In this document: piece after piece, positions 1 to 64,000 of the stretch
Layout: each line of letters begins with the position of its first letter
How positions within the stretch are numbered: the stretch's first letter is position 1
Sequence record: NZ_CP019224.1
Direction: 5' to 3' (one strand)
DNA from: a plasmid
DNA length: 64,000 nt
The notes under the pieces: model-generated
Told to the model about the DNA's origin: nothing
Databases searched by the model: none
What the model saw: the letters and a program-made list of their open reading frames with translations, nothing else
Program-made: the position numbers and the translations under genes

Positions 1-682
1 CGGTGTGTTGGGCGGCGGCGATCATGGCGTCACGCACGGCGACGTCGGCGGTGATGGCGATGCCGGCGCGGGTCGGTAGCGTGCGACTGATCTGGTGTCC
101 CTCGAGTGCGGCGGCGATCTCTGCTGCGGCACCGATGACAAGCTCGCCGTGGTCGCCGAGGGCGATCGGCGGGGCTGGCGGCAGGGGCGCGAATTCGGCT
201 TGGATGTCGCTGCGCGCCGGGCTGACTCGTTCACCGCCGAGCACCCGGTGCGCGGTGACCAGAGAGTCGGTGTAGGGGTAGGTGGGCCCGGTTGCGCCGG
301 TGTCGGGGTCGTACCACTGGCCTTCGGTGGTGACATCACGAGTCATCAGGCGGCGCAGCACTGGAATCCCGGCGGCGCGCAGCGCGTCGCTCAGGGCGTC
401 GAGGACGGTGACGGCATGCCATTCGTAGCTTTCGTCGCACACGGCCAGGAGCACGGCGGCGTGGTTAGTTTCGGGCCGCAGGTTGCATGTGGCCGGGAAG
501 TTGGTGGCTTGTTCGGCGCTGATCGTGACATCGAAGCGAATTGCGCTGCGGACCACCAGGTCGCTGGTGTGGGTGTCACGGTGCAGCATGTAGGCGACGA
601 CGCTGTTGGTGGGTGCGAAGCCCAGGAATGCTGCTGCGGCGGCAACGATGTCGGCTTCGGTGCGCAAGGCGGTGGTGGGCAT
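1..682 (-). CDS. hypothetical protein, N-terminal part only; C-terminus lies beyond the window start
   Basis: ATG at 682-680 sits at the same position relative to repeat A1 as the other cassette genes, with a GGAGAA RBS 8 nt upstream on the minus strand. The in-frame translation MPTTALRTEADIVAAAAFLGFAPTNSVVAYMLHRDTHTSDLVVRSAIRFDVTISAEQ... is protein-like and stays open to the window edge. It is absent from the ORF track because no stop codon falls in the window. Confidence 0.5.
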   Translation of the reverse strand, partial: MPTTALRTEADIVAAAAAFLGFAPTNSVVAYMLHRDTHTSDLVVRSAIRFDVTISAEQATNFPATCNLRPETNHAAVLLAVCDESYEWHAVTVLDALSDALRAAGIPVLRRLMTRDVTTEGQWYDPDTGATGPTYPYTDSLVTAHRVLGGERVSPARSDIQAEFAPLPPAPPIALGDHGELVIGAAAEIAAALEGHQISRTLPTRAGIAITADVAVRDAMIAAAQHT

Positions 683-1093
683 AGTGTTGTTCTCCGTTCT
701 GTGCGGTGAGTGGTGCGCCGGTCAGCGCTGGGGGAGTGGGCTAATCGGGTGAGGGTGGGCGGTCAACCCCGAAGAGTCCCGCGCCGAACGCAGCAGGGTT
801 TTCGGCCCGCGCTCGCCTGGCGCGATAGCGCCATCGGGCGAGCTGGCATAGGGCCGAAAAGGTCACTCGGCCTGCGTAGTTCGGTGTGGGCGTGGGTTGA
901 CCGGTCGGGCCCCCGGCCGATTAGACTGCGACCCCAGCTGACGGCAAACAAGGTGAGGGGCTACGGATTTGGTGGCCACCGGCAGGTGGCCAGTCCGGGC
1001 GCGCGGGGCGCGCCGGCACCTCAGCGGACCGGAAGAAAAAGGGGGGCCCGGCCAACCCCTCACGATGGGAGAAGTGGCCGGGCCCCGGGAATG
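683..1093 (-). repeat. structured intergenic cassette-boundary repeat, subtype A, copy A1 (about 411 bp)
   Basis: About 95% identical to 3038-3447 and 6181-6584. Same module order as the other copies: terminator, GC hairpins, covarying rod, RBS and start codon. Confidence 0.9.
1035..1088 (-). terminator. rho-independent terminator inside repeat A1 (minus strand)
   Basis: On the minus strand an 11-bp perfect stem gggcccggcca/tggccgggccc is followed by cccTTTTTcTT. It lies about 15-20 nt after the stop of gene 1104-1277. Confidence 0.55.
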
Positions 1094-1103
1094 GTGATAC
1101 GTG

Positions 1104-1277
1104 TCAGTCGATGTCGCAGGCGGCGTCGCGCAACGCCTCAAGTAGATCGACGTTCTCACCGAGAGTCATGGTGTCGTGCCCCCACTGGCTGTACGTGCCG
1201 GTGAGGGTGTCGATGTAGAACGGGATCTCAACGGTGCGGTTTTCGACACCGCGCGTGATGGTGCCCTCGATGATCAT
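1104..1277 (-). CDS. hypothetical small protein (57 aa)
   Basis: Start MIIEGTITRG at 1277 is preceded by an AAAGGAGA RBS. The upstream part of ORF 1104-1622 is Pro/Thr-rich junk. Confidence 0.5.
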   Translation of the reverse strand: MIIEGTITRGVENRTVEIPFYIDTLTGTYSQWGHDTMTLGENVDLLEALRDAACDID

Positions 1278-1311
1278 CGCGTATCTCCTTTCAGGGTGGG
1301 CGACTGCGGGT

Positions 1312-1770
1312 TTAGGCGCTCCGCCGATGGGCGGCGGGCAGGCTGATGCGGGTAATGCCCCACGGGGCGCGGTCGTAGCCAGAGAGCGCCTGGACCAACA
1401 TGTTCTGCAGCTCGCGGCAGAATGCGTAGGCCTCGGTGTGCTGCCAGTCCTTGGGTTCGCAGGCCTGATATTCGAAGCACTGCAACGCCTTGAGTACTTC
1501 GATGACCGACCAGCTGGTGTGCAGGGGCCGGGTGTAGCGGTACTCGTAGGGCTCGTGGATGGGGTTGTTGAAGTAGCAATAGTTGACCGAGGCGGTGTTG
1601 GCGTCGACGAGCATCTGGCCAACCTGGTCGAGGTTGTCGTCGGTGAGCTGGTTGACGCGGATCGGGTTGTCGAAGACCCAGGTCAGGTTGCCCAGCGGCC
1701 GGTGGAATCCTTGGTGGCCGGCCCACAGCAGGACGTTGATGTGTTCGGCTTCGACGACGTATGCGCTCAT
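1312..1770 (-). CDS. hypothetical protein (152 aa)
   Basis: ATG at 1770 lies immediately after repeat B1, with a GGAGAA RBS inside the repeat. Sequence MSAYVVEAEHINVLLWAGHQGFH.... The 55-aa N-terminal extension in the ORF track is a read-through of the repeat. Confidence 0.55.
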   Translation of the reverse strand: MSAYVVEAEHINVLLWAGHQGFHRPLGNLTWVFDNPIRVNQLTDDNLDQVGQMLVDANTASVNYCYFNNPIHEPYEYRYTRPLHTSWSVIEVLKALQCFEYQACEPKDWQHTEAYAFCRELQNMLVQALSGYDRAPWGITRISLPAAHRRSA

Positions 1771-2193
1771 TGGTGTGTTCTCCGTTTCGGATGGTGATGT
1801 GGTGCGCTGGTCAGCGCTGGGGTGCGGGTAAGCGGGTGAGGGTGGGCGGTCCACCCCGACGAGTCCCGCGGCGGGTGTTCGCCGGGTTTTGGGTCCGCGC
1901 TCGCCGGCGCGAAGCGCCCTTCGGCGAGCTGGCATTAGGACCCAAAACAGTCACTCGGCACGGCGAGGCCCGGTGTGGGCGTGGGTGGACCGGTCGGGGT
2001 CCCCACCCGCTTACCATGAGCGCCCCGCTGACGGCTTAAAAGGGTGAGGGGCTACGGATTTGGTGGCCACCGGCAGGTGGCCAGTCCGGTCGCGCGGGGC
2101 GCGCCGGCACCTCAGCGGACCGGAAGAAAAGGGGGGCCCGGCCACCCCCTCGTGGTGGGAGAGGCGGCCGGGCCCGGAGAGGTCCTTGGGTTA
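1771..2193 (-). repeat. structured intergenic cassette-boundary repeat, subtype B, copy B1 (about 423 bp)
   Basis: About 97% identical to 4920-5344 and to 7128-7444. It includes the stop codon and last two codons of the upstream gene at one end and the RBS at the other. Confidence 0.9.
2125..2178 (-). terminator. rho-independent terminator inside repeat B1
   Basis: GC stem ggcccggcc..ggccgggcc followed by a T-run on the minus strand, directly after the stop of gene 2191-2493. Confidence 0.5.
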
Positions 2194-2493
2194 GGTCAGG
2201 CCTGCCGCGCGGATGCGGTCGCGGATCAGCGCCAGGTCGACGCTCCGTTTTATTGGACTCACATAGTGACTGGCCCAATTTTCAAATCCGTTTATCGCGG
2301 CTTCCACTTCGCTTATTTGGACCTCAGGGCGGGTGATCGCGATTTCGTCCCCGTTCTCGCGGTCGTAGGCCTTGGCCACGACGGCGACAAGTTGTCCGAT
2401 TCCGTCGACAGTTTGTCGGAACCGCATCTTGCGGCGCTTGCCGTCGGCGGGGTCAATGAAGTACCAGCCTTGGCAGTAGTCGATGTCGGTCAT
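2191..2493 (-). CDS. hypothetical protein (100 aa)
   Basis: Internal start MTDIDYCQGWYFIDPADGKRRK at 2493 with an AAAGGA RBS 8 nt upstream. The upstream ORF portion is Pro-rich junk. Confidence 0.5.
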   Translation of the reverse strand: MTDIDYCQGWYFIDPADGKRRKMRFRQTVDGIGQLVAVVAKAYDRENGDEIAITRPEVQISEVEAAINGFENWASHYVSPIKRSVDLALIRDRIRAAGLT

Positions 2494-2575
2494 GTCGATC
2501 AGTCCTTTCTGGTCGGGATGGTACGCGGCCGGGCCGACGTTCACGTGTGACGCTGGCCCGGCCGCGAAAGTGGGG

Positions 2576-3037
2576 TTAGGCCGCCAGCAGGGCGGCGGCG
2601 GCAATGTGGTCGAGGGCGGTGTCGAGGTCCTCGTGGACGACGGAGGGTTGGTTGTCGACGGTGACGGTCCACATCGGCTGGTCGCCGATTCCGGCGGTCA
2701 GAGTGCAGGTGTGGCCGGCGTGGGCGGCGCGGTAGGACCAGTCGTGGCCGGGGACGGCGTGAAAGGTGAGTTCACTGGCGCGGACCTTGAGGATTCGGGT
2801 GTGCGGCTCGGTGTTGAGGTCAGGTGCGGTCGCCTCGACGGCGGCCATCTGACCGTGGGCATCGGTGGCGAACAGGACCAGGCGGTGCCCACTTTCGCGG
2901 GTGTAGTCATGCACGGTGGTGAGCCCGATGTCGCCGTGGTTGTGAAAGAGAATTCGGGTGATGCCGTACTGCTGGTCCTGGATGCGTCCTGCGGCCTCGT
3001 CGACGAGGTTGAAGGCGAGCTCGAATTCGTGATCCAT
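2576..3037 (-). CDS. hypothetical protein (153 aa)
   Basis: ATG at 3037 abuts repeat A2. Sequence MDHEFELAFNLVDEAAGRIQDQQYG.... Confidence 0.55.
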   Translation of the reverse strand: MDHEFELAFNLVDEAAGRIQDQQYGITRILFHNHGDIGLTTVHDYTRESGHRLVLFATDAHGQMAAVEATAPDLNTEPHTRILKVRASELTFHAVPGHDWSYRAAHAGHTCTLTAGIGDQPMWTVTVDNQPSVVHEDLDTALDHIAAAALLAA

Positions 3038-3447
3038 GATGTTTGTCCGTTCTGTGCGGTGAGTGGTGCGCCGGTCAGCGCTGGGGGAGTGGGCTAATCG
3101 GGTGAGGGTGGGCGGTCAACCCCGAAGAGTCCCGCGCCGAACGCAGCAGGGTTTTCGGCCCGCGCTCGCCTGGCGCGAAGCGCCATGGGGCGAGCTGGCA
3201 TAGGGCCGAAAAGGTCACTCGGCCTGCGTAGTTCGGTGTGGGCGTGGGTTGACCGGTCGGGGCCCCCGGCCGATTAGACTGCGACCCCAGCTGACGGCAA
3301 ACAAGGTGAGGGGCTACGGATTTGGTGGCCACCGCCAGGTGGCCAGTCCGGTCGCGCGGGGCGCGCCGGCACCTCAGCGGACCGGAAGAAAAAGGGGGGC
3401 CCGGCCAACCCCTCACGATGGGAGAAGTGGCCGGGCCCCGGGAATGA
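3038..3447 (-). repeat. structured intergenic cassette-boundary repeat, subtype A, copy A2
   Basis: Near-identical to A1 and A3. Rod closing helix 3074-3086 / 3285-3295. Confidence 0.9.
3387..3440 (-). terminator. rho-independent terminator inside repeat A2
   Basis: Stem gggcccggcca/tggccgggccc plus T-run on the minus strand, 20 nt after the TAA stop of 3459-4436. Confidence 0.55.
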
Positions 3448-3458
3448 TCTGAATGCCG

Positions 3459-4436
3459 TTATCCGTCAGTCATGGTGGTATCGCCGGCGGGGCGATGGCC
3501 GGAGATCTCGTGGTAGCCGATCCTGTCGGTCCACGAGGCCAGCTCGTGCCGGCGGACCGACACGGTTTTGGAGTTGACCCGAACCACGGGGTACCAGTGG
3601 CCGCGATACTTGATGAGGTCACCTTTGGTGATGCTGTCGCGGCTGTGCGGGTTGGCGGCGCCGGATGCTTGCAGATCCGCGTAAACCGCTTTCCAGTAGG
3701 CGATTTGATCGCCACGTTGGGCCATGCGCGCGATCACCTGTTCACGGTAGGACCCGGAGGCGGGGGCGAACTCGTCGACGTATTCGTAGGTGGCCGTGCG
3801 CGCGACGACGCGACGGTAACCATCGAGAATGCGTTGATCGCCACGTTGCTCGGCTTCCAACTTCTCGATGCGGTTCTTCACCGTCACCGGGTTGTAGCGG
3901 TGAGCGGTGGTGGTCGCGGCGGCCTGTGCGCGGCCCTGTGCCTGGTGGGCGAGATCGGTCGCGTCAATCGCGCGGCGGGTTGCGTCGTGGGCGCGGGTGA
4001 TCGCGTTACGGTGGCGGCTCTCGCTGTGATGGCCGATCTTGATCGGCTCTCCACCGGGAGGCAGGGCCTCTACGGCGCGCTGCTCGGATTCCCAGGCGGC
4101 CGAGGCGGCGGCGGCTTTGCGGTCGGCTTTGGCGGCCAGGGCGTCGGCGCGCTGCGCCTGGCGGTGAGCGCGGTCGGCTTCGGCCTCGGCTGTGGGGCGA
4201 TGAGTGTCGTCGACGTCGACAGTTACCGTGTGGCCGGCGGCGCGCAGCGATTCGGCGGCACGCTCGATTTTGTATCGGTTGGGTTGACGATCGCGGCTGC
4301 CGGCGATACCCCATACACCGAGTGTGCGAAACCAACGGAATCCGGCGGCTTTGAGGATGGTGTTGGTGCCGTCTCCGCGGGCGGTGCCGTGTACGAGGGT
4401 TCCTTCAGCGGCGGTGTGGGTGATTTCGATAGTCAT
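3459..4436 (-). CDS. hypothetical protein (325 aa), DUF3560-like, common on actinobacterial plasmids and phages
   Basis: Intact ORF MTIEITHTAAEGTLVHGTARGDGT... with an Ala/Arg-rich coiled central region. The family assignment is from memory, not a search. Confidence 0.55.
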   Translation of the reverse strand: MTIEITHTAAEGTLVHGTARGDGTNTILKAAGFRWFRTLGVWGIAGSRDRQPNRYKIERAAESLRAAGHTVTVDVDDTHRPTAEAEADRAHRQAQRADALAAKADRKAAAASAAWESEQRAVEALPPGGEPIKIGHHSESRHRNAITRAHDATRRAIDATDLAHQAQGRAQAAATTTAHRYNPVTVKNRIEKLEAEQRGDQRILDGYRRVVARTATYEYVDEFAPASGSYREQVIARMAQRGDQIAYWKAVYADLQASGAANPHSRDSITKGDLIKYRGHWYPVVRVNSKTVSVRRHELASWTDRIGYHEISGHRPAGDTTMTDG

Positions 4437-4556
4437 TGGTGTTGTGCTCCTGGTCTTTTCGGGTTGAGGGGTGGGGTTGTTGGGATGAAAAGAGCCCGGC
4501 CGGCTTCTGAGTGATGCGGAAACAGGCCGGGCCCCGAGTTCGTGGTGAGGGCGTTG

Positions 4557-4919
4557 TCACGCTGTGACGAGTTGTCGGTGCACGTTTCGGCTGGCGTTGC
4601 CTTGGGTCAACCCGAGTCGCGAGGCGACGCGTGCCACGGTCCGCGAGGTTGTGTGAAGGCGCCAGGCGATGAGCTCTGGGTCGATTCGGCCATACATGCG
4701 TCGCACGGCTTCGTCACGGTCTTTGCCGCGCAGCGGCAGGCGTAACCCGTCGTTGGCGACTTGCAGGACAGCAAGCTCGTCGACGTCGGCCATTCGGTCG
4801 TCTTCACGGTGCCGCTCGTGCCTGTGTGGGTCGTGTGCTGACGTCTCGGGGGAGGACAGTGCTTGGGCTTCGTCTGGGCCGGTGATGGCCCATGGGTCTG
4901 GGGTGCTGATAGTGGTCAT
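4557..4919 (-). CDS. hypothetical protein with C-terminal HTH (120 aa)
   Basis: ATG at 4919 abuts repeat B2. The C-terminus WRLHTTSRTVARVASRLGL has an HTH-like pattern. Confidence 0.5.
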   Translation of the reverse strand: MTTISTPDPWAITGPDEAQALSSPETSAHDPHRHERHREDDRMADVDELAVLQVANDGLRLPLRGKDRDEAVRRMYGRIDPELIAWRLHTTSRTVARVASRLGLTQGNASRNVHRQLVTA

Positions 4920-5344
4920 TGGTGTGTTCTCCGTTTCGGATGGTGATGTGGTGCGCTGGTCAGCGCTGGGGTGCGGGTAAGCGGGTGAGGGTGGGCGGTC
5001 CACCCCGACGAGTCCCGCGGCGGGTGTTCGCCGGGTTTTGGGTCCGCGCTCGCCGGCGCGAAGCGCCCTTCGGCGAGCTGGCATTAGGACCCAAAACAGT
5101 CACTCGGCACGGCGAGGCCCGGTGTGGGCGTGGGTGGACCGGTCGGGGTCCCCACCCGCTTACCATGAGCGCCCCGCTGACGGCTTAAAAAGGGTGAGGG
5201 GCTACGGATTTGGTGGCCACCGGCAGGTGGCCAGTCCGGTCGCGCGGGGCGCGCCGGCACCGTGTGAGCTGGAAGAAAAAGGGGGGGCCCGGCCAACCCC
5301 TCGTGGTGGGAGAGGCGGCCGGGCCCGGAGAGGTCCTTGGGTTA
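4920..5344 (-). repeat. structured intergenic cassette-boundary repeat, subtype B, copy B2
   Basis: Near-identical to B1. Rod closing helix 4959-4971 / 5172-5181. Includes the stop codon of 5342-5755. Confidence 0.9.
5274..5330 (-). terminator. rho-independent terminator inside repeat B2
   Basis: GC stem plus T-run on the minus strand after the stop of 5342-5755. Confidence 0.5.
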
Positions 5345-5755
5345 GTACGGGTGCAGCTCGGCGTTGACTTCAGCGGCGGCCTCGGCGACGTCGTTGAGCA
5401 GGTCGACTTCCGCTTCGTCGAGTCGAGCGACGTCGCAGGTGCTGTAGTTAGCGTGATCGAGGACCGCGCTGCGTTCTTCTCGCAGCGTGTGCAGTCGTTT
5501 GAGGGCCTGGTCGAGCTCAAGGCGGGGATGGGTTTCGCGGCGCACGTGCGCGATGACGTGGCCGAGGTAGTCGAGGATTTCGCGGCGACTTCCTTGCAGG
5601 GCGAGACCGTCGCCGTTTCCGTTCCACAGTCCCAGGACGAAGGGCCCGCTGACTGCATCTTCGTCCTCGGGGTGGAATTTCTCGATTGCCCGCTCGCGCG
5701 GGTGCAGGGTGTAGAGGCTGTCCGCGGCGTGGCCCCATTCGATGTGATTACTCAT
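5342..5755 (-). CDS. hypothetical protein (137 aa)
   Basis: Internal ATG at 5755 gives MSNHIEWGHAADSLYTLHPRERAIEKF.... The upstream ORF part is Arg/Pro junk. Confidence 0.5.
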   Translation of the reverse strand: MSNHIEWGHAADSLYTLHPRERAIEKFHPEDEDAVSGPFVLGLWNGNGDGLALQGSRREILDYLGHVIAHVRRETHPRLELDQALKRLHTLREERSAVLDHANYSTCDVARLDEAEVDLLNDVAEAAAEVNAELHPY

Positions 5756-5784
5756 GGTGGATGCCTTGTGTGAGGTAGGTGGTT

Positions 5785-6180
5785 TCAGGCGACGACGTGG
5801 GTCAGGTGCGCTTGGATGCGGTGGTCGAGTTTGAGAATCTCGATCATTGCCGGCGTCTCGGTGTGCTCGCGGCGGACCGCGACGTCGACGCGGGTGATGA
5901 TCGTGGCCGCGATGCCGGGATTGCCACCTTTGAGGGCGAACGCAGCGGCCAGGGTGAGGGCTTCGATTCGGGCCTGTCCGCTGAGGTGATCGCCGATACG
6001 GCCCCACAGCAGTGCGGCCCGTAGCGGCCGGCGCTCGGCGATCTTGTAGAGCAGGGTCTTATAGCTGTCGTCGACCAGGAGTGGGGCGGCGAGCTCGGCG
6101 AGGCCTCGGCTGGGGTTGCAGGTCCCGTTGACGAGTTGGTTACGCAGATCAGCCAGGATCGCGATGCGGTTGTAGCACAT
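5785..6180 (-). CDS. hypothetical protein (131 aa)
   Basis: ATG at 6180 abuts repeat A3. Sequence MCYNRIAILADLRNQLVNG.... Confidence 0.5.
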   Translation of the reverse strand: MCYNRIAILADLRNQLVNGTCNPSRGLAELAAPLLVDDSYKTLLYKIAERRPLRAALLWGRIGDHLSGQARIEALTLAAAFALKGGNPGIAATIITRVDVAVRREHTETPAMIEILKLDHRIQAHLTHVVA

Positions 6181-6584
6181 GATGTTTGTCCGTTCTGTGC
6201 GGTGATGTGGTGCGCTGGTCAGCGCTGGGGGAGTGGGCTAATCGGGTGAGGGTGGGCGGTCAACCCCGAAGAGTCCCGCGCCGAACGCAGCAGGGTTTTC
6301 GGCCCGCGCTCGCCTGGCGCGAAGCGCCATGGGGCGAGCTGGCATAGGGCCGAAAAGGTCACTGGGCCTGCGTAGTTCGGTGTGGGCGTGGGTTGACCGG
6401 TCGGGGCCCCCGGCCGATTAGACTGCGACCCCTGCTGACGGCAAATAAGGTGAGGGGCTACGGATTTGGTGGCCACCGGCAGGTGGCCAGTCCGGTCGCG
6501 CGGGGCGCGCCGGCACCTCAGCGGACCGGAAGAAAAGGGGGGCCCGGCCACCCCCCGATGGGAGAGGCGGCCGGGCCCGGAATG
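6181..6584 (-). repeat. structured intergenic cassette-boundary repeat, subtype A, copy A3
   Basis: Near-identical to A1 and A2, with small variation in the terminator loop. Confidence 0.9.
6531..6580 (-). terminator. rho-independent terminator inside repeat A3
   Basis: GC stem ggcccggcc/ggccgggcc plus T-run on the minus strand after the stop of 6588-7127. Confidence 0.5.
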
Positions 6585-6587
6585 TGT

Positions 6588-7127
6588 TCAGGCCGCTCGA
6601 TAGTCGGCGTCGGTGGGATCGGCTTTGTAGCGCTCACCGTCTGCGAAGACCGCGATCGCCACTCGGTGGACCTGTCGAAACGCGTCGATCATCGACAGGA
6701 TCGCGGCGCGGTCACGCAATTGCCAGGTGATCGGGCCGGTGTAGAGCTCGACCCAGTGCAGTTTCGCGGTCTTGAGCTTGTTGAGCGCCGACTGTGCCAC
6801 GACAGCGTAAGCCGGTGCCCTCGTCCACTCGACGCCGAGCACTGCGCGGCCGGCGGGCTCCTCGGCCACGGCTCCAGCGGTGGGGATTTCCGCGGGGACA
6901 TGGATCATCTGAGTGCGCGCAGCGACGAAGGCCTCGAGCAGGCCCTGGGCTGTCTGGCAGTTCTGCAGGCTCATGTGCATGCCGCCGACCGTGATGCCGA
7001 TACGGGCGGACGGGGTGCGGGCGTGGTGCACGGTGATGTCGGGTTCGAGCTGGCCTTTGATGGACACGATGCTGTGAGTAATGACGCCGGCCGGCGTGAC
7101 GTAAATGGGTGTGGCGGATTTCGTCAT
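6588..7127 (-). CDS. hypothetical protein (179 aa)
   Basis: ATG at 7127 abuts repeat B3. Sequence MTKSATPIYVTPAGVITHSIVSIKGQ.... Confidence 0.5.
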   Translation of the reverse strand: MTKSATPIYVTPAGVITHSIVSIKGQLEPDITVHHARTPSARIGITVGGMHMSLQNCQTAQGLLEAFVAARTQMIHVPAEIPTAGAVAEEPAGRAVLGVEWTRAPAYAVVAQSALNKLKTAKLHWVELYTGPITWQLRDRAAILSMIDAFRQVHRVAIAVFADGERYKADPTDADYRAA

Positions 7128-7444
7128 TGGTGTGTTCTCCGTTTCGGATGGTGATGTGGTGCGCTGGTCAGCGCTGGGGTGCGGGTAAGCGGGTGAGGGT
7201 GGGCGGTCCACCCCGACGAGTCCCGCGGCGGGTGTTCGCCGGGTTTTGGGTCCGCGCTCGCCGGCGCGAAGCGCCCTTCGGCGAGCTGGCATTAGGACCC
7301 AAAACAGTCACTCGGCACGGCGAGGCCCGGTGTGGGCGTGGGTGGACCGGTCGGGGTCCCCACCCGCTTACCATGAGCGCCCCGCTGACGGCTTAAAAGG
7401 GTGAGGGGCTACGGATTTGGTGGCCACCGGCAGGTGGCCAGTCC
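7128..7444 (-). repeat. structured cassette-boundary repeat, subtype B, copy B3, truncated
   Basis: Homology to B1/B2 ends abruptly after the tggccaccggcaggtggcca hairpin at about 7444. The GC hairpin and terminator modules are missing. Confidence 0.85.
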
Positions 7445-7599
7445 CAGCGGCTGTACGCTGGTGTGATGTTTGAAGAGGCCTTCGCGCGTGACCTCATGAA
7501 GGGGCCGCAGGGTGTTGCGGTGCCGGCGATGACCTGGTTGGTGACCGGGCAGTGGCCGGTACCGGAGTTGAGCTTCGACGTGTCGTATCCGCGAGCTGA

Positions 7600-8328
7600 T
7601 TACTCGGGATTGCTGGCGTTTTGACCGGGTCGTTCGGGCGCGCTAAGTGCGCGAAGGCCACTGGATAGTGAGGCGAAGCGGCCGTACTGTTGGCCGGCGG
7701 CGGTGGTTTTTTCACCTAGCCAAATCCCGATGATTTGCGCGTAACCCTGTGAGGTTGGCGTCCACACCGGGCCTCCGGAGTCACCGGGGATGCTGGGCGG
7801 CATCCCTGTGGTCAGGTATTGGTCTCGGCCTTGGGCGGCCGCGATTTGTCCGCAGTGCTGTCCGCTGGAAACTCCGATGCGGCAGACAGTTTCGCCGACT
7901 TGGGGTTCGGGATGGTCGTCGGTAAAGAGCGTGTGGTTGGCGTCGATGAAGGCCGATGCCATGGAGTTGGTGTTGAAGTCGATCAGCGCGTAGTCGGCGC
8001 CGCCGCTGCGCGGCGACTCGAAAATGGTGCGCACGAACTTGCCGGTGAGTCCGCTTCGCTTGTCGCGCGCATAGCCTGACGCGGGGTCAGAGCGGCAGTG
8101 GGCGGCGGTGATGGCGTAGGTGTGCAGGTCCGCGCCGGTGTAGACGTAGCCGATGGTGCAGAACTGGTTGCCTCCGGTGGGGTTGATGTAGTCGACCTCT
8201 TCGCCGGGGCTGACCACGGCTAGCGCGGCGTGTGCCGAGGGTGGACCGGCTAGAGCCAGAGTTGCTGCGGTGAGCACCCCTGCGGCGGCGGCGAATCGGC
8301 GGGTGATGGCGTGCATGAGTGGGGTCAC
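7600..8328 (-). CDS. secreted trypsin-like (S1 family) serine protease
   Basis: Signal peptide MTPLMHAITRRFAAAAGVLTAATLALAGPPSAHA, catalytic His motif TAAHC, GDSGGPV serine motif, and conserved Cys pairs. Confidence 0.75.
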   Translation of the reverse strand: MTPLMHAITRRFAAAAGVLTAATLALAGPPSAHAALAVVSPGEEVDYINPTGGNQFCTIGYVYTGADLHTYAITAAHCRSDPASGYARDKRSGLTGKFVRTIFESPRSGGADYALIDFNTNSMASAFIDANHTLFTDDHPEPQVGETVCRIGVSSGQHCGQIAAAQGRDQYLTTGMPPSIPGDSGGPVWTPTSQGYAQIIGIWLGEKTTAAGQQYGRFASLSSGLRALSAPERPGQNASNPE

Positions 8329-8506
8329 CTTTCCGGGGGTTAGGCGGCGCGAGTGTGGCGCAGGCGACGCTCGGAGCGTAGTTGGGCGCGGGCGGTCATG
8401 CTGTCGATCCAGGCGCGGGCGGTGTTGGCGGCGGGCCCGGGCCGGCCCGGCGCTGCGGCGATGGCTGCGGCCGCGCGGTTGGTGATGGCGATCTCGAAAC
8501 GCGTTG

Positions 8507-9796
8507 TCATGCAGACTCCTTCAACCGATCATGGCCAGCGTGTATCGCTGGCCTGCGTGTGTTGTTCCGGTAGTCAGTGGTGAGCTGCTCGAGGAGGGCA
8601 TCAATGGCGGCCGCCTCGGCGCGCTGCCTGGGTGAGGGCTGCTCGCCGATGTCGTGGTGCAGGTCTTGGTGGGTGTGTTGCACTGTGCGCAGTTGTTCGG
8701 CGGCTTCGGCGAGCCATCGTGCGGCGTTGCGTGCGCTGCCGGGTACCAGGCCGCGACGGTCCTGGTGCGCGCGGGCTTCCTGCAGGGCGACGTCGAAACG
8801 CTCGGCGGCCACCCGGGCTTTGGCGGCCGCGGCCAAGGTGTGCAGTTCGGCGGGCGTGATGACGGAAAGGCCTCCGAAAAGCTCGGCGCGGTTCCACAGG
8901 CCGGCGTTGACGTGATCGGTGACGTCGGCTTTGTCGACGTCGAGGGCGGGTAAGAGCACCACGACTTGGGCAGTGATGCTGCGTAGGCGTGCATAGAGGT
9001 TGATCGCCCGCTGATAACCGGCGAGGTCTCGGTCGGCGACGATGGCGACCTTGAGTCCGGCGAAGTCGTCGACGAGTTCGGCGGGGAAGTTGGCGGCTCC
9101 TTGGGCGTTGGTGGTGGCCAGCCGGCCGAGTGCAGTCAGGGTGTCGGCGTCTTTTTCACCTTCGGTGACCCATATCCATGCGCCGCGTGTGGCTGCGGCC
9201 GCAATTGCGGCGGGCCGGTATAACACCGGGGTGAATCCGTACGGCTTGCGGTACACCCACTGGCCTCCGTCGCGGTAGCGCTGCCGGAACTGTTTGTGGG
9301 GTCGACCAGTGCATGCGCATTCTTCGCGGACGACCTGCTGCACCGGGGTTCCCGTGGGGGTCAGGTAGGTGTAGACCCGGGCCCGGCGCCAGTGGTGGTT
9401 GGTGTCTTCGCGCCCCGCGGTGATGCGTGCGGGTAACGGCCCTGGCCCAGGAGTTCGCCTGGCCCTGGGCTGCGTGACGCGAGGCCAGCGTTGCCCGGTT
9501 GCGGGGCTGGGGTTGTCGAACAGATCGGCCAGGCGCAGACCCAGTGCGGCCGCGATGGCGGCCGCGGGGGCTTGGCAGCTAAAGCAGTGCAGCAGGACCG
9601 CACCGCCAGTGCCGGCGCGGGTGTTTTCTCGCCACCCAACCGACAGCGAGGGGCAGTGGTCGGTGTGCAGGGGGCAGCTGGCCATGAAGGCCTCCGAACC
9701 ACGCGGGCGGATGGCGTGCCCCGCTGCTTGCAGGGCGTCCCGCACGTGGTCCAAAGCGGCTCCGGGACTGTGGAGTTGGTGTGCGCTCGCCATCAC
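8507..9796 (-). CDS. DNA primase, CHC2 zinc finger plus Toprim domain (plasmid/phage type)
   Basis: CPLHTDHCPSLSV...CFSC zinc-binding motif, then Toprim WVTEGEKDADTL and IVADRDLAG. Confidence 0.7.
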   Translation of the reverse strand: MMASAHQLHSPGAALDHVRDALQAAGHAIRPRGSEAFMASCPLHTDHCPSLSVGWRENTRAGTGGAVLLHCFSCQAPAAAIAAALGLRLADLFDNPSPATGQRWPRVTQPRARRTPGPGPLPARITAGREDTNHHWRRARVYTYLTPTGTPVQQVVREECACTGRPHKQFRQRYRDGGQWVYRKPYGFTPVLYRPAAIAAAATRGAWIWVTEGEKDADTLTALGRLATTNAQGAANFPAELVDDFAGLKVAIVADRDLAGYQRAINLYARLRSITAQVVVLLPALDVDKADVTDHVNAGLWNRAELFGGLSVITPAELHTLAAAAKARVAAERFDVALQEARAHQDRRGLVPGSARNAARWLAEAAEQLRTVQHTHQDLHHDIGEQPSPRQRAEAAAIDALLEQLTTDYRNNTRRPAIHAGHDRLKESA

Positions 9797-10086
9797 GGTG
9801 TCTCCTGATCGATAACGGTGTGCACCACCGCGTAGGCCGCACGGGTGTGGCGAATGCTCTCGTCGAGGAAGGTGGCAACATCGCGGCCATCGCGACCCTC
9901 CACAAACTCGACGTCGTAGACGCTGTTGCTGCGCAGCTGCGCCAAGGCGCCACTCGCGTCTTGCAGGGCCTTGACTGCCGTAGAGATGTGGGAAAGCAGA
10001 TGGCTTCGCGTTTCAGCGATTCGCTCGATGGCGTCGAGCTCGGTGAACTCGGCGACGGCTTGCTCAAGCGCGGTGTCGGTGTGCAT
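9793..10086 (-). CDS. hypothetical small protein (97 aa)
   Basis: ORF overlaps the primase start by 4 nt, suggesting translational coupling. No recognisable motif. Confidence 0.4.
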   Translation of the reverse strand: MHTDTALEQAVAEFTELDAIERIAETRSHLLSHISTAVKALQDASGALAQLRSNSVYDVEFVEGRDGRDVATFLDESIRHTRAAYAVVHTVIDQETP

Positions 10087-10119
10087 GGGTGTGAGTCCTT
10101 TCGGTCAGGGGTGCAGCTG

Positions 10120-10353
10120 TTAGGCGGCGGCCAGGCCGGCCAAGCGATCCGGGCGGAACCCCGACCAATGCACCGTGGGCGAGACATAGACGACGGGTGC
10201 GCCCAGATAGCCCAGACTCATGACGTATTCGCGGGCCTCTGGGTGCTCGGTCACGTCGACTTTCTGGTAACTGATTCCCTTTTTATCCAGCGCCCGGAAA
10301 GTCGCGTTGCACTGCACGCAGGCAGGTTTTGTATAAACAGTGATCGGGGACAT
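10120..10353 (-). CDS. nrdH: NrdH-like glutaredoxin/redoxin (77 aa)
   Basis: MSPITVYTKPACVQCNATFRALDKKGISYQKVDV has a CxxC motif in a thioredoxin-fold context. A strong RBS GAAGGAGG lies 6 nt upstream of ATG 10353. Confidence 0.65.
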   Translation of the reverse strand: MSPITVYTKPACVQCNATFRALDKKGISYQKVDVTEHPEAREYVMSLGYLGAPVVYVSPTVHWSGFRPDRLAGLAAA

Positions 10354-10785
10354 TACGAGCCTCCTTCGCAAATGGTTGGTGCTGCGATTGATAATTCAAT
10401 ATTACTGCCGTGATTGTCCTTATGCCATAGCCGGGAGAAAGAAATTCGACCACTTATCGACATTCTTTGGAGCTGCTTCCCGACACGTATGCGCCATTCT
10501 CTTGGGCGGTGAGCTCTGCTCAACATCGGTGAGGAGAAAGCGTGTACTACCAGCCTCGTTGAGGCGGCCAGCGCCGACTACGGCTCGCCTTTGAGCCAAC
10601 CGGAACCCTACATACAGATTCAGGCTGATTCTCGCCCAGGACGATCTGGCGGTAACCGTAGCGCGACAACATACTCGCCAGTGATGCCTATCCACGTTCG
10701 CCTTTCATTCACCATGCGCCAACCACAGATGTGACTCATTACCGTATTCCTTCGATAGCGCTTCCTGTTATTTGATGCCATTCTT

Positions 10786-10980
10786 TTGCCCTTCTGGCAT
10801 TGGGGATATAGACCGGCCCGCGGGTCGTGGAATGCAAGGCCCGGGCGCGAAGTTTTCCCAGTGAGCGCCAGCGAGCGGCTTGGGGAAAAGTTCGCGAGCC
10901 ACCGGCCCGCAGCAGCGCGGAGGCCGGCGCCTTGCAAGTAGCGACCCGGCCGGTCAGAATCGAAAGCCCAGAAGGCAGAA
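10786..10980. repeat. inverted-repeat-flanked element of about 195 bp, copy 1 (downstream of the parB-like gene)
   Basis: Termini ttgcccttctggca ... gcccagaaggcag are inverted. About 70% identical to 12814-13003. Confidence 0.7.
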
Positions 10981-11116
10981 CGTGTTTAGCCGCCAACGGC
11001 GGGCATCGTGATGCTGCTGCCGCCGCAGCGAACACGCAGCAGGGCATGACGGGGGCGGATCGCCATCGCCCAAGGTGGGGCCAGAGCCGCAGCCCTGACC
11101 CCACCCGAGCGGCGCG

Positions 11117-12763
11117 CTACTCCTTTACCGCATCAGCCAAGTACTGCTCATACACCTCGTCGGTGCTTTTGGCCTTGGTCACGACTTCCTCGACGGGAGC
11201 CAGCGGATAGTCGTTGTCGGCGAGCCAGCGCAGGTACTCAGCGCCGCCGACGTGATGGCCCCACCAGCCGCTGTTGTTGCGCCAAGCATCCTTGGGGGTG
11301 CGCGATTCGAGCGCACCGAGAATCAGGCCCAGCGTGATCACCTGCGCGCGTGCGTCGCCGTTGGCGGGTAGCTCGGCCACGAGCTTGGCCACGGCCTGGC
11401 CGCTGTCGAGTCCGAGCAGTTCGGCGGTGGTGTCCAGCGCGTTGTTGTTCGTGAGCAACGCACTGTCACGGGCCAAGCAGTCCGCCACGAAGAGACCGGC
11501 GCCCTTGGGAGGTGTCTTTCGCGCCAACAGCTTCTTGACGAAATCACGCCGCACGCCAAGGGCCGCATCACCGAGCTTGTTGAGCGCCAACACTTTACGG
11601 CGCTCACGCTTTTCGGTCTCGGCCCGCTCGATCGCCGCCTGCTGGCGTGCGGCTTCGCGGGCCTCGTCGTCCAGGTCGACTGCTTCGCCGGTGTCGGTGT
11701 CCACCAGCCCGGCTTGCCGCGCGAACCAGCTCTGCGGCGTCAGACCGGCGGCGCGGTAGTCGAGGCAGTAGTAATCGGGAGTGAACACCTGCGCCTCGGT
11801 GACCGTGTTGGCGTGGCGCATCCCCTCTGCGGGTGTGGCGTCCGGCTGATCCTCGGTCTCCCAGTCCACGCTCTCTTCGTCAATCACTTCACCGGTTTCC
11901 ACGTCGCACCATGCGGTGTCCTCAACGAGCAACACAGCCCAATGGGCGGGGTGCGTCACCGCGTCGTCGTCGGCTTCCTCCCCGTCAGCGGTCACCAGGT
12001 GATGCAGCGGGATGCAAGCCGGGTCCCACGAATCCGGGCGCTGCTCAAGGAGAGTGAACCCCTTGTCGGCGTAGGCCGGGGCCACTTGGGCGCGGGCCTC
12101 GTCAGTGGCACGTTGCTGGCGCAGTTGGGCGACCGTGTGCTCGAACCAGCCGCTGTCAGCCGCACTCATCAGCCGCTCAACGGCACCGGGCATGTCCTCA
12201 AACTCGGTGATCGCCGCCGCTTCGACCAGGCTCAGCTGGCCACTAGCCAGCGCATCCATGGCCGTCGCCGACCGCGAGGCCGTGTGGGCGGCCTTCACAG
12301 CGTCCTTGCCCACAGACAGCTTCTTGGCCACCTTGGTCACCGACATCCCCGCATCGATCATCTGCTGGATACCGCGCGCCCGTTGCGCGTCGGTGATGTC
12401 GAGCTTTTGATCGTTGGTGACGATCTGGTGCACGATGCGGTCGATGGTTTCCTGGGTGGCATCGGCAGCAGTGGACGGCAGCACATAGACGGGGACGCTG
12501 GATAATCCCGCTTCGCGGGCAGCAAGAGTGCGCCGCTGTCCGTTGCGGACACGGATGACCTCGGGCCGTTCCGCGTCGCGGACAGCCGTAATCGGCACCA
12601 GGACGCCATTTTCGGCGATGTTGGCGATGAACGCCTTGCTCAGCGCGGCATCGTCGCGAACATTGTCACCAATGTCGAGCAACGCCGGATCAAGGTGTTC
12701 CAAGGTGCCGATCGGCTGGTCAGTGGCATTGCCCGCAGTGTCGGTGCTGGTGATGTCGGTCAT
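11117..12763 (-). CDS. ParB/Srx-domain protein (548 aa), KorB/ParB-like
   Basis: N-terminal ParB box VRNGQRRTLAAREAGLSSVPVYVL, with a long acidic C-terminal extension. Confidence 0.7.
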   Translation of the reverse strand: MTDITSTDTAGNATDQPIGTLEHLDPALLDIGDNVRDDAALSKAFIANIAENGVLVPITAVRDAERPEVIRVRNGQRRTLAAREAGLSSVPVYVLPSTAADATQETIDRIVHQIVTNDQKLDITDAQRARGIQQMIDAGMSVTKVAKKLSVGKDAVKAAHTASRSATAMDALASGQLSLVEAAAITEFEDMPGAVERLMSAADSGWFEHTVAQLRQQRATDEARAQVAPAYADKGFTLLEQRPDSWDPACIPLHHLVTADGEEADDDAVTHPAHWAVLLVEDTAWCDVETGEVIDEESVDWETEDQPDATPAEGMRHANTVTEAQVFTPDYYCLDYRAAGLTPQSWFARQAGLVDTDTGEAVDLDDEAREAARQQAAIERAETEKRERRKVLALNKLGDAALGVRRDFVKKLLARKTPPKGAGLFVADCLARDSALLTNNNALDTTAELLGLDSGQAVAKLVAELPANGDARAQVITLGLILGALESRTPKDAWRNNSGWWGHHVGGAEYLRWLADNDYPLAPVEEVVTKAKSTDEVYEQYLADAVKE

Positions 12764-12813
12764 GGTTGAACCTTTCTGGGTGGGTCAGGCGTCCGCATGG
12801 CCGCCTGTTCTGT

Positions 12814-13003
12814 TTGCCTTCTGGCAATTGAGATTTGGGCCGGCATAGGGACGCGGAGTGCAAGGTCCGGGCGCACAGTTGGCCGCCGCGAGCGAAGCGA
12901 GCGTGCCGGGGAACTGTGCGAGCCTTGTGCCCGAAGCGAAGCGCAGGCCGTGGCCTTGACGCGAAGCGGACCGCCGGCATAATCGAAAGCCAGAAAGGCA
13001 AAC
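12814..13003. repeat. inverted-repeat-flanked element, copy 2 (immediately upstream of the parB-like gene)
   Basis: Termini ttgccttctggcaa ... gccagaaaggcaa. Carries internal cgaagcg iterations. Confidence 0.7.
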
Positions 13004-13339
13004 AAACATGGGCTTGGGCAAGGCCCAAGCCATTCAGCAGCGCCGCAGGCGCTTCAACTTCAATTCCCCGCTACCATCGCAAAAATGCGGCTTGTGCAGA
13101 CCCGGCGCGGGTGGGAAGAACACCGCCCGTCGCACTGTCCGGAATGCGGCGCGCAACTCGGAGCGCACCAGGTGCTCGTTGGCATAGCACACTGCCGTTG
13201 CGAACGACGAATGCACCGCTCACACCGTTGCCAGCACTGCCAGTACACGATTTACACGCCGTCCCTTGGTGATTCGTGCACGCTGCAAGCTCTTGATGGA
13301 CGTTAAAGGCGGCGCCGGAATGTCTTAATTGCCCAACGC

Positions 13340-13552
13340 TTATGAATGGAGCTGGGATAACAGGGGCATGAGGTACTTGCCGACAGGGTCGAAGATGAAC
13401 ATGGCGGCCCAGACCATGGCGTCCATCACGGCGGTGGCGATGAGAGCCGAGACCGGCGCCCGCATGATGCGCAGGATCAGCAACGGCGCCATGATGCCGG
13501 TGACGTTTATCAGGATTAGTACCAGAATCTGCATTCGCTCGGCCTTCACCAT
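13340..13552 (-). CDS. possible small hydrophobic membrane protein (70 aa)
   Basis: Two predicted TM segments, MVKAERMQILVLILINVTGIMAPLLILRIM.... It sits in a local low-GC patch next to the recombinase. Could be spurious. Confidence 0.3.
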   Translation of the reverse strand: MVKAERMQILVLILINVTGIMAPLLILRIMRAPVSALIATAVMDAMVWAAMFIFDPVGKYLMPLLSQLHS

Positions 13553-13670
13553 TTCAGCGCTGATTGCGGGTTCGCCTTAGATTACCGACCGGGTCTGACA
13601 CAAGCCGTCCTAGCCGCTGTTGGTCCAATTCTCCCAGCTGGCAGTGCGTTGTGCGATGGCCAGTGCGAGG

Positions 13671-14771
13671 TTATTGCGTCGAATCTGCGGGCGAGGCCGC
13701 TGGGCGATCGCCGTCGCCCTCGACTGTGGGAGCGAGTAGTTCATAGAGTGGGTTTTGCGCGGCGGCCGAGCGGGTTTCAGAGCCAGCGGCGGTGACGTAG
13801 CGTTGCGAGGTGGCCATGGATTCATGGCCTAGCAGCTTCATGAGGGTGTAGACGCTGATGTTGGCGCCGGCGAGCTCGGTGGCGTAGGTGTGCCGGAGCG
13901 CGTGAACCATCGCGCCGGGGGTGCGCTGGGCGTCGGGCCCGGCCAGGTTGAATGCGCGCAGCACACGGTATTGCAAAGCGCCGCGGGTGATTCGGGCGCC
14001 ATCGCGGCCGACGAACAGAGCCGCGCTGGCTGGCCACTGTGGCCGCGGATTTTGGCCCGATCGCCCGCGGGTGGTGGCGGGGAAGCGGGCCGCCCGGGTG
14101 GTGAGGTAGCTGTTGAGGACGTCGACGAGGGCTTGTTCGATAGGAACTGAACGGTGCTTGCCGCCTTTTCCGCGTACCCGAAGGACCCCACCGCCGTCGC
14201 TGAGACGTAGGTCGCCGATGTTGGCGCCCCGGAGCTCGGCCGCGCGCAGCCCGGCCAGCAGGGCCGTCAAGATGATGGCGCGGTCGCGCTCGGGCCAGTC
14301 GGTCGCGCGTTTGTTGGCCGCCGGCGCCTCTATCGCGGTGATGAGTGCTTCAGCGGCCTCGGCGGGAAGTGATCGGGGAAGGGCCTTGGCCGGTTTGGGT
14401 TGGCCGATCACCTGCATAGGATTTCCGGGGAGCAGTTCGGTGGTGTAGAGGTAGGTGCACAAGGTGTTCCATGTCGACCAGCAGCGGCGGATCGAGGCTG
14501 CTTCGTGGGAGCCAGCGTAGGCCGCAAAGGCTTGGCGCAGCGCATCTTTGGTGAGGTCAAGCGGGTCGAGCCTTGACAGGTCTTGTCCTGGGTCGGCGCC
14601 GGTGATGGCGCTGGCGATCGCGTCGAAGTCTTGTCGGTAGGCCTGCAGGGTGTGCGGCGATGGCTTGCGGGTAGCGCGGTCGGTGAGGAATGCGCGGAAC
14701 CAGCTAGGTCGTTGGGCATCAGTGCGTCCACGGCTCGGGCTCGGGGTCCGTGGACGTGTTTCACCCGCCAC
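13671..14771 (-). CDS. tyrosine recombinase/integrase (XerC/D-like)
   Basis: N-terminal SAM-like HTLQAYRQDFDAIA. Catalytic region has LRAAELRGANIGDL, GKGGKHRSVPI, HALRHTYATEL, and LLGHESMATSQRY with the catalytic Tyr. Confidence 0.85.
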   Translation of the reverse strand: MAGETRPRTPSPSRGRTDAQRPSWFRAFLTDRATRKPSPHTLQAYRQDFDAIASAITGADPGQDLSRLDPLDLTKDALRQAFAAYAGSHEAASIRRCWSTWNTLCTYLYTTELLPGNPMQVIGQPKPAKALPRSLPAEAAEALITAIEAPAANKRATDWPERDRAIILTALLAGLRAAELRGANIGDLRLSDGGGVLRVRGKGGKHRSVPIEQALVDVLNSYLTTRAARFPATTRGRSGQNPRPQWPASAALFVGRDGARITRGALQYRVLRAFNLAGPDAQRTPGAMVHALRHTYATELAGANISVYTLMKLLGHESMATSQRYVTAAGSETRSAAAQNPLYELLAPTVEGDGDRPAASPADSTQ

Positions 14772-15330
14772 GGCGAGCCGGTCCGGGCATGCGCCACTTG
14801 ATGAGGAATTCGGCCCACCCGTGGGTACGCCGCTGGGGCCGGCCGAGTGCTACCCAGTCGGCATGGGGTGCGTCGAAGGTCCAGCGGAATACGTCACGCC
14901 ATCGCGCCGTGCGGGTGCGGGTTGGAGTCACGTAGCCAGAAAGATAGCTATGGCCCGCTGAGACAAGCACTTTGGTGAATGTGGACCACTCGCCGTCATC
15001 CTCCCACCACAGCGCGGGAAGACGACCGGTGTTTTGCAGGGCGGTCAACTGTTCGGCTTCGGTGTGGGTGTCGACCGCGTGGACGAAGCGCATCCACGTG
15101 GGATCGTCTCGGCGAGGCTTACCGAGCTTCTCCCACAACGCATGTGCATTGTCCCAATCCCAGGGCTTTTCCCAGAACGCCCACGAATCACCCGACCACG
15201 CGACAGCGTTCGTGTCGGAAAGCACCTGCGCGAACTCGAACACGGGTCGGCTGAAATCACTCCAGCTCCACCCGTCCCTGGGAAGATCGTCGATTGACGC
15301 TGGTGGCGGCCACGTGGCCTGGCTGGTCAT
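14761..15330 (-). CDS. hypothetical Trp-rich protein (189 aa)
   Basis: Intact ORF overlapping the recombinase start by 11 nt. A perfect palindrome lies just upstream. Confidence 0.45.
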   Translation of the reverse strand: MTSQATWPPPASIDDLPRDGWSWSDFSRPVFEFAQVLSDTNAVAWSGDSWAFWEKPWDWDNAHALWEKLGKPRRDDPTWMRFVHAVDTHTEAEQLTALQNTGRLPALWWEDDGEWSTFTKVLVSAGHSYLSGYVTPTRTRTARWRDVFRWTFDAPHADWVALGRPQRRTHGWAEFLIKWRMPGPARRGG

Positions 15331-15384
15331 GTCTCACATTCCTTGGTGCGCGGGTGGGCGAGTGCGGCTGGTCGCCGACATTGT

Positions 15385-15410
15385 TCATGCATAATAGCTG
15401 TTATGCATGA
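15385..15410. promoter_or_regulatory. perfect 10-bp inverted repeat TCATGCATAA-TAGCTG-TTATGCATGA, putative operator
   Basis: AT-rich palindrome 55 bp upstream of the start of 14761-15330. Confidence 0.5.
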
Positions 15411-15726
15411 GAATGACGGCTGGTGTGGCAAATTTCGCGGTTTGGGTCGAGCCTGACCGCCGCCAGCGGGACTTGCCGTTTGCTATTTGAGGGTTGAGGC
15501 ACGAGCGTGGCGATGAGTTGGTGTCTCTGCAGCGGCTGCTGACATCGCCGAGCCGCCGGCATATGTTCCGGCGTTGCCAACTATTCACCCCGGGTGGCCG
15601 TAGGGGCCGTCGCCGCAGCTTTCGTCACAGTGACGGGGGGGTTTGGGCCGCGTCATCGGCGCGCAGGCACCGCGCGCCGCAGCAATCTGACCATCGCTGC
15701 CCGGCACACGCGTGTCCGGCGCGATC

Positions 15727-15770
15727 CGTTTCGTAGTTTCGTTTCGTATTTTCGTTTCGTTTCGTTGCGT
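15727..15770. repeat. tandem hexamer (TTTCGT)n, about 7 units
   Basis: cgtttcgtagtttcgtttcgtattttcgtttcgtttcgttgcg, 40 bp upstream of gene 15808. Confidence 0.8.
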
Positions 15771-15807
15771 CATTGCTCTGTGGCGACGAAAGCGGTAAAA
15801 TGACGGA

Positions 15808-17040
15808 ATGAGCGAAACTGCCCCGACGGACGACTCCGCGCCGCGGGATCGCTGTAACTACCCCGGCTGCACACGCACTAGCCGGCCGGACCCAGCCACG
15901 GGCCGTCCGTCGCGATACTGCGAACAGCCCGACAGCTCCGGCGGGCCGGTGCATAACCGCGCCAACGCGTGGCGGGCCCGCCGCGCGCAGCGTGGTTCGG
16001 TCGCGACGCAGGAGGACGCTGGGCTGGCCTCCGGGGTGTCCCTGGCCCGGGCCACCTTGGAGCAGCGGTTGGACGAATTACCGGAGAAGGTGGCGGACCT
16101 GCGCGTGTACCTCGATGACTTGGTGGTCCAGCTGCGGGCGGCCGGCGACGTCGAGGCTGCGGGCGCCGAGGTTGAAGATGCGCACCGGGACGCGCTCGCG
16201 AAGGTGACTGAGGCCGAGCGACGCAGCGCGGCCGCTGAGCGCGCCGCCCGGCAGGCTAACGAGCGCGAACAGACCGCCGAGCGTGAACGCGAAGAAGCCG
16301 ATGCGCTGGCCGAGGACGCGATCGCCGAAACGGCGCGTGTGCGCGAGGAGCTGCAAGCCGAGATAGCCCAGGTTCGCGCCGAGGCCCAGAGCGCGGTAGC
16401 AAGCGCGCAGGAGCAGTTGGCGGCAGCGCAGGCCGAACACCAAAACGAACTCGCGCACCGCAGCGCCGAACTTGACCAAGCGCGCCGCGACGCCAATGCC
16501 GCCCAACTTGAGGCCGCCTCGGCCCAGGCCGCCCAACAGGCCGCCGACGAGGCGGCCGAGCGTGAGCGCCACACCGCTGCCGCGGTGCGTCGTGAACTCG
16601 ACCAAACTCGCCGCGCGGCCGAAGAAGAACGTCAACGCCTCCAGGCCCAGGTCGACTCCGCACGCGAGGCCACGCAGCAGACCGCAGCCGAGTTAGCCGG
16701 TCTGCGCGCCGATCTCGCCACTGCGCGTGCTGAGGCCACGGCCGCACAGCGAACGATAGAAGCCGAACGGGAAGCCTTGGCATCGCTCAACCAAGAGCTC
16801 GAGCGACTACGCGACGACGCACGGGCAGAACGAGAAAGGCTTCGTATCGACCACACCGAACAGCTCACCCAAATGCAACGTAGCGCCGACGAACGGGTGC
16901 ACACCCTCACTGAGGCCTTGGCACTCGCCCGTGAAACCAGCGCCGCGTATCGCGCCCAACTCCCTCAAACAGCACCGCCGAGCAGCTCTCCCCGACCACC
17001 GTCGAAACGATCATCGCGTCCAGCCCCCGAGAAGAAATGA
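15808..17040 (+). CDS. coiled-coil protein with N-terminal Cys-rich (zinc-ribbon-like) motif (410 aa)
   Basis: CNYPGCTRTS...RYCEQP, then about 300 aa of Ala/Glu/Gln/Arg heptad-like sequence. Confidence 0.55.
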   Translation: MSETAPTDDSAPRDRCNYPGCTRTSRPDPATGRPSRYCEQPDSSGGPVHNRANAWRARRAQRGSVATQEDAGLASGVSLARATLEQRLDELPEKVADLRVYLDDLVVQLRAAGDVEAAGAEVEDAHRDALAKVTEAERRSAAAERAARQANEREQTAEREREEADALAEDAIAETARVREELQAEIAQVRAEAQSAVASAQEQLAAAQAEHQNELAHRSAELDQARRDANAAQLEAASAQAAQQAADEAAERERHTAAAVRRELDQTRRAAEEERQRLQAQVDSAREATQQTAAELAGLRADLATARAEATAAQRTIEAEREALASLNQELERLRDDARAERERLRIDHTEQLTQMQRSADERVHTLTEALALARETSAAYRAQLPQTAPPSSSPRPPSKRSSRPAPEKK

Positions 17041-17056
17041 TCCGAGGACCTCGACG

Positions 17057-17350
17057 ATGGTCCACCGATTCGTGATCCGCCGTCTGGGCTCGTTGCCTTG
17101 GCCTTCGGGCCTGGGCAAGAACGCAGGCCCGAACCATCCGTACAAGCAGCTCGAGCGCCAGCTGCGTGCCTACCTCGGCGACGACCGCCATTTCAGCGCC
17201 GCGGCCCACAAACGCGCCTACCTGACCGACGATCCTGAGTATCGACGGATCGTCTTGTACGCGCTCACTCAGACGTCGTGGAGCTCAGGCCTGCTCGATG
17301 ACGTGGAGGCCGCCACCGACCTGTCCCGATCAGCGCCCCTGCTTCAATGA
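17057..17350 (+). CDS. hypothetical protein (97 aa)
   Basis: ATG 17057 gives MVHRFVIRRLGSLPWPSGLGKNAG.... No motif. Confidence 0.35.
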   Translation: MVHRFVIRRLGSLPWPSGLGKNAGPNHPYKQLERQLRAYLGDDRHFSAAAHKRAYLTDDPEYRRIVLYALTQTSWSSGLLDDVEAATDLSRSAPLLQ

Positions 17351-17564
17351 GCCGCTGGCCTTCGATTCTGAGTGGGACGACTGGGCGCGGCCTCACTGCG
17401 GCGACGTCGGTCTCTCGCGTGCCTGGCTGGCAAGCCCGCTGCGCATCGCAGGCCAGGCGATCGTGGACGGCCGGCATCGCCTCACATACTTGCGATTTCA
17501 CCGCCCGCCCGAGTACGAGATCTTGGTACGCGTGGACACCTAGACCAGTCGAGTTTCAAGCTGG

Positions 17565-17822
17565 TCAGTAGTGGTATCGGGCTTTGAGGATCTTGATTTC
17601 GTGATCATCTGCGCGGTAGACGATCCGGTGTTCGTCGTCGATGCGCCGCGACCAGTACCCGGATAGTTCACCCTTGAGCGGTTCTGGTTTTCCAATCCCA
17701 GCAAACGGGTTGCGCTGGATTTCTGCGATGAGTCTGGTGATGCGCCGTGCTGTTTTGCGGTCGGAAGCCAGCCAAAATAGAAAGTCCTCCCACGCGGCGG
17801 GATCGAAGTTGATGCTTCTCAC
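17565..17822 (-). CDS. yoeB: YoeB/Txe-family type II toxin (85 aa)
   Basis: [67 protein letters not shown] is a classic YoeB. GTG start overlaps the yefM stop in GTGA. Confidence 0.8.
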
Positions 17823-18103
17823 TCCTGGCCGCCGGCCATCTCCTCGAGTTCGTCGATCGACTTGGTGTAGCTGCCGGGGGTGGGCCGGGTGGCGTTGTCT
17901 CGGGCGACGGCCTCCATGAGTCGGCGGGCATTCTCGGGGGAACGCAGGAGGTAGACCGTTTCTTGCCACGAATCGTAGTCAGCGGCCGACATGAGCACTG
18001 CATCTCCGGCCTTGGACGTAATTCGCACAGGCTCGTGGTCGGTGTTGACTTGTTCAAGCAGCGGAAAGAGGCGCTGCCGGGCCTCACTTGCACTGATAGC
18101 CAT
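17819..18103 (-). CDS. yefM: YefM/Phd-family antitoxin (94 aa)
   Basis: [53 protein letters not shown]. Confidence 0.8.
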
Positions 18104-18184
18104 GACCTCGGCCCTTCCAACCGTACCAATACCCAGTACCGTTATTGTACGGCATTATCGTACGGCGTTTGGGGTTCGTGTGCC

Positions 18185-18946
18185 TCAGGGCGAGGTCTTC
18201 TTGAGAGGCGGAAGAAAGACGTCCAAGGCAGCAGCGACCATTTCAGACCTGTTGGTTTCGCGTGTTCCGGGGCGCTGTTTGGCGATGCGAGCGCTGGCCC
18301 AGTCGGTAAGGGTCTTCATGACTGCAAGTTCGCCTTTGGTCGGGCGGATGCGTACCGGGAGGGGTGTGTCCTGGGACGTGCGGCCCGGGGCTTCACGGAA
18401 GGGGAAGAGGTCGCCGGGTTTTGGGCCGGGTCGGCGGTTGAGGATGAGCGTTGGAAGTTCCTGGGCATGTGCGCGGAGCGCATCGAGCACGAGGGCTGTG
18501 TGACTGGGGGCGTGGGCGCGGGCGCGTTCGAACCGTTTGACGATCGAGGCCGGGATGCTCAGGACAGTCGGCGAAACGATGTGGGCGGTGGGGTCGTCAG
18601 GATCGATGTCCAGTGTTGGCATCGCGCCGGGGTCACTGTCAGCCTTGTCGTGCGAGACATCTTCGATGGCGTCGTTTTCTGCCGTGGCGCGGTCGTGTGA
18701 TTCGGCCGCCGGCTGGGATTCTGCTGGCGCTGTGGCTTGCGGCTCGGCTGGGGGCGGTGAGGGCGTTGGTGCAGGCGGAGTCGCCGCCGTGGTGGTGGTG
18801 GTGTCGCTACGGCCGTCCTGGGCGGTGAGTGGTTGATCGAGCGCTTCGGCCGCCCCGAGCTTGGGGTGGCGCGGCTGGGGGGCTTGGCGGGTGCGGCGAG
18901 CGCGACGCTCGTGGAGTTGATGGATACCGCCGAGGTTGTCGCTCAT
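18185..18946 (-). CDS. ParA-partner protein, putative centromere-binding/adaptor (253 aa)
   Basis: ATG 18946 is 2 nt after the parA stop. It has an acidic/Pro-Thr-rich linker and a conserved C-terminal domain. No ParB box. Confidence 0.45.
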   Translation of the reverse strand: MSDNLGGIHQLHERRARRTRQAPQPRHPKLGAAEALDQPLTAQDGRSDTTTTTAATPPAPTPSPPPAEPQATAPAESQPAAESHDRATAENDAIEDVSHDKADSDPGAMPTLDIDPDDPTAHIVSPTVLSIPASIVKRFERARAHAPSHTALVLDALRAHAQELPTLILNRRPGPKPGDLFPFREAPGRTSQDTPLPVRIRPTKGELAVMKTLTDWASARIAKQRPGTRETNRSEMVAAALDVFLPPLKKTSP

Positions 18947-18948
18947 GG

Positions 18949-19782
18949 TCAGCCTTGGGCTTTCTGGGTGTAGGTGATTACCGCCCGGGCGACGTCGGTG
19001 ATCTCGTCGACGAATTGGCGGTTCTTGGCGGGCACGGGAGTGCGCGCTGCGACGGCCATACGTAGGGATCGGCGGCTGAGCCAGCCGTATTTGCCGATTG
19101 ATGGGCCTACGGGGACGTTGTAGGTCTCGCTGATGCGTTGTAGCCAGTCGACCATCTTGCGCGGAGCTGCGTCGACCATGTTGGGGATGATGAGCAGCGG
19201 GAAGGCGCGAAGTTCGTCGGCCATGCCTTCGAGGGCTTCCAGAGGCCGGGTTTCCAGGACGATCGGTACAACGATGACGTTGGCGGCAGCGATGGCTCCG
19301 GAGGCGCTGGGGTTGGCGTCGTCTCCCCCACCAGGGTGGGTATCGATGACGAGGGGTCGGCGCCATTCGGCGGACCATTTCTCAAGCTGGGTCGTGACGT
19401 GGTCTTGCGGGGGCTGGTTATTGCCCCAGTCGGGGTGGGATGGGACCAGATCAGCGCGGAAAGGGCCTCCGGTGAGCGGGCGGGGTGTTCGGCTGTTTTC
19501 CATGGCATCAAGCAGCGGCGCATTGGTGCGGGTTTCGTAGCGGTATCCCCAAGCACGGGAGGCGCCGCCGCGGTCCCAGTCGAAGTCGATGAGGATGCCG
19601 GCGAGCAGCCAGGCCAGCTCTTTGGCGATTTCGGTTTTACCCACTCCCCCTTTGTGCGCTGCGACCGCCACTATGAGGTCTTGCAAGGTCGCGAGGAGTT
19701 GCGGGTCCGGGTCACTGACAGCGAGGCGCCGGGCTGCCTCAAGGGTTGATGGATTAGACAAGGGAAACCTTCTCTCCTTCAC
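18949..19782 (-). CDS. parA: ParA/Soj-family partition ATPase
   Basis: Deviant Walker A VAVAAHKGGVGKTEIAKELAWLLA. Confidence 0.8.
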   Translation of the reverse strand: MKERRFPLSNPSTLEAARRLAVSDPDPQLLATLQDLIVAVAAHKGGVGKTEIAKELAWLLAGILIDFDWDRGGASRAWGYRYETRTNAPLLDAMENSRTPRPLTGGPFRADLVPSHPDWGNNQPPQDHVTTQLEKWSAEWRRPLVIDTHPGGGDDANPSASGAIAAANVIVVPIVLETRPLEALEGMADELRAFPLLIIPNMVDAAPRKMVDWLQRISETYNVPVGPSIGKYGWLSRRSLRMAVAARTPVPAKNRQFVDEITDVARAVITYTQKAQG

Positions 19783-19861
19783 AGGGGGGCCCTACCTGGG
19801 GGGGTCGTGCCGAGAAGCGGGGCCCGAAAAGGGGCCCTCCGCCCGCTACGTCCAACTCCCC

Positions 19862-19901
19862 CGCGTGCAGCTACGCGAAGCATAGCGCGTAGCTGCACGC
19901 G
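19862..19901. promoter_or_regulatory. perfect 16-bp inverted repeat CGCGTGCAGCTACGCG-(8 nt)-CGCGTAGCTGCACGCG upstream of parA
   Basis: Seen directly in the sequence. Probable ParA autoregulatory operator or centromere-like site. Confidence 0.55.
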
Positions 19902-20122
19902 CGCGCTACTGCACACGCTGCGGCGTGTCAGGATGCGTGAGGTAACGCGTGCGATGGGCCGCACCATCTGCCGTTGTCTATCCCGTGGCGCAATGCGTGT
20001 GCTGTTGTCTGCAATAAGTCACGCATGATCGCGTGCACTGATTCTCGCGTTATGTGCCATGATACCGCGCGCCCTGTCGTGCGCGACCCCTCTTGCGGTA
20101 CCTCGTACGATAGTACGACCGC

Positions 20123-20192
20123 TATCTCACGCACTATCGCACGCGATATGTCAGCTGTGCTCGCACGGGATGTCTCGCGGATTGTCTTGCGC
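20123..20192. repeat. degenerate tandem 12-bp repeats, about 6 units (TATCTCACGCAC / TATCGCACGCGA / TGTCTCGCGGAT ...)
   Basis: Periodic repeats in a 450-bp non-coding region between parA and the membrane-protein gene. Putative iterons or a centromere. Confidence 0.6.
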
Positions 20193-20334
20193 CACAGTTC
20201 GGGGTGCGCAGCGAAGGGCCCCAAATTGCATCGCCGCGAGCAGCGCGTAAGCGCTTTGGGGCCGGTAGGTTTCCCTGTGGAGCGTTTCTTGATCATTTAC
20301 CAGCTTAACGGCGCGGAGGGGGGGATATACCGAG

Positions 20335-21228
20335 GTGACGACCGTTGAAGCCCGCCGCAATGGCGCAGTGATCCCGGGCGACCGTGACCTCGAGACGAGC
20401 ACGGTCGGCAGTCCGATCGAACCGCGGCAACCAACCGGCAGTGGTGAGCTCCATACGGAATCGCGGTCGCCTATGCCTGCCTCCCGGAGGCGCGAAGAGG
20501 CGCACGACGACGCCGAGCGGACCTTGCGCCTCGTGATCCGAAGCCGCACCGCATCCGTGTGGCTCACGGTGTTTATCGCGACCATCAGCTTCGTCTTGTC
20601 GTTCAATTCGCTGCGAAGTCTTGCCGCGATGACGGCGTGGCCGGGCTGGCCGTCGTGGTTGTCGCCGCTGCTTGTTGACGGTGTGATCATTCTCGCGACC
20701 CTGGTAATCGTGTCGTTGGCGCCGTATCGCGCGCAGTTCTGGAACCGGGTTTTTCTGTGGACAGTGTTAGGTGTTGGGGCGTTGGTGAGTGTCGGCGGTA
20801 ATGGCTTGCACGCGTGGCTATCTACCGGGCATCTGGTGTCGTGGATGCGGTGGGGGTCAGCAGGGTTGGCGTGCGTCCCGCCGGTGGCGCTATTGGCGAC
20901 CACGCACATTCTGGGGATCTTGTGGCGGTTTGATCCGGTGCCACCGCCGGATGCGCGCTCGCAGGTGCGTGACCGGGCGCTGGAGCTGGCCGCGCAGCGA
21001 ATGGACCGGTGGGAGGCAGCGGCGGCCAAGCTGCACGAAGAGGGGTACTGCCCGAGTGTGCCTACCGACAAGATGGTGCAGGTGCTGCGGTACTTGTATG
21101 AGTCTCGGCCAGCGCTCTCTCTGCGCGCGATCGGGGCGAAGCCGGAGGTCGGGCTGCACCACGACACGGTGGGAAAGATTCGCGACGCTGCCGGTGCGGC
21201 GCTGGGCATGGCGACCGGCGAGGTGTAA
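20335..21228 (+). CDS. integral membrane protein (4 TM), plasmid-associated type (DUF2637-like)
   Basis: TM helices WLTVFIATISFVLSF, LLVDGVIILATLVIVSLA, VFLWTVLGVGALVSVGG, and LACVPPVALLATTHILGILW. Confidence 0.55.
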   Translation: MTTVEARRNGAVIPGDRDLETSTVGSPIEPRQPTGSGELHTESRSPMPASRRREEAHDDAERTLRLVIRSRTASVWLTVFIATISFVLSFNSLRSLAAMTAWPGWPSWLSPLLVDGVIILATLVIVSLAPYRAQFWNRVFLWTVLGVGALVSVGGNGLHAWLSTGHLVSWMRWGSAGLACVPPVALLATTHILGILWRFDPVPPPDARSQVRDRALELAAQRMDRWEAAAAKLHEEGYCPSVPTDKMVQVLRYLYESRPALSLRAIGAKPEVGLHHDTVGKIRDAAGAALGMATGEV

Positions 21229-21278
21229 GTCCGCACCTCAAACAGGGAAATTCCACGTTCGCAAGCTGGATGCCGCTA

Positions 21279-21326
21279 TGTCGTGCGCTATCTGCTGCGT
21301 TATCTCATGGAATATCTCACGCGCTT
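21279..21326. repeat. tandem 12-bp repeats, 4 units (TGTCGTGCGC / TATCTGCTGCGT / TATCTCATGGAA / TATCTCACGCGC)
   Basis: Same motif family as 20123-20192 and 25770-25815. Confidence 0.6.
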
Positions 21327-21449
21327 GCTGACCGGTCGGGGATGGGCGGCGAATCGATCCAAATCGGTGGGGCGCGACCGTCGCATAGTGCCGGCAGGCG
21401 GCGGTAGCGTTTTGCCCAACGACCTGCACTTAGAGGGGATTCGGCCGCG

Positions 21450-22970
21450 ATGGGCTTATTTGACGTCTTCGATGACCTGTTGGATGACCTGACGGGCATA
21501 TTCGACGGGGATGATGATGGCGGGGACGGCGGCGATGATGGGCCACCCGAGCAGTGGGGGCCGGGTCCGCTGCCCAACGCAGGCCCGCCGTGGGGGCCGG
21601 CGCCGCAAGTTCCCAACGGCCCCAGTGGTTTACAGCAGGGCGTCGATCAGGCCGGAACCACCTATCAGCAGGCGAGCGGGGCGGTGAATCAGACGGATGA
21701 CAAGCTATCTGACCTGCTGAAACAGATCTTCGCCGCCAATGATGCGGCCCGGTCGAAAATTAGTGGGATCGTGGGCAACATTGAGACAGCGCGCCGCGCG
21801 CTGGCGGCGAACCCACAGATGGCCAATGATCCGCACGCGATGGCGTTGTTCAACCAATTCTTGGATGGTCAGCTGGCCGAGATTCAACAGGTTCTGGACA
21901 GCTCGAAGGTCGATAGCAAAAAACAGGCTGAGTTGCTGGCCGCCCTGGGTGATGAGTACCGCGGTACCGCGGGTGGGGATCATCCGAAGAAAAAGGGCGC
22001 AGGTGGGGCGAACGGCGGCGGCGGTGATGGCGGCAACGGTGACACGGGCGGTAACACCACTGACGGCGGCGGTGGCGGTGGTGATGGCGGCAGCGGTGGT
22101 GGTGATGGCGGGGGCGCCGGTGGGGGCGGAACCCCTACGGGCAGTGGGGGATTGACCGACCCGTTGGCGGGCTTGGGGGGAGCGGGCATGGGTGATCCGC
22201 TGTCGATGTTGGGTCCTGCGATGGCGGGTCTGGGTTCGATTCCGGGCGCCTTGGGTGGGGCGGCAGGCTCACTGCCGATGGACGCCCTGGGCGGCCTGGG
22301 CGGCCTGAGTGGGCTTGCCGGTCAGGGCGGTGGAGACGGGTTTAAAGACACCGGCGCTCACGATCACGGCAAGTCCGACGATTTCGAAGACGGCCCGCAC
22401 GGCAAGGGTGACAGTGATGGCGGGAAAAACAATGACGGGGCGGCTGGTAAGGACGACACCGGCAGCAAGAACGGGCAGACTCAGCCCGCGGGGACGACGC
22501 AGCCTGCGCCGAGCACCCAGCCTGCCCCGCCGGCCGCGGTCCCGGCCAGTGCGGGTGGTGACCCAAGCCAGGTGGTGCAGATGCCGGACGGTTCTCCGGT
22601 GACGGCAACAACGGCCCAACACGCCGCGGCGGTGCGTGGGGTCCTCAACGGGCAGACCGTCACTGATGCCTGGAAGCAGGCTCATGTGGAGCTGCCGCCT
22701 CCAGGTACACCGGTGACCGCTCCGGCCGACCCGAGTCATTTGGTGCCCGGTGAAATCGCGCAATTTAAGAGTCGTGACCCGGTGATGTACATGGGTAATG
22801 GCAAAATCTGGCTGGATGGGCAGCTACAACCACAAAGTGCCCTGCCGACAGGTGATTTTTCGGGCTGGATCGACCCACCTGGGCTGGCGGGTACTCCCGC
22901 TGCGCCGCCTGCGCCGGGCAGCCCTGCTCCGGCGGGCCAGCCGACGACAACGAATACCAGCGGTACCTAA
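21450..22970 (+). CDS. Asp/Gly-rich protein with N-terminal helical (DUF4226-like) domain (506 aa); possible ESX-associated secreted protein
   Basis: MGLFDVFDDLLDDLTGIFDGDDDGGDGG..., then a helical region YQQASGAVNQTDDKLSDLLKQIFAANDAARSK... resembling the N-domains of 45863/46901/48090, then Gly-rich and Pro/Thr-rich regions. Confidence 0.55.
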   Translation: MGLFDVFDDLLDDLTGIFDGDDDGGDGGDDGPPEQWGPGPLPNAGPPWGPAPQVPNGPSGLQQGVDQAGTTYQQASGAVNQTDDKLSDLLKQIFAANDAARSKISGIVGNIETARRALAANPQMANDPHAMALFNQFLDGQLAEIQQVLDSSKVDSKKQAELLAALGDEYRGTAGGDHPKKKGAGGANGGGGDGGNGDTGGNTTDGGGGGGDGGSGGGDGGGAGGGGTPTGSGGLTDPLAGLGGAGMGDPLSMLGPAMAGLGSIPGALGGAAGSLPMDALGGLGGLSGLAGQGGGDGFKDTGAHDHGKSDDFEDGPHGKGDSDGGKNNDGAAGKDDTGSKNGQTQPAGTTQPAPSTQPAPPAAVPASAGGDPSQVVQMPDGSPVTATTAQHAAAVRGVLNGQTVTDAWKQAHVELPPPGTPVTAPADPSHLVPGEIAQFKSRDPVMYMGNGKIWLDGQLQPQSALPTGDFSGWIDPPGLAGTPAAPPAPGSPAPAGQPTTTNTSGT

Positions 22971-23312
22971 ATGTGGGGCCTTGATGCGGGAGTCGCGGTG
23001 ACCGACGAACAGCTGCCAGAGGAAGGTGCCATTCCCACTGTCGCGGAGTGGTCGGCCGACGGCGCCTTGATGGTCGCGGTCGACTGGCAAGGGGAGGGGC
23101 TGCAGGTCCAGCTCGAACCCGAGGTCACCCGGTCGTGGACCGCAGAGATACTGGCGGATCGGATTATGCGTCTGCACCGGTTGGCGTTGATGCGGGCCCG
23201 CGCCGAACAGCGCCAGCGTGTCATCGAGGAATACGGCACAGCGCTGCCGACGACCCCGGGGTGGCCCAGTTTGACCGACGTCGACGAATACCGGCACACG
23301 ATCGATTTTTAG
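22971..23312 (+). CDS. hypothetical protein (113 aa)
   Basis: ATG overlaps the upstream stop in TAAATG. No motif. Confidence 0.4.
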   Translation: MWGLDAGVAVTDEQLPEEGAIPTVAEWSADGALMVAVDWQGEGLQVQLEPEVTRSWTAEILADRIMRLHRLALMRARAEQRQRVIEEYGTALPTTPGWPSLTDVDEYRHTIDF

Positions 23313-23387
23313 CCAGCGCCGACCGATGCGTAGCCCGCTAAGTCGTTGTTAGGCTTAGCAAACAGCCAGTTCAATGGGAGGTATGCG

Positions 23388-23693
23388 GTGGCCGGCAATA
23401 GTGCGACGCTGGATTTCGACGAGTGGCATCAGCACGCGCAATGGTGGGATCAAGAGGGTCCGCGGGTGCGTGAGCGCCTCAGCGTCGACCCTGGCACAGC
23501 GCAAAGCGTGGGACAACGCTTCGGCGACATCGGATGGGAAGTGCGTCAGGCGTTGAACGAGACGCTGCAGGCACGTGCTGAGGCCGGTCAGGCGCTGGGA
23601 CAATACTGCGAGGGTGTGGCTGGCCATATTCGGTCCAGCCTGGCCTCCTACCAGCAGACCGAAGCCGACAACCAGCAAACCCTGCAAACCTAA
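23388..23693 (+). CDS. EspC/EspF-like (DUF2580-type) small ESX-associated protein (101 aa)
   Basis: GTG 23388 with RBS GGGAGG 6 nt upstream. Pattern GQYCEGVAGHIRSSLASYQQTEADNQ resembles EspC GPYCSQFNDTLN...KIYSEADEA. Recalled from memory. Confidence 0.4.
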   Translation: MAGNSATLDFDEWHQHAQWWDQEGPRVRERLSVDPGTAQSVGQRFGDIGWEVRQALNETLQARAEAGQALGQYCEGVAGHIRSSLASYQQTEADNQQTLQT

Positions 23694-23709
23694 CCATAGG
23701 GCTTGCGCG

Positions 23710-25416
23710 GTGGCGGATTCAGTACGGGTTGACACCGACGTTGTCCGCTCGGCGGGCCGTCAGGCCGACGCGGCGGGCGGGACCGCAACGCCCGGTTCGG
23801 GTCAGGTGCAGCCAAGCGCCGCGGACATGGTGTCGGTGGGCGCGAGCACCCGTTTCACCGCACAGGTGAGCTTGGCTCGCAAATACACCACGATGGCCAA
23901 CACGATGGCGCGCCAGTTCGGGGTGAAACTCGATGCCAGCGCCGGCGCTTACGACGAGCAGGAAGTGCAGTCCGCAGGGACGTTGGGCAGCGCGGGATCG
24001 GGTGGGGCTGTGCGGGCGGTGTCGGCTACGCGGTCCCTACCGGCCGCGCCTGTGGTGCCCGCGGATCTCGTGTCAGGCGGGGCAGGTGGCGGTCTGCCCG
24101 CCGGTGAAGTCCCCACCAGCCCGCGTGACATCGCCAGGTTGATTGAGACCGGCCGGGCCGGCACGGGCAAGCAGACCTGGCAGGCCATGGAAACCAGCCT
24201 GCGCGGCGAAGCCAAACAACTGCGTGAGGCTGCCGATCAACTGGGCACCGCGATCAGCACGGCCGGTGATGGATGGCAAGCAAAATCCGCCGATGCAGCC
24301 ACGACCAAGATGCGGGCACTTCAGACCTGGTATGAAGGCCATGCCCACTATGTCGACGGCCTGGCTGAGCAGGCCAAAGCCCACATTCAGAACTTCTCCA
24401 AAGTCGTCACTGATGTCCCGCCGTATCGCCACGTGCTGGACGCCGAGCGGGAGCTCAAAGCCGCGTTGCAGTCCAATGCCCGCGCCGGCGGCGCCCACCG
24501 GGTGGCCGTGGTCAATGCGCAAGTGAAGGTCAGCAAGCTCTACTCGGCCTCGACGGCCGGGTTCACCACGTACACGTTCTCCGAAGCGGCGCCACGACAG
24601 CCCGACGTACCCAAGCCGCCGCCGGGCCCAAGCCCAGATGTTGCGCCGGTTACCCCGCCGACCGGAGCCGGTGACGGCCCGGTGGGACCACGACAACCAC
24701 AGCATTCACCCAAGAGCGCACCGGTGGACCCGGTGCAGGGAGGTCCTGGTCTAGGAGAGAACCTGACACCGGGGCCGACATGGCCGCCCGGCGCCCCCGA
24801 CCCGGCGGCCCCCGCGGACCCACTGACCGATGCCCTACCGGCGACGGCAAGCTCACTGCCTTCGGAAGTCATCCCGGGAATCATGGGCGGCGTCGTCGGC
24901 GGCCTAGGTGGGGTTCTGGGCGGCCTGACCGGCGCGGGCCAAAAGGCACTACAGGGCTTAGAACAGGCGGCCGGGCCGGCGATGAGCGGTTTGGGCCAGC
25001 ATCCCGGCGGCGGTGAACCGCAGCACGGCGGCGACCAATCCCCCCAGTCACCGGAGCCTCCCTCGGCCGGCGATCTGTCACCACCCGATGATCTGGGCGC
25101 CGGCGGGGGTGGGGGTGACACCGAGCCCGCGGGCGGGGAGAGCCCTATGGCCGCACCCCCCGAAGTCGCTGCACCGGCGGCGGCCGCGCCGGCGTCGGCA
25201 CCCTCGGCGCCGGCGGCAGCCGAAGCACCGGCCCCGGCGATGGGCGCCATGGGCCCGATGATGCCACCCATGCGCGGCGGCGGTGAGGGATCGGGCCCGG
25301 ACAACAAGCAGCTCTACCAGGAGCGCAAGCTGAAAGTGGTGGCGCCGCCCAACAGCGAGCCGGTCAAAAACCGTCGAGAAGGCCGCGCCAGACCCGATGA
25401 TCGGAAGAAGCAGTGA
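23710..25416 (+). CDS. EspB-like T7SS substrate: PE/PPE-like helical N-terminus, then a Pro/Ala/Gly-rich C-terminal half
   Basis: PE-like segment AADMVSVGASTRFTAQVS...AGAYDEQE (YxxxE), PPE-like W-x-A/S GDGWQAKSADAA, and a long low-complexity tail. The GTG 23710 start is uncertain; the ORF track starts at 23575. Confidence 0.5.
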   Translation: MADSVRVDTDVVRSAGRQADAAGGTATPGSGQVQPSAADMVSVGASTRFTAQVSLARKYTTMANTMARQFGVKLDASAGAYDEQEVQSAGTLGSAGSGGAVRAVSATRSLPAAPVVPADLVSGGAGGGLPAGEVPTSPRDIARLIETGRAGTGKQTWQAMETSLRGEAKQLREAADQLGTAISTAGDGWQAKSADAATTKMRALQTWYEGHAHYVDGLAEQAKAHIQNFSKVVTDVPPYRHVLDAERELKAALQSNARAGGAHRVAVVNAQVKVSKLYSASTAGFTTYTFSEAAPRQPDVPKPPPGPSPDVAPVTPPTGAGDGPVGPRQPQHSPKSAPVDPVQGGPGLGENLTPGPTWPPGAPDPAAPADPLTDALPATASSLPSEVIPGIMGGVVGGLGGVLGGLTGAGQKALQGLEQAAGPAMSGLGQHPGGGEPQHGGDQSPQSPEPPSAGDLSPPDDLGAGGGGGDTEPAGGESPMAAPPEVAAPAAAAPASAPSAPAAAEAPAPAMGAMGPMMPPMRGGGEGSGPDNKQLYQERKLKVVAPPNSEPVKNRREGRARPDDRKKQ

Positions 25417-25754
25417 GCACCCCTCAGGAAAGAATCGCCGACGTCGACCAGGGGCTTCGCGTCACGCGAGCGTTGCTGGCCGAACTCAACGCTGCCGCCC
25501 ACAACATGCGCGAACGCGACCCGATCAGCGACGTGGTGATAGCGTCCTTCGACTCCGACGGGTATCTGAGCGACCTTTTCATCAAACCGACCGCACTGGC
25601 CGATTACACCCACACCGGGCTGGAAGATCTGATCACCGACGTGCTACGCGAAAGCTTCGATCGTTTATTCGAGGCCAGTAATGCAATCATCGACCGGTAC
25701 TGGGGCCCGGAATCATCCTGGCACGAGCTCAAGGCACTGCGCGACGACTGGTAG
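25413..25754 (+). CDS. EspL/YbaB-like small protein (113 aa)
   Basis: Start overlaps the upstream stop (ATGA). Size and position just downstream of an EspB-like gene match the espB-espL order of ESX-1. Confidence 0.4.
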   Translation: MSTPQERIADVDQGLRVTRALLAELNAAAHNMRERDPISDVVIASFDSDGYLSDLFIKPTALADYTHTGLEDLITDVLRESFDRLFEASNAIIDRYWGPESSWHELKALRDDW

Positions 25755-25769
25755 CCCACCACTCGGCGC

Positions 25770-25815
25770 GCTATCGCATCAAATATCTCGACGACTATCT
25801 CATCGCATGTCTTGC
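25770..25815. repeat. tandem 12-bp repeats, 4 units (TATCGCATCAAA / TATCTCGACGAC / TATCTCATCGCA / TGTCTTGCCGGT)
   Basis: Third locus of the TATCTCAyGC repeat family. Confidence 0.6.
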
Positions 25816-25866
25816 CGGTGTTCACCGCCGCGACGATGGGGAGGTACGGGCGCGCGTCACCGCAGG

Positions 25867-27246
25867 TTAGCGCCACAGGTCGTGTCGAGTCGCGTCCGGG
25901 GTGGGAGTGCCGGTGCGGCGGGCGCGGTCGATGAGCGCTTCGATGCGTGCCTGTTCGGCGGCAGCCTCAGCGGTTCGACGCTGCGCGGTGCGCTGTCGGG
26001 CGGCCGCCAGGGCGGCGAACACGTCAGCGTGGCCGGGACCAGACTGGGCGGCCTGGCCGGCGGCCCGGCCGGCCAGATGTGCGCGGTGCTCGGCCGCACT
26101 GTGGGCGCGGCGCCGTTCTTCGGCGGCGCGGGCTTGAGCTTCGCGGGCCTCGTCGAGAGCGGCCGGGCGTTCGGTCAGGTTGTCGGTGCCGTGCCAGGCC
26201 AGGATCGCCCCCAGCAGCCCTATCGGTCGTGTGGGGCTGTCGGGGATGCGCCGGCCGACGCCGAGCCAGTCGGTGATGAGCTGGTTGAGGTCACGTGGGG
26301 TCCAGCCGGCGGCCGCCGGCGCGGCGAGCATGGCCGCCCAGCTGGTCGGGGTGAAGCGGCGTGCCCACGGTGGGGCGTGCGAATCGGCTCGCCAGTCCGC
26401 CGCCAGCCGCCAGCCTGCCGCGTCTGGAGCTGGGCGGCGCGTAGCGACGCCGTGCCGGGCGCCCTTGTGGCGCCCGTGGGTAGTAACCAGTCGTTCTGAA
26501 GGTGAGGTGTGGGTGGTTACTGGGGACCGTTCCAGGTGGGGTGACACGGTGTGGATAACCCGGTTGACCTGGGCGTCGTCGTGCAGCGCCCACACCGAGG
26601 CCCAGCCGCGGTGGCGATCGCCCATCCGCCAGGACGCCATACGTTCGATGTAGGTGCGTTGGCGGCCGCGCAGGACCTCGGTGGCCACCCCAAGCAGGCG
26701 CAGGCATTCGCGGGCCCGCTGGACGGTGCGCTCGGTAAACCCGGTCGCGCGCTGCAACTGTTCGTTGGTCGGCCGGGCGTTGCGGCCGGTGTCGGCGTCG
26801 GCAGTGCGGGCGAAGGCGGCCGCGATCGCGACCAGGGTGCGTTTGGCGATGCCCCCTGAGGTCATCTGCGACCGGATCTCGGTGTAGCGCAGGTCGTAGG
26901 CCGCGGCCACGGTGACGTGCGCCCAGTAGGCGCCCCCACCGGACCAGCACGGCACGCCTGCGTAGGTGTCCTCGGCGAGCTCGAGGTTGACGAACACGCT
27001 CGCCGGCGGGGGATCGCCACCGTGCAGTCGGCGGCCGCGGCGGATCTGCAGCACCTCGGCTACCGGGGTTGTGCGCACGACACCGCGCCGCGGGCGAACA
27101 GCGCTACAACCGCGATACGTTCGGGGCCGCGTAGCAAACGGCCGACTAGGAGCTCGGCCGCGAGAAATGTCACGGTTTACACACCGTTCGCGCGGCGGAT
27201 CTGGAACCGCGGCAAGGTATGCGCTACCGTGAGACGAGCTGTCCAA
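25867..27246 (-). CDS. HTH-domain protein, possible replication initiator or relaxosome protein (true start probably internal)
   Basis: Winged-HTH-like segment PTNEQLQRATGFTERTVQRARECLRLLGV. The N-terminal 100 aa of the ORF are Arg/Pro-rich and probably not translated. Confidence 0.35.
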   Translation of the reverse strand: MDSSSHGSAYLAAVPDPPRERCVNRDISRGRAPSRPFATRPRTYRGCSAVRPRRGVVRTTPVAEVLQIRRGRRLHGGDPPPASVFVNLELAEDTYAGVPCWSGGGAYWAHVTVAAAYDLRYTEIRSQMTSGGIAKRTLVAIAAAFARTADADTGRNARPTNEQLQRATGFTERTVQRARECLRLLGVATEVLRGRQRTYIERMASWRMGDRHRGWASVWALHDDAQVNRVIHTVSPHLERSPVTTHTSPSERLVTTHGRHKGARHGVATRRPAPDAAGWRLAADWRADSHAPPWARRFTPTSWAAMLAAPAAAGWTPRDLNQLITDWLGVGRRIPDSPTRPIGLLGAILAWHGTDNLTERPAALDEAREAQARAAEERRRAHSAAEHRAHLAGRAAGQAAQSGPGHADVFAALAAARQRTAQRRTAEAAAEQARIEALIDRARRTGTPTPDATRHDLWR

Positions 27247-27439
27247 GCTACGTCCCTTTCAGGGGCAACGGGTGCGGACCCGGAACTGAGCTGCCAACTC
27301 GGTTTGAACCCTCTAGACAGAGGCCCCGTTAACGCGGGGCCTTCGTCATGTCAGCGGGTAGAGCCGCACCGCCTATTGAGATGTCATATCTGCCCGGCAA
27401 GAGTCAGCCAAGACGAAAGGGAGGCCGGGCTAGGGGGTT

Positions 27440-27856
27440 TCACATGGCCAGCGGCAAGCCCTCCTCAACGCAGGTGGGGGTTCGGGCATACTCGGGCAAC
27501 CCGACGTGGACCGCGAGGACGTCCGCGATATAGGGGGCCACTTGGCCGCGGTGCGAACCCGACTGGGCCGCCTGTCGAGCAAGCCGTTCAGAAACCTCGC
27601 GATGCGGCCGCGTCATGATCCTGTTGTCCCGCGAGTCACCCCGCAGGCCGTCCAACTTCCGGGTCGCCGCGATCGGCAGCTGATTGAACTCGCGAACATG
27701 CTCAGGTAGGCCGACATAGAGAGCCAGAACGTCAGCGATGTACTGAGACATCGACGACGAACCCGCCTCTTCTGCCATGGCGATGAGACGTTGCGTAACG
27801 GCTGGATGGTTTTTCACCATGTGCGCGCCGCGATCACCTTTGCTTGGAGGAGCCAT
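27440..27856 (-). CDS. small protein with an internal tandem duplication (YIADVLAxxVGLPE x2), possible RHH-type regulator
   Basis: QYIADVLALYVGLPEHVREF and PYIADVLAVHVGLPEYART. Confidence 0.4.
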   Translation of the reverse strand: MAPPSKGDRGAHMVKNHPAVTQRLIAMAEEAGSSSMSQYIADVLALYVGLPEHVREFNQLPIAATRKLDGLRGDSRDNRIMTRPHREVSERLARQAAQSGSHRGQVAPYIADVLAVHVGLPEYARTPTCVEEGLPLAM

Positions 27857-28016
27857 AGAAGTTCACCTTGCCAGGGGGTTCGGTTGCAGCAACCGTGACA
27901 CGCCGAAGGATCGACGATTTGTCAATAAGGTCTGGAGCAGGGAGTATCGGGAATTCCCGATTAGCAATGAATCAGCGAGAATTCGGGTGCGGGGGTCCGC
28001 GCCGTCGAACGCACGC

Positions 28017-29879
28017 TCACGCCGCATTGACCTGTCGGCCGGGGGCGTCGCTGTTCCAGACCCAACCGGGCAGCGCTTGCAGGCGTGCGGTTCGGCGCGG
28101 GTCCAGCGCGCCTTGCCGGTAGGTGTAGCGCTGCGTGTTGACCCATTGACCCAGCCGGAACCTGTCGGCGCTGATGTGGCCGTGCGGGACACGGGCGTGG
28201 CCGTGCTCGTCGACGAACTGGGTCAAGGCGGTGAAGCCACGTTCCCAGCGCTGCTCGCCGCTGGCGCCCCATACCCAACCCGGCAAGGCTTCCAGCCGTG
28301 CCGCACGGTCGGCGTCCAGCGCGCCTTGCCGATGGGTGTGGCGCTGTGCGTTGACCCATTGGCCTAGGCGAATGCCGTCACCGGTGATGTGTGCTGACGG
28401 GACGCGAGCGTGGCCGTGCTCGTCGACGAACTGGGTCAATGCGCGGAACCTGCCGTCCCAGCCGCAGTAAACGCCTGGGGTGCGGTCGCGCCGGCGCCAT
28501 ACCCAGCCTGGTAAGGCTTCCAGTCGTGCGGCGCGGCCGTCGTCGAGCTCGCCGCGGTGGTGCTTGCGGCGTTGGGCGGACACCCAGTCACCGAGGTGGA
28601 AGCTGTCGCTGCAGGTATGCCGTGACTCAACGTTGGCGTGGCCGTGCTCGTCGACGAACTGGGTGAGGGCGGTGAAGCCGCGTTCCCACTGCTCGTCGAG
28701 CCTGTCGCTCCAGGTCCAGCCGGGCGTGGCTTCTAGCCGTGCGACACGCTCGGCATTGACGCGGCCTTGGCGGTACTTGCGGCGCTGGTCACGCGCCCAC
28801 TGGCCAAGTTTGATCCCGTCGCTGGTGATGTAGTCGTTGGGGAAGCGGGCGTGACCGTGCTCGGCCACATACGCCCCTAACGTGGCGTAGAGCCGTTCCC
28901 ACAGGTCCTCGCGGCTTTCTCGCCATACCCAGCCCGGCAATGCTGCTAGCCGCGCGGCGCGAGCGGGGTTGAGCCGGTTGTCCTGATGGGAAGCGCGTTG
29001 GTTATCCACCCAGTCGCCGAGGCGAAAGTTGTCGGTGGTGATGTGAAGTCGAGCCACGTTGGCGTGGCCGTGTTCGGCAACGTACTGGGTGAGCGCGGTG
29101 AAGCCGTGTTCCCAGCGCTGCTCGAGCCACTGCTCGTGGCCCGCGTTCCCGTTCCAGGCCCAGCCCGGCAACGTTTCTAGACGTGCCGCGCGTGCGGGGT
29201 CGAGGCGGTTTTTGCGCTGGTCTCGCCGCTGGTCTGTTACCCATGCGCCGAGGCGGTGACCGTCATCGGTGATGTGGGAGCCCGGGACGCGGGCGTGGCC
29301 ATGTTGGGCGACGAACTGGGTCAGCGCGGCAAAGCCGCGTTCCCAGCGGTCTGCGCGGCTGTCGCGCCATACCCAGCCGGGCAACGTTTCTAGACGTGCC
29401 GCGCGTGCGGGGTCAAGGGTGTTTTGTTGGTGGCGGGAACGTTGGTTGCCCACCCATGTTCCGAGCGGGGTGCCGTCTCGAGAGACATGGTTTTGCGGGA
29501 CGCGCGCATGCCCGTGCTGAGCGACGAACTGGGTCAGCGCGGCGAACATGGCATCCCAATAGGCCTGGTGGGGTGTAGCCCAGCGCGGGCCGAGCAACGC
29601 GGCAAGCTGCGCTGCCCGCTCATCATCAAGTAGGTTGGTGCGGTGGGCTTTTCGCTGCTCATTAAGCCAGCGGCCCGGGAAGCGACCGTTTTCAGTTCGG
29701 TAGTCCTCGGGTATGCGGGCGTGGCCATGCTCGGCGATGAACGCGGTCAGTTCGTCCAGCATGTCAGCCCAGCGAGTCGGTGTGCGATGCTGCGGCCCAG
29801 CGTGCTGCGGTTCGGGGTGATCGCCGGCGGCCGGCGATGCGGGAGTTTGTGGTACCAAATCCTGTGTGGCCGTGGTCAT
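28017..29879 (-). CDS. helicase-associated (HA) domain repeat protein, about 9 tandem HA repeats, no helicase core
   Basis: Repeated about 66-aa units AEHGHARIPEDYRTENGRFPGRWLNEQRKAHRTNLLDDERAAQLAAL.... Start taken at MTTATQDL. Confidence 0.65.
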   Translation of the reverse strand: MTTATQDLVPQTPASPAAGDHPEPQHAGPQHRTPTRWADMLDELTAFIAEHGHARIPEDYRTENGRFPGRWLNEQRKAHRTNLLDDERAAQLAALLGPRWATPHQAYWDAMFAALTQFVAQHGHARVPQNHVSRDGTPLGTWVGNQRSRHQQNTLDPARAARLETLPGWVWRDSRADRWERGFAALTQFVAQHGHARVPGSHITDDGHRLGAWVTDQRRDQRKNRLDPARAARLETLPGWAWNGNAGHEQWLEQRWEHGFTALTQYVAEHGHANVARLHITTDNFRLGDWVDNQRASHQDNRLNPARAARLAALPGWVWRESREDLWERLYATLGAYVAEHGHARFPNDYITSDGIKLGQWARDQRRKYRQGRVNAERVARLEATPGWTWSDRLDEQWERGFTALTQFVDEHGHANVESRHTCSDSFHLGDWVSAQRRKHHRGELDDGRAARLEALPGWVWRRRDRTPGVYCGWDGRFRALTQFVDEHGHARVPSAHITGDGIRLGQWVNAQRHTHRQGALDADRAARLEALPGWVWGASGEQRWERGFTALTQFVDEHGHARVPHGHISADRFRLGQWVNTQRYTYRQGALDPRRTARLQALPGWVWNSDAPGRQVNAA

Positions 29880-30255
29880 TTGGTGTCCTTTCTGCGTCGG
29901 GTGATCCGTGATGTTTGTGCACATGTGTGAATCACAGGCTGGGAGAATGGGAGTCGCCCCTATTTAGGTGCGGGACGGCCCTGGGTGGGTGAATGGTGTT
30001 CGCCAGCTTGGACTCGTGGTCGTAGACAGCTCGGAATCAGGCCGGTGAAAGCGCCAGTGCGCGCGCCGTGGCGGTGGTGCGTGACGTTGTTGGCGGCCGA
30101 TGCTGGCACCGCAGGGCCGGCTGGCCGGCGCGGTTCGCGGCTGAGGTGGTCAAGCAGGCTCGCCTCGTCAATCGCCGAGGTGAACACTTCGTGGATGGTC
30201 ATCATGAAAGTCCTTGTGTATGTTGGGGATAAGGGTCCGGTCACCGGCCTCGGGC

Positions 30256-30540
30256 TTAGCTGCCCACGGCCGCAGGATGCGTGTAGAGGTGGGCGATGAG
30301 TTCAACCCACCGACACGCGTCCTCGCGGCGCGCAGCCAGTACATGCGGGGGTGGGATCTGGGGGGCCGGACAGCCGGCGCTGGCGACCGTCGCGGCCAGA
30401 TACAGCCGCCAGTAAAGGTGGCCGGCGGGCCGAAATGCCCCGCAGATCACCGACGTATCGTCATCGAAGACCGTGATGCGTTCCGTGCCGTTGTCGTCGA
30501 CGCTAGCGATGACGGGATGCTCTGCAACCGCTGAGCTCAT
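30256..30540 (-). CDS. hypothetical protein (94 aa)
   Basis: ORF co-oriented with its neighbours. No motif. Confidence 0.3.
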
Positions 30541-31085
30541 GGGAACCTCCGTGGTCTAGGAGTGCTGTGTCCACCAGATTGGCTGCGCAACGTTGACCCG
30601 AGCCGTGGTACCAACCGCCGATGTTGTCGTCGAAGTGTCTTGGGGTTCGCGCCCGGGCGATGTGATGAATCCCAAGGTGCACGTTCGCCGCACGTCCAAG
30701 GAACGCGGCCTTTTGGAGGACACTGTTCTGGATGTGGTCGCCGTCGCCGACCAGCACGAGCAGCGGTCGGAAATCAGAGCACGGCAGGCCGATACCGCGC
30801 TGCAGTCGTTGCTCCACGGTGGCGAGGACCGCGTGTATCGCACGCGAATCGCGTGGTCCAACAACAGCTGCCCCGAGGCCGAAGACCTTAGCGCGCGCGG
30901 TCTGCGTGATCGGACCGTTGGACGTGCTCTCGATCATGAGACAGTCCCACGCCTCACCGCGAACCTCGGCAACGATCGCCTCGACCCCGCCTGCGTACCA
31001 CCCTTCTATCCATGTGTGCGTCAGGCCAGCCGCGTGGGCCGTATGCGGCTGCCAGTCACCGCCTTTGAATGCCTCAGTCAACATG
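30503..31085 (-). CDS. hypothetical protein (about 194 aa)
   Basis: Start [14 protein letters not shown].... Preferred over the overlapping Arg-rich plus-strand ORF 30593-31213 because of its composition and co-orientation with neighbours. Confidence 0.35.
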
Positions 31086-31148
31086 CTTTCCACACCCCTC
31101 CTGATTCGTTCGACACCACGGCGCAACCGATTTCACGTGACGGCACAT

Positions 31149-31586
31149 CTAGGCGGCGCCGACCTGAAAGACCAGGGGATCGTCGTCGGCGTCGGTTTCC
31201 TCGTCGTCAATGAGCTCTGGTAGCGGCGCGACTCGAATATCGCCGAGCTCGGTGCGCCGGCGCTGTTCAAACTGGGCGGCCAGCCGGGCGTAGACGGGTT
31301 TGAGGGCCTTGGGCTGGGCGCCGGGCAGGATCACTCCGCCCCAGATTCCATGGGTGGCGCCGGTGGCCACGGCGTTGTAGCCGCAGCGGCCCCGAAAAGG
31401 GCAGTCGTTGCACCGCTTGATGGCGCGGTGCTTGGTGCGGGGGTTGAAGAACAACTCGGGGTCTTCTTGGCAGGCCAAATGCTGGGTGGTCTGGAAGAGA
31501 CGCACGTCGGCGCGCATCTGGAAGGACGCGAAGGGTCTGGCGCCAGCGGGGGGGTTATCGACCGAAGGGGTTAGGGCGGTGGTCAT
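31149..31586 (-). CDS. WhiB-family transcription factor (Fe-S)
   Basis: Four Cys in C-x(n)-C-x2-C-x5-C, then the GIWGG motif: LACQED...RCNDCPFRGRCGYNA...HGIWGGV. Confidence 0.75.
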   Translation of the reverse strand: MTTALTPSVDNPPAGARPFASFQMRADVRLFQTTQHLACQEDPELFFNPRTKHRAIKRCNDCPFRGRCGYNAVATGATHGIWGGVILPGAQPKALKPVYARLAAQFEQRRRTELGDIRVAPLPELIDDEETDADDDPLVFQVGAA

Positions 31587-31662
31587 GGGAGGCGTCCTTT
31601 CTGTAGGTCGTCGGTTCTTCAGCGGCTCGATCGCCCGTGAATTACCCGTAATCTAACAGAAT

Positions 31663-31875
31663 TTCTGACGCTTTTGACGGTTCTGACGGTTGTAACCGTC
31701 AGAACCGGGGGTGTCGGCGCATCGACGCAGAGATGGCAGGCGGACGCCGTGCGCACTGTTGCCGCATGTCATGCGCTGTTTCAGTGGTCGAGGTCCGCCC
31801 GGAAGGGCCCGTCAGATAATCAGCCACAAATTTGACGGTCTTGACGGCTAAGACAGGTGGATTTGACGGTTCGTC
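31663..31875. promoter_or_regulatory. array of TTGACGG/CTGACGG repeats (at least 6 copies, one as a palindrome CTGACGGTT-G-TAACCGTCAG) in the divergent whiB / XRE intergenic region
   Basis: Seen directly: tctgacgcttttgacggttctgacggttgtaaccgtcagaacc ... tttgacggtcttgacggctaagacagg ... atttgacggttcg. Confidence 0.6.
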
Positions 31876-31892
31876 GGGCAAGATAGCGAGTT

Positions 31893-32399
31893 ATGACCTC
31901 AGATCGGCTCGGCGTTGCGGTGCGGCTTCGCCGCAAGCAGCTGAAGCTGACCCAATCTGAGGTCGCCGAGCGGGGAGGGCTGTCGGAGTCAACCGTTCGC
32001 GGGGTGGAAAACAACCGGTTATCCCAACCACACGCCAGCACACAGCGTGCATTAGAGCGAGGCCTTGCGTGGCTGCCCGGCAGCGTCGAGGCAATCCTGA
32101 AAGGCGGCGCCCCTCGCATCCAGGAGACGGGCGCGCCGGCCGCCCCCGCGGACAGGGATACCGCTACGGCCGCCGGGGACCGCTTGGCCCTTGCTCAGCG
32201 CCTGATCAAGATGCGTCAGGCGTTCCTCGAGCACCGCGACACCATGCCCGAAGCCGCCCGCGCCCGGATGGACGAAGAGTTCAGCGCCGCGTCTCGTGAA
32301 ACTGAAGAGGCGTTGATCTGGATGTTGGCATGGCTACGGGAGGATGAGCGCGACGAAGCGATCCGAATTTTGGCTCAGCTCCGAGAGTTCCGGCCGTAA
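31893..32399 (+). CDS. XRE-family (Cro/C1-type) HTH transcriptional regulator
   Basis: LRRKQLKLTQSEVAERGGLSESTVRGVENNR. Confidence 0.7.
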   Translation: MTSDRLGVAVRLRRKQLKLTQSEVAERGGLSESTVRGVENNRLSQPHASTQRALERGLAWLPGSVEAILKGGAPRIQETGAPAAPADRDTATAAGDRLALAQRLIKMRQAFLEHRDTMPEAARARMDEEFSAASRETEEALIWMLAWLREDERDEAIRILAQLREFRP

Positions 32400-32504
32400 G
32401 CCGCCGCCGCGCTGATCATCTGGGCGGCCACCAGCATGCCGGTCATCCGCGACTATCAGGCACAACCCGTCCAGTCGAATACCAATTATTGGTATGATCG
32501 GCGG

Positions 32505-32756
32505 GTGGGTAAAAACACGTCCTTCAGTCTCGATGAGCATTACAGCGCCTTCATTGAGGCTGAGGTGGCTGCGGGACGTTACCGGTCGGCCAGTGATGTC
32601 GTGCGCTCCGCGTTGCGGTTACTCGAGGACCGTGAAATTCAGCTTCGGGCACTGCGCGAGGCGCTAGTGGCCGGTGAGCGCAGCGGCACTTCAACACCGT
32701 TTGACTTCGACGCCTTCCTCGACGGCAAACGCGCCGAAAAGCCGCAAGGCCGGTGA
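32505..32756 (+). CDS. parD: ParD-family antitoxin (RHH)
   Basis: VGKNTSFSLDEHYSAFIEAEVAAGRYRSASDVVRSALRLLEDRE. GTG start chosen by homology to the ParD N-terminus. Confidence 0.7.
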   Translation: MGKNTSFSLDEHYSAFIEAEVAAGRYRSASDVVRSALRLLEDREIQLRALREALVAGERSGTSTPFDFDAFLDGKRAEKPQGR

Positions 32757-33046
32757 GCGCATACGTCCTTTCACCCGCTGCGCAAGCAGATTTGGAACAG
32801 ATCTGGGACTACACGCACGAGCACTGGGGCCTGGATCAGGCTGAGCAGTACCTGCGAGAACTTCAACGCGCTATCGAGCGCGCAGCGGCGAACCCCCGGA
32901 TCGGGCGGGCCTGCGACGAGATCCGCCCGGGCTATCGCAAGCTGGCAGCCGGGTCGCACATGCTGTTTTATCGGGTGACAACCCAAGGCTTCCTCGATGT
33001 CGTGCGTGTCCTGCACCAACGCATGGACGTCGACCGCCACCTTTGA
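32753..33046 (+). CDS. parE: ParE/RelE-family toxin
   Basis: Overlaps the parD stop by 4 nt. Sequence LSPAAQADLEQIWDYTHEHWGLDQAEQYL...YRVTTQGFLDVVRVLHQRMD. Confidence 0.8.
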   Translation: MSAYVLSPAAQADLEQIWDYTHEHWGLDQAEQYLRELQRAIERAAANPRIGRACDEIRPGYRKLAAGSHMLFYRVTTQGFLDVVRVLHQRMDVDRHL

Positions 33047-33263
33047 CCTCAGAGAGCCCCGGTCTGATCTTTACGGGAGATGCGACCGGGGCCTCCGGGG
33101 GAGGCCCGCACAGACAGGCATCCGGCCTGTGTGTACGACCACCAACAAGGGTAGAACAGCCATCCTGGCGGCCGCGCCGCAGACACGGACACATTCGATT
33201 CGTGACAACCGGGGTGTCCGCTGATTCGGGGCCGGTGTCATATGCGAAAGCTATCCTGCGGCC

Positions 33264-33971
33264 ATGTTCGATATCCCGATGCCAGGAATGCCGCCACCGC
33301 AGCGGCATAACCTTCCGGTGAGCCGGGCCACGTCGACGCCGGCGCGCGCCCACGACAGCCCTGCTGGCGGGTCCAACCATGCGCGCCAACCCCAGACGGC
33401 ATGGCAGCCGCGCACCGCTGCCGAGCAGTGGTGGCACTACAGCCGCGGTTGCGCGGCAGCGCTGCGGGCCGGGCGCGCGCCAACTCCGGTCCAGGTGTAC
33501 GGGCCGGTTCTGGAACCGGGAGAACAGGCGTTGCTGAGCGCCGAGATCGACTACAGCCGCTTTTGTGGCGGCGACGGCCGATACTCACCGCTGCCGCTGA
33601 TGGTCGCGGGCCGCCCAGCGGTCATGTTCGGCGCGTTGGCTGTTCAAGGGGTGGTGAATCATCGGCGTAAGGTGGCCGCGGCCCAGCGCGCCGCGGCTCA
33701 GTGGCGGTTTCACCAAACCTGCCCGGTCATTGTGACGACCGACCGCCTGATCTGCACCACCGCGGCGCACGGCATGGTCAGTTTCTGGTTCGGAGCGTGC
33801 ACGGAGTTCTACCCGGATTTGCAGCAGTGGACGTTGACGTTGGGCTTTGACTCGACTTACCCGGTGCGGTTCAGCGGCGCGGCGGCCCCGGCGCTGAGCC
33901 TGTGGAGCGCCTACGGCGTCTTGGGCGATGGCTGGGTCGGCGATCCGCGCTTGGCGCTTCTGGTCAGTTGA
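33264..33971 (+). CDS. hypothetical protein (235 aa)
   Basis: Intact ORF. No motif. Confidence 0.4.
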   Translation: MFDIPMPGMPPPQRHNLPVSRATSTPARAHDSPAGGSNHARQPQTAWQPRTAAEQWWHYSRGCAAALRAGRAPTPVQVYGPVLEPGEQALLSAEIDYSRFCGGDGRYSPLPLMVAGRPAVMFGALAVQGVVNHRRKVAAAQRAAAQWRFHQTCPVIVTTDRLICTTAAHGMVSFWFGACTEFYPDLQQWTLTLGFDSTYPVRFSGAAAPALSLWSAYGVLGDGWVGDPRLALLVS

Positions 33972-33978
33972 TTAAGGG

Positions 33979-34683
33979 GTGGTGATGCCGAAATCTAAAG
34001 GGCGCAAAAAGAAGTCGTCGACTCGCCGACCAGTGAACGCTTTTGGCAGCACCTATTGGGACCGGCTGCTTACGAAATGGGCGCAGTCCCGCCTCGTCGG
34101 CACTGCTGAGGAAGTCGCCTTGGGCGGCGCGTTGGTGCTCTGGGCGGGCGGCGGTAACCCTGCTCGCTCGTGGGCCGGAATGCGGCAATGCTGGCCAGCC
34201 TGCTACTTCATCGGCGAGGCGTTATCGGCGCTGGGTGGCTTCAAGCCCGTCATCGTGCCCGTTTCAGTCGAAGTCAGGAAAAACGGCGCGGTCGTGGAAA
34301 CAATCGGTTCACCCACACCAGAACACCGCGGACAGTACTGGACCGGTCATGTCGCACTTCACATTCCAGAAATGGCGGCTATTTTGGACCCGACAATCGG
34401 GCAAGGCAGATTCGCAACGTCGGACCACCTGCGGGTCCCGGTGCTCATCCAAGATCCGCAGTTAACGAATCAACTGCCGCCCTCGGCACAATTTCAGGTG
34501 AACCGGGACCCGCAAACAACGCTGATCTACACCACGACCGCCGGAGCAGGCGAGCCGTTCGAAACGCACCCGGCCTATCCCCAACAGCGTGCGTCCGTGG
34601 ACGCAGCGGTCGCACGAGTACACGGGACGGTGGAAGCTGCGGTCGAGGAATGGCGAGCGATACAAGCCGGCGCCGGCCGATGA
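33979..34683 (+). CDS. hypothetical protein (234 aa), paralogue of 35978-36658
   Basis: Shares W(S/T)GHxxxHxP(E/D)xxAxxDPTIxQ and a Cys-rich N-terminal segment with 35978-36658. Confidence 0.45.
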   Translation: MVMPKSKGRKKKSSTRRPVNAFGSTYWDRLLTKWAQSRLVGTAEEVALGGALVLWAGGGNPARSWAGMRQCWPACYFIGEALSALGGFKPVIVPVSVEVRKNGAVVETIGSPTPEHRGQYWTGHVALHIPEMAAILDPTIGQGRFATSDHLRVPVLIQDPQLTNQLPPSAQFQVNRDPQTTLIYTTTAGAGEPFETHPAYPQQRASVDAAVARVHGTVEAAVEEWRAIQAGAGR

Positions 34684-34797
34684 AGCTCATTGAAATACTG
34701 CGTCTTCAACCGCTGCTCCGTCGTCACTAACCCGGGGTAGATGCGCTCTACGCAGAACCTGGCTCACTTCCGTGCGTGATGCGCGTATGTTGGCGAT

Positions 34798-35877
34798 ATG
34801 GAGCTGTGGACCGTCGACCAAGCAGCGCGGCACTGGAGCGTGACCCCTGGGCGGGCGCGCAGCATCTTGTCCAACCGCGGCATCCACCGCATTACTGGAT
34901 ATCCCGCTGCAGATGTTCGCGCAGTGCGCCGCCGCCAGGGCGCGCGCACGGACCTGGCAGCACCTACCCAGGCTCTTACCCTGTCGGACGCTGCCCAGGG
35001 AATCCGGGACGTCGCGGACGACCGCACCCGGCTGCGGATCTTCTTCGAATTCACCCGCGGCGCCGACGAATCGGGGCCAGCCGCCCTGTCTTTGATCAAC
35101 GACGACCCGCCTTTGACCGGCGACCCGCGCCATGACGCGTTACTGGCGGCGATCGCCGAACACCTCGCCGGCAGTTACGGGCTGCCGGGACCGCTGTGGA
35201 GCATCACAACTGAGCGCTTCCTGAACACCCCGTGGTGGATTTCCCCTCTGCCGTCTGCGCGCACCCGCGCGATGTTGTGGACCCCGGCCTCATTTCGTCG
35301 CCGCGGGATCTACCTGGACCGTTACGACCTCACCCACGATGGAGCGAGCAAAATGCCTGAGCCTCTATTCGATCAGACCGAGCTGCGGCGCGCCTTCATC
35401 TCCTTGGCGCAGAAGCTGGAACGTCGCCGTATTGTCGGGCATGTCCACGTGGTCGGCGGCGCCGCGATGATCTTGGCCTACGACGAAACCCGCACCGCAA
35501 CACGCGATATCGACGCTCTGTTTTCTCCTGACGGACCCATGCTCGCTGCGATCCGCGAAGTCGCTGCCGAACAGCGATGGCCCTCTAGCTGGCTGAACAA
35601 TCAGGCCGCAAGCTACGTCTCGCGAACTCCCGGGCAGGGGAGCGTCGTCTTCGACCATCCCTACCTGCAAGTCGCCGCGACACCACCGCAGCATCTGTTG
35701 GCGATGAAAGTCCTGGCCGCTCGGGCCGTCAGGGACGGCGATGACGTGCAATTCCTGCTCGGCCACCTCGATATCACGTCTCGCGCCGAGGTCTGGGCGA
35801 TCGTCGAACGGTACTTCCCAAATACAGAGATACCAACGCGCTCAAAAGAACTCATCAACGATCTCCTCCAACATTGA
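34798..35877 (+). CDS. nucleotidyltransferase (AbiEii/DUF1814-like) with N-terminal HTH (excisionase/MerR-like)
   Basis: MELWTVDQAARHWSVTPGRARSIL as the HTH. IVGHVHVVGGAAMILAYDETRTATRDIDALF matches the GGxAxxxxY...R..DID NTase motif. Confidence 0.45.
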   Translation: MELWTVDQAARHWSVTPGRARSILSNRGIHRITGYPAADVRAVRRRQGARTDLAAPTQALTLSDAAQGIRDVADDRTRLRIFFEFTRGADESGPAALSLINDDPPLTGDPRHDALLAAIAEHLAGSYGLPGPLWSITTERFLNTPWWISPLPSARTRAMLWTPASFRRRGIYLDRYDLTHDGASKMPEPLFDQTELRRAFISLAQKLERRRIVGHVHVVGGAAMILAYDETRTATRDIDALFSPDGPMLAAIREVAAEQRWPSSWLNNQAASYVSRTPGQGSVVFDHPYLQVAATPPQHLLAMKVLAARAVRDGDDVQFLLGHLDITSRAEVWAIVERYFPNTEIPTRSKELINDLLQH

Positions 35878-35977
35878 ACACTGGTGAGCAGCGATCCCAC
35901 CACGTGTCACAACATGGCTCTAAGGTCTCTGGGATAGCGACCGTGCGGTCTCGCGGCAGGCGCGAGCGGAGAACGAG

Positions 35978-36658
35978 GTGCAGGCTGTGATTGAGCTTTC
36001 CGATCAGCAACTAGAAGTGTTTTTCCAAGGATGGACCATGCAATTCGCACTTGGGAGATGGTCAGGATCAGTGCACTTCAGCGAGCGAGAACGGGCTGTC
36101 ATGGGTTTAGCTGCATGTTATTTCGCAGCCCGTTGTCCGCAGATTCGAATGCTGAACGCCGGGTTGTGCTTCGCGGCGTGCAAGGTTGTCCGGGTCATCG
36201 CGCGTGAAGAAGGAATACGGACCGAACCGCTGACGGTGACGGTGGAAGCCTCACACGAGGGCCACGAACTCTCGTTAGGGAGCCGACAGCCACGACTAAA
36301 GCGGCACGCATTGGCGCAGGGAACATTGCAGACGTGGTCGGGTCACGAAATCATTCACTTTCCCGATCACGGAGCCGTTTTCGACCCGACTATTACGCAA
36401 CTATCGACATGGGAGGCCACGGTGCTACCCGCAGTAGCAAAAGCCCCGGCGATACTGCGGGAAGGCGACCGCATTCCGGCTGTGCTGGAACCTCTTTCGA
36501 TCAACGCGACTTATACCGTTCAGCGGGCAAACTTCGACTACATGAGGATGTCTTCTTGGCCTGATATCGAGCAGATGGCCAACGATGGCGGCAAGATCGT
36601 GGGACCGGCAGCAGACCAGCTGGTGGCGACTATGCATAGCGGTTCATCGTCGTCATAG
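35978..36658 (+). CDS. hypothetical protein (226 aa), paralogue of 33979-34683
   Basis: TWSGHEIIHFPDHGAVFDPTITQ compared with QYWTGHVALHIPEMAAILDPTIGQ. Confidence 0.45.
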   Translation: MQAVIELSDQQLEVFFQGWTMQFALGRWSGSVHFSERERAVMGLAACYFAARCPQIRMLNAGLCFAACKVVRVIAREEGIRTEPLTVTVEASHEGHELSLGSRQPRLKRHALAQGTLQTWSGHEIIHFPDHGAVFDPTITQLSTWEATVLPAVAKAPAILREGDRIPAVLEPLSINATYTVQRANFDYMRMSSWPDIEQMANDGGKIVGPAADQLVATMHSGSSSS

Positions 36659-36745
36659 TTCGAGCTCACCCGTCCCTCAAGGCGTCCGCAAACCGCGCAA
36701 GCAGTCGTAGCATGCGGCGCTGGGCGAATCCGTGCTGGTTAGGCG

Positions 36746-37054
36746 ATGTGTAGCCGCGACACCGGCGGTAAGATGCGGTTTATGTCAGCAGGCAAGTTCA
36801 CGATGGATGTGGCGGAAACAGAGGCAGGCTTGTCTGCCGCGGACGCCGCTACCGCTCAGCAGCCCAGCGGCGACCTTCCAGGCCTGTGCGTCGGTGGCTA
36901 CATGACGTCCTTGATCGGGGCGGCCATTGGGGGACGTGCGATAGGTGAAGCCCAAGCAGTCGGCCGTGCGGCGGCGAACACCGCAAGTCGAGAGTTCAGC
37001 ATCGCGACAGTTCAAACCACTGAAGCGGGCAACTCAAGCATTCTCACGACGTAA
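36746..37054 (+). CDS. possible small protein (102 aa)
   Basis: ORF only. Ala/Gly-rich. Confidence 0.25.
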   Translation: MCSRDTGGKMRFMSAGKFTMDVAETEAGLSAADAATAQQPSGDLPGLCVGGYMTSLIGAAIGGRAIGEAQAVGRAAANTASREFSIATVQTTEAGNSSILTT

Positions 37055-37071
37055 CGACAGGGGAGCGGCGC

Positions 37072-37716
37072 ATGAGTTCATCACCTTGGTCGAGGACAGG
37101 GTCACCATCGGTGACGCTGCCGCCACCTCCAGCGCCTACACCTAGGCCTGGCGCGACCCCGCCGCCGACAGCAGTTCCGTTCCCAACAGGATTCCCGCAG
37201 AAGAGAACACGTCGTCGGGTTTGGCCCTGGGCCGCGCTCGGACTGCTATTCGCGATCGTGATCTCGGCTGCCACGGGATCGATAGTGACGCTCGCGGTAG
37301 CGCACAACGATGCCCGCTCCACCGACGGGCCGTCCGCTGCACCATCAGCATCAACGTCTGCGCCGCCCGCTCCGCAAGTCAGCGCGGCCGACGCGACGGC
37401 GACGAAAACTCATTTGTGTCAAGTTTTCGATACATCGGTTCAAGGTCAGCAAGGACAAGGCGGCCTCAGAGTAAATGGGACCGTCAATATCCCCGTCATG
37501 CTGCGCACAGTTAATAGTGCATTGGCGGTGCAAACAGCGCTCGTTCCGGCATTGCCTGCCGACGTCGCCTCAGCCGCACGGAACTACATTCAGACCACGC
37601 TCGAGGCCACGACGGCGGCGATGGGGAATACCCCAACTCCTGAAGTGAATCGCCTTAACGACATATCGAACGATGCGATCAATGCGCTTGTCGGTGTGTG
37701 CGGGCTGCCGAGGTAA
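37072..37716 (+). CDS. membrane-anchored protein: Pro-rich N-terminus, one TM, extracytoplasmic domain (214 aa)
   Basis: TM segment WAALGLLFAIVISAATGSIVTLAV. Two Cys in the C-terminal domain. Confidence 0.45.
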   Translation: MSSSPWSRTGSPSVTLPPPPAPTPRPGATPPPTAVPFPTGFPQKRTRRRVWPWAALGLLFAIVISAATGSIVTLAVAHNDARSTDGPSAAPSASTSAPPAPQVSAADATATKTHLCQVFDTSVQGQQGQGGLRVNGTVNIPVMLRTVNSALAVQTALVPALPADVASAARNYIQTTLEATTAAMGNTPTPEVNRLNDISNDAINALVGVCGLPR

Positions 37717-37725
37717 CCCGTTCGG

Positions 37726-40050
37726 ATGGCGGAGTTAACAAGTACGGGCGGGGACGAGTTTCCCGCGTGGTGGTCAGAACGCAATAACAAGCAGGCGGCG
37801 CGCCTGCTCAAGGCGGTCAACCGGGGGCCAGTGGGTAAAATTCAGCCGCCGTCACTACCGCATGTCGGCAGTGATCATCCGCGGCCGCAGGGAGCCTTCG
37901 TCCGGTTTCTGTTCCAACCGTATGTGTGGCCGGAAGACTCTGAGACCGCCATGAACGCCGGCGCCGACAAGTTTGCTGATGACTTCAAACTGCACGATGA
38001 CAGCGCGACGACAATCCGCCAGGCGGCGAACGGCGTCTTCGACGGCGGGTCATGGGTGGGCGAGAGCGCGGACGCTGCTCGCGCGGCCCACTTTGAAGCG
38101 GCGTCGATCAAGGATTTCCAGGCGGAGATCGCGCGCGTTGCCTCCGGTTTGATCAGGCGCGGCGCCGACGATGTGGCGAGCACCAAGAAGCACATGTTCG
38201 AGCAGAACACGCAGGCGCATCAAGAGGCCGAGGCCTTCCTAAAAAGCGGCTCGGGGCAGTCGCTGGCGCAGGTAGCGGTGATTCTCGGTGTGCACCGAAC
38301 GACGATCCAGGCCTATTCGACTGAGTTGCAGGGCTACGCCACCCAATACACCGTTCAGTTCACCAACCACTTTAAAGAGGGCGGCCCCGGCGGCCCAAAA
38401 TTCAAACAAGCTGGCAATGGTACAGACAATAAGGACCCGTCGACTGACGGTCCAGGGACGCCAGATCTGGGTCCCCCGAGACAGCCCGGGGGTGGGCGAG
38501 TTCATGCCTCATCAGACGGTCCCAACGACGGTGCAGCACCTCCTGCACCAGGCGGATCGGGACGCGTACACGCGCCCTCGTCGGATGCTCCGTTTGGATC
38601 ACCGCGTCATAACCCGTTGACGTCGTTGATGGGTAGTGGGTTGCCGAGTTTGCCGAGTATGCCTGGCGGGGGATCGGGTGGTGGGCTTCCTATGGGCCCG
38701 TTGCAGGGGTTGATGGGTAGTTTTGGCGGTCTGCCGGGCGGTATGGCCCCGCCCACGGGGCTGGGTGCGCCTGGGCTGCAGGGCTCGCCGATGCCGTCCT
38801 TGGGGATGGACTTCGGGCGAGGTTTAGCGGCGGGCGCGGCGGCGGCAGGGGGTGTTCCGCCGGTGACGTCGGCGCCGATGACGTCGTTGGCGGCGCCGAT
38901 CGAGTCGGCTCCGACGTCGGCTGCGCCAGCGGTGGCTCCTGTGTCTACTGCGCCGGCGGCGGCCGCTTCCGCCCCTGCACCGGCACCGGCGGCGGGTATG
39001 CCGGCAGGAGGCATGACTTCGTACGGTTCCGTTCTTCCTCCGCAGGGCCCGCCGCCGGCCGCTCCGTCGGCGGGCGGCTCGACGCCTGCCGCCCCATCAA
39101 TACCGGCTGAGCCCGGAGGTGGGTCGCCCGGGCCTGGGACCGGGTTGATGCCGGTGGCGGGTCGGCGTGATGTGGTGACGGTGCGCAAGGATGACGCATA
39201 TTCGGATTTGGAAACGGCCAAGGGCCTTGTCGCCGAACTCGCTGGGGCGGCGAAAGTAACTGATCCTGGATTGGATTGGGCTGTGGCCGTTGGCCGTAAC
39301 GCCTCGGGCATGCCGACGTACTGGGTTGCCACGAACGACGGCGCGACCTACATCCCGCCAGTGGTGTTCCTGCGCAAGACGATGCCCATCGCCGGTGGCC
39401 ACGATGCAGATTTTGACGCGCGCTGGTTCGGCTGGGTCAACCCGGCCGATAAAGCGGTGCGGGCGGCCCGGGAGTTCGGGGACACGGTGAGTGCGGTGGC
39501 CACGTCGTGGGCGCTGCCCTCTGAGTTTTTGAGGGAGCACCCGGCGCCGGAAGTGGCCACTGGCGTGAAACCCTCTGACGTGGCGGATAATGCGGCGGCG
39601 GAATTGTTGGCGTCGCGGGCCCATCGGCTGCAGACCGTGGACGCCGCCTTATATGCGGATCTGATGGGGGCCGATGAGTCGGTGGTGCGTGACTACTGCC
39701 GAGAGTTGATCCGCCAGTTGGCATTTGGTATTCCGGGTGAGGCGTTGTCGCCGGTTGCGCAGTCCGTGGCGCACTCACTCGTCGCTGAGCGCTGGCCCAC
39801 AGTCCAGGAGTGGGCGCTGCTCGGCGAGGAACACGAAGACGCTTTGGTTCAGATGGCGTGCCAGCGACCGGGACTGGACGGAATAGAAAACCCTGACCAG
39901 ACGGTCAGCTACACACGAGAATTCATCCGGTGCCGCCAGATAGAGGCTCTCTTGTGCTGGGACCGTTATGGGGGCGACCTACTCAACGTAGTGTATGCAG
40001 CATGGGTGGCCGGTATACGGGCGCCATTGAAGGAACCGGCACTGCGGTGA
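37726..40050 (+). CDS. EspK-like ESX-associated protein: WXG-like N-terminal helical domain, long Pro/Ala/Gly-rich linker, conserved C-terminal domain (774 aa)
   Basis: GGSWVGESADAARAAHFEAAS (W-x-G) and about 350 aa of low complexity. The C-terminal YWVATNDGATYIPPVVFLRK...WFGWVNPADKAV resembles the EspK C-terminal family. Recalled from memory. Confidence 0.45.
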   Translation: MAELTSTGGDEFPAWWSERNNKQAARLLKAVNRGPVGKIQPPSLPHVGSDHPRPQGAFVRFLFQPYVWPEDSETAMNAGADKFADDFKLHDDSATTIRQAANGVFDGGSWVGESADAARAAHFEAASIKDFQAEIARVASGLIRRGADDVASTKKHMFEQNTQAHQEAEAFLKSGSGQSLAQVAVILGVHRTTIQAYSTELQGYATQYTVQFTNHFKEGGPGGPKFKQAGNGTDNKDPSTDGPGTPDLGPPRQPGGGRVHASSDGPNDGAAPPAPGGSGRVHAPSSDAPFGSPRHNPLTSLMGSGLPSLPSMPGGGSGGGLPMGPLQGLMGSFGGLPGGMAPPTGLGAPGLQGSPMPSLGMDFGRGLAAGAAAAGGVPPVTSAPMTSLAAPIESAPTSAAPAVAPVSTAPAAAASAPAPAPAAGMPAGGMTSYGSVLPPQGPPPAAPSAGGSTPAAPSIPAEPGGGSPGPGTGLMPVAGRRDVVTVRKDDAYSDLETAKGLVAELAGAAKVTDPGLDWAVAVGRNASGMPTYWVATNDGATYIPPVVFLRKTMPIAGGHDADFDARWFGWVNPADKAVRAAREFGDTVSAVATSWALPSEFLREHPAPEVATGVKPSDVADNAAAELLASRAHRLQTVDAALYADLMGADESVVRDYCRELIRQLAFGIPGEALSPVAQSVAHSLVAERWPTVQEWALLGEEHEDALVQMACQRPGLDGIENPDQTVSYTREFIRCRQIEALLCWDRYGGDLLNVVYAAWVAGIRAPLKEPALR

Positions 40051-40769
40051 ACGAAAGCTATTCCGCAGCAGCGGATTTAGCGGACACCATAACCATGTTG
40101 ATGACGGAGCCGCGGCCTTTGCCGCGGCAGTTGAAGCGGCTAAAGAAACGTAGCGAGTGGCCGATCGATGAAGCGCTGCTAGTTTTCGAAGCGGCGGTGG
40201 AGTATGTCGCTATCCGCAATAACTATGACGCCGTGGCCGATTGGAAGAGGCGTCAGGCAAAGCTCAACGGTTGGTTAGGGGTTCTTCAACGTGAGCCGGC
40301 ACCGATGTCCGATGAGCAATTTGCTGCCAGCATAGTCGCGTGCGGGAGAGTGGACCCGACCGAGCTGGAAGCAGTTCTGGTCGGTACTAGGCACACGGCG
40401 GCCTTGTTGGACGACATTGCCGAGGTGATAGCCGAGCACCAGCGCGAGCACGAAGAAACTGAGCGGATGAACCGGGCGGTGGCGCGTGGGCGCGAGCGGG
40501 TGAGGATGATCATGAAGCGGTGCGTGGAGCGTCGCGCAGAAATCAGCGCGGCTACAGAAGAACGCCTACAACAAATTTCGCCGGAAGATGCCGCCTCCCA
40601 GAAGTTAGCTATTGAGGCCGCTTATCCGGATCTGATCGTGCTGAGCGAGACAGCGTGTGAACAGATCAACGCGCAGACGCGCCGCGTGTTGGACGCGCAT
40701 CGACGCACGGCAGCGATGCCGATTTGGCAGTTCTGGGAGATGGCCTACAAAGACCTAATCGAGGATTGA
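40047..40769 (+). CDS. hypothetical protein (240 aa)
   Basis: GTG overlaps the upstream stop (GTGA). Sequence VNESYSAAADLADTITMLMTEPRPLPRQLKRLKK.... Confidence 0.4.
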   Translation: MNESYSAAADLADTITMLMTEPRPLPRQLKRLKKRSEWPIDEALLVFEAAVEYVAIRNNYDAVADWKRRQAKLNGWLGVLQREPAPMSDEQFAASIVACGRVDPTELEAVLVGTRHTAALLDDIAEVIAEHQREHEETERMNRAVARGRERVRMIMKRCVERRAEISAATEERLQQISPEDAASQKLAIEAAYPDLIVLSETACEQINAQTRRVLDAHRRTAAMPIWQFWEMAYKDLIED

Positions 40770-40844
40770 ATACCGAGATCGTAGCCGTGATCGCCGCCTT
40801 TGGTGGACATCGTGGCCGTGGGGGCAGTGGTGCTAGGAGGGACC

Positions 40845-41089
40845 GTTAGGGCGTTGGCCAGTAGCCGACAACGCCGTTGAATTCGAGGTCAGTTTGGGTG
40901 AAGTCGTTGCCGAGTGGCGTAGGCCATGGTGTCGCCGTAGTTGACGGCTGCGGGGTGGCGTCCCTTCCCGTAGTGGAGGTAGGCGCTGTGGGCGTCGATC
41001 GCGTGTTCGAGGGTGAAGGGTTCGGGCGCGTGCGCGCGCGCGTCTTCCCGGCGGTATGACCGTTGCCGTTGAGTGTGTTTGAGTTGCAC
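40845..41089 (-). pseudogene. truncated vapC (PIN) remnant: C-terminal 66 aa only
   Basis: About 85% identical at DNA level to 45075-45330. Protein [34 protein letters not shown] matches the VapC C-terminus. The 5' part is missing at the IS607 boundary. Confidence 0.65.
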
Positions 41090-42740
41090 TCATGCGGCGT
41101 CCCCTTGCGGGGTTGGGGTTTTGGCCTCTCCGCGTCCGGCCCCGCGTGGGCGGGGTCTTACGGATGCTCCGCCGGCACCGGTTGATCCGGTGTCCGCGCC
41201 ATGGCCTGTACCAACCGATTCGGTTGGCCCGGGTACCGATGGGGCCGTGGTCCCGACTGGACCACAACTGGCGTAATCCGGCCAGTCACGGAGATTCAAA
41301 GCAGCATTTCTATCGCGGTCGACCATTTCACCTGTCTGCGGGCAGATGAGGTGCTTGTCGATCCGGCCCTTACCGACCAGGCGGCATGGGGTGCCGTTGG
41401 GGTGGGTGCAGCGGTGGTGGAGCTGGCTTGATGGGAACCAGCGATCCGCCACGATCAGGGTGCTGCCGTGCCGAGTGGTCTTGTAGGCCAGCATCGGCGC
41501 GACCAATCCCATTGCGGCATCAGAAACAGACCGGCGAAACGCCCGCCGGCCCATACTGCGTTTCATCGCGGCCACATCGAGATCTTCGATCACGACCTGG
41601 CCGTAGGTGCCCGCCAACTGCGTGGTGAGTTGGTGGGCTGCTTCCCGCCGCAGATGCACGCACCGACGATCCAATCGGGTCAGCTTGGCTTTCGCTGCCC
41701 GATGACCGTGCGATCCGGGGATACGGCGGGAAAGTTCACGACCAGCCCTGCGGCGGGCGGCAAGTGTCGCCTTGAGCGGGGCCGGATTCTTATACTCGAC
41801 AACGGTTTCGACGCCGGTGGCGGGGTCGATCGTGGCGACGGTGGCCAGCGTGCGCACCCCCAGATCCACCCCGGCGCGCACCGTGGGCTGAGTCGGCGTT
41901 CTTCCCGCGCTCGGGGTGCGCAGCGCATAGCCGACCGACACGAACAACCGGCCCCACCGCTGGGACAGGGTCATGTTCAGGATGCGGGCGCGCCCCGATG
42001 CGAGATGACGTTGCACGCGGCGGGTGTTCTCCTTGGACCGCAGCGCGCTGATGACCGGGACCGTGATGCTATGGCGGTCATCCTCTACCCGCATGGTGCC
42101 GGTGGTGAACCGGACCCGGCCGGGATCGCGTCGCGCCGTGGCGAACCGCGGGAAACCCACCCGCCGACCCTGGCGTCTCCCGTTCTTGCTGGCGCTCCAG
42201 TTGCTCAGTGCCTGGGCCAGATCGGCCAACCCTGCCGAGTAACACTCCTTGCTGTTAGTGGCCCACCACGGCGCCACCTCGTGCTTAGCGAGATTCCACG
42301 CTTTGCGTAGCGCGCCGAGGTCCCAGCCCAACGACTCATGTTCCGGATCAGCCGATTTCGCGTCGAGGTCGGCCTTCACCCGACCCAGACCCCAGTTGAA
42401 CGCCTTGCGGCGAGCACCGAAATGCGACCGCACCAACGCCGCCCGCTCGGGCTCCGCTGGCCATTCCACCTCGAACTTCGCCGCGGTCACCAGCCAACCA
42501 GAGGCCACTTCCGCACCCAGCGAACCGTTGACCGCATAACCGGCGGCGTCCCCGTCGTAGAGCTTGAACAAGACAGACACCGATTCCACCACCGCACGGT
42601 GCGACTCGAAATCCGCGCCCACATCGACATAACGTGACAATGTTTGGCTGCCATCGGGTTTCGGTTTCCCCGGCAACTGCACACCACCGGTCAGCCCGGC
42701 CACCTTCGCCGCCTGACCACAGGTGCGCATCCCGACGATC
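41090..42740 (-). CDS. tnpB: TnpB (OrfB) RNA-guided nuclease-like transposase accessory protein
   Basis: C-terminal zinc ribbon CTHPNGTPCRLVGKGRIDKHLICPQTGEMVDRDRNAALNL and a RuvC-like core. The ORF N-terminus (to 42829) overlaps tnpA and is probably not translated. Confidence 0.7.
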
Positions 42741-42741
42741 A

Positions 42742-43323
42742 TCACGCAGCCCCTGGCTCCCGCTTGGTGGCCGTCACCGCACGCATCGCCCGATTCCGCG
42801 CACCACGACGGCCGTAGAGCCGCGCACACATACTGGTCAGGACCTCGATCATGTCGCGCACCAGATCATCGGTGGTCTCACCCGGATCAGCGACCACGAT
42901 CCGGCGGCCCTGCGCCGACAACGCCGCTTCCAGGTGTTCCACCCCGAAACGCGCCAGCCGATCCCGATGCTCCACAACGATCACCCTCGCATCGGGGTCC
43001 GACAAGATGCGGCGCAGCTTGGGCCGCTTCCCATTCAGCCCGGAACCGACCTCGCACACCACCTGGCCCACCTCAAGATCACGCTCCGTGGCCCACGCGG
43101 TCACCCGCGCCACCTGACGGTCCAGATCCGAGCGCTGATCATGGCTGGACACCCGCGCATACACCACCACCGTCGCCGCCGCACCCGATACCGAGGCTGC
43201 CGCCTTGACCAGAATCAGCCGCCCAACCCGCTCCGCGGGCACCGGCAACGTCCCCTCCCGAAACCACCGATAAGCGGTATGCCGGTTCACACCAACCGAT
43301 TCCGCCCAATCCGCCAGATTCAC
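42742..43323 (-). CDS. tnpA: IS607-family TnpA: MerR-like HTH plus serine recombinase (resolvase) domain
   Basis: MNLADWAESVGVNRHTAYRWFREG as the HTH. VVYARVSSHDQRSDLDRQ as the catalytic Ser region. Confidence 0.75.
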   Translation of the reverse strand: MNLADWAESVGVNRHTAYRWFREGTLPVPAERVGRLILVKAAASVSGAAATVVVYARVSSHDQRSDLDRQVARVTAWATERDLEVGQVVCEVGSGLNGKRPKLRRILSDPDARVIVVEHRDRLARFGVEHLEAALSAQGRRIVVADPGETTDDLVRDMIEVLTSMCARLYGRRGARNRAMRAVTATKREPGAA

Positions 43324-43394
43324 AACACCAATTAGAAGACACTAACGCACACTTAAATGCACTCACTGCGCAACAGCTCGCAACCCCGCCCACG

Positions 43395-44825
43395 GGGCAG
43401 GGACTGTCGCAGTAAGGGTGTAAACGGCCTGATCGGCCCCGGTGTGTCGGGGCCGGAAAGGTCGCATGATGACCGAAACTGTCGTGGCTGTGGAGCCATC
43501 GCAGAATCTCGATGTTGAGGCCGCTGCGGCGGCCATTGAAGTCCCGGATAGCCGTGAGGTCGACGAGCTCGAGGTCGCCCGGGAGCTGGTACGCCAGGCC
43601 CGCGAGGCCGGCGTGGCGCTGACCGGCCCGGGCGGCCTGCTCAAGGCGATGACCAAGACGGTCATCGAGACCGCCCTGGACGAGGAATTATCCGAGCACC
43701 TGGGCTATGACCGCCACGATCCGGCCGGGTACGGCTCGGGCAACTCCCGCAACGGAACCAGGGCCAAGACCGTGCTCACCGATGCGTGCGGGCAGATCGA
43801 GATCGACGTCCCGCGCGACCGCGCCGGCAGCTTCGAACCCGAGATCGTCAAGAAGCGTCAACGCCGCTTGACCGATGTCGATGAGGTGGTGTTGTCGCTG
43901 TATGCCCGCGGGCTGACCACCGGTGAGATCAGCGCCCATTTCGCCCACATCTACGGCGCGGCAGTCTCCAAGGACACGATCAGTCGGATCACCGACCGCG
44001 TGGTCGAGGAGATGACCGCCTGGCACACCCGCCCGCTGGAACGCGTGTACGCCGCGGTGTTCATCGACGCCCTGCACGTCAAGATCCGCGACGGCCAGGT
44101 CGGCCCCAGGCCCATCTACGCCGCGATCGGGGTGGACCTGGCCGGGCATCGTGACGTGCTGGGCATGTGGGCCGGCGAGGGCGATGGCGAGTCGGCCAAA
44201 TACTGGCTGGCGGTGCTCACCGAGCTGAAGAACCGCGGGGTGGCCGACATCTTCTTCCTGGTCTGCGATGGGCTCAAAGGCTTACCGCAATCGGTGGGCG
44301 CGGTGTTCCCCGACACTGTGGTCCAGACGTGTGTCATCCATTTGATCCGTGGGACGTTCCGCTATGCCGGGCGCCAGCACCGCGACGCCATTGCCAAGGC
44401 GTTGCGGCCGATCTATACCGCGGTCAACGCTGAGGCTGCAGCGGCAGCGCTGGACGCGTTCGAGGCCGAGTGGGGTAATCGCTATCCGGCAGCAATTCGA
44501 TTGTGGCGCAACGCGTGGAGTGAGTTCATTCCGTTCCTGGACTACGACACTGAGATAAGGAAGGTGATCTGTTCGACCAATGCTATTGAATCGTTGAACG
44601 CCCGCTACCGCCGCGCCGTCCGGGCCCGCGGTCATTTTCCGACCGAGCAGGCAGCGCTGAAGTGCCTATACTTGGTCACCCGGTCGCTGGACCCGACCGG
44701 GACCGGACAGAAGCGATGGACCATGCGCTGGAAACCAGCCCTGAACGCCTTCGCGATCACCTTCGCCGACCGCATGCCCGGCAGCGAAACCACTTAACCG
44801 AAGATGCCGCTTACACCGTTAATCT
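43395..44825 (+). mobile_element. IS256-family insertion sequence (IS1081-like)
   Basis: Mutator-type transposase 43442-44797. Imperfect terminal inverted repeats around ggtgtaaacgg (left) and ccgcttacaccgtta (right). Confidence 0.7.
43442..44797 (+). CDS. IS256-family (mutator-type) transposase
   Basis: LSEHLGYDRHDPAGYGSGNSRNGTRAKTV...RAGSFEPEIVKKRQRRL...IFFLVCDGLKGL with DDE catalytic residues. Confidence 0.8.
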   Translation: MCRGRKGRMMTETVVAVEPSQNLDVEAAAAAIEVPDSREVDELEVARELVRQAREAGVALTGPGGLLKAMTKTVIETALDEELSEHLGYDRHDPAGYGSGNSRNGTRAKTVLTDACGQIEIDVPRDRAGSFEPEIVKKRQRRLTDVDEVVLSLYARGLTTGEISAHFAHIYGAAVSKDTISRITDRVVEEMTAWHTRPLERVYAAVFIDALHVKIRDGQVGPRPIYAAIGVDLAGHRDVLGMWAGEGDGESAKYWLAVLTELKNRGVADIFFLVCDGLKGLPQSVGAVFPDTVVQTCVIHLIRGTFRYAGRQHRDAIAKALRPIYTAVNAEAAAAALDAFEAEWGNRYPAAIRLWRNAWSEFIPFLDYDTEIRKVICSTNAIESLNARYRRAVRARGHFPTEQAALKCLYLVTRSLDPTGTGQKRWTMRWKPALNAFAITFADRMPGSETT

Positions 44826-44975
44826 GACGGACCCACGGGGCTGGGTGCGCCGGGTTGCAGGGCTCACCGATGCCATCGCTGGGGATGGACTTCGGGCGAG
44901 GTTTAGCGGCGGGTGCTGCGGCGGCAGCGGGTGTTCCGCCGGTGACATCGGCGCCGATGACGTCGTTGGCGAGAT
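44825..44975. other. duplicated internal fragment of about 150 bp from the EspK-like gene (about 38752-38900), abutting the IS256 right end
   Basis: cacggggctgggtgcgcc...ggatggacttcgggcgaggtttagcggcggg...ccgccggtgac is near-identical to the internal Pro-rich region of 37726-40050. Confidence 0.7.
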
Positions 44976-45078
44976 CCAAATAGAGACTCAACGAGTCTTG
45001 CTGTTACACAGGCGAACTGCCGAGGTTTCGACTCGCGAGCTGTACGAACACGCGGGGCAGATGAATTAGTTGGGACCG

Positions 45079-45501
45079 TTAGGGCGCTGGCCAGTAGCCG
45101 ATGACGCCGTTGAATTCGAGGTCGGTTTGGGTGAAGTCGTTGCCGATGGCGATGAGGGGTTCGTGTGCGAGTTTGGCGGTGGCGTAGGCCATGGTGTCGC
45201 CGTAGTTGAGGGCGGCGGGGTGGCGGCCTTTTCCGTAGTGGAGGTAGGCGCGGTGGGCGGCGATCGCGTGTTCGAGGGTGAAGGGCTGGAAGCCGAGGTT
45301 GATTTCGGATCGTAGGCGGTCGAAGACGGTGCGCGCGGTCGCGCCGTGTCGGTTGGTGAGAACGATGAGGCATTCGGCTGCGTTGGCCGTGGACATGACG
45401 GGGCTGGGATCGGCGGCGATGGCGGCCGCGATCTGTTCGGTGTAGGGGTCCTCGCCCTGGATGAGGGCGACGATCGCGGAAGAGTCGATGATCAGGATCA
45501 A
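45079..45501 (-). CDS. vapC: VapC (PIN-domain) toxin
   Basis: [20 protein letters not shown]...[10 protein letters not shown]. Start overlaps the vapB stop (ATGA). Confidence 0.8.
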
Positions 45502-45761
45502 ACTCCCGTTGCTGTGTCGTATCCGAGGGCTTGTTCGCGTTCGGTTTTGGTGATTGGGGATCGGTCGTCCAGTAGTGGCCAGATCTCGGTTTTGAGGACG
45601 TCGAGCAGTTCTGCGGAGCGGTTTGCGGTGCGGGATTGGGTGACTTCGATCTGGGCTCGCAGGGCGTAGCGGATGGCGTCGATGCGGCTGGGGAGGTGGA
45701 GGCGCGCGGCGAGCTCGTCTGCGAAGCGGATGACCTCTTCGTCTTTCACGTTGAAAGCCAT
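45498..45761 (-). CDS. vapB: VapB-type antitoxin (87 aa)
   Basis: [40 protein letters not shown].... The upstream ORF portion is Pro-rich junk. Confidence 0.65.
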
Positions 45762-45862
45762 GGGTACATGGTACCCCGTGGACGGTGTCCGGTACTTCGC
45801 GGGTGATCGCTTTGCCGGCGTGGGTGTGGCCCGGCTGGGTAGTGCCGGGTTAATTTTGTGGG

Positions 45863-46837
45863 GTGAGTGTTGCGGCGTTTGTGGCTGGGGTTGATCGGTT
45901 GCTGAGCCGTGCGCATGAGTTGTTTCCGGCCGGGGGTGCGGGCGGGGCACTGCCGAGCTCGGGTGATGTTGCGGTGCCGGGCTCTCCGGAGGGTGGCAGT
46001 GGTTTGCGGGCCGGGGTGGTACGCGCGGCCGGTTCTTATCAGCAGGCTCGCAGTGGGGCGGCGGGCCTGGATGGGGAGCTGGCGCAAAGCGCCGAGGAAG
46101 GCGCGCAGATCGGGGCCCAGGGCCGGGAGGCGTCGGGGTTGATTCGCGATCAGGCCCGTACCAGCGCGGCCGCGCTGTTGCCGATGGCTCGCACGCCAGC
46201 GGGTGCGCACCTGCTGATGGCGACGATGGATCAACATTTGGCGGCGATGCAGGACCAGCTGCAGACCACCAAAACCCAGTACCAGGCCATCTCGGCGGGA
46301 TTGCGCCAAACCGCCGCCGGCTATCACACCTTGACTGACGGCGCGAAGGACTCACCGCCGGCGGCGCCGCTGGACTCATCGGATAAGTGGAAGCCAGGCG
46401 ACAAGCATCATGAGCCTTACGGGGCTGGCGTGGGCGGGATGGGTCCGCCGAACTATCCCCATTCGCCGCCGTGGGTGGACATTTACGACAGGACGAAAGA
46501 TCCGGATCAGGTTCCGCACTATTTCGTCAGATCTGACGAGATTCCCGGCTACCAGGTCCTTCCGCCGGGGCGCTATGGTCCCGCGACGGTTTACGACGAG
46601 CACGGCAACCCTGATCCTTATGTCCAGTTGGGCCCGAATTCTGGTGTGTGGGTGCCGCAGTCGGCTTTCCCGGGGGCGAAGGTCTATCCGCCGGGTGGGG
46701 GTGAGTTGCCGCCGTATGGGTGGAGTGAGTATGTGCCGGGCTCGGGGATTTTCTTGTGGCACGGGGATTTGATGCCGGAGCCGTATAAGCCGTATGGCCC
46801 GTCCGGGCCGCCGACGATTCCGCAGGGCGGCCGCTAA
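45863..46837 (+). CDS. modular ESX-adjacent protein, paralogue 1: conserved helical N-domain plus Tyr/Pro/Gly-rich C-domain of unknown function
   Basis: N-domain [25 protein letters not shown]...[42 protein letters not shown]... is shared with 46901 and 48090. C-terminal [33 protein letters not shown].... Confidence 0.6.
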
Positions 46838-46900
46838 ACCGGCCCGAACTGGCGGTGCGTGGCTGTGGCCGGGGGGATTTGCTCGGGTTAATTTTGGTGG

Positions 46901-48004
46901 GTGAGTGTTGCGGCGTTCGTGGCTGGGGTTGATCGGCTGCTGAGTCGCGGTCATGAGTTGTTCCCGGCCGGGGGGCCGGGTGGTGGGCAGGTGTTCGCCG
47001 CTGGGGGTCGGGTGCCGGTGCCGGAGGCCCCGGATGGCCACAGCGGTTTGACGGGTGGGGCTCGGGCCGCCGGTGGGGCGTATCAGCAGGCGCAGGCCGG
47101 TGCGGATGGTCTTGACGGGGACTCGGGGCAGGCGGTAGCCCAAGGTGGTGAGGTTGGTGCGCAGGGCCGCGCCGGGTCGGGGTTGATTCGGGATCAGGCC
47201 CGCGCGGTGGGTGCTGCGACCGCGGGGATGGGTCGTTCGCCGGCGGGCGCGAAGTTGATCATGGCGGCCATGGATGATCATTTGGCCGCGATGCAGCGTC
47301 AGTTGGATCAGACCACGGCCGAAAACCGGCTGTTGGCGATGCGGATGCGTCAGCTGGCGGCGGGCTATCGCGGTCTGGGTGCAGGTGGGATGGGCGGCGG
47401 TATGCCCCTGTCCGGGCTGGGCGGCTTGATGTCGGGCGGCGGCGGTGGCGGCGGCCTGAGCGGGTTAAGCGGCTTGGGGAGCGTGCCTGGAGGGTGGAGC
47501 CGTTTGGTGGGATCGGTCCGCGGGGGCCGGGGGCCGCGGAGCGAGGAAGCGGCGCCGCGCGGCGATGTGGGGACTGCGCTGGGCGGGTTGACGCAGGATT
47601 CGTCTCCGCGTGAAGTGGCTGCAGCGATCATCCATGAGGCTCGCCGGCGCGGCTACTCGCCGCACCAGACGATCGCGATCTTGTCTACGGCGATGCAAGA
47701 AAGCGGGTTGCGTCCTCGGGCTGTGAGTCCGAATGGGTTGTGGAGAAGCATTTTCCAGCAAGACTCGGGTTATCCGGGCCGCAATAATCCCAACACGGCG
47801 ATTTCGGGATTTTTCGATCGGCTGGCCCACCATGGCGGTCCGTCGTCACCGGACATTTGGAAGTCGATCTTCTGGTTACAGCAGCGCCCGGGCGATTCGT
47901 CGGCTGAGGCGGCAGTGGCGCACGGACGTAGGGGCTATTTGAACGAGATCCAGAGTCAGTTGCCCAGGGCGACGGCGTTGTATCGCAGCATCGCCGGAGT
48001 TTGA
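46901..48004 (+). CDS. modular ESX-adjacent protein, paralogue 2: N-domain plus SLT-like lytic transglycosylase C-domain
   Basis: C-terminal AILSTAMQESGLRPRAVSPNGLWRSIFQQDSGY matches the SLT family-1 signature (ES catalytic Glu ... AVSxxGAxGLMQ-like). Confidence 0.6.
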   Translation: MSVAAFVAGVDRLLSRGHELFPAGGPGGGQVFAAGGRVPVPEAPDGHSGLTGGARAAGGAYQQAQAGADGLDGDSGQAVAQGGEVGAQGRAGSGLIRDQARAVGAATAGMGRSPAGAKLIMAAMDDHLAAMQRQLDQTTAENRLLAMRMRQLAAGYRGLGAGGMGGGMPLSGLGGLMSGGGGGGGLSGLSGLGSVPGGWSRLVGSVRGGRGPRSEEAAPRGDVGTALGGLTQDSSPREVAAAIIHEARRRGYSPHQTIAILSTAMQESGLRPRAVSPNGLWRSIFQQDSGYPGRNNPNTAISGFFDRLAHHGGPSSPDIWKSIFWLQQRPGDSSAEAAVAHGRRGYLNEIQSQLPRATALYRSIAGV

Positions 48005-48089
48005 CCACCACCACCACAACGATGTACGAGGATGCTGCGAATTTTGCGTGGCTGTGGCCGGGGGGATTTGCTCGGGTTAATTTTGGTGG

Positions 48090-49130
48090 GTGAGTGTTGC
48101 GGCGTTCGTGGCTGGGGTTGATCGGCTGCTGAGTCGCGGTCATGAGTTGTTCCCGGCCGGGGGGCCGGGTGGTGGGCAGGTGTTCGCCGCTGGGGGTCGG
48201 GTGCCGGTGCCGGAGGCCCCGGATGGCGACAGCGGTTTGACGGGTGGGGCTCGGGCCGCCGGTGGGGCGTATCAGCAGGCGCAGGCCGGTGCGGATGGTC
48301 TTGACGGGGACTCGGGGCAGGCGGTGGCCCAAGGTGGTGAGGTTGGTGCGCAGGGCCGCGCCGGGTCGGGGTTGATTCGGGATCAGGCCCGCGCGGTGGG
48401 TGCTGCGACCGCGGGGATGGGTCGTTCGCCGGCGGGGGCGAAGTTGATTATGGCGGCCATGGATGATCATTTGGCCGCGATGCAGCGTCAGTTGGATCAG
48501 ACCACGGCCGAAAACCGGCTGTTGGCGATGCGGATGCGTCAGCTGGCGGCGGGCTATCGCGGTCTGGGTGCAGGTGGGATGGGCGGCGGTATGCCCCTGT
48601 CCGGGCTGGGCGGCTTGATGTCGGGCGGCGGCGGTGGCGGCGGCCTGAGCGGGTTGAGCGGCTTGGCGTCGGGGATACCGGCGTCACTGATGGGCAGCCT
48701 GAGTCGCGGCGGCGGTGAGAACGGGGGGCCGGGTGAGCAGTCGGGCGCTTCGCTTCTGGGCGGCGGTGGCAGTGGGACGGCGCTGCGGGCGGTGCAGTTC
48801 GCCGAGACCAAGTTGGGTGATCCGTACGTGTGGGGCGCGACAGGGCCGCGCCAATACGACTGCTCCGGGTTGGTGATGGACGCCTACCGGCACGCGGGGG
48901 TTCAGTTGCCGCGCATGACCTACGACATGATTCACAAAGGTATGACGGTGGATCGCGCTGAGGTGCGGGCCGGTGATCTGGTGTTTTCCAATTTCTCGAG
49001 CAGAGGGCCGGAGCATGTGCAGATGGCGGTGTCCTCGACGAAGGTCATTGAGGCGCCCACCCCGGGGGGCCACGTCCAGTATTCGGGCTTCCCGCGTGGG
49101 CATGTTGTCGTGAAAAGAATTGTCGGATAA
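48090..49130 (+). CDS. modular ESX-adjacent protein, paralogue 3: N-domain plus NlpC/P60 peptidase C-domain
   Basis: C-terminal YVWGATGPRQYDCSGLVMDAYRHAGVQLPR...GDLVFSNFSSRGPEHVQMAV with the NlpC/P60 Cys-His catalytic motifs. Confidence 0.7.
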   Translation: MSVAAFVAGVDRLLSRGHELFPAGGPGGGQVFAAGGRVPVPEAPDGDSGLTGGARAAGGAYQQAQAGADGLDGDSGQAVAQGGEVGAQGRAGSGLIRDQARAVGAATAGMGRSPAGAKLIMAAMDDHLAAMQRQLDQTTAENRLLAMRMRQLAAGYRGLGAGGMGGGMPLSGLGGLMSGGGGGGGLSGLSGLASGIPASLMGSLSRGGGENGGPGEQSGASLLGGGGSGTALRAVQFAETKLGDPYVWGATGPRQYDCSGLVMDAYRHAGVQLPRMTYDMIHKGMTVDRAEVRAGDLVFSNFSSRGPEHVQMAVSSTKVIEAPTPGGHVQYSGFPRGHVVVKRIVG

Positions 49131-49147
49131 CGATTTAACGGTGGGTA

Positions 49148-50689
49148 TTGACGGTGGTTGAGCCGGGAGTGGATAAGGACGACGAGTCGCGCTGGCGCGG
49201 GCGCGGTCTGGGGCTTTCGACGCGGGTACAGGTGTCGGGGCACATGTTTTTCGCCCGTCGCGCGGTGGCGGCGATGACTCGGCGGCGGGTGCGGATGGAG
49301 GCCGAGCCGGGCCGGCGCCAGTCGATGGCGATGTTGGCGGGTGTGACGCTGACCGCTGTGCTGTGTCTGGGGGCGTTGTTCTGGTCGTTTGTGCGCCCGG
49401 CCGGTTCGGCGGGGCAGGCGCGGATTGTGGCCGATCAGGATTCGGGGGCGCTGTATGTGCGGGTGGGCGAGAAGCTGTATCCGGCGTTGAATTTGTCCTC
49501 GGCGCGGTTGATCGCCGGGGAGGCGGCCAGCCCGGTTCGGGTGCGCCGCAGCGAGATTGACGCAGCGCCGCGCGGGCCGCTGGTCGGTATTGCCGGCGCC
49601 CCGCAGGATATGGTGGCGACGTCGCCGGGTCGCTCGTCGTGGTTGGTGTGTGATGAGATCACCAAGGCGTTCGGGGCGGCTGCGCCTGAGCCGGTGACGG
49701 TGACCGTCATCGACGGCCAGCCCGAGCTGGGTCCACGCCGCCACGTGCTGGGCCCTGATGATGCGATGGTGCGCCGCTATGGGGATGCGGTGTGGTTGAT
49801 CCGCGATGGGCGGCGCTCGTTGATCAATCAGGGTGCTCGGGCGGTGCTGTTGGCGTTGGGGCTGGGCGAGGATGCGGTGTTGGGGTCGCGCCCGATGAGC
49901 CGGGCCTTATTCGATGCGATCCCGGTGGGCCCGGAGTTGTCGGTGCCGGTGATCCCGAATGCGGGCTCGCCGGCACGGTTCGCGGGGGCGCCGGGCCCGG
50001 TGGGGACGGTGGTATCGACTCCGCAGGTGGGTGGGCAGACCGCGTATTCGGTGGTGCTCACCGATGGCGTGCAGCCGGTGTCGCCGGTGGTGGCTCAGGT
50101 GCTGCAAAATGCCGGGCCGGCCGGTGCGGTGATCCCGGTGGTGGCTGGCCCGGTGTTGGCGAAGTTGCCGGTGGTGCAAACCCTGGACTTGTCGGCGTTC
50201 CCGGCTACCCCGCCGCGGGTGATCGATAGCCAGGTCAACGCCGCGGCGTGCTGGCACTGGGAGAAGGTGAGCGGTGAGGCGCTGGCTAGCACGTCGGTCA
50301 TCGCCGGCCCGAGCATCCCGGTGGCCGAGGGCCAAGTGGACAAAGTGGTGGACTTGGTGAAAGCCCCGGGGCCACAGATGCAGGCCGACCGCGTGTATCT
50401 GGGCCCTGAGTACGCCAATTACGTGGTGTCCACCGGTAATTCGCCGTCAGCGGCCACGGTGGAGTCGTTGTGGTGGATATCCGAATCAGGGGTGCGGTTC
50501 GGGGTGCCGCGCCAGGAGGACACGATGAACGCTTTGGGTTTGAAGAAGCATTCCCCGAGCCCGGCGCCGTGGCTGGCGCTGCGGCTGCTGGCCGCCGGGC
50601 CGGCATTGTCGCGCTCTGATGCGCTGGTGCGTCACAACACGCTGCCTGTCGATGCCAACCCGGCCGAACTGGAGGTCCCGAAGTCATGA
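49148..50689 (+). CDS. eccB: ESX conserved component EccB
   Basis: GLSTRVQVSGHMFFARRAVAAMTRRRVRME and a TM segment. Immediately upstream of eccC, with stop overlapping the eccC ATG. Confidence 0.85.
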   Translation: MTVVEPGVDKDDESRWRGRGLGLSTRVQVSGHMFFARRAVAAMTRRRVRMEAEPGRRQSMAMLAGVTLTAVLCLGALFWSFVRPAGSAGQARIVADQDSGALYVRVGEKLYPALNLSSARLIAGEAASPVRVRRSEIDAAPRGPLVGIAGAPQDMVATSPGRSSWLVCDEITKAFGAAAPEPVTVTVIDGQPELGPRRHVLGPDDAMVRRYGDAVWLIRDGRRSLINQGARAVLLALGLGEDAVLGSRPMSRALFDAIPVGPELSVPVIPNAGSPARFAGAPGPVGTVVSTPQVGGQTAYSVVLTDGVQPVSPVVAQVLQNAGPAGAVIPVVAGPVLAKLPVVQTLDLSAFPATPPRVIDSQVNAAACWHWEKVSGEALASTSVIAGPSIPVAEGQVDKVVDLVKAPGPQMQADRVYLGPEYANYVVSTGNSPSAATVESLWWISESGVRFGVPRQEDTMNALGLKKHSPSPAPWLALRLLAAGPALSRSDALVRHNTLPVDANPAELEVPKS

Positions 50690-53600
50690 AGATTGGGTTC
50701 GCGCGCAAGCAAACTGCGCAGGCGCCGCCGTTTAAGCCTGAAACCCTTGACCTGCCGACTCCACTGAAAGTGCCGCCGCCACAAAGCAAACCGCTGTGGT
50801 CGGTGGCGTTGATCATCGGCCTGCTTGCGCTGTTCGGCGGAATGATGTGGATCAGCTTCGCCAGTGGTGCGCGCTCGTTTACCGGCGCGGGGTCATTTTT
50901 CCCGCTCCTGATGGTGGGCGGGCTGGTTGCGATGCTGTTCGGTGGCCGCGGCGGGTCGCAGGAGATGTCGCGCTCGAAGCTCGACGCGCTGCGGGCCCGG
51001 TTTTGCATGGTCATGGACGAGCTGCGAGGAACCACCTCAGAGTTGGCGGACCGGCTCGATCAGAATCACCGCTGGTATCACCCCGCACCGGGCACCCTGG
51101 AAGCGGCCGTGGGCAGTATGCGGATGTGGGAGCGCAAGCCCAACGGGTCTGATACATGGTTCGGGGTGGCCCGGGTCGGGGTGGGCATGACGGATCTGAT
51201 GGAATCCAATGCCGCCGTGTTCAACGAGCCGCAGGACGCGCCGACCGATATCGAGCTCGAACCGGTGACCGGCAAGGTCCTCCAAGAGTTCATGCAATAC
51301 CAGACGGTGGCCTACGGCACGCCGAAACTGGTGTCGCTGATGGTGGAGCCCGGCTATGAGCTACGCGGCCCGCGTGAGCGGGTGCTGGGCCTGATGCGCG
51401 CGATCCTGTGCGAATTGGTGTTTTTCCACGGCCCCGATCATCTGCGGCTGGTGGTGGTGACTTCTGATGCGGCCGAGTGGGATTGGGTGAAGTGGCTACC
51501 ACACGCCGGTGATCCGAAGCTCATTGACGGTGCGGGCCCGGTGCGCATGGTCTATGGGTCGGTCGCTGAGTTCCTTGACGCGCAAACTGAGGCAATGTCG
51601 CTGTCCACCCGCGGGGACTTCCGCTCGCGCCTGGGCGCGTCGAAGGACCCTATTGAGCCGTTGCCGCACACGGTGGTCGTGTGCGACACCGAAGCGGGAT
51701 GGGAGCGTCTCGGAAGCTCCGAAGGCGTCGCTGGGTTGACATTTTTCGACGTGCGCGGCCTAGGCCGCGTTCCGGCGTGCCGCGACGCGCGCCGGCGAGT
51801 GTTGTACATCGGTGAGAACGCTGTCATCTCGGCGGTGCCGCGCGACCCGATGACATGGGATCCGCAGGGGAACGATCCCCAGTTTTTCGCCTACGCCGAT
51901 CAGATGAGCCGCGATGAGGCCGAGACGTTCGCCGAGCGCATGGCGCGCTTCCGGCTCGCCGAGGCCTATGAGGCGATCGAAGTTGATTCCGGCAAGCAGG
52001 TGATGGCCCGAGACATCCTGTCGTACTACGGGATTGAGGACGCCGCCAATATTGATTTCGACAAGTTGTGGGGCCCGCGTAGTGACATCAACTCCCTGCA
52101 GCGGTTGAAGGTGCCACTGGGTAACCGGATGGACAACAATGAGCTGTTTTTCGTCGACATCAAGGAGGACTCGGAAGGGGGCCAGGGCCCGCACGGGGTG
52201 ATGGCCGGCACGACTGGCTCGGGCAAGACGACGATGCTGCGCGCCTTCATTGAGTCTCTGATGTTGGGGCACCCGCCGCAAAACCTGCAGTTCATGTTGG
52301 CCGACCTCAAGGGTGGCTCGGGTGTTCGGCCCTTTGCCGGGGTGCCTCACGTTTCGCAGATCATCACCGACCTCGAAGAGGACCAGGGTTTGATGACCCG
52401 TTTCATCGACGCGCTGGATGGCGAGATCGCGCGGCGCAAAGCCTTATGCGATGTGCCTGGCGCTGATGATGTGGGGGTATACAACAAGATCCGTGCCGAT
52501 CAGCTCGCAGCGGGGGCTGCTGAGGTGTTGCCGCCGCTGCCGGTACTGGTGGTGGTCATTGACGAGTTCGCCGAACTGTTTAAGTTGATGGGTCAAGAGA
52601 TTCAGGACTCGTTGTATCAGATCGCCCGCCAAGGCCGCGCGTATTGGATTCATCTGCTGATGGCCAGCCAGCAGATCGAAACTCGCGCTGAGAAGCTGCT
52701 AGAAAACGTGGGGTACCGGATGGCCCTGCAGACCAATACGACACAGTCAGCCACGGCGATCGGTGTGCCGAATGCGGTGAACCTCAAGGGTTCTGGGCAG
52801 TGCTATTTCTTGCAGGGCAGCCCCGCGAACGGCACGCTGACGAAATTTCAGGGCGAGTTCTTGTGGCGTGAGTACCGCAAGCCTGGCACGGAGGACCTCG
52901 ACGACGCGCCGCAAGTGAGCGCGGCGTCAGTGAGTTATTTTGCGCCGCAACTGTTCTCCACGGACTTCACACCGTTGCCGCCGCCTGATGAGCTCGACGA
53001 GTCGCCAGCTGTGGATGGGGAAGTGGCTGATGTCGACGAGGTGACCGACGCGGGCGATAGCGAGGACGCCGAGGAGCGCAATGCGTTGATGCGCCCACAG
53101 GTGGGGCGCATCATCATCGACCAGCTGCGCCGGATTGACTTTGAGCCTTACCGGTTGTGGAAGCCGCCGCTGGATGCGCCGTGGAGCATCGAGAAACTGG
53201 TGAACACCTATCTGGGGCGGCCCTGGGACAGCGACTATGCGCGCACCCCGAACCTGGTGTTCCCTGTGGGGCTGGTGGACCGGCCATTCAAGCATGACCA
53301 GCATCCGCTGACCATTGACGTGTCGGGCCCGGGCGGCAATGTGGTGATCGTGGGTGCTCAGGGCTCGGGCAAAACGACTGCGCTGCAAGACCTGATCTGC
53401 GCGGCGGCCATGACGCACACCCCTGAGCAGGTGCAGTTTTACTGCCTGGCGTTTTCGTCGGCGGCCCTCAGTAGTGTGTCGGGGCTACCGCATGTGGGTG
53501 GTGTGTCGATGTCGCTTGATAGTGACGGTGTGCGCCGCACCGTGGCGGAGATCGCGGCGTTGCTCGCCTCGCGCAAGCGCAGCTTCGAGGCGACCGGCGT

Positions 53601-54912
53601 GATGTCGATGGAGGTGTTTCGCCGCCGCAAGGCTGGGCGTGAGCCCGGGGCTGTGCCTGAGGACGGTTACGGCGATGTGTTCTTGGTGATCGACAACTAT
53701 GCGGCGATGGTTAGCGAATATGAGGCGCTCGTCGAAGACAAGGTGAACAGGATCATCAAAGAGGGGCCCACGTTCGGGATTCACGTGGTCGCCGCGGTGA
53801 CCAAGAACACCGATCTGCAGGTGACGGTGCGGGGTAACTTCGGGTCTCGGGTGGAGCTTCGTCTGGCCGACTTCAACGAAGCGACGCTGGTGGCTAAGGC
53901 GAGACTGGCCACGGCTGTGCCGGCGCGGCCAGGGCGCGGCATGATTGGGCAAAATTACGAACGCACCGGCGTAGACCCCGTGGGGTTGCACACGTTGATG
54001 GCGCGCCCGGCGCTGGAGTCCACCGCCGCGGAGGTGTTCGATTCACGCAGTGTCGCCGAGGCTGTCAGCCGCCAGGCCGGTAGGTTCAATCCTGCACGTA
54101 AGGTGCGCAGGCTGCCAGGGCGGGTTTCGCCGGCCGAGCTGGCGGCGACAGCCGCCACCGATGATCGCACCCCCACGTCGATCGTGTGGGCGCTCGACGA
54201 GACCGAACGGCCGGTGTTTTTGGCCAGTCAGCATCTGATCATCGCCGGGCAACCCAAGTGTGGGCGCACGACGGCGTGTGCAACATTGATGCGCGAGATT
54301 CGCAGGGTTTACGCCCCGGGCGCTGACGGCGCTACGGGGCCGGGGCTGGAAGAAACGGCCGACCGCCCCGCGGCCCAGGTGTGGCTCATTGATCCGCGCC
54401 GCCAGCTACTCAACGTGCTGGATAAGTCCTACGTGCAGCGTTTCGCCTCGACGCCGGACTCGGTCAAAGCGCGCATGGGCGAGCTGGCCGCGGTCCTTGC
54501 GCCGCGGCTGCCCAGCGACGATTTATCGGTCGATGACATCGGCCGGCGCCACTGGCAGGGTCCGGAAATCTTTTTGATCATCGACGATTCTGAGCGGTTG
54601 CCGGTCGGCTTCGACTCACCTCTGGGGGTGATCGAACGGTTCGTGCAGGCCGGCGACGACGTCGGGTTGCACATCATCTACACCCGCCAGTTCGCGGCGT
54701 TCATGGCGGGCCTGGGGGCCGACCCCGTGTTCAGGATGCTCAAGCAGGCCAGGGAGCCGGAGCTGATCATGGATTCCGACCCCGATCAAGGATTCGTGAA
54801 GGGCAAATGGAAAGGCCATTGGATGCCCAAGGGCCGCGGATTCTTGCTGAATACCGCCGAATCGGGCGAATCGGGAATTTATGTCCAAGTCGCTGACGCC
54901 GGCCTCGGATAG
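50686..54912 (+). CDS. eccC: ESX conserved component EccC: FtsK/SpoIIIE-type ATPase, single fused polypeptide with three ATPase domains (1408 aa)
   Basis: Two N-terminal TM helices. Walker A motifs GTTGSGKTT, GAQGSGKTT, and GQPKCGRTT. Confidence 0.9.
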   Translation: MKIGFARKQTAQAPPFKPETLDLPTPLKVPPPQSKPLWSVALIIGLLALFGGMMWISFASGARSFTGAGSFFPLLMVGGLVAMLFGGRGGSQEMSRSKLDALRARFCMVMDELRGTTSELADRLDQNHRWYHPAPGTLEAAVGSMRMWERKPNGSDTWFGVARVGVGMTDLMESNAAVFNEPQDAPTDIELEPVTGKVLQEFMQYQTVAYGTPKLVSLMVEPGYELRGPRERVLGLMRAILCELVFFHGPDHLRLVVVTSDAAEWDWVKWLPHAGDPKLIDGAGPVRMVYGSVAEFLDAQTEAMSLSTRGDFRSRLGASKDPIEPLPHTVVVCDTEAGWERLGSSEGVAGLTFFDVRGLGRVPACRDARRRVLYIGENAVISAVPRDPMTWDPQGNDPQFFAYADQMSRDEAETFAERMARFRLAEAYEAIEVDSGKQVMARDILSYYGIEDAANIDFDKLWGPRSDINSLQRLKVPLGNRMDNNELFFVDIKEDSEGGQGPHGVMAGTTGSGKTTMLRAFIESLMLGHPPQNLQFMLADLKGGSGVRPFAGVPHVSQIITDLEEDQGLMTRFIDALDGEIARRKALCDVPGADDVGVYNKIRADQLAAGAAEVLPPLPVLVVVIDEFAELFKLMGQEIQDSLYQIARQGRAYWIHLLMASQQIETRAEKLLENVGYRMALQTNTTQSATAIGVPNAVNLKGSGQCYFLQGSPANGTLTKFQGEFLWREYRKPGTEDLDDAPQVSAASVSYFAPQLFSTDFTPLPPPDELDESPAVDGEVADVDEVTDAGDSEDAEERNALMRPQVGRIIIDQLRRIDFEPYRLWKPPLDAPWSIEKLVNTYLGRPWDSDYARTPNLVFPVGLVDRPFKHDQHPLTIDVSGPGGNVVIVGAQGSGKTTALQDLICAAAMTHTPEQVQFYCLAFSSAALSSVSGLPHVGGVSMSLDSDGVRRTVAEIAALLASRKRSFEATGVMSMEVFRRRKAGREPGAVPEDGYGDVFLVIDNYAAMVSEYEALVEDKVNRIIKEGPTFGIHVVAAVTKNTDLQVTVRGNFGSRVELRLADFNEATLVAKARLATAVPARPGRGMIGQNYERTGVDPVGLHTLMARPALESTAAEVFDSRSVAEAVSRQAGRFNPARKVRRLPGRVSPAELAATAATDDRTPTSIVWALDETERPVFLASQHLIIAGQPKCGRTTACATLMREIRRVYAPGADGATGPGLEETADRPAAQVWLIDPRRQLLNVLDKSYVQRFASTPDSVKARMGELAAVLAPRLPSDDLSVDDIGRRHWQGPEIFLIIDDSERLPVGFDSPLGVIERFVQAGDDVGLHIIYTRQFAAFMAGLGADPVFRMLKQAREPELIMDSDPDQGFVKGKWKGHWMPKGRGFLLNTAESGESGIYVQVADAGLG

Positions 54913-55005
54913 ATCTGCGATGGGCCGCGCGTAAGCCCGCGGGCGTCGATACACTTTTGTCATCAGACCGGTCAATGTCCGGTCGGCTCTTTACGGGAGG
55001 GTTCC

Positions 55006-55302
55006 ATGTTTGTCGAGGCATTACCTGCGGGCATTGATGCATCCGCGTCCGGGTTGGCCGGGATCGGGGCGGCGGTAGCGGCGGGCAACGCCGCAGGAGC
55101 CGCACCCACACTGGGCGTGGTGCCGCCGGCGCCAGAGCCGGCGTCGGTTCTGTTGGCCGCGGCGTTCGGCACCCATGCCGGCGTGTATCAGGCCACCCAA
55201 GCCATCGGGGAGGTCGTCCACCAGATGTTCGTCTCGACCATGGGCATCAGCTCGGCCGACTACGCCGCCACCGAGGTCCTCAACACCGCTGCGATGGTCT
55301 AG
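55006..55302 (+). CDS. PE-family protein (98 aa)
   Basis: MFVEALPAGIDASASGLAGIG... with C-terminal YxxxE (ADYAATEV). Confidence 0.8.
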   Translation: MFVEALPAGIDASASGLAGIGAAVAAGNAAGAAPTLGVVPPAPEPASVLLAAAFGTHAGVYQATQAIGEVVHQMFVSTMGISSADYAATEVLNTAAMV

Positions 55303-55331
55303 GTCTAGCCCGCGGGTTAGCGCCCACAGCC

Positions 55332-56486
55332 ATGGATTACGAGCTGCCACCTGAGATCAACTCGGGCCGCATGTATGCCGGCCTGGGTTCAGCGTCTCTG
55401 ATGGAATCAGCCGCCGCATGGCAGGCACTGGCCGCGCAGCTCGGGTCCGCAGGAGCGGCGTTTGGGGCGGTGATCGAAGCGCTGACCAGCACGGCGTGGG
55501 CGGGGCCCTCGTCGATGTCGATGGCGCTGTCGGCAGCCCCGTACGTGGTGTGGATGATCGAGACGGCCGCGCAATGCCAGGAAGCCGCCGCGGCCGCGGC
55601 GGCGGCCGCGGCGGCGTTCGAGGCTGCCCGGGCCGGGGTGGTGCCCCCACCGGTGATCGCCGAGAACCGGGCGCAGCTGGCGGCCCTGGTGTCGACGAAC
55701 TTCATGGGGTTCAACACTCCGGCGATCATGGCCAACGAGGCTCACTACGGTCAGATGTGGTCCCAAGACACCGCGACGATGTACGACTTCGCCGGGAATG
55801 CCTCGGGGATCACCGGCGCGCTGGTCCCGTTCGTGCCGCCAGCGCCCAACTCGGACCCGATCGGGTTGGCCGCGCAAGCGGCCGCGTTGGGCCAGTCGGG
55901 CGGCACCGCCGCCGGGCAGCAGCCGTTCAATTTCGCCAGCAGCGCGGGAAGCATGCCGGCGGGTTTGGACGGCGAATCCATGTTGTCGATGGGCCCGCAG
56001 CTGGTGAGCACGATTCCCCAAGCGCTGCAAGGGCTCTCGTCACCGCTGAGCCAGGGGTTGGGGGGCAGCGGTCTGGGCCAATTCAATTCGCTGCTGAGCC
56101 CGTTTATGAGTTTTATGAATCCGGGCATGTTCGGTGGGGGCACTGCGTCGACCTTGACCAGTGCGACCGGGCCCGGACTTGCGGGGATGGGCGGGGCAGC
56201 CTCGGAGGTGGAGGCCGTGGCGGGCCGCGCGGGATCGCTGGGCGGGTTGTCGGTGCCGGCAACCTGGACGGCCGGCGCCAGCGGGGAGTCGGCTAGTACG
56301 GCGCGGGCGGTCGCACCGGTGGCCGCCTCGGGCGGGGGCACGTCGATGGGGGCTGCACCGGCCACCACCGGGGGCTCCGGCATGTATGGGGGCACGCCGA
56401 TGGCCGCGGGTATGCACGGGCGCGGCACGGACAGCGACGGCTCACCTCGCTATGGAAAACCCGTCAAAGTGCTACGCCGACGTTAG
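55332..56486 (+). CDS. PPE-family protein (384 aa)
   Basis: MDYELPPEINSGRMYAGLGSASLMESAAAWQALAAQLGSA and a Gly/Ala/Ser-rich C-terminus. Confidence 0.85.
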   Translation: MDYELPPEINSGRMYAGLGSASLMESAAAWQALAAQLGSAGAAFGAVIEALTSTAWAGPSSMSMALSAAPYVVWMIETAAQCQEAAAAAAAAAAAFEAARAGVVPPPVIAENRAQLAALVSTNFMGFNTPAIMANEAHYGQMWSQDTATMYDFAGNASGITGALVPFVPPAPNSDPIGLAAQAAALGQSGGTAAGQQPFNFASSAGSMPAGLDGESMLSMGPQLVSTIPQALQGLSSPLSQGLGGSGLGQFNSLLSPFMSFMNPGMFGGGTASTLTSATGPGLAGMGGAASEVEAVAGRAGSLGGLSVPATWTAGASGESASTARAVAPVAASGGGTSMGAAPATTGGSGMYGGTPMAAGMHGRGTDSDGSPRYGKPVKVLRRR

Positions 56487-56599
56487 CGCCGAATTGGTGA
56501 CATCATGTGCACGGAAAAATTCGTTCAAATAGCTTGCGCCGGCCGTTGCCCGGCGTTAGATCGGGCCAATAGACTGGCAACACAGCAACGCTGAAATAA

Positions 56600-56926
<327 letters not shown>

Positions 56927-56970
56927 CCGCCAGGTCCCTACCCACTTTTACGCCAAGGAGACGTACAACC

Positions 56971-57255
56971 ATGTCGATCAACTATCAGTTCGGCGACGTC
57001 GACGCCCACGGCGCCCTGATCCGCGCCCAGGCCGCTTCCCTGGAAGCCGAGCACCAAGCGATCGTGCGCGATGTGCTCGCGGCCGGGGATTTTTGGGGTG
57101 GCGCCGGGTCGGTCGCCTGCCAGGAGTTCATCACCCAGTTGGGCCGCAACTTCCAGGTGATCTACGAGCAGGCCAACGCTCACGGACAGAAGGTGCAGAC
57201 CGCCGGAAGCAACATGAACAGCACCGACAGCGCCGTCGGATCTTCGTGGGCCTAG
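56971..57255 (+). CDS. esxN: WXG100 protein, EsxN (Mtb9.9) family (94 aa)
   Basis: MSINYQFGDVDAHGALIRAQAASLEAEHQAIVRDVLAAGDFWGGAGSVACQEFITQLGRNFQVIYEQANAHGQKVQ...SAVGSSWA. RBS AAGGAGA. Confidence 0.85.
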   Translation: MSINYQFGDVDAHGALIRAQAASLEAEHQAIVRDVLAAGDFWGGAGSVACQEFITQLGRNFQVIYEQANAHGQKVQTAGSNMNSTDSAVGSSWA

Positions 57256-57333
57256 CCCGCACTGTTCCAGCCAACGACGTGGCGGCACCGGATTCGGTGC
57301 CGCCACGTCAGCGTTTGAGCAAGGAAACCTGCT

Positions 57334-58254
57334 ATGACGAGCGCCGAAATTCCGGCCACCCCGACTTCTGACATCACCGTCAACCTCGAGGGACTGTGGC
57401 TGCTGCAAGCCATGCTGGGCATTCCCCAGCTCGCCCCCGAACTGCGCGGACGCCCCTACGGACAACCACGAAACACCGACTGGCTCACCGCGCACCCGGG
57501 TTTGGCGGTGCTGGTCGACCAAGGCATCGCCGATGAGGATGCGATGGTGCGTGCTGATATCGCCGCGCGCATGAAGGTGCTGGCCGCGCCCGACGTTGAA
57601 GTCATCTTGCTGGTCTGCCGCGGGGCGATGAACGTGGTGACACCGGTGGTGATGGATGATCCCACTACCTGGCGCGCGATCCCCGATGAGCAGCTGCGCG
57701 TTGTGCTGGCCCGCCGCGACGGCCGGTGGGCCTCTGCGGTGCGCGCCGGGTCCTACGTCACCATTGACGACTGTCCGGGCACCGACCAGGAATGGGTGCA
57801 ACGCCTAGTCTTTGAAGCTCTGGACTCGGTGCACTGGGTGGAGCCGGCGCGGATCAGCGCGGTCAACGTGCCGCTGGATGACATGCGTACCGCGATCACG
57901 TTGCACGCCAAGGCGGGCTCGGCAGCAGCGAAAATGGCTGCGCTGCGCGCACTGGGGCTGCGCGGGGGTGCGCTGGCTGAGCTGGGCGCGGCGTTAGAAG
58001 ATCCCCAAGCTGAGGCGTTGGTTTATGCGCGCGCCCATGTGGATGCCGACACGGTGTGGAGCGAAACGGTGCTCAACCTGCGCGACACTGCCTCGGGGCG
58101 GGTGGCGCTGTACCGACTGAACCCGCCCGCGGGCAGCCAGCAGGAGTGGCTGGCCATCGCCCCGGCGGGTCCTGCCCAGCTGCATCACGCGCTGACGACG
58201 GTCTTCGACAGTGTCGGTGTGCGCGCCTGGGACAGTCATGAACGAATGGCCTGA
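57334..58254 (+). CDS. espG: EspG, ESX PE/PPE-specific chaperone (306 aa)
   Basis: Conserved position after the esx pair. N-terminal TSDITVNLEGLWLLQAMLGIPQLAPELRGRPYGQ is typical of EspG. Confidence 0.7.
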   Translation: MTSAEIPATPTSDITVNLEGLWLLQAMLGIPQLAPELRGRPYGQPRNTDWLTAHPGLAVLVDQGIADEDAMVRADIAARMKVLAAPDVEVILLVCRGAMNVVTPVVMDDPTTWRAIPDEQLRVVLARRDGRWASAVRAGSYVTIDDCPGTDQEWVQRLVFEALDSVHWVEPARISAVNVPLDDMRTAITLHAKAGSAAAKMAALRALGLRGGALAELGAALEDPQAEALVYARAHVDADTVWSETVLNLRDTASGRVALYRLNPPAGSQQEWLAIAPAGPAQLHHALTTVFDSVGVRAWDSHERMA

Positions 58255-58374
58255 CAAAAAGCGGTACCGCCGTGCCAGCAAAGTGTTCTCGATGAATACC
58301 GAGCGGGCGTGGTATAGCGAGAATTCTGCCTTTAGGATCGGACATAGTAACCGCCAGCCATATGGGGACTAGGA

Positions 58375-59847
58375 ATGACTGACAATTCGGACTTCATGTC
58401 GCGTTATCTGCCGCCGGAAAACAGCGAGCAACAGCGCGAGCATCCGGCGCCTGCCGAGGATGCCACCGAGGAGGTGTCGTTGGCTGATGTGCGGGTGCCC
58501 GAGCCGGGTGCGCCGCCGCCACCTCACATGCCGCCGGTGGGTGGCTACGAGTTCGGGCCACCGCCAGCCGAGGGGAACCGCCACGAGGCGTGGCCCGCGG
58601 CGCCGGGGGGCACTGAAGGTGCTCATGCTCAGGCCGAACCGGCACCACCGCCGCCGCCGGGTGCGGGGCCCTCGTTCGGGCCGCCGCCGCCGGGCGGGCA
58701 TCCCCATGCTGTGCCGCGGCCCCCGGCGCCTCGGGCACCGGACGCGGAGCCGTCAGTTGGGCGCGGCCCGGGAGGGCAGGCGCCCGACCCGATCCCGCCG
58801 CGCCCGCAGTTCGATCAGCGCAACCCGCCGCCGCCGCCGCGGTGGTCACCCCCGCGTGTGGACCCTAAGCAACGGTGGGCGCCGCGGCCAGACCTTCGCA
58901 CTCCCAGCTCGGCACCGACCCGGCATGTCCAGGTCGAGGAGGTCGTGAAACGGCGCCGCGAACCGGCGAAAATGGGGTGGCGCAAGGCGGTTCACGCCTG
59001 CACAGGTGGGCTGGTCAATCTGGGTGCGGGTGCTCATGAGCGTCAACTGATCGACTGGAAGTCTCGTGTGGCTTCCAACATTCCCGGCACGTATCAGATC
59101 GCGGCGATTTCGATCAAAGGCGGCGTCGGCAAGACGCGGGTGACTGCCGGTGTGGGCACCGTGTTCGCCTTTGAGCGTGGGCAGCCGGTCTTGGCGATCG
59201 ACGCCGACACCACCTACGGGGGCCTGGGTCGCTTCGTTGATCGCGAGGCGCTGAACTCGATTGGCGATCTGCTTGCGGCCAAGGAGGTGGTTGTCGACTA
59301 TCCCAAGGCTCGTCACTACACCGGGAAGAACCCCCAGGGCCTAGAAGTGTTGCCGGGCAACCAGAATGTGGCCAACCCGATGGACCTGGACAAGGACGTG
59401 TTCTACGACACCGCTGAGCTGACGCGGCGCTTTTACCAACTGACACTGGTGGATTGCGGCGCCGAAGTCGAGACCGAATTTTTCAAAACAGTGTTGTCGA
59501 ACACCGACGCGTTGATGATCATCGGCAGCTGCAACGCCGAGGGCGGACTGGCGATCGAGACCACGGTGGAGTGGCTGGCCGCACGCAACGGTCACGAACT
59601 GCTCAAGCGCTCGGTGATTGTGCTCAACGACATCCATGACTGCGCGTCCAAGGCGTTTATCTCCCATATCACCGAGACGCTGGGGCCGCGGGTGCGTTCG
59701 GTGAAGACGATCCCATGGGATGCGCATTTGCGCGACGCGGATACGCTCGATTTTCCGGCCTTGCACAAGCGCACTCGGTTGGCGTTTTTGGAGCTGGCGG
59801 CCGAGCTGGCCGAAGGGTTCCCGACCGCGGGGGCGCTGAGCGCGTGA
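58375..59847 (+). CDS. EspI-like ESX-associated protein: Pro-rich N-terminal half plus C-terminal ParA/MinD-like ATPase domain (490 aa)
   Basis: About 200 aa Pro-rich. Then IAAISIKGGVGKTRVTAGVG (deviant Walker A) ... LAIDADTTYGGL ... TLVDCGA. Confidence 0.6.
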   Translation: MTDNSDFMSRYLPPENSEQQREHPAPAEDATEEVSLADVRVPEPGAPPPPHMPPVGGYEFGPPPAEGNRHEAWPAAPGGTEGAHAQAEPAPPPPPGAGPSFGPPPPGGHPHAVPRPPAPRAPDAEPSVGRGPGGQAPDPIPPRPQFDQRNPPPPPRWSPPRVDPKQRWAPRPDLRTPSSAPTRHVQVEEVVKRRREPAKMGWRKAVHACTGGLVNLGAGAHERQLIDWKSRVASNIPGTYQIAAISIKGGVGKTRVTAGVGTVFAFERGQPVLAIDADTTYGGLGRFVDREALNSIGDLLAAKEVVVDYPKARHYTGKNPQGLEVLPGNQNVANPMDLDKDVFYDTAELTRRFYQLTLVDCGAEVETEFFKTVLSNTDALMIIGSCNAEGGLAIETTVEWLAARNGHELLKRSVIVLNDIHDCASKAFISHITETLGPRVRSVKTIPWDAHLRDADTLDFPALHKRTRLAFLELAAELAEGFPTAGALSA

Positions 59848-61358
59848 CCCTCGAGCGGCAGCACGACAACCCTGTCACGGCGGCGGCTGCGCCGGCCCTG
59901 CCTGATCGGGTGTTGGTGGCGGTCATCGCGGGGGCCACCAAGATCGGGGTGGTGTTGGATGCCACCGCCTCAGTGTCAGTGCAGTTGGCGGCGCTGGTGG
60001 ATCTGGTCAACACTCGACTCGGTGAACTGGGGGAGCCGGCGTTGACGGCAGGCCCGCGGGGCCGCTGGACACTGTGCTGGGTCGATGGCAGCCCCCTGAA
60101 GCCAGGCCTGTCTTTGGCCGCCCAAGGGGTCAGCGACGGCACCCGGTTGTGGCTGCGGTTCGCCGCCGACACCGAGGCCCGGATCAACGTCGTCGAACAC
60201 GTCACCTCGGCGGTGGCCGCTGAGCTGAGCAGACGCTGGCCTGCTGTCACGCCGGTGTGGGCGGCGCGCGTCGGCGCGGGCATGGTGGTGGCCGGCGTGC
60301 TGGCCGCCACGGCCCTGCTGGGGCGTTGGCGTTACGGGCATCTGGGCTGGGCGCCGGCCATCTATTGTGGCGGGCTGGCGGCGCTGCTGCTGGCGGCGGC
60401 GGCGATCATCTTGGCGCGCCAAGCCAGTCGGCTGGCGCGCGGCGTCGGTGACACGCTGTTGTTGACCGGATGCCTCCCGTTGGCGGTGGGGGCTGCTGCT
60501 GCGGTACCGGGGCCGATGGGTGCCCCGCACGCCGCGTTGGGATTGGCGAGCGCGTTGGTCGCCGCGGTGCTGGTAGTGCGGTTCACCGGCCGCCATATCG
60601 CGTTGGGCACGACGGTGATCGTCACTGCGGCAGTCGGTGTTGTGGTGGGTTCGGTGCGTATGGTGCTGGTGACCTCGGCGCCGATCCTGTTGGCGGTCGT
60701 GCTGCTGGTGTCGCTGATCGGGATGCATGTGTCGCCCACCGTGGCGCGCTGGGTGGCCGGGATTCGGCTGCCGGTCTTCCCTTCAGCGTCGGGCCAGTGG
60801 ATTTTTGAGGCGCGTCCGGATTTGCCGGCTGATCATGCGGTGGCCAGCGGTCAGGTGGCCACGTTCGCCGGGCCTGAGTCGGTGCGTGAGGTGACGGTGG
60901 CCACCGACCGGGCCCACTCCTATCTGACCGGGTTGCTGGTTGCGACAACAGGTTTGGTGGTGGTGTGCAGCGTCGGGTTGTGCGATCCGCATGCGCCGCG
61001 ACGCTGGCTGCCGCTGGTGTTGGCGGGGCTGGTGGCGGTCGCGGTGCTGCTGCGCGGCCGTTCGTTCACCGATCGCTGGCAGGCGACGATCTTCGCGCTG
61101 GCCGCCGTGGCATTGGTGATCGGGGTGGCCGGGCGCTATGTGTTGGGGTTGTGGACGATGCCGGCATTGCTGGCGGGGGTATCGGCGATGGTGGCCGTCC
61201 CGGTGGCTGGCTTGGTGGCCGGTGTGGTGGTGCCCAACCGCTTCTACACTCCGACGTTCCGCAAGATCGTCGAGTGGGTCGAATATGTCTGCCTGACAGG
61301 CATTTTCCCGTTGGCGTTTTGGCTGATGGGTGTGCTGGCCGCGATCCGGTACCGATAG
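59844..61358 (+). CDS. eccD: ESX conserved component EccD, polytopic membrane protein (about 11 TM)
   Basis: GTG 59844 overlaps the upstream stop. Ubiquitin-like N-terminus RVLVAVIAGATKIGVVLDA, then an Ala/Leu/Val-rich multi-TM region. Confidence 0.8.
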   Translation: MTLERQHDNPVTAAAAPALPDRVLVAVIAGATKIGVVLDATASVSVQLAALVDLVNTRLGELGEPALTAGPRGRWTLCWVDGSPLKPGLSLAAQGVSDGTRLWLRFAADTEARINVVEHVTSAVAAELSRRWPAVTPVWAARVGAGMVVAGVLAATALLGRWRYGHLGWAPAIYCGGLAALLLAAAAIILARQASRLARGVGDTLLLTGCLPLAVGAAAAVPGPMGAPHAALGLASALVAAVLVVRFTGRHIALGTTVIVTAAVGVVVGSVRMVLVTSAPILLAVVLLVSLIGMHVSPTVARWVAGIRLPVFPSASGQWIFEARPDLPADHAVASGQVATFAGPESVREVTVATDRAHSYLTGLLVATTGLVVVCSVGLCDPHAPRRWLPLVLAGLVAVAVLLRGRSFTDRWQATIFALAAVALVIGVAGRYVLGLWTMPALLAGVSAMVAVPVAGLVAGVVVPNRFYTPTFRKIVEWVEYVCLTGIFPLAFWLMGVLAAIRYR

Positions 61359-61374
61359 CGGGGGTGGTTGTTCG

Positions 61375-63075
61375 GTGAGTCGTGCACAAAAGGCCTGTGC
61401 GGCGGTATCGGCTGTCGCCGTGGTGGGGTTGACCGGGTTGTGGGGCGCCCCGGCTGCGGGGGCGGTGGAGCCCCCGCAGATTGATGTGGGCGCAACTCCG
61501 CCCGATGGGCCGCCGGGTCCGGATCAACCGATGCGCCAGGGCGCGTTTTGCCCGAAGGTGGGCACGCTGCCGGGTACGGACTATCGGGTGCAGCCGCATT
61601 ACATGGACATGCTGGATTTGGCTGAGGCGTGGCGGTTTGGGCGCGGGGCGGGGCAGAAGGTGGCTGTGATCGACACCGGCGTCACCCCGCATCCGCGGCT
61701 GACCGACCTTGTCGGTGGCGGCGACTATGTGATGCCCGGCGATGGCTTGTCCGACTGTGATGCTCACGGGATGATCGTGGCCTCACTGATCGCGGCCCAG
61801 CCCGCCGATGGCAAGACGCCGCTGCCCCCGCCGCGCCAGGCCCGCCGTCCTGAGACAGTGCCCACCACCGAGGCGCCGCCGCCCCCGCCGCCACCGCAGA
61901 CCGTGACGGTGCAGCTGCCGCCCCCGCCTCCGCCTCCACCCCCAGACGGGGCGAGCTGGCATCCTCGCGCGACTCCCACGGTGGTGGTGCCCGCCGGTCA
62001 CCCGAAACTATCCCCGCAGAGTCCCGCGCCTGGTCCTGATGATCCGGTGCCACCCGCGCCGCCTGGCCCGCCGGAGCCCCCGCCGCCGCCGGCGCCGGCT
62101 GCGGACGGGTTTTCTGGTGTGGCCCCTGATGTGCAGGTCATCTCCATCCGGCAAAGCTCAAAAGCGTTCTCTCCCAAGGACGCTTTCGCAGGCAACCAAG
62201 ACCCGGCGACCCGGCGCAAGGCGGGCGATATCCGCACGATGGCTCGTGCGATCGTGCATGCGGCCAACATGGGTGCCACGGTGATCAACATTTCGGAGGT
62301 GTCGTGTATGAGCGCGACCGACATGATTGATCAGCGCGACTTGGGCGCGGCGATTCACTACGCGGCCGTGGACCGCAACGCGGTGATCGTGGCCGCGGCC
62401 GGCAATGTCGGCAACGAAAGCGCTGCCATGGGCAACGACTGTAAACAGAATCCGATCTATAACCCGTTGAATCCCAACGATCCTCGCGATTGGGCGGGAG
62501 TGACCACGGTCGTTACTCCGGCGTGGTTTTCCGACTATGTGCTCACCGTCGGCGAGGTGGATGCCACCGGCGCTCCGCTGGACGGCAGCGTGGCCGGACC
62601 CTGGGTGTCGATCGCGGCGCCAGGCACTGACATCGAAAGCCTCTCACCGCGCGATGACGGGCTGATGAACGCGGTCGAGGGCAGCAAGAACACGCTGGTG
62701 CCGCAGTCGGGCACCTCGTTTTCGGCGGCGATCGTATCCGGCGTGGCCGCCCTGGTGCGCGCGAAGTATCCGCAGCTGACCGCCCATCAGGTGATCAACC
62801 GGCTGCTCTCAACCGCCCGGGCACCGGCGCGCGGGGTGGATAACCAGGTCGGGCACGGCATCGTCGACCCGGTAGCCGCCCTGACCTATGACCTGCCCCC
62901 CGGTGAACCTGTTGGGCCGCAACACCTGGCGGCACCCCTTGTGCTGGCCCCGCCCAAGGTGGGCCGCGACATGACCCCCGTGTGGGTAGCCGCCGCTGGT
63001 GTGGGCGGACTGGCGCTGGTGTGTTCGCTGGTGCTGGGCTCAGCAGCGCTGATGCGGCGACGAGGAGCGCGGTGA
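61375..63075 (+). CDS. mycP: mycosin MycP, subtilisin-like serine protease, membrane-anchored
   Basis: Signal peptide. Asp region VAVIDTGV, His region DCDAHGM, Ser region GTSFSAA. C-terminal TM anchor WVAAAGVGGLALVCSLVLG. Pro-rich insert. Confidence 0.85.
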   Translation: MSRAQKACAAVSAVAVVGLTGLWGAPAAGAVEPPQIDVGATPPDGPPGPDQPMRQGAFCPKVGTLPGTDYRVQPHYMDMLDLAEAWRFGRGAGQKVAVIDTGVTPHPRLTDLVGGGDYVMPGDGLSDCDAHGMIVASLIAAQPADGKTPLPPPRQARRPETVPTTEAPPPPPPPQTVTVQLPPPPPPPPPDGASWHPRATPTVVVPAGHPKLSPQSPAPGPDDPVPPAPPGPPEPPPPPAPAADGFSGVAPDVQVISIRQSSKAFSPKDAFAGNQDPATRRKAGDIRTMARAIVHAANMGATVINISEVSCMSATDMIDQRDLGAAIHYAAVDRNAVIVAAAGNVGNESAAMGNDCKQNPIYNPLNPNDPRDWAGVTTVVTPAWFSDYVLTVGEVDATGAPLDGSVAGPWVSIAAPGTDIESLSPRDDGLMNAVEGSKNTLVPQSGTSFSAAIVSGVAALVRAKYPQLTAHQVINRLLSTARAPARGVDNQVGHGIVDPVAALTYDLPPGEPVGPQHLAAPLVLAPPKVGRDMTPVWVAAAGVGGLALVCSLVLGSAALMRRRGAR

Positions 63076-64000
63076 TGAGGACGACCTTTCCGTTAAGCGT
63101 GGCGGCCGGCTGGCCGCGCCTGGTGGCGCTGTTCGTCGTCGACGTCGCATTAGTGGCCACCGGGGCGGCCGTGGCGGGCCGCCCGGGCTGGTGGGCCGGC
63201 GCCGCGCTCGCCCTTGTGGTGTCGCTGCTGGCGTTGCTGCGTTGGCGCGGTGCAGCACTGTTGACGCTGGCGTGGCGATCGGTGAGCAAACGGCACGTAG
63301 CTGATCTGCCGGGCGGTGAGCTGGCCGACTACGAGCGCCACTTCGGCTCAGGGCGGGTCGGAATCCGTGCTGTGGGGCCACATTTGGTAGCGGTGGTGGC
63401 CGTCGATGGGCCACCACACAGTCCCTCGGCGCTCGATTATTCCCGGGTCGAGTCGATGACGAAGCTGCCGCTTGAGGCGGTGGCCGCCGGGCTGGAGCAG
63501 TTCGATGTCACCTTAGAAGGCATCGACATCGTCAGCGCGGGGGTGCGCCGGGCATCCAAAAGCCACCACCCGTATGCCCCGGTGTATTCAGGGGCGGTGG
63601 GTGATCATCCCGCGGTCGGGCAGCGCCGCACCTGGCTGGTCGTGCGCCTGGACGCGCTGGCCAGTGCGCGGGCGATCGTGTGGCGCGAGTCGGTGGCGGC
63701 CACGATGAGCGCGGCCGCCGAATGGCTGGCCGCAGAACTGACCAGCCTGCGTATCCCGGCGCGGGTGTTGACCGCGGCCCAGATCCGCTCGGCCGATGAG
63801 GCGCTGCTGGCCGGGATCGACCCGAACGGATTGACGCCAGGGTGGAGCCGGCTGCGTCACGCCGGCGGTTACGTGCAGACCTATTGGATGTCGCCACGCG
63901 ACATTTCGAGCACCACGATTGACCGGCTGTGGGCGCCGGAGACCGCTGCCACGGTGGTGTCGATCCAGGTGCGCCGCGCCGATACCGGCGCTACGGCCGT
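63075..64000 (+). CDS. eccE: ESX conserved component EccE, N-terminal part; continues beyond the window
   Basis: ATG overlaps the mycP stop. Two N-terminal TM helices LVALFVVDVALVATGAAVAG and WAGAALALVVSLLALL. Position after mycP. Confidence 0.7.
   Translation, partial: MRTTFPLSVAAGWPRLVALFVVDVALVATGAAVAGRPGWWAGAALALVVSLLALLRWRGAALLTLAWRSVSKRHVADLPGGELADYERHFGSGRVGIRAVGPHLVAVVAVDGPPHSPSALDYSRVESMTKLPLEAVAAGLEQFDVTLEGIDIVSAGVRRASKSHHPYAPVYSGAVGDHPAVGQRRTWLVVRLDALASARAIVWRESVAATMSAAAEWLAAELTSLRIPARVLTAAQIRSADEALLAGIDPNGLTPGWSRLRHAGGYVQTYWMSPRDISSTTIDRLWAPETAATVVSIQVRRADTGATA

Follow-up and report, generated by a model that had tools for sequence, protein, structure and literature searches.

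Six structured repeats of about 410 bp, which punctuate an array of small gene cassettes on a mycobacterial plasmid, are probably promoters formed in single-stranded DNA only, belonging to the leading region of a conjugative plasmid and each driving a small set of "establishment" genes, as judged from the sequence. The window (the whole analysed stretch of 64,000 nucleotides of NZ_CP019224.1) is that of a pMyong1/pRAW-type conjugative plasmid; pRAW has been proved conjugative by experiment and has a relaxase and a T4SS (PMC4173767). The six elements share one orientation and lie in register (Table 1), each comprising a terminator, the GC hairpin GCGCG-GGG-CGCGC, the 20-nt hairpin TGGCCACC-N4-GGTGGCCA, a rod of 227-228 nt, a leader, the SD and the ATG, together with the invariant flank motif GGTGAGGGGCTACGG. 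The identity is 95-100% within the A-type or within the B-type and about 78% between A and B. The modules listed in the original prediction were all recovered at exact coordinates, including the stop codon of the upstream gene with which the conserved sequence of the B-type starts (CTAACCCAAGG...); however, the full set is not present in every copy, as the truncated B3 lacks the terminator and the GC hairpin. The strict alternation of A and B holds in this window, with a probability by chance of about 0.1 for 3+3 copies, but not as a rule, since pMAH135 carries five near-identical copies in succession and the order of element types in Mycolicibacterium plasmids is J K J K L L L M K K.

Table 1. 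Features of the array and of the second hairpin class, in window coordinates
Feature	Position	Strand	Details
DUF4192 gene	2-682	-	5' part, extends beyond the window
Element A1	683-1103	-	whole, upstream of the DUF4192 gene
A1 rod	718-944	+	long imperfect hairpin of the template strand; dG -83.4, z -8.1
A1 -35	897-902	+	TTGACC, non-template (3') arm, within a perfect 10-bp helix
A1 -10	922-927	+	TAGACT, non-template arm
A1 flank	952-1013	+	motif 952-966, 20-nt hairpin 973-992, GC hairpin 1001-1013
A1 terminator	1037-1086	-	intrinsic, of the upstream cassette; stem and T-run on the minus strand
Cassette 1	1104-1770	-	unknown proteins, 152 aa (1312-1770) and 57 aa (1104-1277)
Element B1	1771-2193	-	whole, takes in the upstream gene's stop (TAA)
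B1 rod	1807-2034	+	z -7.0
B1 -35	1986-1991	+	TGGACC
B1 -10	2012-2017	+	TACCAT
B1 flank	2043-2104	+	motif, 20-nt hairpin 2064-2083, GC hairpin 2092-2104
B1 terminator	2127-2175	-	
Cassette 2	2191-3037	-	153-aa orphan (2576-3037), 100 aa (2191-2493)
Element A2	3038-3458	-	whole
A2 rod	3071-3297	+	-35 TTGACC 3249-3254; -10 TAGACT 3275-3280
A2 flank	3305-3366	+	motif, 20-nt hairpin 3326-3345, GC hairpin 3354-3366
A2 terminator	3390-3439	-	
Cassette 3	3459-4919	-	120-aa HTH-like (4557-4919), terminator-only short spacer (4437-4556), DUF3560 (3459-4436)
Element B2	4920-5344	-	whole
B2 rod	4956-5183	+	-35 TGGACC 5135-5140; -10 TACCAT 5161-5166
B2 flank	5193-5254	+	motif, 20-nt hairpin 5214-5233, GC hairpin 5242-5254
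B2 terminator	5277-5326	-	
Cassette 4	5342-6180	-	131 aa (5785-6180), 137 aa (5342-5755)
Element A3	6181-6587	-	whole
A3 rod	6215-6441	+	-35 TTGACC 6393-6398; -10 TAGACT 6419-6424
A3 flank	6449-6510	+	motif, 20-nt hairpin 6470-6489, GC hairpin 6498-6510
A3 terminator	6533-6578	-	
Cassette 5	6588-7127	-	179-aa unknown protein
Element B3	7128-7444	-	truncated
B3 rod	7164-7391	+	-35 TGGACC 7343-7348; -10 TACCAT 7369-7374
B3 flank		+	motif 7400-7414, 20-nt hairpin 7421-7440
Second-class hairpin promoter	10786-10980	+	3' arm with TTGCAA-17-CAGAAT; precedes the nrdH/97-aa/toprim-primase/protease operon
Second-class hairpin promoter	12806-13008	+	TTGACG-16-CATAAT; upstream of 548-aa ParB-N-domain gene

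The rods fold far beyond chance (A1 z = -8.1, B1 z = -7.0, by dinucleotide shuffles with DNA folding parameters). The folding under selection is that of the + strand, the template of the cargo genes and antisense to them, and not that of the mRNA strand, as read from the sequence: the sense strand of A1 folds less well (dG -68.1, z -4.9, versus dG -83.4, z -8.1), and the + strand was more stable in 40 of 40 and then in all 122 distinct rods, with a mean ddG of -12.8 kcal/mol. These 122 rods contain 1078 G:T wobbles on the + strand versus 177 on the other, and the cells of the consensus structure include 1522 Watson-Crick, 198 G:T and 5 A:C pairs, for which the base composition alone predicts a G:T to A:C ratio of about 2:1. 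A C-to-T mutation bias on a strand that is often single-stranded could be the source of some of these G:T pairs, a possibility on which the GC skew of +0.16 to +0.19 across the region bears. There is strong covariation, the paired cells amounting to 97.6% (36-53% in slid controls), with 19 pairs showing double changes versus 9.9 in shuffles (0/500). An element acting at the RNA level, such as a structured 5'UTR or processing site, an RNA switch like EGeRS1 or a small antisense RNA transcribed from a + strand duplex promoter, would suit the leader-like position between terminator and RBS and the formal resemblance to EGeRS1 of pLS20, and the + strand TTGACC-N19/20-TANNNT could in principle act as a duplex promoter. 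It is nevertheless very improbable, as about 200 alignment cells that are G:T on the other strand would become A:C mismatches in an mRNA rod, the sense strand is the less stable in every copy, a transcript from the + strand promoter would start at the base of the rod and not include it, no conserved + strand promoter lies left of the rod, and the Rfam search returned no match.

The signature that points to a promoter was counted in the 122 distinct rod copies. The -35 (TTGACC and variants), set in a perfect helix, begins with T (122), T (117) or G (5), and G (122), and the -10, on the non-template arm, reads T (80) or C (42), A (122), three free positions and T (122), with 12 different hexamers. 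The partner of -12 is Watson-Crick in all copies and covaries (T:A 80, C:G 42), whereas A-11 and T-7 are both invariant and almost never Watson-Crick paired, A-11 standing opposite C, a gap or G in 103/122 and T-7 opposite A in none. The spacer of the template arm is 17 nt in 120/122, and 117/122 copies have an SD and a start codon a short, fixed distance downstream. Thus, the rod has the sequence features of a fork-junction, pre-melted promoter, predicted to be present in single-stranded DNA only and aimed at the leader, RBS and gene. Against such a promoter count the spacer of the non-template arm, measuring 19-20 nt with a bulge of 2-3 nt, and the C at -12 in 42 of the copies.

Regulatory repeats working as duplex, namely a conventional if divergent promoter region with a plasmid repressor on the palindromes and a burst in the recipient free of the repressor, have precedents in Reg576 of p576 and in the CUP/ArdK-ArdR regulon of pKM101 (PMC6294495). 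The 20-nt and GC palindromes are indeed strand-neutral in pairing (G:T 120 versus 108) and co-vary by plasmid lineage, like operators co-evolving with a repressor, and the cargo includes an HTH-like protein. This explanation is, however, unlikely, as the sense strand contains no [TC]ANNNT -10 in any of the 122 copies, a scan of both strands of the 7.1-kb array found no duplex sigma-70-type promoter, and the 230-nt rod, its covariation, the strand asymmetry and the invariant unpaired A-11/T-7 on the antisense arm are left unaccounted for; duplex repressor control could act as a second layer beside the single-stranded promoter. A second class of predicted hairpin promoters (Table 1), unrelated to the rods in sequence, has the same logic, is kept in sister plasmids and fronts other leading operons.

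In five sister plasmids (pMyong1, pMAH135, pRAW, pMSPYR101 and pMchErm55) a distance of 1-4 kb separates the beginning of the array from that of mobF, the relaxase gene, and every gene of the array has the orientation of mobF and is read in its direction; pJCM12603 contains the same array, its mobF being outside the stretch examined. This is the geometry of a leading region. As relaxase genes are usually found in the lagging region adjoining oriT (PMC11541004), the + strand is the expected T-strand, a polarity predicted for pRAW/pMyong1-type plasmids from the gene order that is the rule in MOBF plasmids. A sensitive BLAST of the element versus 72,556 plasmids matched Mycobacteriaceae plasmids only, and the element is found in 33 plasmid records of about 30 species, with up to 16 copies each, so that homologues do exist outside this replicon. 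None of these records annotates it, and no description of it, or of such promoters in mycobacteria or other actinobacteria, was found in the literature; it thus appears to be undescribed, as first supposed, but its type of function is known from the single-stranded promoters of leading regions.

The expectation of variable cargo with conserved punctuation was supported by related plasmids, in which the cargo differs at the element boundaries by plain presence or absence in a collinear gene order, rather than the same genes recurring throughout; recombination between direct repeats could, speculatively, cause such gain and loss. Among the cargo, the 153-aa orphan of cassette 2 has a predicted structure with pLDDT 90 and no fold match in PDB, and the 137-aa protein of cassette 4 was found in the NZ_CP019224.1 plasmid only. 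The absence of any recognisable anti-defence function among the cargo, and the DUF3560 gene, which has a terminator-like hairpin in front in place of its own rod, count against single-stranded promoters.

A recombination or mobile system, that is, integron-like cassettes with giant attC-like single-stranded sites or a MITE-type repeat, would agree with the small, variable, same-orientation genes between conserved imperfect palindromes, with a tyrosine recombinase gene 6 kb from the array, and with the fact that attC sites too function as folded single strands. However, the identification of this recombinase as an integron integrase was rejected: it is XerC/D-like, scoring 162 bits against XerC and 32 against the integron-integrase model, for which 265 bits is the cut-off. 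The attC core GTTRRRY shows no enrichment and does not mark the element boundaries, the gene order is collinear among relatives, and no terminal inverted repeats, target duplications or common Pc promoter were found, while a terminator and a predicted promoter come with every unit, attC sites are smaller than the elements by a factor of 3-7 and no rule of alternation exists. The integron analogy proposed earlier is not supported. The 190 copies in 64 sources are confined to the leading array and all oriented as the genes, never on both strands of one locus, and therefore the element is neither an IS nor a MITE; the recombination explanation as a whole is extremely improbable.

If the elements are single-stranded promoters, the + strand would be transferred in conjugation after nicking near mobF, with the array entering first, and each cassette would be transcribed by the host RNA polymerase with sigma-A once its hairpin enters the recipient. 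The synthesis of the complementary strand would remove the hairpin and switch the genes off, giving the transient burst of zygotic induction, while the terminator heading each element would insulate neighbouring units. The rod, which is very stable, and the pair of GC hairpins just 3' on the template strand may, speculatively, slow complementary-strand synthesis or alternatively offer priming sites, effects that have been demonstrated for F ssp2/Frpo. Sites of initiation or roadblock only, similar to ssi/sso, where hairpins recruit RNA polymerase or a toprim primase to prime or pace this synthesis and expression comes from elsewhere, are quite unlikely: Frpo primes DNA synthesis too and ssp2 stalls conversion (PMC12672017), the same leading region contains a toprim primase-like gene, and the rods are extremely stable, but the fixed SD and start codon and the terminator in front are needless for priming alone. 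Priming is more likely an added function than an alternative to the promoter.

The closest known systems are the Frpo/ssi/ssp family of IncF and IncI1 plasmids (F Frpo1/2 and ssp2/3, ColIb-P9 ssi1-3, pESBL classes 1-3). Frpo1/2 are needed for early expression in F (PMC9849209), and in pESBL a large hairpin acts as single-stranded promoter for every one of the six leading operons, these promoters falling into three unrelated classes with starts confirmed by 5'-RACE (PMC12672017). As in the mycobacterial array, the members of this family lie in the leading region on the oriT/relaxase side, form large imperfect hairpins on the template strand, the one transferred, which rebuild -35/-10 facing the downstream operon, occur on one plasmid in multiple copies and several sequence classes, with a copy for each operon, and precede small genes of mostly unknown function. 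The mycobacterial element differs by the absence of sequence similarity in the same BLAST search, by another host phylum, another G+C (66%) and a -10 of the mycobacterial TANNNT form, by its longer composite structure with its own terminator, two extra hairpins, invariant motif and fixed leader/RBS, and by the copy number of up to 16 per plasmid, its promoter activity being predicted from sequence.

EGeRS1 of the pLS20-family Bacillus plasmids are likewise conserved structured repeats (400-750 bp) directly upstream of the RBS of establishment operons, without a regular duplex promoter, with read-through blocked and with cargo varying among related plasmids, but without sequence similarity. In pLS20 the T-strand is the non-template one and no promoter was found in its fold, so its authors did not consider EGeRS1 single-stranded promoters (PMC8708921), which counts against this reading here; in the mycobacterial element, however, the folding strand is the template, with clear -35/-10. 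The MOBF plasmid pKM101 (IncN) contains seven establishment transcription units in its leading region, each following a conserved repeat longer than 400 bp (PMC6294495), with the same variable cargo and conserved punctuation, but these CUP repeats, also dissimilar in sequence, are thought to be a duplex promoter/operator for ArdK/ArdR. Thus, the device itself is already known from E. coli plasmids, and what would be new is its occurrence in mycobacteria and, with them, in actinobacteria.

The six-copy structured element of about 410 bp described in the original prediction proved accurate in its modules and coordinates, and each copy contains a long imperfect hairpin (the rod) whose fold stands well apart from shuffled sequence under DNA parameters (z = -8.1 for A1, z = -7.0 for B1). 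In the gene orientation, a full element consists of an intrinsic terminator and then a GC hairpin, a 20-nt hairpin with perfect pairing, the invariant motif CCGTAGCCCCTCACC, the rod itself, which is an imperfect palindrome of 227-228 nt, and a leader of about 45 nt carrying a Shine-Dalgarno (SD) sequence and ATG, with a stop codon and an RBS as the termini of the whole. The identity between copies is 95-100% within each of the subtypes, A and B, and about 78% between them, and the terminators were also called by an independent scanner at all five full elements. The strict alternation of A and B turned out to be peculiar to the window; since other plasmids hold neighbouring near-identical copies, alternation as a design, e.g., for curbing recombination between neighbours, was rejected.

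Coordinates of the elements, the second-class hairpins and other features of the window
Feature	Position	Strand	Remarks
A1, type A element	683-1103	minus (gene orientation)	
B1, type B element	1771-2193	minus (gene orientation)	
A2, type A element	3038-3458	minus (gene orientation)	
Spacer between HTH-like gene and DUF3560	4437-4556		terminator-like hairpin, no rod
B2, type B element	4920-5344	minus (gene orientation)	
137-aa gene	5342-5755	minus	unique to the window
A3, type A element	6181-6587	minus (gene orientation)	
B3, type B element	7128-7444	minus (gene orientation)	without terminator and GC hairpin
Second-class hairpin	10786-10980	+	about 200 nt, upstream of nrdH/primase/protease operon; 3' arm TTGCAA-17-CAGAAT
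Second-class hairpin	12806-13008	+	about 200 nt, upstream of ParB-N gene; 3' arm TTGACG-16-CATAAT
Tyrosine recombinase	13671-14771		XerC/D-like
635-aa protein	28017-29924	minus	eight HA (helicase-associated) domain repeats
tRNA-Val(GAC) call (ARAGORN)	38837-38918		inside a 774-aa ORF (37726-40050) with no Pfam match; far from the array, probably a false positive
TnpB/IS605 OrfB-type gene and Mutator-family transposase	41090-42829 and 43442-44797		between plasmid backbone and ESX locus

The + strand, i.e., the template of the cargo genes lying between the elements, gives the more stable fold in every copy with either RNA or DNA parameters, because the 7-10 G:T wobbles of its rod correspond to A:C mismatches in the strand of mRNA sense. 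The same bias was found in the comparative set of 122 distinct near-full-length rods, where the template-like strand is the more stable one in all 122 (mean ddG -12.8 kcal/mol) and bears 1078 G:T pairs vs 177 on the other strand. An alignment of 36 distinct rods yielded a consensus structure of 49 pairs, with compensatory double changes in 19 of them (9.9 expected; none of 500 shuffles reached the observed number), and with 1522 Watson-Crick, 198 G:T and 5 A:C cells, whereas the regional base skew alone predicts only about 2:1 for G:T vs A:C. The paired cells amounted to 97.6% vs 90.9% in the shuffles and 36-53% in the slid-structure controls. A 5'UTR or mRNA-processing structure is thereby ruled out, since the selected fold is on the strand antisense to the mRNA; no Rfam 15 family had a match anywhere in the window at the gathering threshold.

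Read from loop to base, the 3' arm of the + strand rod runs in the direction of an RNA polymerase that uses the 5' arm as template and passes onward into the gene, and it carries the boxes TTGACC...TAGACT in type A and TGGACC...TACCAT in type B. Throughout the 122 rods, the -35 box lies inside a perfect helix of about 10 bp and starts with T (122), T or G (117 and 5) and G (122), followed by variable positions, and the -10 box, found as 12 different hexamers, reads T (80) or C (42), an A without exception, three free positions, and again an invariant T. The -12 base is always Watson-Crick paired and covaries with its partner (T:A 80, C:G 42), A-11 faces C, G or no base in 103 rods, and T-7 never faces A. 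The spacer is 17 nt in the template arm of 120 rods and 19-20 nt in the non-template arm, which leaves a 2-3-nt bulge, and the sense-strand hexamer facing the -10 box matches [T/C]ANNNT in none. In the sigma-70-family promoters, the -12 position is read as duplex and the non-template A-11 and T-7 are flipped into sigma pockets; the mycobacterial -10 consensus is TANNNT. The paired -12, the unpaired A-11 and T-7 and the mycobacterial-type -10 box suggest that the rod on the single-stranded + strand would present a pre-melted, fork-junction promoter, which would exist only in the ssDNA form. By consensus matching, no sigma-70-type duplex promoter was found on either strand of the array (0.5 expected), and in 117 of the 122 copies an SD sequence with a start codon comes next, at a short and constant distance. 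The sequence GGTGAGGG occurs 19 times in the window vs 3.8 expected, on the + strand in every case (sites include 748, 952, 1835 and 2043), and each element has two of them, of which one lies in the template-arm spacer and the other within the invariant motif of the 3' flank.

Conservation beyond the replicon of the window, on which the original prediction depended, was found by both profile search and BLAST. The HMM built from the six elements detected 44 copies in seven replicons (the window and its sister plasmids), all in gene orientation and inside the array, with none elsewhere in the 64-kb window, and a sensitive search (blastn, word 11) of 72,556 plasmids of PLSDB returned 182 places in 33 records, restricted to Mycobacterium, Mycolicibacterium and Mycobacteroides, where in most records the match covers no annotated feature. 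With megablast, the array matched mycobacterial plasmids only (27 records), and a search for a phage origin gave no match in 50,697 phage records. When one genome of each species was scanned with the rod 21-mer, 57 further loci were obtained, nearly all of them from Mycobacteriaceae. The 21-mer also matches a 4-kb Mesorhizobium qingshengii contig and a Solirubrobacterales MAG contig, both probably by contamination or mis-binning, and a chromosome-sized M. interjectum contig of 4.99 Mb, possibly an integrated copy. In total, 190 element copies were collected over 64 sources. A MITE- or IS-derived repeat, the alternative raised from the outset, was rejected: no locus has copies on both strands, the copies are found in the leading array only, and their ends have no inverted repeats. 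The element is real, widespread among the plasmids of Mycobacteriaceae, and undescribed.

With 97.7% identity, the remainder of the window matches pMyong1 and its relatives in their ESX/type VII region, and it encodes EccB, EccC, EccD, MycP and PPE proteins. The window plasmid and its relatives are pRAW-type plasmids, and pRAW itself is conjugative by experiment and has a relaxase and T4SS components (PMC4173767). The plasmids pMyong1, pMAH135, pRAW, pMSPYR101 and pMchErm55 share one layout, with mobF, the relaxase gene of about 5.8 kb, followed in most of them by two small divergent genes, then the array and further operons; in pMSPYR101, mobF is 2.8 kb and IS elements intervene. In all five, the array genes are co-oriented with mobF, with transcription directed at it, and the array starts 1-4 kb from the mobF start; pJCM12603 has the same array, with mobF beyond the stretch retrieved. 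The array genes of the relatives encode DUF3846, DUF932, DUF4192 and DUF3560 proteins, one HTH protein and numerous small unknowns, with gaps of about 400 bp between them, and are succeeded by the protease/toprim-primase/NrdH and ParB-N-domain operons. The window starts inside a DUF4192 gene, so the array extends to the left of it. The proximity to mobF suggests that the array belongs to the leading region and that oriT separates it from the relaxase gene. Three IS110-family transposase genes encoding one same protein, WP_006247666.1, are situated inside the leading-region array of pMSPYR101 from M. gilvum (11653-12858, 17683-18888 and 21801-23006).

As a rule, the relaxase gene belongs to the lagging region and adjoins oriT (PMC11541004). 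Only from this MOBF gene-order rule, with mobF and the array co-oriented just as they are in the F plasmid, do we infer that the + strand is the transferred one. [quoted passage not shown] Each hairpin, on entering the recipient, would recruit the host RNAP-sigma-A for transcription of its cassette, the transcript would end at the terminator heading the next element, and complementary-strand synthesis would erase the promoter. More speculatively, an incoming complementary-strand polymerase would meet the GC hairpins, lying just 3' of the rod on the template strand, before the very stable rod itself, and both structures may delay the strand conversion or provide priming sites, as was shown for F ssp2 and Frpo (bioRxiv 10.64898/2026.01.09.698686). 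Alternatively, the small flank hairpins may be duplex operators, which accords with the strand-neutrality of their pairing. For the 20-nt hairpin of the flank, at 973-992 and the corresponding sites, 109 flanks from related loci were compared; most variants have GCA, GGCA, GCCA or GACA as the loop on the template strand, and the stem covaries between plasmid lineages. Such G...A loops resemble the stable GNA/GNNA DNA loops.

As regards oriT, the F-like nic core GGTGT|GGTG was found upstream of mobF in pMyong1 and pMAH135, where GGTGAGGG also follows the nic-like candidate, and is not conserved in pRAW or pMchErm55; this 9-mer is common in such G-rich sequences, and the core was set aside as evidence. 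In an alignment of pMyong1, pMAH135, pRAW and pMchErm55, conservation of the intergenic stretch upstream of mobF was highest at GTGACCTGAGTGCAAGAGGTGTG (+ strand, pMyong1 9160-9200). This block is preceded by the small inverted repeat TTAGG-N3-CCTAA and is a candidate oriT core. A link of the array to the hyper-conjugative transposon insertions of pRAW, at bp 58,664 and 58,700 (PMC4173767), was rejected by coordinates, the pRAW array being at 109-114 kb.

The leading block has two more large intergenic gaps, and these hold a second class of hairpins, sequence-unrelated to the rods, in which the -35 box is in a perfect helix and the -10 box in a mismatch bubble. Twenty copies were found at matching positions in the sister plasmids and genome contigs, with TTGNNN-16/17-CA[C/T/G]AAT where the pattern was detected, and in 19 of the 20 it is the template-like strand that folds more stably.

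The closest functional relatives of the array element are the enterobacterial ssDNA promoters of the Frpo/ssp type, in which, as here, a long stem-loop restores -35 and -10 boxes aimed into the downstream operon. Frpo1/2 of F are needed in vivo for early expression (PMC9849209), and pESBL has six hairpin promoters, a separate one for every leading operon, which fall into three unrelated classes and have starts confirmed by 5'-RACE (PMC12672017). No similarity to the Frpo/ssi class 1 or pESBL classes 2-3 was found among the PLSDB matches, PLSDB being assumed to hold IncF/IncI1 plasmids; as the matches are confined to three mycobacterial genera, the element would be outside every described sequence family. 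The large leading-region survey, a similarity search from five enterobacterial sequences, makes no mention of actinobacteria (PMC11541004), nor does the 2026 codon-usage study. EGeRS1 of the pLS20 family, comprising structured repeats of 420-750 bp before five establishment operons (PMC8708921), is similar in layout only: a structured repeat just upstream of the operon RBS, no duplex promoter, and a block of read-through, which here is predicted from the terminators. However, an ssDNA promoter was judged unlikely in pLS20 because its T-strand is the non-template strand (PMC8708921), whereas the array element folds on the template strand, and the PLSDB BLAST gave no Bacillus plasmid match. The layout is also shared with pKM101, in which repeats of >400 bp precede seven establishment units (PMC6294495).

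The analogy with an integron or cassette array fails on the integrase, the core sites and the expression logic. In the search for an IntI-type integrase near the array, the only tyrosine recombinase found was the XerC/D-like one, with 32 bits vs the integron-integrase cut-off of 265. An attC site measures about 57-141 bp, and RYYYAAC/GTTRRRY core sites mark the cassette boundaries, whereas the array elements are 410 bp, and the GTTRRRY matches (95 vs 80 expected) are not placed at the element boundaries. Integrons drive promoterless cassettes from the common Pc promoter, while each unit here has its own terminator and predicted hairpin promoter.

That the cargo varies and the punctuation is conserved was borne out by comparison of related plasmids. 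Close relatives are collinear in gene order and differ by whole cassettes; DUF3560 is present in the window plasmid and pMAH135 and absent from pMyong1, the 137-aa gene has no counterpart, and the Mycolicibacterium plasmids have mostly different genes behind the same conserved elements. For the DUF3560 cassette indel against pMyong1, local alignment recovered the shared element only and no breakpoint. An acidic pI, of 4.1-5.8, is seen in six of the ten proteins of the array (those from DUF4192 to the 179-aa gene). None of them has a recognised function: in Pfam, PHROGs and NCBIfam the cargo matches nothing but DUFs, and sequence searches of PDB gave no matches; the most widespread and most conserved cargo protein, of 153 aa, has 119 relatives, all mycobacterial, and its confident model (pLDDT 90) had no significant structural match (best E 0.12). 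It seems rather doubtful that, beyond the promoter role, the elements form a recombinase-independent plug-and-play system, with the direct repeats driving gain, loss and shuffling of cargo. Such a unit would combine an insulator/terminator, roadblock or priming hairpins by which the region stays single-stranded, a standard leader/RBS and, between them, a pre-melted ssDNA promoter. The mycobacterial conjugative plasmids would then keep up a library of as many as 16 genes that evolve fast, are expressed early and serve establishment or anti-defence; its logic would be similar to that of the integron, but built on ssDNA transcription.

If the ssDNA-promoter reading of the rod is true, these would be the first ssDNA promoters in Actinomycetota, as far as published reports could be found, and the transcription of the incoming strand before its replication would be no speciality of enterobacteria but a strategy general to conjugation of the relaxase type. 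The comparative signature would also provide a testable, homology-free recognition rule: a -12 base paired and covarying, A-11 and T-7 invariant and unpaired, and a template-arm spacer of 17 nt. The element could be used as a transfer-triggered expression device in conjugative delivery. Several dozen orphan gene families would be marked by the elements as the early establishment/anti-defence repertoire of the pRAW-type plasmids, which circulate in M. avium, M. intracellulare, M. marinum and M. chelonae and include the plasmid of erm(55) macrolide resistance. pRAW is transferable to M. tuberculosis (PMC4173767), and this repertoire would be relevant to the barriers to mycobacterial gene flow.

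Follow-up and report, generated by a model that had tools for sequence, protein, structure and literature searches.

An intergenic repeat of about 400 nt was found in the window (the whole stretch of 64,000 nt of plasmid NZ_CP019224.1 that was analysed), and we regard it, with a probability of roughly 55%, as a non-homologous analogue of the single-stranded-DNA promoter Frpo of the F plasmid, repeated as insulated cassettes. Frpo is a non-coding, repeated stem-loop of the leading region in which -35 and -10 boxes are re-formed and on which the expression of early genes depends (PMC9849209, PMC11541004). In the proposed mechanism, the + strand, i.e. the template of the cassette genes, would be transferred as single-stranded DNA, and each unit would fold on entry, whereby a hairpin of ~230 nt is predicted to rebuild a duplex -35 box TTGACC and a partly melted -10 box xAxxxT. 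Host RNA polymerase would start in this hairpin and read out of its base along the same strand, yielding a transcript with a leader of ~50 nt that contains GGAGAA, followed by one or two genes. The RNA would stop at the intrinsic terminator, recognisable in the sequence, that forms the last part of the module, so that each cassette would be insulated from the next. Synthesis of the complementary strand would prevent the hairpins from forming, and since no ordinary promoter is left in the duplex, the cassette genes would fall silent.

The first-pass annotation had described a module of a palindromic hairpin, a GC hairpin and a terminator. All three structures are present in the sequence, a comparison of the copies bears out that the module is common to both subtypes of the element, and it constitutes the gene-upstream end of the repeat. 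In gene order, a unit is composed of the terminator of the preceding cassette, the GC hairpin, the palindromic hairpin (hairpin P), a single-stranded 17-mer, the imperfect hairpin of ~230 nt, the ribosome binding site (RBS) and the ATG (Table 1). The module had been ascribed to every full copy, which holds for copies c1 to c5, where the GC hairpin and the minus-strand terminator accompany the palindrome; c6 has the palindrome and the long hairpin and lacks the other two. The two subtypes differ chiefly in the long hairpin, and hybrid copies are present.

Table 1. Coordinates of the repeat copies and of the elements of copy c1 (terminators of the copies are those of the consensus scan, minus strand).
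Feature	Position	Strand	Remarks
Copy c1	684-1092	-	palindrome 973-992; terminator 1059-1043; precedes the DUF4192 gene
RBS GGAGAA (690-695) and ATG (682-680)	680-695	-	DUF4192 gene behind c1
Long imperfect hairpin, core of the repeat	718-945	+ (template)	apex 818-833, loop GATA
-35-like TTGACC	897-902	+	3' arm; Watson-Crick paired with GGTCAA 762-767
-10-like TAGACT	922-927	+	3' arm; 19 nt past -35 (17 nt on the opposite arm)
17-mer, single-stranded	952-968		GGTGAGGGGCTACGGAT on +, ATCCGTAGCCCCTCACC in gene sense
Hairpin P, TGGCCACCGGCAGGTGGCCA	973-992		8-bp stem, 4-nt loop (GGCA on +)
GC hairpin, CCGGGCGCGCGGGGCGCGCCGG	995-1016		CCGG-GCGCGC-GGG-GCGCGC-CGG; 13-mer of the first-pass annotation at 1001-1013
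Motif TCTTCCGG in gene sense (CCGGAAGA on +)	1029-1036	-	pairs with RBS region AACGGAGAA in minimum-energy folds
Intrinsic terminator of the preceding cassette	1036-1086	-	sequence, RNA fold, terminator scan; stem GGGGCCCGGCCA (1043-1054) pairs with TGGCCGGGCCCC (1075-1086), extended to about 19 pairs; AAAAA on + at 1036-1040 is the TTTTT after the hairpin on the minus strand
Copy c2, subtype 2	1771-2182	-	palindrome 2064-2083; terminator 2149-2132; precedes gene 1312-1770
Copy c3, subtype 1	3037-3446	-	palindrome 3326-3345, loop variant; terminator 3412-3396; precedes gene 2576-3037
Copy c4, subtype 2	4920-5333	-	palindrome 5214-5233; terminator 5300-5284; precedes gene 4557-4919
Copy c5, subtype 1	6180-6585	-	palindrome 6470-6489; terminator 6578-6540; precedes gene 5785-6180
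Copy c6, subtype 2, first of the array	7128 to about 7445-7570	-	palindrome 7421-7440; precedes gene 6588-7127

A total of 74 copies, from 11 sources, were counted on ten mycobacterial conjugative plasmids (pRAW, pMAH135, pMyong1 and others); the copies are mutually related, and their number is not one of independent events. All 74 lie in the orientation of the gene strand and end exactly at an RBS and ATG. They are restricted to one region per plasmid, an array of small genes running towards the gene of the MobF relaxase. A sensitive blastn search of 72,556 plasmids matched mycobacterial plasmids only (31 records with at most 13 places each, where no annotation exists). Rfam covariance models gave no match at the gathering score in the whole window and none at E <= 1 in positions 600-2300. 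A phage element was considered and ruled out, given that a phage collection yielded no match to the unit. A collection of genomes was scanned with a 15-base motif, which is too short, most of the at least 120 loci being chance matches; at least 14 loci were confirmed by nhmmer, a lower bound on the spread and no census.

The window belongs to a mycobacterial conjugative plasmid of the pRAW/pMAH135 type, and an ESX/type VII secretion locus lies within it. Wherever a MobF relaxase is annotated near the array, the plasmid displays the order ParB-like gene, nrdH, (primase), array, mobF; array and mobF point the same way, mobF being the downstream one. The primase gene (window 8507-9796; PHROG DNA primase, E = 4e-17; DnaG/Toprim-type) and the ParB-like gene lie immediately upstream of the array. 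The F plasmid has the same geometry of leading genes, oriT and tra genes, and we regard the array region as the leading region, which enters the recipient first. Upstream of mobF, a conserved block and short inverted repeats are found in a weak order of inverted repeat, then conserved block; in pMyong1 (NC_020275) the block lies at about 113,700-113,890. A search of this region for oriT and nick sites revealed nothing that marks the nicked strand. From the geometry and this weak arrangement we infer that the + strand is the transferred one.

The DNA fold of the long hairpin has a z-score of -8.6, and a MAFFT alignment of 23 representatives, which misses the lower (-10) part of the stem, displays 43 consensus pairs, 21 of them with compensatory changes. 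RNAalifold found essentially no structure in an HMM-based alignment of all copies, in which the arms are out of register; for structure calls, this alignment was replaced by per-sequence folds and the MAFFT alignment. Folds and covariation thus show a long stem-loop on a single strand, as in the Frpo/ssi elements. Folding is better on the + strand by 12-34 kcal/mol in all six copies of the window, and this strand has the better z-score for 11 of 12 copies under DNA parameters and for 12 of 12 under RNA parameters. With composition controlled, the mean z-score is -4.7 for the + strand versus -2.6 (DNA parameters) or -2.8 (RNA parameters) for the gene-sense strand, which in four distant copies is no different from shuffles. 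Mismatches on the + strand are G.G (263), A.G (154) and G.T (38), equivalent to C.C, C.U and A.C in mRNA; the wobble test of G.T against A.C gives a modest ratio (38 to 14), the asymmetry of G.G and A.G being stronger. The apex loop reads C-G-N(1-2)-A-G on the + strand in 51 of 67 cases, a type known from stable mini-hairpin loops of DNA. The sequence to the left of the hairpin is coding and variable, so that a + sense RNA running across the hairpin would have no conserved promoter. The strand selected to fold hence appears to be the template (+) strand.

The stem also rebuilds promoter boxes pointing into the downstream genes, again as in Frpo/ssi. The 3' arm carries TTGACC-N19/20-xAxxxT, with 17 nt between the boxes on the opposite arm. 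Positions 1-4 of the -35 box are paired in 55-57 of 59 unique copies. In the -10 box, A2 and T6 are invariant in the 23 representatives, while positions 3-5 vary and several variants, such as CACACT and CATACT, are without the first T; A2 is unpaired in 44 of the 59 copies and T6 is Watson-Crick paired in only 5. The motif pattern behind these 59-copy counts presupposes xAxxxT, the invariance itself resting on the alignments. Since the boxes are on the 3' arm, the 5' arm and its flank would serve as template. A consensus scan predicts no double-stranded promoter of the sigma-70 type on either strand of window positions 1-8000, and the spacing of 19-20 nt on the hexamer-bearing arm is long for such a promoter. 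A + sense small RNA transcribed from xAxxxT in duplex DNA was set aside as the principal interpretation: this spacing is poor, and the conserved complementary arm would be left unexplained.

The terminator had been described as oriented for the minus strand only, and this proved correct: it is canonical on the minus strand alone, which is the strand of all flanking genes. As with canonical intrinsic terminators, a GC-rich stem of 17-19 pairs is immediately followed by a T-tract, TTTTT(C)TT on the transcribed gene strand, 3' of a gene; in c1 it sits past the stop codon of the preceding gene at ~1104. It differs from them in being fused to a conserved downstream element and duplicated along with it. 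The further proposition that the terminator fixes the functional strand of the element is not supported as worded. It belongs to the preceding cassette and sets the direction of transcription only, and the strand that appears to be selected for folding is the opposite one. The first copy of every array lacks a terminator, and about half of the homologous copies replace or lack it. Copies of M. poriferae and M. gilvum retain the motif TCTTCCGG, including those that have lost the T-run, and the pairing of this motif with the RBS region in the folds suggests a possible anti-Shine-Dalgarno or closing stem.

These gene-sense features might instead suggest that the whole unit acts as an RNA on the gene strand. 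It would be a long structured leader or an insulator like EGeRS1, stopping read-through and governing translation or antitermination of each cassette, and transcription of the array would start at a promoter ahead of the ParB/primase operon. We consider this unlikely, yet it is the alternative that survives best. Terminator and RBS are features of the gene sense, the motif TCTTCCGG is able to pair with the Shine-Dalgarno (SD) sequence, the operon ahead of the first copy has no terminator, and the gene-sense RNA of close copies also folds well (z = -6.9). On the other hand, the gene-sense strand of the distant copies folds at shuffle level while the + strand still folds better; the mismatches in such an RNA would be C.C and C.U and its loops UGC or UGCC; the invariant, mostly unpaired A and T of xAxxxT and the conserved TTGAC would be left unexplained; and the terminator at the 5' end of the unit would stop the RNA ahead of the leader.

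The RNA reading also draws on EGeRS1 of the pLS20 family of Bacillus plasmids, whose conserved units span 420-750 bp in pLS20, where five copies exist (PMC8708921). The layout of EGeRS1 is shared (PMC8708921): units of several hundred bases occur several times per plasmid within one region, directly 5' of an RBS, with many inverted repeats and a branched fold. EGeRS1 has no constitutive double-stranded promoter, and its 5' part blocks read-through (PMC8708921); for our unit, the corresponding properties are sequence predictions, the consensus scan giving no promoter of the sigma-70 type and a terminator at the 5' end of c1 to c5. In both systems the genes that follow vary and have no known function. 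The GC content of EGeRS1 far exceeds that of its plasmid (PMC8708921). Our unit falls outside the authors' membership rule of more than 60% identity to EGeRS1 of pLS20: it has no sequence similarity to EGeRS1, and no Bacillus plasmid is among the blastn matches. In pLS20, EGeRS1 is located on the non-template strand relative to transfer, and the idea of a single-stranded-DNA promoter was rejected by the authors (PMC8708921), a point against our promoter reading. The fold in pLS20 holds no promoter boxes, whereas the stem of our unit has clear -35 and -10 boxes and a geometry that fits a transferred template strand.

The single-strand origins ssoA/ssoU of rolling-circle plasmids and the G4-type ssi signals are orientation-specific, several hundred bases long and active only as folded single-stranded DNA, with RNA polymerase or primase starting within their hairpins. 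The hairpins of the array could likewise be initiation signals at which the adjacent plasmid primase or RNA polymerase starts the complementary strand, providing multiple origins along the entering strand. We judge this improbable. In its favour, a gene for a DnaG/Toprim-type primase directly precedes the array, it is specifically the + strand that folds, and several short stable stem-loops adjoin the conserved unpaired 17-mer. However, the unit has no similarity to known elements of this class (nothing in Rfam, and blast matches in mycobacterial plasmids only), and priming alone explains neither the strict placement before RBS and ATG nor the terminator; ssoA/ssoU and G4-type ssi are, moreover, single-copy and uncoupled from an RBS and gene. 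Such a role would be compatible with the promoter reading, because the RNA of Frpo also primes DNA synthesis.

The palindrome had been put forward as a plausible protein-binding site. Six sites, five of them exact matches on the + strand and one with a change in the loop, are present in the window, compared with 0.01 expected from shuffles, and the sequence was found only in the plasmid NZ_CP019224.1 and in pMyong1. Its absence from homologues, named by the first-pass annotation as evidence against the proposal, thus applies to the sequence and not to the structure: homologues carry a different hairpin at this position, in which compensatory changes maintain the pairing. Among 36 homologues analysed for covariation, 19 sequences have GC and 12 have CG at stem position 3, while at position 6 there are 20 with GC and 11 with AU. 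Pairing is found in 90% of cells versus 28-66% with the partner slid, and none of 500 shuffles reached the observed count of double changes. Several stem variants occur side by side on one plasmid (ELW1, M. gordonae). A stem-loop kept with changed sequence, its variants coexisting on one plasmid, speaks for folding of a single strand rather than for a double-stranded operator. The loop on the + strand is again C-G-N(1-2)-A-G, in 46 of the 53 hairpins found.

An operator for a dimeric plasmid repressor that shuts off the cassettes once the plasmid is established, in the manner of Reg576 on p576 (PMC6294495), has a repressor-based precedent in that system, with the small HTH-like protein 4557-4919 or the ParB/KorB-like protein as candidate repressors. 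We hold this to be quite improbable, even though there is one perfect 8-4-8 palindrome per cassette, which is kept in c6 where the rest of the module is missing, HTH regulators are annotated within some arrays, and symmetric changes of the half-sites could reflect co-evolution with a protein. The sequence varies between plasmids and even on one plasmid, so that there is no common recognition sequence at all sites, and the consensus scan found no flanking double-stranded promoter to repress. One strand has a conserved loop type, the same as at the apex of the long hairpin, which argues for folding rather than duplex recognition. The module described by the first-pass annotation is best read as a cassette terminator with two structure-conserved stem-loops, and not as a protein operator.

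Homologues carry other GC-rich hairpins at the position of the GC hairpin (e.g. GCGCAC-TAG-GTGCG and GCGCGCC-GGG-CGCGA), in a region that aligns too poorly across plasmids for formal covariation counts. No block of the module alignment is better conserved than the 17-mer, which is unpaired in the folds. Hairpin P, GC hairpin and 17-mer probably belong to the same folded single-stranded domain, situated between terminator and promoter hairpin. They might keep the promoter stem from being invaded by the 3' flank, remain free of SSB, serve the neighbouring plasmid primase as a priming signal, or sequester the SD sequence in read-through RNA.

A selfish or recombinogenic repeat, MITE-like or a site of cassette shuffling without regulatory role, would account for the many copies, the two subtypes with hybrids and the varying cassette content, and is highly improbable in view of the uniform orientation and exact end at RBS and ATG in all 74 copies, their limitation to one region per plasmid, the structure kept by compensatory change across genera, and the lack of visible terminal inverted repeats or target duplications.

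For the single-stranded-DNA promoter, the closest known elements are Frpo1 and Frpo2 of F and ssi of ColIb-P9. Like our unit, they are non-coding, repeated on one plasmid and positioned ahead of early genes transcribed towards the presumed oriT, and they form a long imperfect stem-loop with -35 and -10 boxes on a single strand, without a conventional promoter. Homology was not detected, blastn having matched Mycobacteriaceae plasmids only, in a collection that is expected to include F-like plasmids; the unit would hence be an analogue and not a family member by descent. It differs in residing in another phylum at a GC content of about 66%, and in its number of up to 13 copies per plasmid (counted as blastn places), compared with ~2 Frpo-homologous promoters per element in an enterobacterial survey (PMC11541004). 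Each copy holds an additional module of two short stem-loops, 17-mer and terminator. The -10 box is of the mycobacterial style xAxxxT instead of TATAAT, and activity of the unit as single-stranded DNA is a prediction.

To our knowledge, single-stranded-DNA promoters have been demonstrated experimentally only in a few enterobacterial plasmids. A survey of 2024 searched by similarity to enterobacterial sequences, and its text does not mention mycobacteria or actinobacteria (PMC11541004). An element of equivalent anatomy but without homology in mycobacteria would point to an independent origin of the strategy in Actinobacteria. Plasmids like pRAW can be transferred among slow-growing mycobacteria including M. 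tuberculosis (PMC4173767). If our reading is true, the unit marks the leading region of these plasmids and predicts their transferred strand and the rough position of oriT.

We may further speculate about a modular early-entry system in pRAW-type plasmids, comprising up to about a dozen cassettes of a promoter active only in single-stranded DNA, one or two genes and a terminator. The short C-GNA-G hairpins and the 17-mer would signal the incoming strand to the plasmid primase or another plasmid or host protein, the junctions would combine transcription start and priming site, and the repeats would enable shuffling of cassettes between plasmids. This extended scheme is rather doubtful at present.

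If the promoter reading is true, some 10-20 small genes of unknown function per plasmid would be candidates for early establishment or anti-defence factors. PHROGs and Pfam recognise DUF4192 and DUF3560 only among the cassette proteins and no anti-defence annotation, so that an anti-defence role of the cargo is unsupported. Cassette content differs between plasmids, and HTH regulators are annotated inside some of the arrays.

The perfect palindrome, the GC hairpin and the terminator stem that the first-pass annotation had placed at this site are all present (see table). The module they form is one end of an intergenic repeat of about 400 nt (the unit), six copies of which (c1 to c6) lie in the window, each between minus-strand genes and each ending exactly with GGAGAA followed by ATG. 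In gene sense, the unit consists of the terminator, a TCTTCCGG motif, the GC hairpin, the palindromic hairpin (hairpin P), a conserved 17-mer ATCCGTAGCCCCTCACC, an imperfect hairpin of about 230 nt (718-945 in c1), a leader of about 50 nt, between predicted start and ATG, that holds the ribosome-binding site (RBS), and the ATG itself. The palindrome has six + strand sites in the window, five exact and one with an altered loop base (shuffle expectation 0.01), and a consensus scan finds minus-strand terminators at the module position in c1 to c5. The claim that the module is nearly identical between subtypes in every full copy holds for c1 to c5 in a six-copy alignment, but not for the sixth copy (7128-7445), which has the palindrome only.

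Table. Features in the window, with positions on the + strand
Feature	Position	Strand	Remark
Unit copy c1	684-1092	minus (gene sense)	subtype 1
Unit copy c2	1771-2182	minus (gene sense)	subtype 2
Unit copy c3	3037-3446	minus (gene sense)	subtype 1
Unit copy c4	4920-5333	minus (gene sense)	subtype 2
Unit copy c5	6180-6585	minus (gene sense)	subtype 1
Unit copy c6	7128-7570	minus (gene sense)	subtype 2
TTGACC, -35-like	897-902	+	3' arm of long hairpin
TAGACT, -10-like	922-927	+	19 nt past TTGACC
20-nt palindrome TGGCCACCGGCAGGTGGCCA	973-992		read directly from sequence
GC hairpin	within 995-1016		read directly from sequence
Terminator stem, long, GC-rich	1043-1054 paired with 1075-1086		then TTTTT on minus strand (1036-1040)
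DUF4192 cassette gene	1-682	minus	
DnaG/Toprim-type DNA primase	8507-9796	minus	PHROG DNA primase, E = 4e-17; just upstream of array
ParB-like protein, 548 aa	11117-12763	minus	just upstream of array

The palindrome had also been proposed as a plausible protein-binding site. Only this plasmid and pMyong1 share its exact sequence; in other plasmids a different hairpin stands at the same place, in gene sense TGGCCACC-TGC-GGTGGCCA in pMAH135, TGCCCGCC-TGC-GGCGGGCA in M. poriferae and M. gilvum, TGGCCGCC-TGGC-GGCGGCCG in ELW1 and GGCCCC-CAC-GGGGCC in pRAW. Single plasmids hold several stem variants side by side, and therefore it is the structure of hairpin P that is kept, not its sequence, which renders a duplex operator less likely. 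Across 36 sequences, 90% of the stem cells pair, versus 28-66% with a slid partner; two-sided changes occur in 27 cells, a number reached by 0/500 shuffles, and two stem positions display clean switches (GC to CG and AU to GC). The GC hairpin is likewise variable by eye (e.g. GCGCAC-TAG-GTGCG), its alignment being too poor for covariation counts. We read hairpin P and the GC hairpin as stem-loops kept for their structure within a folded template-strand domain. Possible tasks include insulating the promoter stem structurally, serving the adjacent primase as a signal, or sequestering the Shine-Dalgarno (SD) sequence by means of TCTTCCGG at the RNA level in read-through transcripts.

The long hairpin is conserved as well, with 43 consensus pairs and compensatory changes in 21 of them. 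In each of the six window copies, raw energies favor the + strand fold by 12-34 kcal/mol. Relative to dinucleotide shuffles, the + strand reaches a mean z of -4.65 with DNA and -4.70 with RNA parameters. The gene-sense strand reaches -2.60 and -2.81, and in four distant copies it does no better than shuffles. Symmetric internal-loop mismatches on the + strand are G.G (263), A.G (154), G.T (38), T.T (24), C.T (15), A.C (14), C.C (6) and A.A (5); in nearest-neighbour ranking these observed mismatches are among the more stable ones, while their counterparts on the mRNA strand are the least stable. Loops of the form C-G-N(1-2)-A-G, which we count among the DNA mini-hairpin loops of unusual stability, close hairpin P in 46/53 and the long-hairpin apex in 51/67 cases on the + strand (loops seen: GCA, GAA, GGCA, GCCA, GATA). 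Taken together, energies, z-scores, mismatch spectrum and loops argue for the + (template) strand as the folding strand. An RNA of + sense covering the hairpin would lack a conserved promoter, since the + strand 5' flank is variable coding sequence; folding of the + strand as DNA is the simplest reading. The template-strand 5' arm (731-761) holds five runs of at least three G, GGGGG-AGT-GGG-CTAATC-GGG-TGA-GGG-T-GGG, found at the equivalent place in other copies. By sequence these runs make up a predicted canonical G-quadruplex motif that overlaps the stretch opposite the -10/-35 spacer. GGTGAGGG is found again as a direct repeat within the conserved 17-mer (952-968).

The 3' arm of this hairpin carries the promoter-like hexamers, and on the opposite arm 17 nt separate the complements of -35 and -10. 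Among 23 representatives, the -10 hexamer reads TAGACT, TAGGCT, TACCAT, CACACT, CATACT, TACTCT or TACGAT, always with A at position 2 and T at position 6. When 59 unique copies are folded as DNA, -35 positions 1-4 are Watson-Crick paired in 55-57, A2 of the -10 is unpaired in 44, and T6 is Watson-Crick paired in 5, unpaired in 31 and in a G.T pair in 21. As A2 and T6 are mostly not Watson-Crick paired, pairing does not explain their invariance. In a -10 box, sigma captures A2 and T6 from the non-template strand. A double-stranded promoter of the sigma-70 type was found on neither strand of window positions 1-8000. In the proposed mechanism, the 3' arm would serve as non-template strand and the 5' arm with its flank as template, and the RNA would exit at the hairpin base towards RBS and gene, as in Frpo, the ssDNA promoter of F-type enterobacterial plasmids. 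We infer transcription from single-stranded DNA; expression of the cassette genes would be transient, and their cargo may have an anti-defence role.

Frpo of F and ColIb-P9 is a repeated non-coding leading-region element (Frpo1/Frpo2 identity 92%) whose ssDNA folds to a stem-loop that contains -35 and -10 boxes; early expression requires it, and duplex conversion inactivates it (PMC9849209, PMC11541004). The mycobacterial unit is alike in anatomy and predicted to be active as ssDNA, but shows no sequence similarity by blastn, and the flagged module is its extra part. In layout, the unit is matched by EGeRS1 of Bacillus plasmid pLS20: five conserved, inverted-repeat-rich units directly before the RBS. 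EGeRS1 lacks a double-stranded promoter and blocks read-through; sequence scans predict both for the mycobacterial unit. The authors of EGeRS1 rejected an ssDNA promoter, given that the transferred strand of pLS20 is the non-template strand and promoter boxes were not visible (PMC8708921). It is mainly this case that calls for caution on an ssDNA-promoter reading of the unit.

The gene layout around mobF is F-like. In F, transcription of the leading genes runs towards oriT and that of the tra genes away from it, both sets having the transferred strand as template. The T-strand encodes leading-region genes (PMC11541004). Wherever a plasmid has a MobF relaxase annotated close to the array of cassettes, the gene order is ParB-like, nrdH, (primase), array, mobF, with array and mobF co-oriented and mobF downstream. 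By analogy, we infer that the + strand, template of the array, would be the transferred strand. Just upstream of mobF, a conserved non-coding block ACACCTCTTGCACTCAGGTCAC precedes a short inverted repeat GTTAGG-N3-CCTAAC (pMyong1 region L001, 28780-28850; equivalent in regions L002, L006 and L008 of related plasmids); plasmids of fast-growing species have another block, GGCACATTGGCACAAG, with a 12-bp inverted repeat after it. Block and repeat are a candidate oriT/nick region. On the strand antisense to mobF, the inverted repeat comes before the block, just as it comes before the nick in F/R388, which weakly supports this strand assignment. In related plasmids nrdH lies between the primase and ParB-like genes, and the primase homologue of pMAH135 is annotated 'telomere-binding protein'. 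The window also holds an ESX/type VII secretion locus (EccB, EccC, EccD, mycosin) at 48-63 kb.

The terminator stem of the window is alignable in only about half of the homologous copies, and no array has it in its first copy; it is therefore part of the preceding cassette, by prediction an ordinary intrinsic terminator that would insulate each cassette. Directly past it, the conserved TCTTCCGG (1029-1036) can pair with the ribosome-binding region AACGGAGAA (686-698) about 330 nt downstream, a pairing that closes the entire unit in minimum-energy folds of both strands. In such models, the SD would be hidden only in RNAs reading through the terminator.

By sensitive blastn, the unit was matched only in Mycobacteriaceae plasmids (31 records, up to 13 places per record), including pMyong1, pMAH135, pRAW and plasmids of M. 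gilvum, M. poriferae, M. gordonae, M. chelonae and others; none of the matched records annotates it. Searching ten plasmid regions and the window with a profile gave 74 copies, 100% on the gene strand, and a genome scan gave at least 14 further loci (among the matches listed, 13 Mycobacteriaceae and one unclassified Actinomycetota MAG). The unit matched nothing in a phage collection and no Rfam family, and a literature search found no paper describing it. The genes served by it (1-7127, minus) are all of unknown function: besides DUF4192, they encode a weakly DUF4192-like protein of 131 aa, a 120-aa protein whose C-terminus is HTH-like and, as second gene in one cassette, DUF3560. Three cassette proteins have no Pfam or PHROG match, and gene content between repeats varies among plasmids.

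Subtypes strictly alternate along the array (684-7570), so that the nearest near-identical long hairpin is always two cassettes off, which might limit deletion by direct-repeat recombination. Copy c5 looks hybrid, with a subtype 1 core and a subtype-2-like terminator arm. In M. gilvum pMSPYR101 (L005, 17316-28669), the array is broken by three identical IS110-family insertions, of which at least some separate a cassette gene from its upstream unit.

Elsewhere in the window, four direct repeats of about 300 nt (28141-29538) are due to the eight helicase-associated (HA, PF03457) domain repeats that make up a 635-aa protein (28017-29924, minus). The region 38773-45285 looks like an insertion-sequence-linked rearrangement or duplication: tRNA-Val (38837-38918) overlaps a 120-nt segment duplicated at 44852-44971, segments at 40821-41020 are found again at 45054-45285, and a Mutator-family transposase gene (43442-44797) immediately precedes the second copies. 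At 45846-48391, three tandem copies of one segment lie about 1.04-1.19 kb apart, two of them 99% identical, upstream of and overlapping the start of an NlpC/P60 gene (48090-49130) at the start of the ESX locus.

Follow-up and report, generated by a model that had tools for sequence, protein, structure and literature searches.

What does the hairpin-forming repeat between the small genes of a mycobacterial plasmid do, and is it RNA or DNA that folds? We addressed this question for the copy at 3074-3295 of the window, by which we mean the whole 64,000-nt stretch analysed from plasmid record NZ_CP019224.1. A sequence-only reading had proposed that this copy forms a conserved rod that acts either as a folded RNA (a cis-regulatory leader or processing site) or as a folded single strand of DNA (a recombination or replication site such as attC). 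Folded single strands can also carry promoters. Six single-stranded DNA (ssDNA) promoters in three classes, confirmed by 5' RACE, drive the leading operons of the plasmids pESBL and F (PMC12672017). In F, the leading genes have the transferred strand (T-strand) as their template (PMC9849209, PMC11541004).

Results

The repeat belongs to a gene array beside mobF in mycobacterial plasmids

The window derives from a conjugative plasmid that resembles pMyong1 and pRAW, and it shares 91.5% identity with pMyong1 over 80% of its first 24 kb. The repeat was found at 180 places in 33 plasmids, all of them from Mycobacteriaceae, with 6-16 copies per plasmid. An exact-pattern scan of species genomes returned Mycobacteriaceae, two MAGs labelled uncultured Actinomycetota and one Mesorhizobium contig, which is probably contaminated, and nothing else. 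A phage collection searched with the repeat gave no match.

The array consists of small genes that all run in one direction and adjoin the MobF relaxase gene. mobF lies directly left of the array in all nine loci where it is visible, and both mobF and the array genes are on the minus strand. One orientation is common to all 93 repeat copies of the window and 12 further loci, and the copies within each of the additional genome loci also agree in orientation. Cassette content and order vary among plasmids. Six class-1 rods of about 222 nt each are present in the window, with subtypes A and B taking turns along the array (Table 1), and the distance from rod to ATG is constant at 37-40 nt in all six. 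When ten array proteins were searched against Pfam, only DUF3560 was recognised, together with weak matches to DUF4192 and DUF7368. The matches of a tblastn search with the DUF4192 protein were confined to mycobacterial plasmids. A search for oriT between mobF and the array of pMyong1 yielded only short, uninformative inverted repeats.

Table 1. Positions of rods, promoter-like boxes, helices and flanking elements in the window
Feature	Position	Strand	Description
Class-1 rod, subtype A (feature under study)	3074..3295	+ (template strand of genes)	222-nt hairpin; folds, covariation; 37 nt upstream of minus-strand start codon at 3037
-35-like hexamer	3249..3254	+	TTGACC; 3' arm, fully paired with GGTCAA 3114-3119
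-10-like hexamer	3275..3280	+	TAGACT; 3' arm, ACT half opposite GGG (mismatch or wobble)
Closing helix, A copy	3074-3079 : 3290-3295		gtcagc : gctgac
Helix, A copy	3094-3101 : 3270-3277		ctaatcgg : ccgattag
Helix, A copy	3114-3121 : 3247-3254		ggtcaacc : ggttgacc
Helix, A copy	3152-3161 : 3203-3212		ttttcggccc : gggccgaaaa
Short leader	3035..3073	-	ribosome-binding site and ATG (3037-3035); part of repeated unit
Conserved spacer module, rod to terminator	3305..3386	+	GGTGAGGGGCTAC, a palindrome, a GC hairpin
Palindrome in spacer module	3325-3344		TGGCCACC-N4-GGTGGCCA
Intrinsic terminator of upstream cassette	3387..3439	-	GC hairpin, then T run on minus strand
Class-1 rod, subtype A (A1)	721..942	+	-35 897-902 TTGACC; -10 922-927 TAGACT
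Gene downstream of rod 721..942	start 682		DUF4192 homologue
Intrinsic terminator, cassette upstream of rod A1	1034..1086	-
Class-1 rod, subtype B (B1)	1810..2032	+	-35 1986-1991 TGGACC; -10 2012-2017 TACCAT; gene start 1770
Intrinsic terminator upstream of rod B1	2124..2176	-
Class-1 rod, subtype B (B2)	4959..5181	+	-35 5135-5140; -10 5161-5166 TACCAT; gene start 4919
Intrinsic terminator upstream of rod B2	5273..5327	-
Class-1 rod, subtype A (A3)	6218..6439	+	-35 6393-6398; -10 6419-6424; gene start 6180
Intrinsic terminator upstream of rod A3	6531..6578	-
Class-1 rod, subtype B, rightmost	7167..7389	+	-35 7343-7348; -10 7369-7374; gene start 7127
Class-2 rod upstream of nrdH-toprim-protease operon	10781..10984	+	TTGCAA-17-CAGAAT; 3' arm, 10932-10960
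Class-2 rod upstream of ParB-like gene (start 12763)	12806..13010	+	TTGACG-16-CATAAT; 3' arm, 12956-12983
Terminator beside class-2 rod 12806..13010	13011-13031	-

The nested fold is conserved and under selection

The helices described in the sequence-only reading could be read off the A copy at the places given there, and the B copy at 4959-5181 holds compensated versions of them. The region 3060-3310 folded on either strand as a single long rod that was more stable than shuffled controls. The + strand reached -82.2 kcal/mol as DNA (z = -7.6; none of 200 shuffles was as stable), and the minus strand reached -125.3 kcal/mol as RNA (z = -6.5). The B copy behaved in the same way on both strands. 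The cut-off in raw folding energy that was applied to pESBL, -75 kcal/mol per 300 nt, did not discriminate in this GC-rich DNA, where background 300-nt windows averaged -64 +/- 11 kcal/mol and a few unrelated regions went down to -94. The evidence for the fold was therefore taken from the shuffle z-scores and from covariation.

Covariation was examined in 49 copies, less than 96% identical, drawn from the window and 12 plasmid loci. Using a 65-pair rod that was itself derived from the 49-copy alignment on which the pairs were counted, 86.3% of the cells were paired, compared with 76.1% in shuffles and 37-48% when the partners were slid. Both sides had changed in 42 pairs. Compensated cells numbered 301 against 124 +/- 9 in shuffles, and the covariation score was 0.298 against 0.147. 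On each of the five pairing and covariation measures, all 500 shuffles fell short of the observed value. RNAalifold with default settings on the MAFFT alignment returned only 22 pairs because of indels among the diverged copies, and the full rod was obtained with a relaxed-penalty consensus. Rfam 15, searched at gathering scores over both strands of the whole window, contained no matching family. The apical hairpin, which had been described as invariant, is not: the copy at 721-942 reads ggcgcgatagcgcc there, and in the 49-copy alignment no other part of the rod varies as much between plasmids as the apex, which is often deleted or expanded. These results show that the nested rod of about 220 nt is conserved and under selection among mycobacterial plasmids.

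The + strand is the strand selected to fold

We compared the two strands in 57 class-1 copies. The + strand was the more stable in all 57 under both RNA and DNA parameters, at -74 vs. -60 kcal/mol with DNA parameters and -142 vs. -112 with RNA parameters. The whole-window + strand also folds slightly better than the minus strand (-65 vs. -60), so that the strand asymmetry of the rods is partly compositional. In-register G:T pairs on the + strand outnumbered A:C pairs by 305 to 31, and the corresponding ratios in slid controls were about 1.3-3.9, or roughly 2:1. These results indicate that the + strand is the strand selected to fold. For all array genes this is the template (antisense) strand and not the mRNA strand. 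Because pairing selection acts on a strand that is antisense to every gene, the proposal of a folded RNA leader or processing site is disfavoured.

The 3' arm of the rod carries promoter-like boxes

Two promoter-like hexamers were found on the 3' arm of the rod, and they run in apex-to-base order. In the rod at 3074..3295, they are 20 nt apart on the 3' arm, and the matching interval on the opposite, template arm measures 17 nt. Just 13 columns of the 49-copy alignment never vary, among them T3249 and G3251 of the -35-like box and A3276 (A-11) and T3280 (T-7) of the -10-like box. All 57 class-1 copies have a stem-paired T[TG]G[AC]NN followed 19-20 nt on by [TC]ANNNT, with a template-arm spacer of 16-17 nt. 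The mycobacterial -10 element follows the rule TANNNT, and the xANNNT of the rods follows this rule and not TATAAT. Two features count against the promoter reading: the non-template spacer of 19-20 nt exceeds the usual 16-18 nt, and about 40% of the class-1 copies have C instead of T at -12. The mirror xANNNT on the sense strand is possible in only one of the 57 copies and is defective in the other 56. In the predicted fold, the rod thus appears as a stem in which -35 and -10 are rebuilt and aimed into the downstream gene.

The repeat unit supplies a terminator and a translation start

The unit has the order terminator, rod, ribosome-binding site and ATG. A terminator precedes five of the six rods in the window, which means that those cassettes need a start signal of their own; the rightmost rod lacks the terminator module. 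A scan for sigma-70-type promoters over 600-7700 on both strands found no site, and TANNNT on the sense strand was nearly absent from 91 units (5 of 91 spacers, 5 of 91 rods and 1 of 91 leaders). An ordinary duplex promoter for the array genes was rejected on these two results. We also considered a small + strand ORF that starts at TTG 3322 behind the SD-like GGTGAGGGG in the spacer region. It was rejected, as one-base indels in an A/G run break the frame, near-identical copies differ in frame and the last copy lacks the whole region.

A second class of rods has the same geometry

Two class-2 rods lie further along the window (Table 1). The TTGACG-16-CATAAT of the second matches at 10 of 12 positions and is the top promoter-like site in 7400-16000. 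It sits inside the 3' arm of the rod on the "wrong" strand for the ParB gene, that is, antisense to it. The pattern TTGnnn-16/17-xAxAAT with A-11 unpaired is kept in 22 of 24 unique class-2 copies, and all 24 fold more stably as the + strand than as the minus strand. In 16 unique high-scoring copies, pairing extends to 94% of the cells, with 85 G:T against 8 A:C pairs. Class-2 rods therefore have the same geometry as class-1 rods, with boxes nearer to the consensus.

Discussion

We consider it likely that the rods are ssDNA promoters of the Frpo/ssp kind and that they form new, sequence-unrelated families in Actinomycetota. This reading draws on the array and mobF context, the single orientation, the strand bias, the anatomy of the boxes, the lack of a sense promoter, the class-2 rods, the covariation and the precedent in other plasmids. 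The suggestion of a folded single strand of DNA was thus right in kind, and the anatomy fits a leading-region promoter, not an attC-like recombination site. Against the latter speak the position of the -35 and -10 boxes on the 3' arm, the terminator, ribosome-binding site and ATG that come with every unit, a rod length of 222 nt, which exceeds that of attC sites, and the Xer-like nature of the only tyrosine recombinase nearby.

The proposed mechanism would begin with the MobF relaxase nicking an oriT left of the array, whereupon the + strand of the window would enter the recipient 5' end first. Ahead of complementary-strand synthesis, the inverted repeat of about 222 nt is predicted in silico to fold into a rod. 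This rod would recreate a duplex promoter with the 3' arm as non-template and the 5' arm as template strand, in which a paired TTGnnn would be followed after 19-20 nt by xANNNT, with A-11 or T-7 mismatched or bulged out. The host's RNA polymerase, carrying its primary sigma factor, may then initiate near the base of the rod and leave the hairpin along the single-stranded 5' flank. The expected product would be an mRNA with a leader of about 45-55 nt and with the ribosome-binding site and ATG of the repeat; it would encode the downstream establishment or anti-defence cassette and stop at that cassette's own terminator. Once the strand had been copied, the hairpin would be gone, and expression would cease because the sense strand keeps only a crippled -10 box. 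The transcripts may additionally prime complementary-strand synthesis.

The closest precedents are the Frpo/ssi/ssp elements of IncF and IncI1 plasmids (F, ColIb-P9, pESBL). They lie in the leading region, beside oriT and the gene of a MOBF relaxase; the mycobacterial array likewise adjoins mobF, and its leading-region position beside an oriT is presumed. They are present in multiple copies, six in pESBL compared with six class-1 rods here, and form large stable stem-loops of the template strand of the downstream genes, in which -35 and -10 are rebuilt. Small establishment or anti-defence genes follow, including those for DUF932 and ParB-like proteins, which occur in the leading regions of both F and the mycobacterial plasmids, and the elements are likewise predicted to be inactive as duplex (PMC9849209, PMC11541004, PMC12672017). 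The F plasmid also has the layout of the array, with leading genes facing oriT and tra genes facing away. However, the mycobacterial rods share no sequence similarity with these elements, and a search of the F leading region (52-68 kb) with HMMs of class 1 and class 2 gave no match at a cut-off as loose as E <= 10. The rods differ further in their Actinomycetota host, in a G+C content of about 70%, in a -10 of xANNNT rather than TATAAT, in reaching 16 copies per plasmid, in cassettes bounded by intrinsic terminators, in a repeat that supplies the ribosome-binding site and ATG, and in alternating subtypes. The promoters of pESBL and F are confirmed by 5' RACE, and the mycobacterial rods are predicted in silico. 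As a control we folded F Frpo2, and its T-strand rod was recovered (-110 vs. -102 kcal/mol); the published boxes were not confidently placed, and the sole box-like pair lay on the 5' arm near the apex, in contrast to the 3' arm near the base in the mycobacterial rods. The geometry may thus differ from that of Frpo, or the scan may have missed the real boxes.

A different comparison is offered by EGeRS1 of the pLS20 family in Bacillus, a GC-rich repeat of 400-600 bp that contains several inverted repeats and is predicted to fold very stably. Four to six copies per plasmid each stand ahead of an operon of small establishment genes; they have no constitutive duplex promoter, and they stop read-through from upstream (PMC8708921). 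The authors of that study ruled out an ssDNA-promoter mechanism for pLS20 because the folded form contained no promoter and the repeated structured regions are on a transferred strand that is non-template (PMC8708921). The architecture of our unit matches the description of EGeRS1 in silico, and a relationship in sequence is not expected, but the folded mycobacterial strand is the template strand and has clear -35 and -10 boxes. It is nevertheless conceivable that the unit is an EGeRS1-like module that regulates establishment genes at the duplex or RNA level. Such a module would insulate cassettes from read-through, its + strand duplex promoter might make antisense RNA that silences the upstream cassette, and the cassettes would owe their sense expression to an inducible or alternative-sigma promoter outside the recognised types. 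The unit of about 400 nt, GC-rich and with multiple inverted repeats in 6-16 copies, is close to the published description, as is its place upstream of establishment operons with a terminator and no constitutive promoter (PMC8708921). Moreover, the + strand boxes in duplex form, notably TTGACG-16-CATAAT, amount to a normal promoter facing away from the gene. We regard this explanation as unlikely, because a duplex promoter or protein-binding site does not account for covariation along 65 pairs, for G:T being ten times as frequent as A:C on one strand or for the placing of the -10 A or T in a mismatch, and an antisense promoter has no need of a 220-nt hairpin.

Three further explanations were weighed. 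The minus-strand RNA also forms the rod (-125 kcal/mol, z = -6.5), and a position between terminator and start codon would suit a 5' leader of the mRNA, or an element between its cistrons, whose structure serves processing, stabilisation or attenuation, or else processive antitermination, by which polymerase would be carried past the cassette terminators. This is quite improbable, since the minus strand is the less stable one in 57 of 57 copies, the G:T pairs of the + strand become A:C mismatches in the mRNA, the invariant unpaired bases spell a -10 pattern on the + strand, Rfam gave no match and no conserved sense promoter lies upstream to make such a leader. A single-strand replication signal without a promoter role, either an ssi priming site or a roadblock for complementary-strand synthesis, has parallels in Frpo transcripts, which can prime DNA synthesis, and in F ssp2, which stalls complementary-strand synthesis (PMC12672017; bioRxiv 10.64898/2026.01.09.698686), and on the strand presumed to be transferred the rods form hairpins of great stability. 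Replication and promoter roles are compatible and not mutually exclusive. As the sole function it is very improbable, because it leaves unexplained the fixed 37-40 nt to the start codon, the ribosome-binding site and ATG inside the repeat and the single rod for each terminator-bounded cassette. The least credible proposal, to which we give hardly any weight, is that the rods are attC-like recombination sites in an array resembling an integron, or that they are selfish palindromes of the MITE/REP kind. Like attC sites, the rods are imperfect palindromes that would act as folded single strands between same-direction cassettes; plasmids differ in cassette content and order, and a tyrosine recombinase gene is nearby (13671-14771). 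However, the product of this gene scored 162 bits with the XerC model and 32 bits with the integron-integrase model, for which the cut-off is 265. Integron identity was rejected, as this Xer-like gene is the only tyrosine recombinase nearby and no integron integrase adjoins the array. At 222 nt the rod is also far longer than attC sites, which measure roughly 60-140 nt, every cassette comes with a terminator, a ribosome-binding site and a start codon of its own, and the conserved unpaired bases form a promoter pattern and not extrahelical recombinase marks. Unlike MITEs, 93 of 93 copies are co-oriented, lie only in the leading region and keep a fixed distance to the start codon.

An extension of the ssDNA-promoter reading, possible though rather doubtful, is that the state of the DNA sets the direction of the rod promoter: sense from the ssDNA hairpin, and antisense across the upstream cassette from the duplex. 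The + strand boxes in duplex form (for example TTGACG-16-CATAAT) would then fire in the opposite direction, giving an active shut-off and not a mere lapse of expression, and the terminator-rod-RBS-ATG unit would be a portable junction for cassette shuffling. If this is true, the mycobacterial leading region would be a self-timed, modular anti-defence array.

So far, ssDNA promoters have been shown only in E. coli-type plasmids, and the mycobacterial rods most likely do the same, turning on the genes that enter first before the second strand is made. If confirmed, ssDNA promoters and zygotic induction of leading-region genes would reach beyond Enterobacterales into Actinomycetota, and the transferred strand and the direction of transfer would be predicted. 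It would also give a first mechanistic handle on the establishment of pRAW-type plasmids, which need type IV and type VII secretion and are exchanged among slow-growing mycobacteria, in the laboratory also with M. tuberculosis (PMC4173767). The more than 90 natural variants would indicate which hairpin-promoter positions the mycobacterial polymerase needs, and the EGeRS1 repeats of Bacillus plasmids would gain a case for contrast. Finally, each plasmid's roughly 10-25 small genes without a known function would become candidate anti-defence or establishment genes of mycobacteria; those in the arrays include DUF932, DUF4192, DUF3560 and DUF3846 genes and many without a family.

A family of long hairpins under selection

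The imperfect inverted repeat at 3074-3295 folds into a single long rod. As DNA, its + strand (the strand given) reached -82.2 kcal/mol (z = -7.6 against 200 dinucleotide shuffles), and its minus strand as RNA -125.3 kcal/mol (z = -6.5). A sequence-only reading of this stretch had proposed a nested rod-like fold with compensatory changes between two subtypes, A and B. The helices that it named are present, the A/B differences at them are compensated, and folding is better than in the shuffled controls; a subtype B copy likewise folded on both strands. The apical hairpin, which it took to be invariant, reads ggcgcgatagcgcc in the first copy, and the apex is the most variable part across related plasmids. 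Six such rods (class 1) lie in the window in the strict order A, B, A, B, A, B.

Profile searches of the window and 12 plasmid loci found 93 class-1 copies, which share a single orientation, and copies on further genome contigs were co-oriented within each contig. For covariation, 49 copies less than 96% identical were aligned. With default settings, RNAalifold recovered just 22 pairs from the indel-rich MAFFT alignment, and relaxed penalties were therefore used. On the resulting 65-pair structure, scored on the same alignment from which it was derived, 86.3% of cells were paired, against 76.1% after shuffling and 37-48% with the partners slid. Compensated cells numbered 301 (shuffled, 124 ± 9; slid, 73-110), and the covariation score was 0.298 (shuffled, 0.147; slid, 0.06-0.08). 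Both sides had changed at 42 pairs, and on all five measures the observed value was equalled by none of 500 shuffles. These results indicate that the class-1 fold is under selection.

Features of the array and its right flank
Feature	Position	Strand	Remark
Class-1 rod	721-942		subtype A
Class-1 rod	1810-2032		subtype B
Class-1 rod	3074-3295		subtype A
-35-like box	3249-3254	+	TTGACC, in the rod at 3074-3295
-10-like box	3275-3280	+	TAGACT, in the rod at 3074-3295
Class-1 rod	4959-5181		subtype B
Class-1 rod	6218-6439		subtype A
Class-1 rod	7167-7389		subtype B
Small palindrome of conserved spacer	3344-3325	minus	
Intrinsic terminator of upstream cassette	3439-3387 (example)	minus	GC hairpin and T run
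Leader	between rod and ATG		37-40 nt, with ribosome-binding site
Class-2 rod	10781-10984	+	upstream of nrdH-toprim-protease operon; 3' arm TTGCAA-17-CAGAAT
Class-2 rod	12806-13010	+	upstream of ParB-like gene; 3' arm TTGACG-16-CATAAT; preceded by minus-strand terminator

The A/B alternation also runs along the array of plasmid pMyong1 (L001, 11180-19499), and adjacent direct repeats there and here are only about 80% identical; it is absent from pMAH135. Alternation may reduce cassette loss through homologous recombination. At 3070-3083, GCGCCGGTCAGCGC could form a small local hairpin as a rival to the closing helix of the rod. Transcription starting near 3080-3086 would place the complement of this hairpin, as a stem-loop, at or close to the mRNA 5' end.

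The strand that folds

In all 57 copies, the + strand, antisense to the genes, was the stabler of the two, with means of -74 vs -60 kcal/mol under DNA parameters and -142 vs -112 under RNA parameters. Over the whole window, it was only slightly better folded (-65 vs -60). The 65-pair register held 305 G:T and 31 A:C cells, and the mismatches fall on the mRNA strand of the rods. Since sliding the partners by 1-3 columns dropped the G:T/A:C ratio to about 1.3-3.9, composition alone explains a ratio of about 2:1, not 10:1. This strand evidence was the key step away from an RNA leader or processing site, one of the options that the sequence-only reading had offered.

Promoter-like boxes on the 3' arm

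Sigma-70-type factors recognise the -35 box by its TTG and the -10 box by A-11 and T-7, the last two flipped out on the non-template strand. On the class-1 3' arm, a fully paired T[TG]G[AC]NN is followed after 19-20 nt by [TC]ANNNT in all 57 copies; the matching spacer on the facing 5' arm is 16-17 nt. The 49 diverged copies share 13 invariant columns, four of which are T3249, G3251 (first and third bases of TTG), A3276 and T3280. The -35 box is always helical. The A and T of the -10 box are kept while their partners vary or are missing, with T-7 opposite G or nothing in most copies. In the mirror hexamer on the sense strand, A at position 2 together with T at position 6 occurs in just one copy of 57.

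In such a promoter, the non-template strand would be the 3' arm, running from the apex down to the base, and the 5' arm would serve as template. Polymerase would exit at the hairpin base and proceed on the single-stranded 5' flank, which is complementary to the downstream gene; in duplex DNA, these boxes would face away from the gene. The geometry of the predicted promoter is coherent, with the long non-template spacer and a C at -12 in about 40% of copies counted as caveats.

Folding of the two long intergenic regions right of the array located rods of a second class. The box pair in front of the ParB-like gene agrees with the consensus at 10 of 12 positions and was the top promoter-like site of the scan tool in 7400-16000, on the strand opposite to the gene. 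Related plasmids have 26 class-2 copies, which lie upstream of ParB, nrdH-operon and DUF932 genes and share the orientation of the array in every case. TTGnnn-16/17-xAxAAT with A-11 unpaired was present in 22 of 24 unique copies, and the + strand was the stabler in all 24. In the 16 unique high-scoring copies, 94% of cells were paired (32-45% slid), and G:T to A:C was 85 to 8 in register but about 1:1 slid. The second class confirms the class-1 pattern.

The repeated unit and its missing sense promoter

All genes within 1-13000 lie on the minus strand, along which each unit runs from a terminator through a spacer with a small palindrome, the rod and a leader to the next gene's ATG. The scan tool predicted intrinsic terminators at five units, and neither strand of 600-7700 gave a sigma-70-type promoter. 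A cassette bounded by terminators needs its own start signal, and no ordinary one is present. Sense-strand TANNNT is scarce, occurring in 5 spacers, 5 rods and 1 leader among 91 units of the window and related plasmids. The array proteins are mostly without family; those that can be named are DUF3560, DUF4192, DUF3846 and DUF932.

In five of six units, a module (3305-3386 here) carries a conserved GGTGAGGGGCTAC directly 3' of every rod, then the palindrome TGGCCACC-N3/4-GGTGGCCA and a GC hairpin. This module may serve as an operator for a plasmid regulator, for instance the ParB-like protein, or be an additional single-strand structure. Cassette content is mosaic between 391-7127 and the comparison loci L001, L005, L010 and L018. 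The DUF3560 cassette (3459-4436) is found in pMAH135 and an M. gordonae plasmid and is absent from pMyong1. Only two other loci have the gene at 5342-5755, and the cassettes are in shuffled order in the M. gordonae plasmid.

Distribution and an F-like layout

The repeat occurs at 180 places in 33 plasmids, all of Mycobacterium, Mycolicibacterium or Mycobacteroides, and phages gave no match. Over its first 24 kb, the window is 91.5% identical to pMyong1, with 80% of that length covered. The window and its relatives are pRAW-like conjugative plasmids, which carry relaxase, type IV and type VII secretion loci and need both secretion systems for conjugation (PMC4173767). The MobF relaxase gene lies immediately left of the array in 9 of 9 loci with a relaxase gene in view, and there the minus strand encodes both it and every array gene. 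The F plasmid map has the same layout, leading genes toward oriT and tra genes away, and DUF932 and ParB-like genes are common to both regions. In F, the leading genes have the transferred strand as their template, and an oppositely oriented gene is expressed only once the DNA is duplex (PMC9849209).

Two class-1 rods lie in L022, a 4144-bp record labelled Mesorhizobium qingshengii (NZ_JAPFQA010000044.1), most likely a mycobacterial plasmid contaminating that assembly. Five lie within a chromosome-sized record of M. interjectum (L017, NZ_LT546237.1, 4.99 Mb), either as an integrated copy of such an element or as a plasmid joined into the scaffold.

Predicted single-stranded-DNA promoters

We consider the rods to be probable single-stranded-DNA promoters of the Frpo kind. 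The sequence-only reading had also proposed a folded single strand of DNA; that part stands, with a predicted promoter in place of its recombination site. Such promoters were first shown for Frpo of F, and three classes are now described in F and pESBL. They are large stem-loops in which the transferred strand re-forms -35 and -10 boxes; leading genes are expressed from them early and transiently, until the strand has been copied and the promoters become silent (PMC9849209, PMC11541004, PMC12672017). The literature searched on them did not mention mycobacteria or Actinomycetota, nor did the pRAW and mycobacterial plasmidome literature mention these repeats. The rods do not resemble the F leading region in sequence and would therefore be new families of a known kind, outside the Frpo sequence family.

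F Frpo2, folded as a control, gave the T-strand rod (-110 vs -102 kcal/mol). The published boxes could not be placed in it, the only candidate being on the 5' arm near the apex, and the geometry of the rods may differ from that of Frpo2. The closest published analogue of the whole unit is EGeRS1 of the Bacillus plasmid pLS20, repeated structured regions upstream of establishment operons (PMC8708921). EGeRS1 resembles the unit yet lies on the non-template transferred strand (PMC8708921), and mainly for this reason our confidence is good rather than high. The promoter reading would be of moderate to high interest to plasmid biologists and mycobacterial geneticists.

Both the strand evidence and the lack of a sense promoter upstream count against an mRNA leader, a processing site or an antitermination RNA. 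Transcripts from promoters of the Frpo kind may also prime complementary-strand synthesis, which hairpins of this sort can stall (bioRxiv 10.64898/2026.01.09.698686). A priming site or replication roadblock may be a second role of the rods; alone, it would leave the fixed rod-to-ATG distance unexplained. An attC-like recombination site, also suggested by the sequence-only reading, is unlikely, since the nearby recombinase is of the Xer type, the rod is longer than such sites and each cassette comes with a terminator and a start of its own. That the copies share one orientation and a fixed position rules out a selfish repeat. An antisense promoter in duplex DNA may be an additional function, and forms the basis for a less probable reading of the rods as state-dependent, direction-switching promoters.

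A lone tRNA-Val(GAC) gene lies at 38837-38918, in a region that also has 120-nt direct repeats (38773-38892, 44852-44971). Other direct-repeat families, outside the leading region at 28141-29538 and 45846-48391 (four of 300 nt at 66-70% identity; two to three copies at 79-99%) probably fall inside repetitive coding genes.
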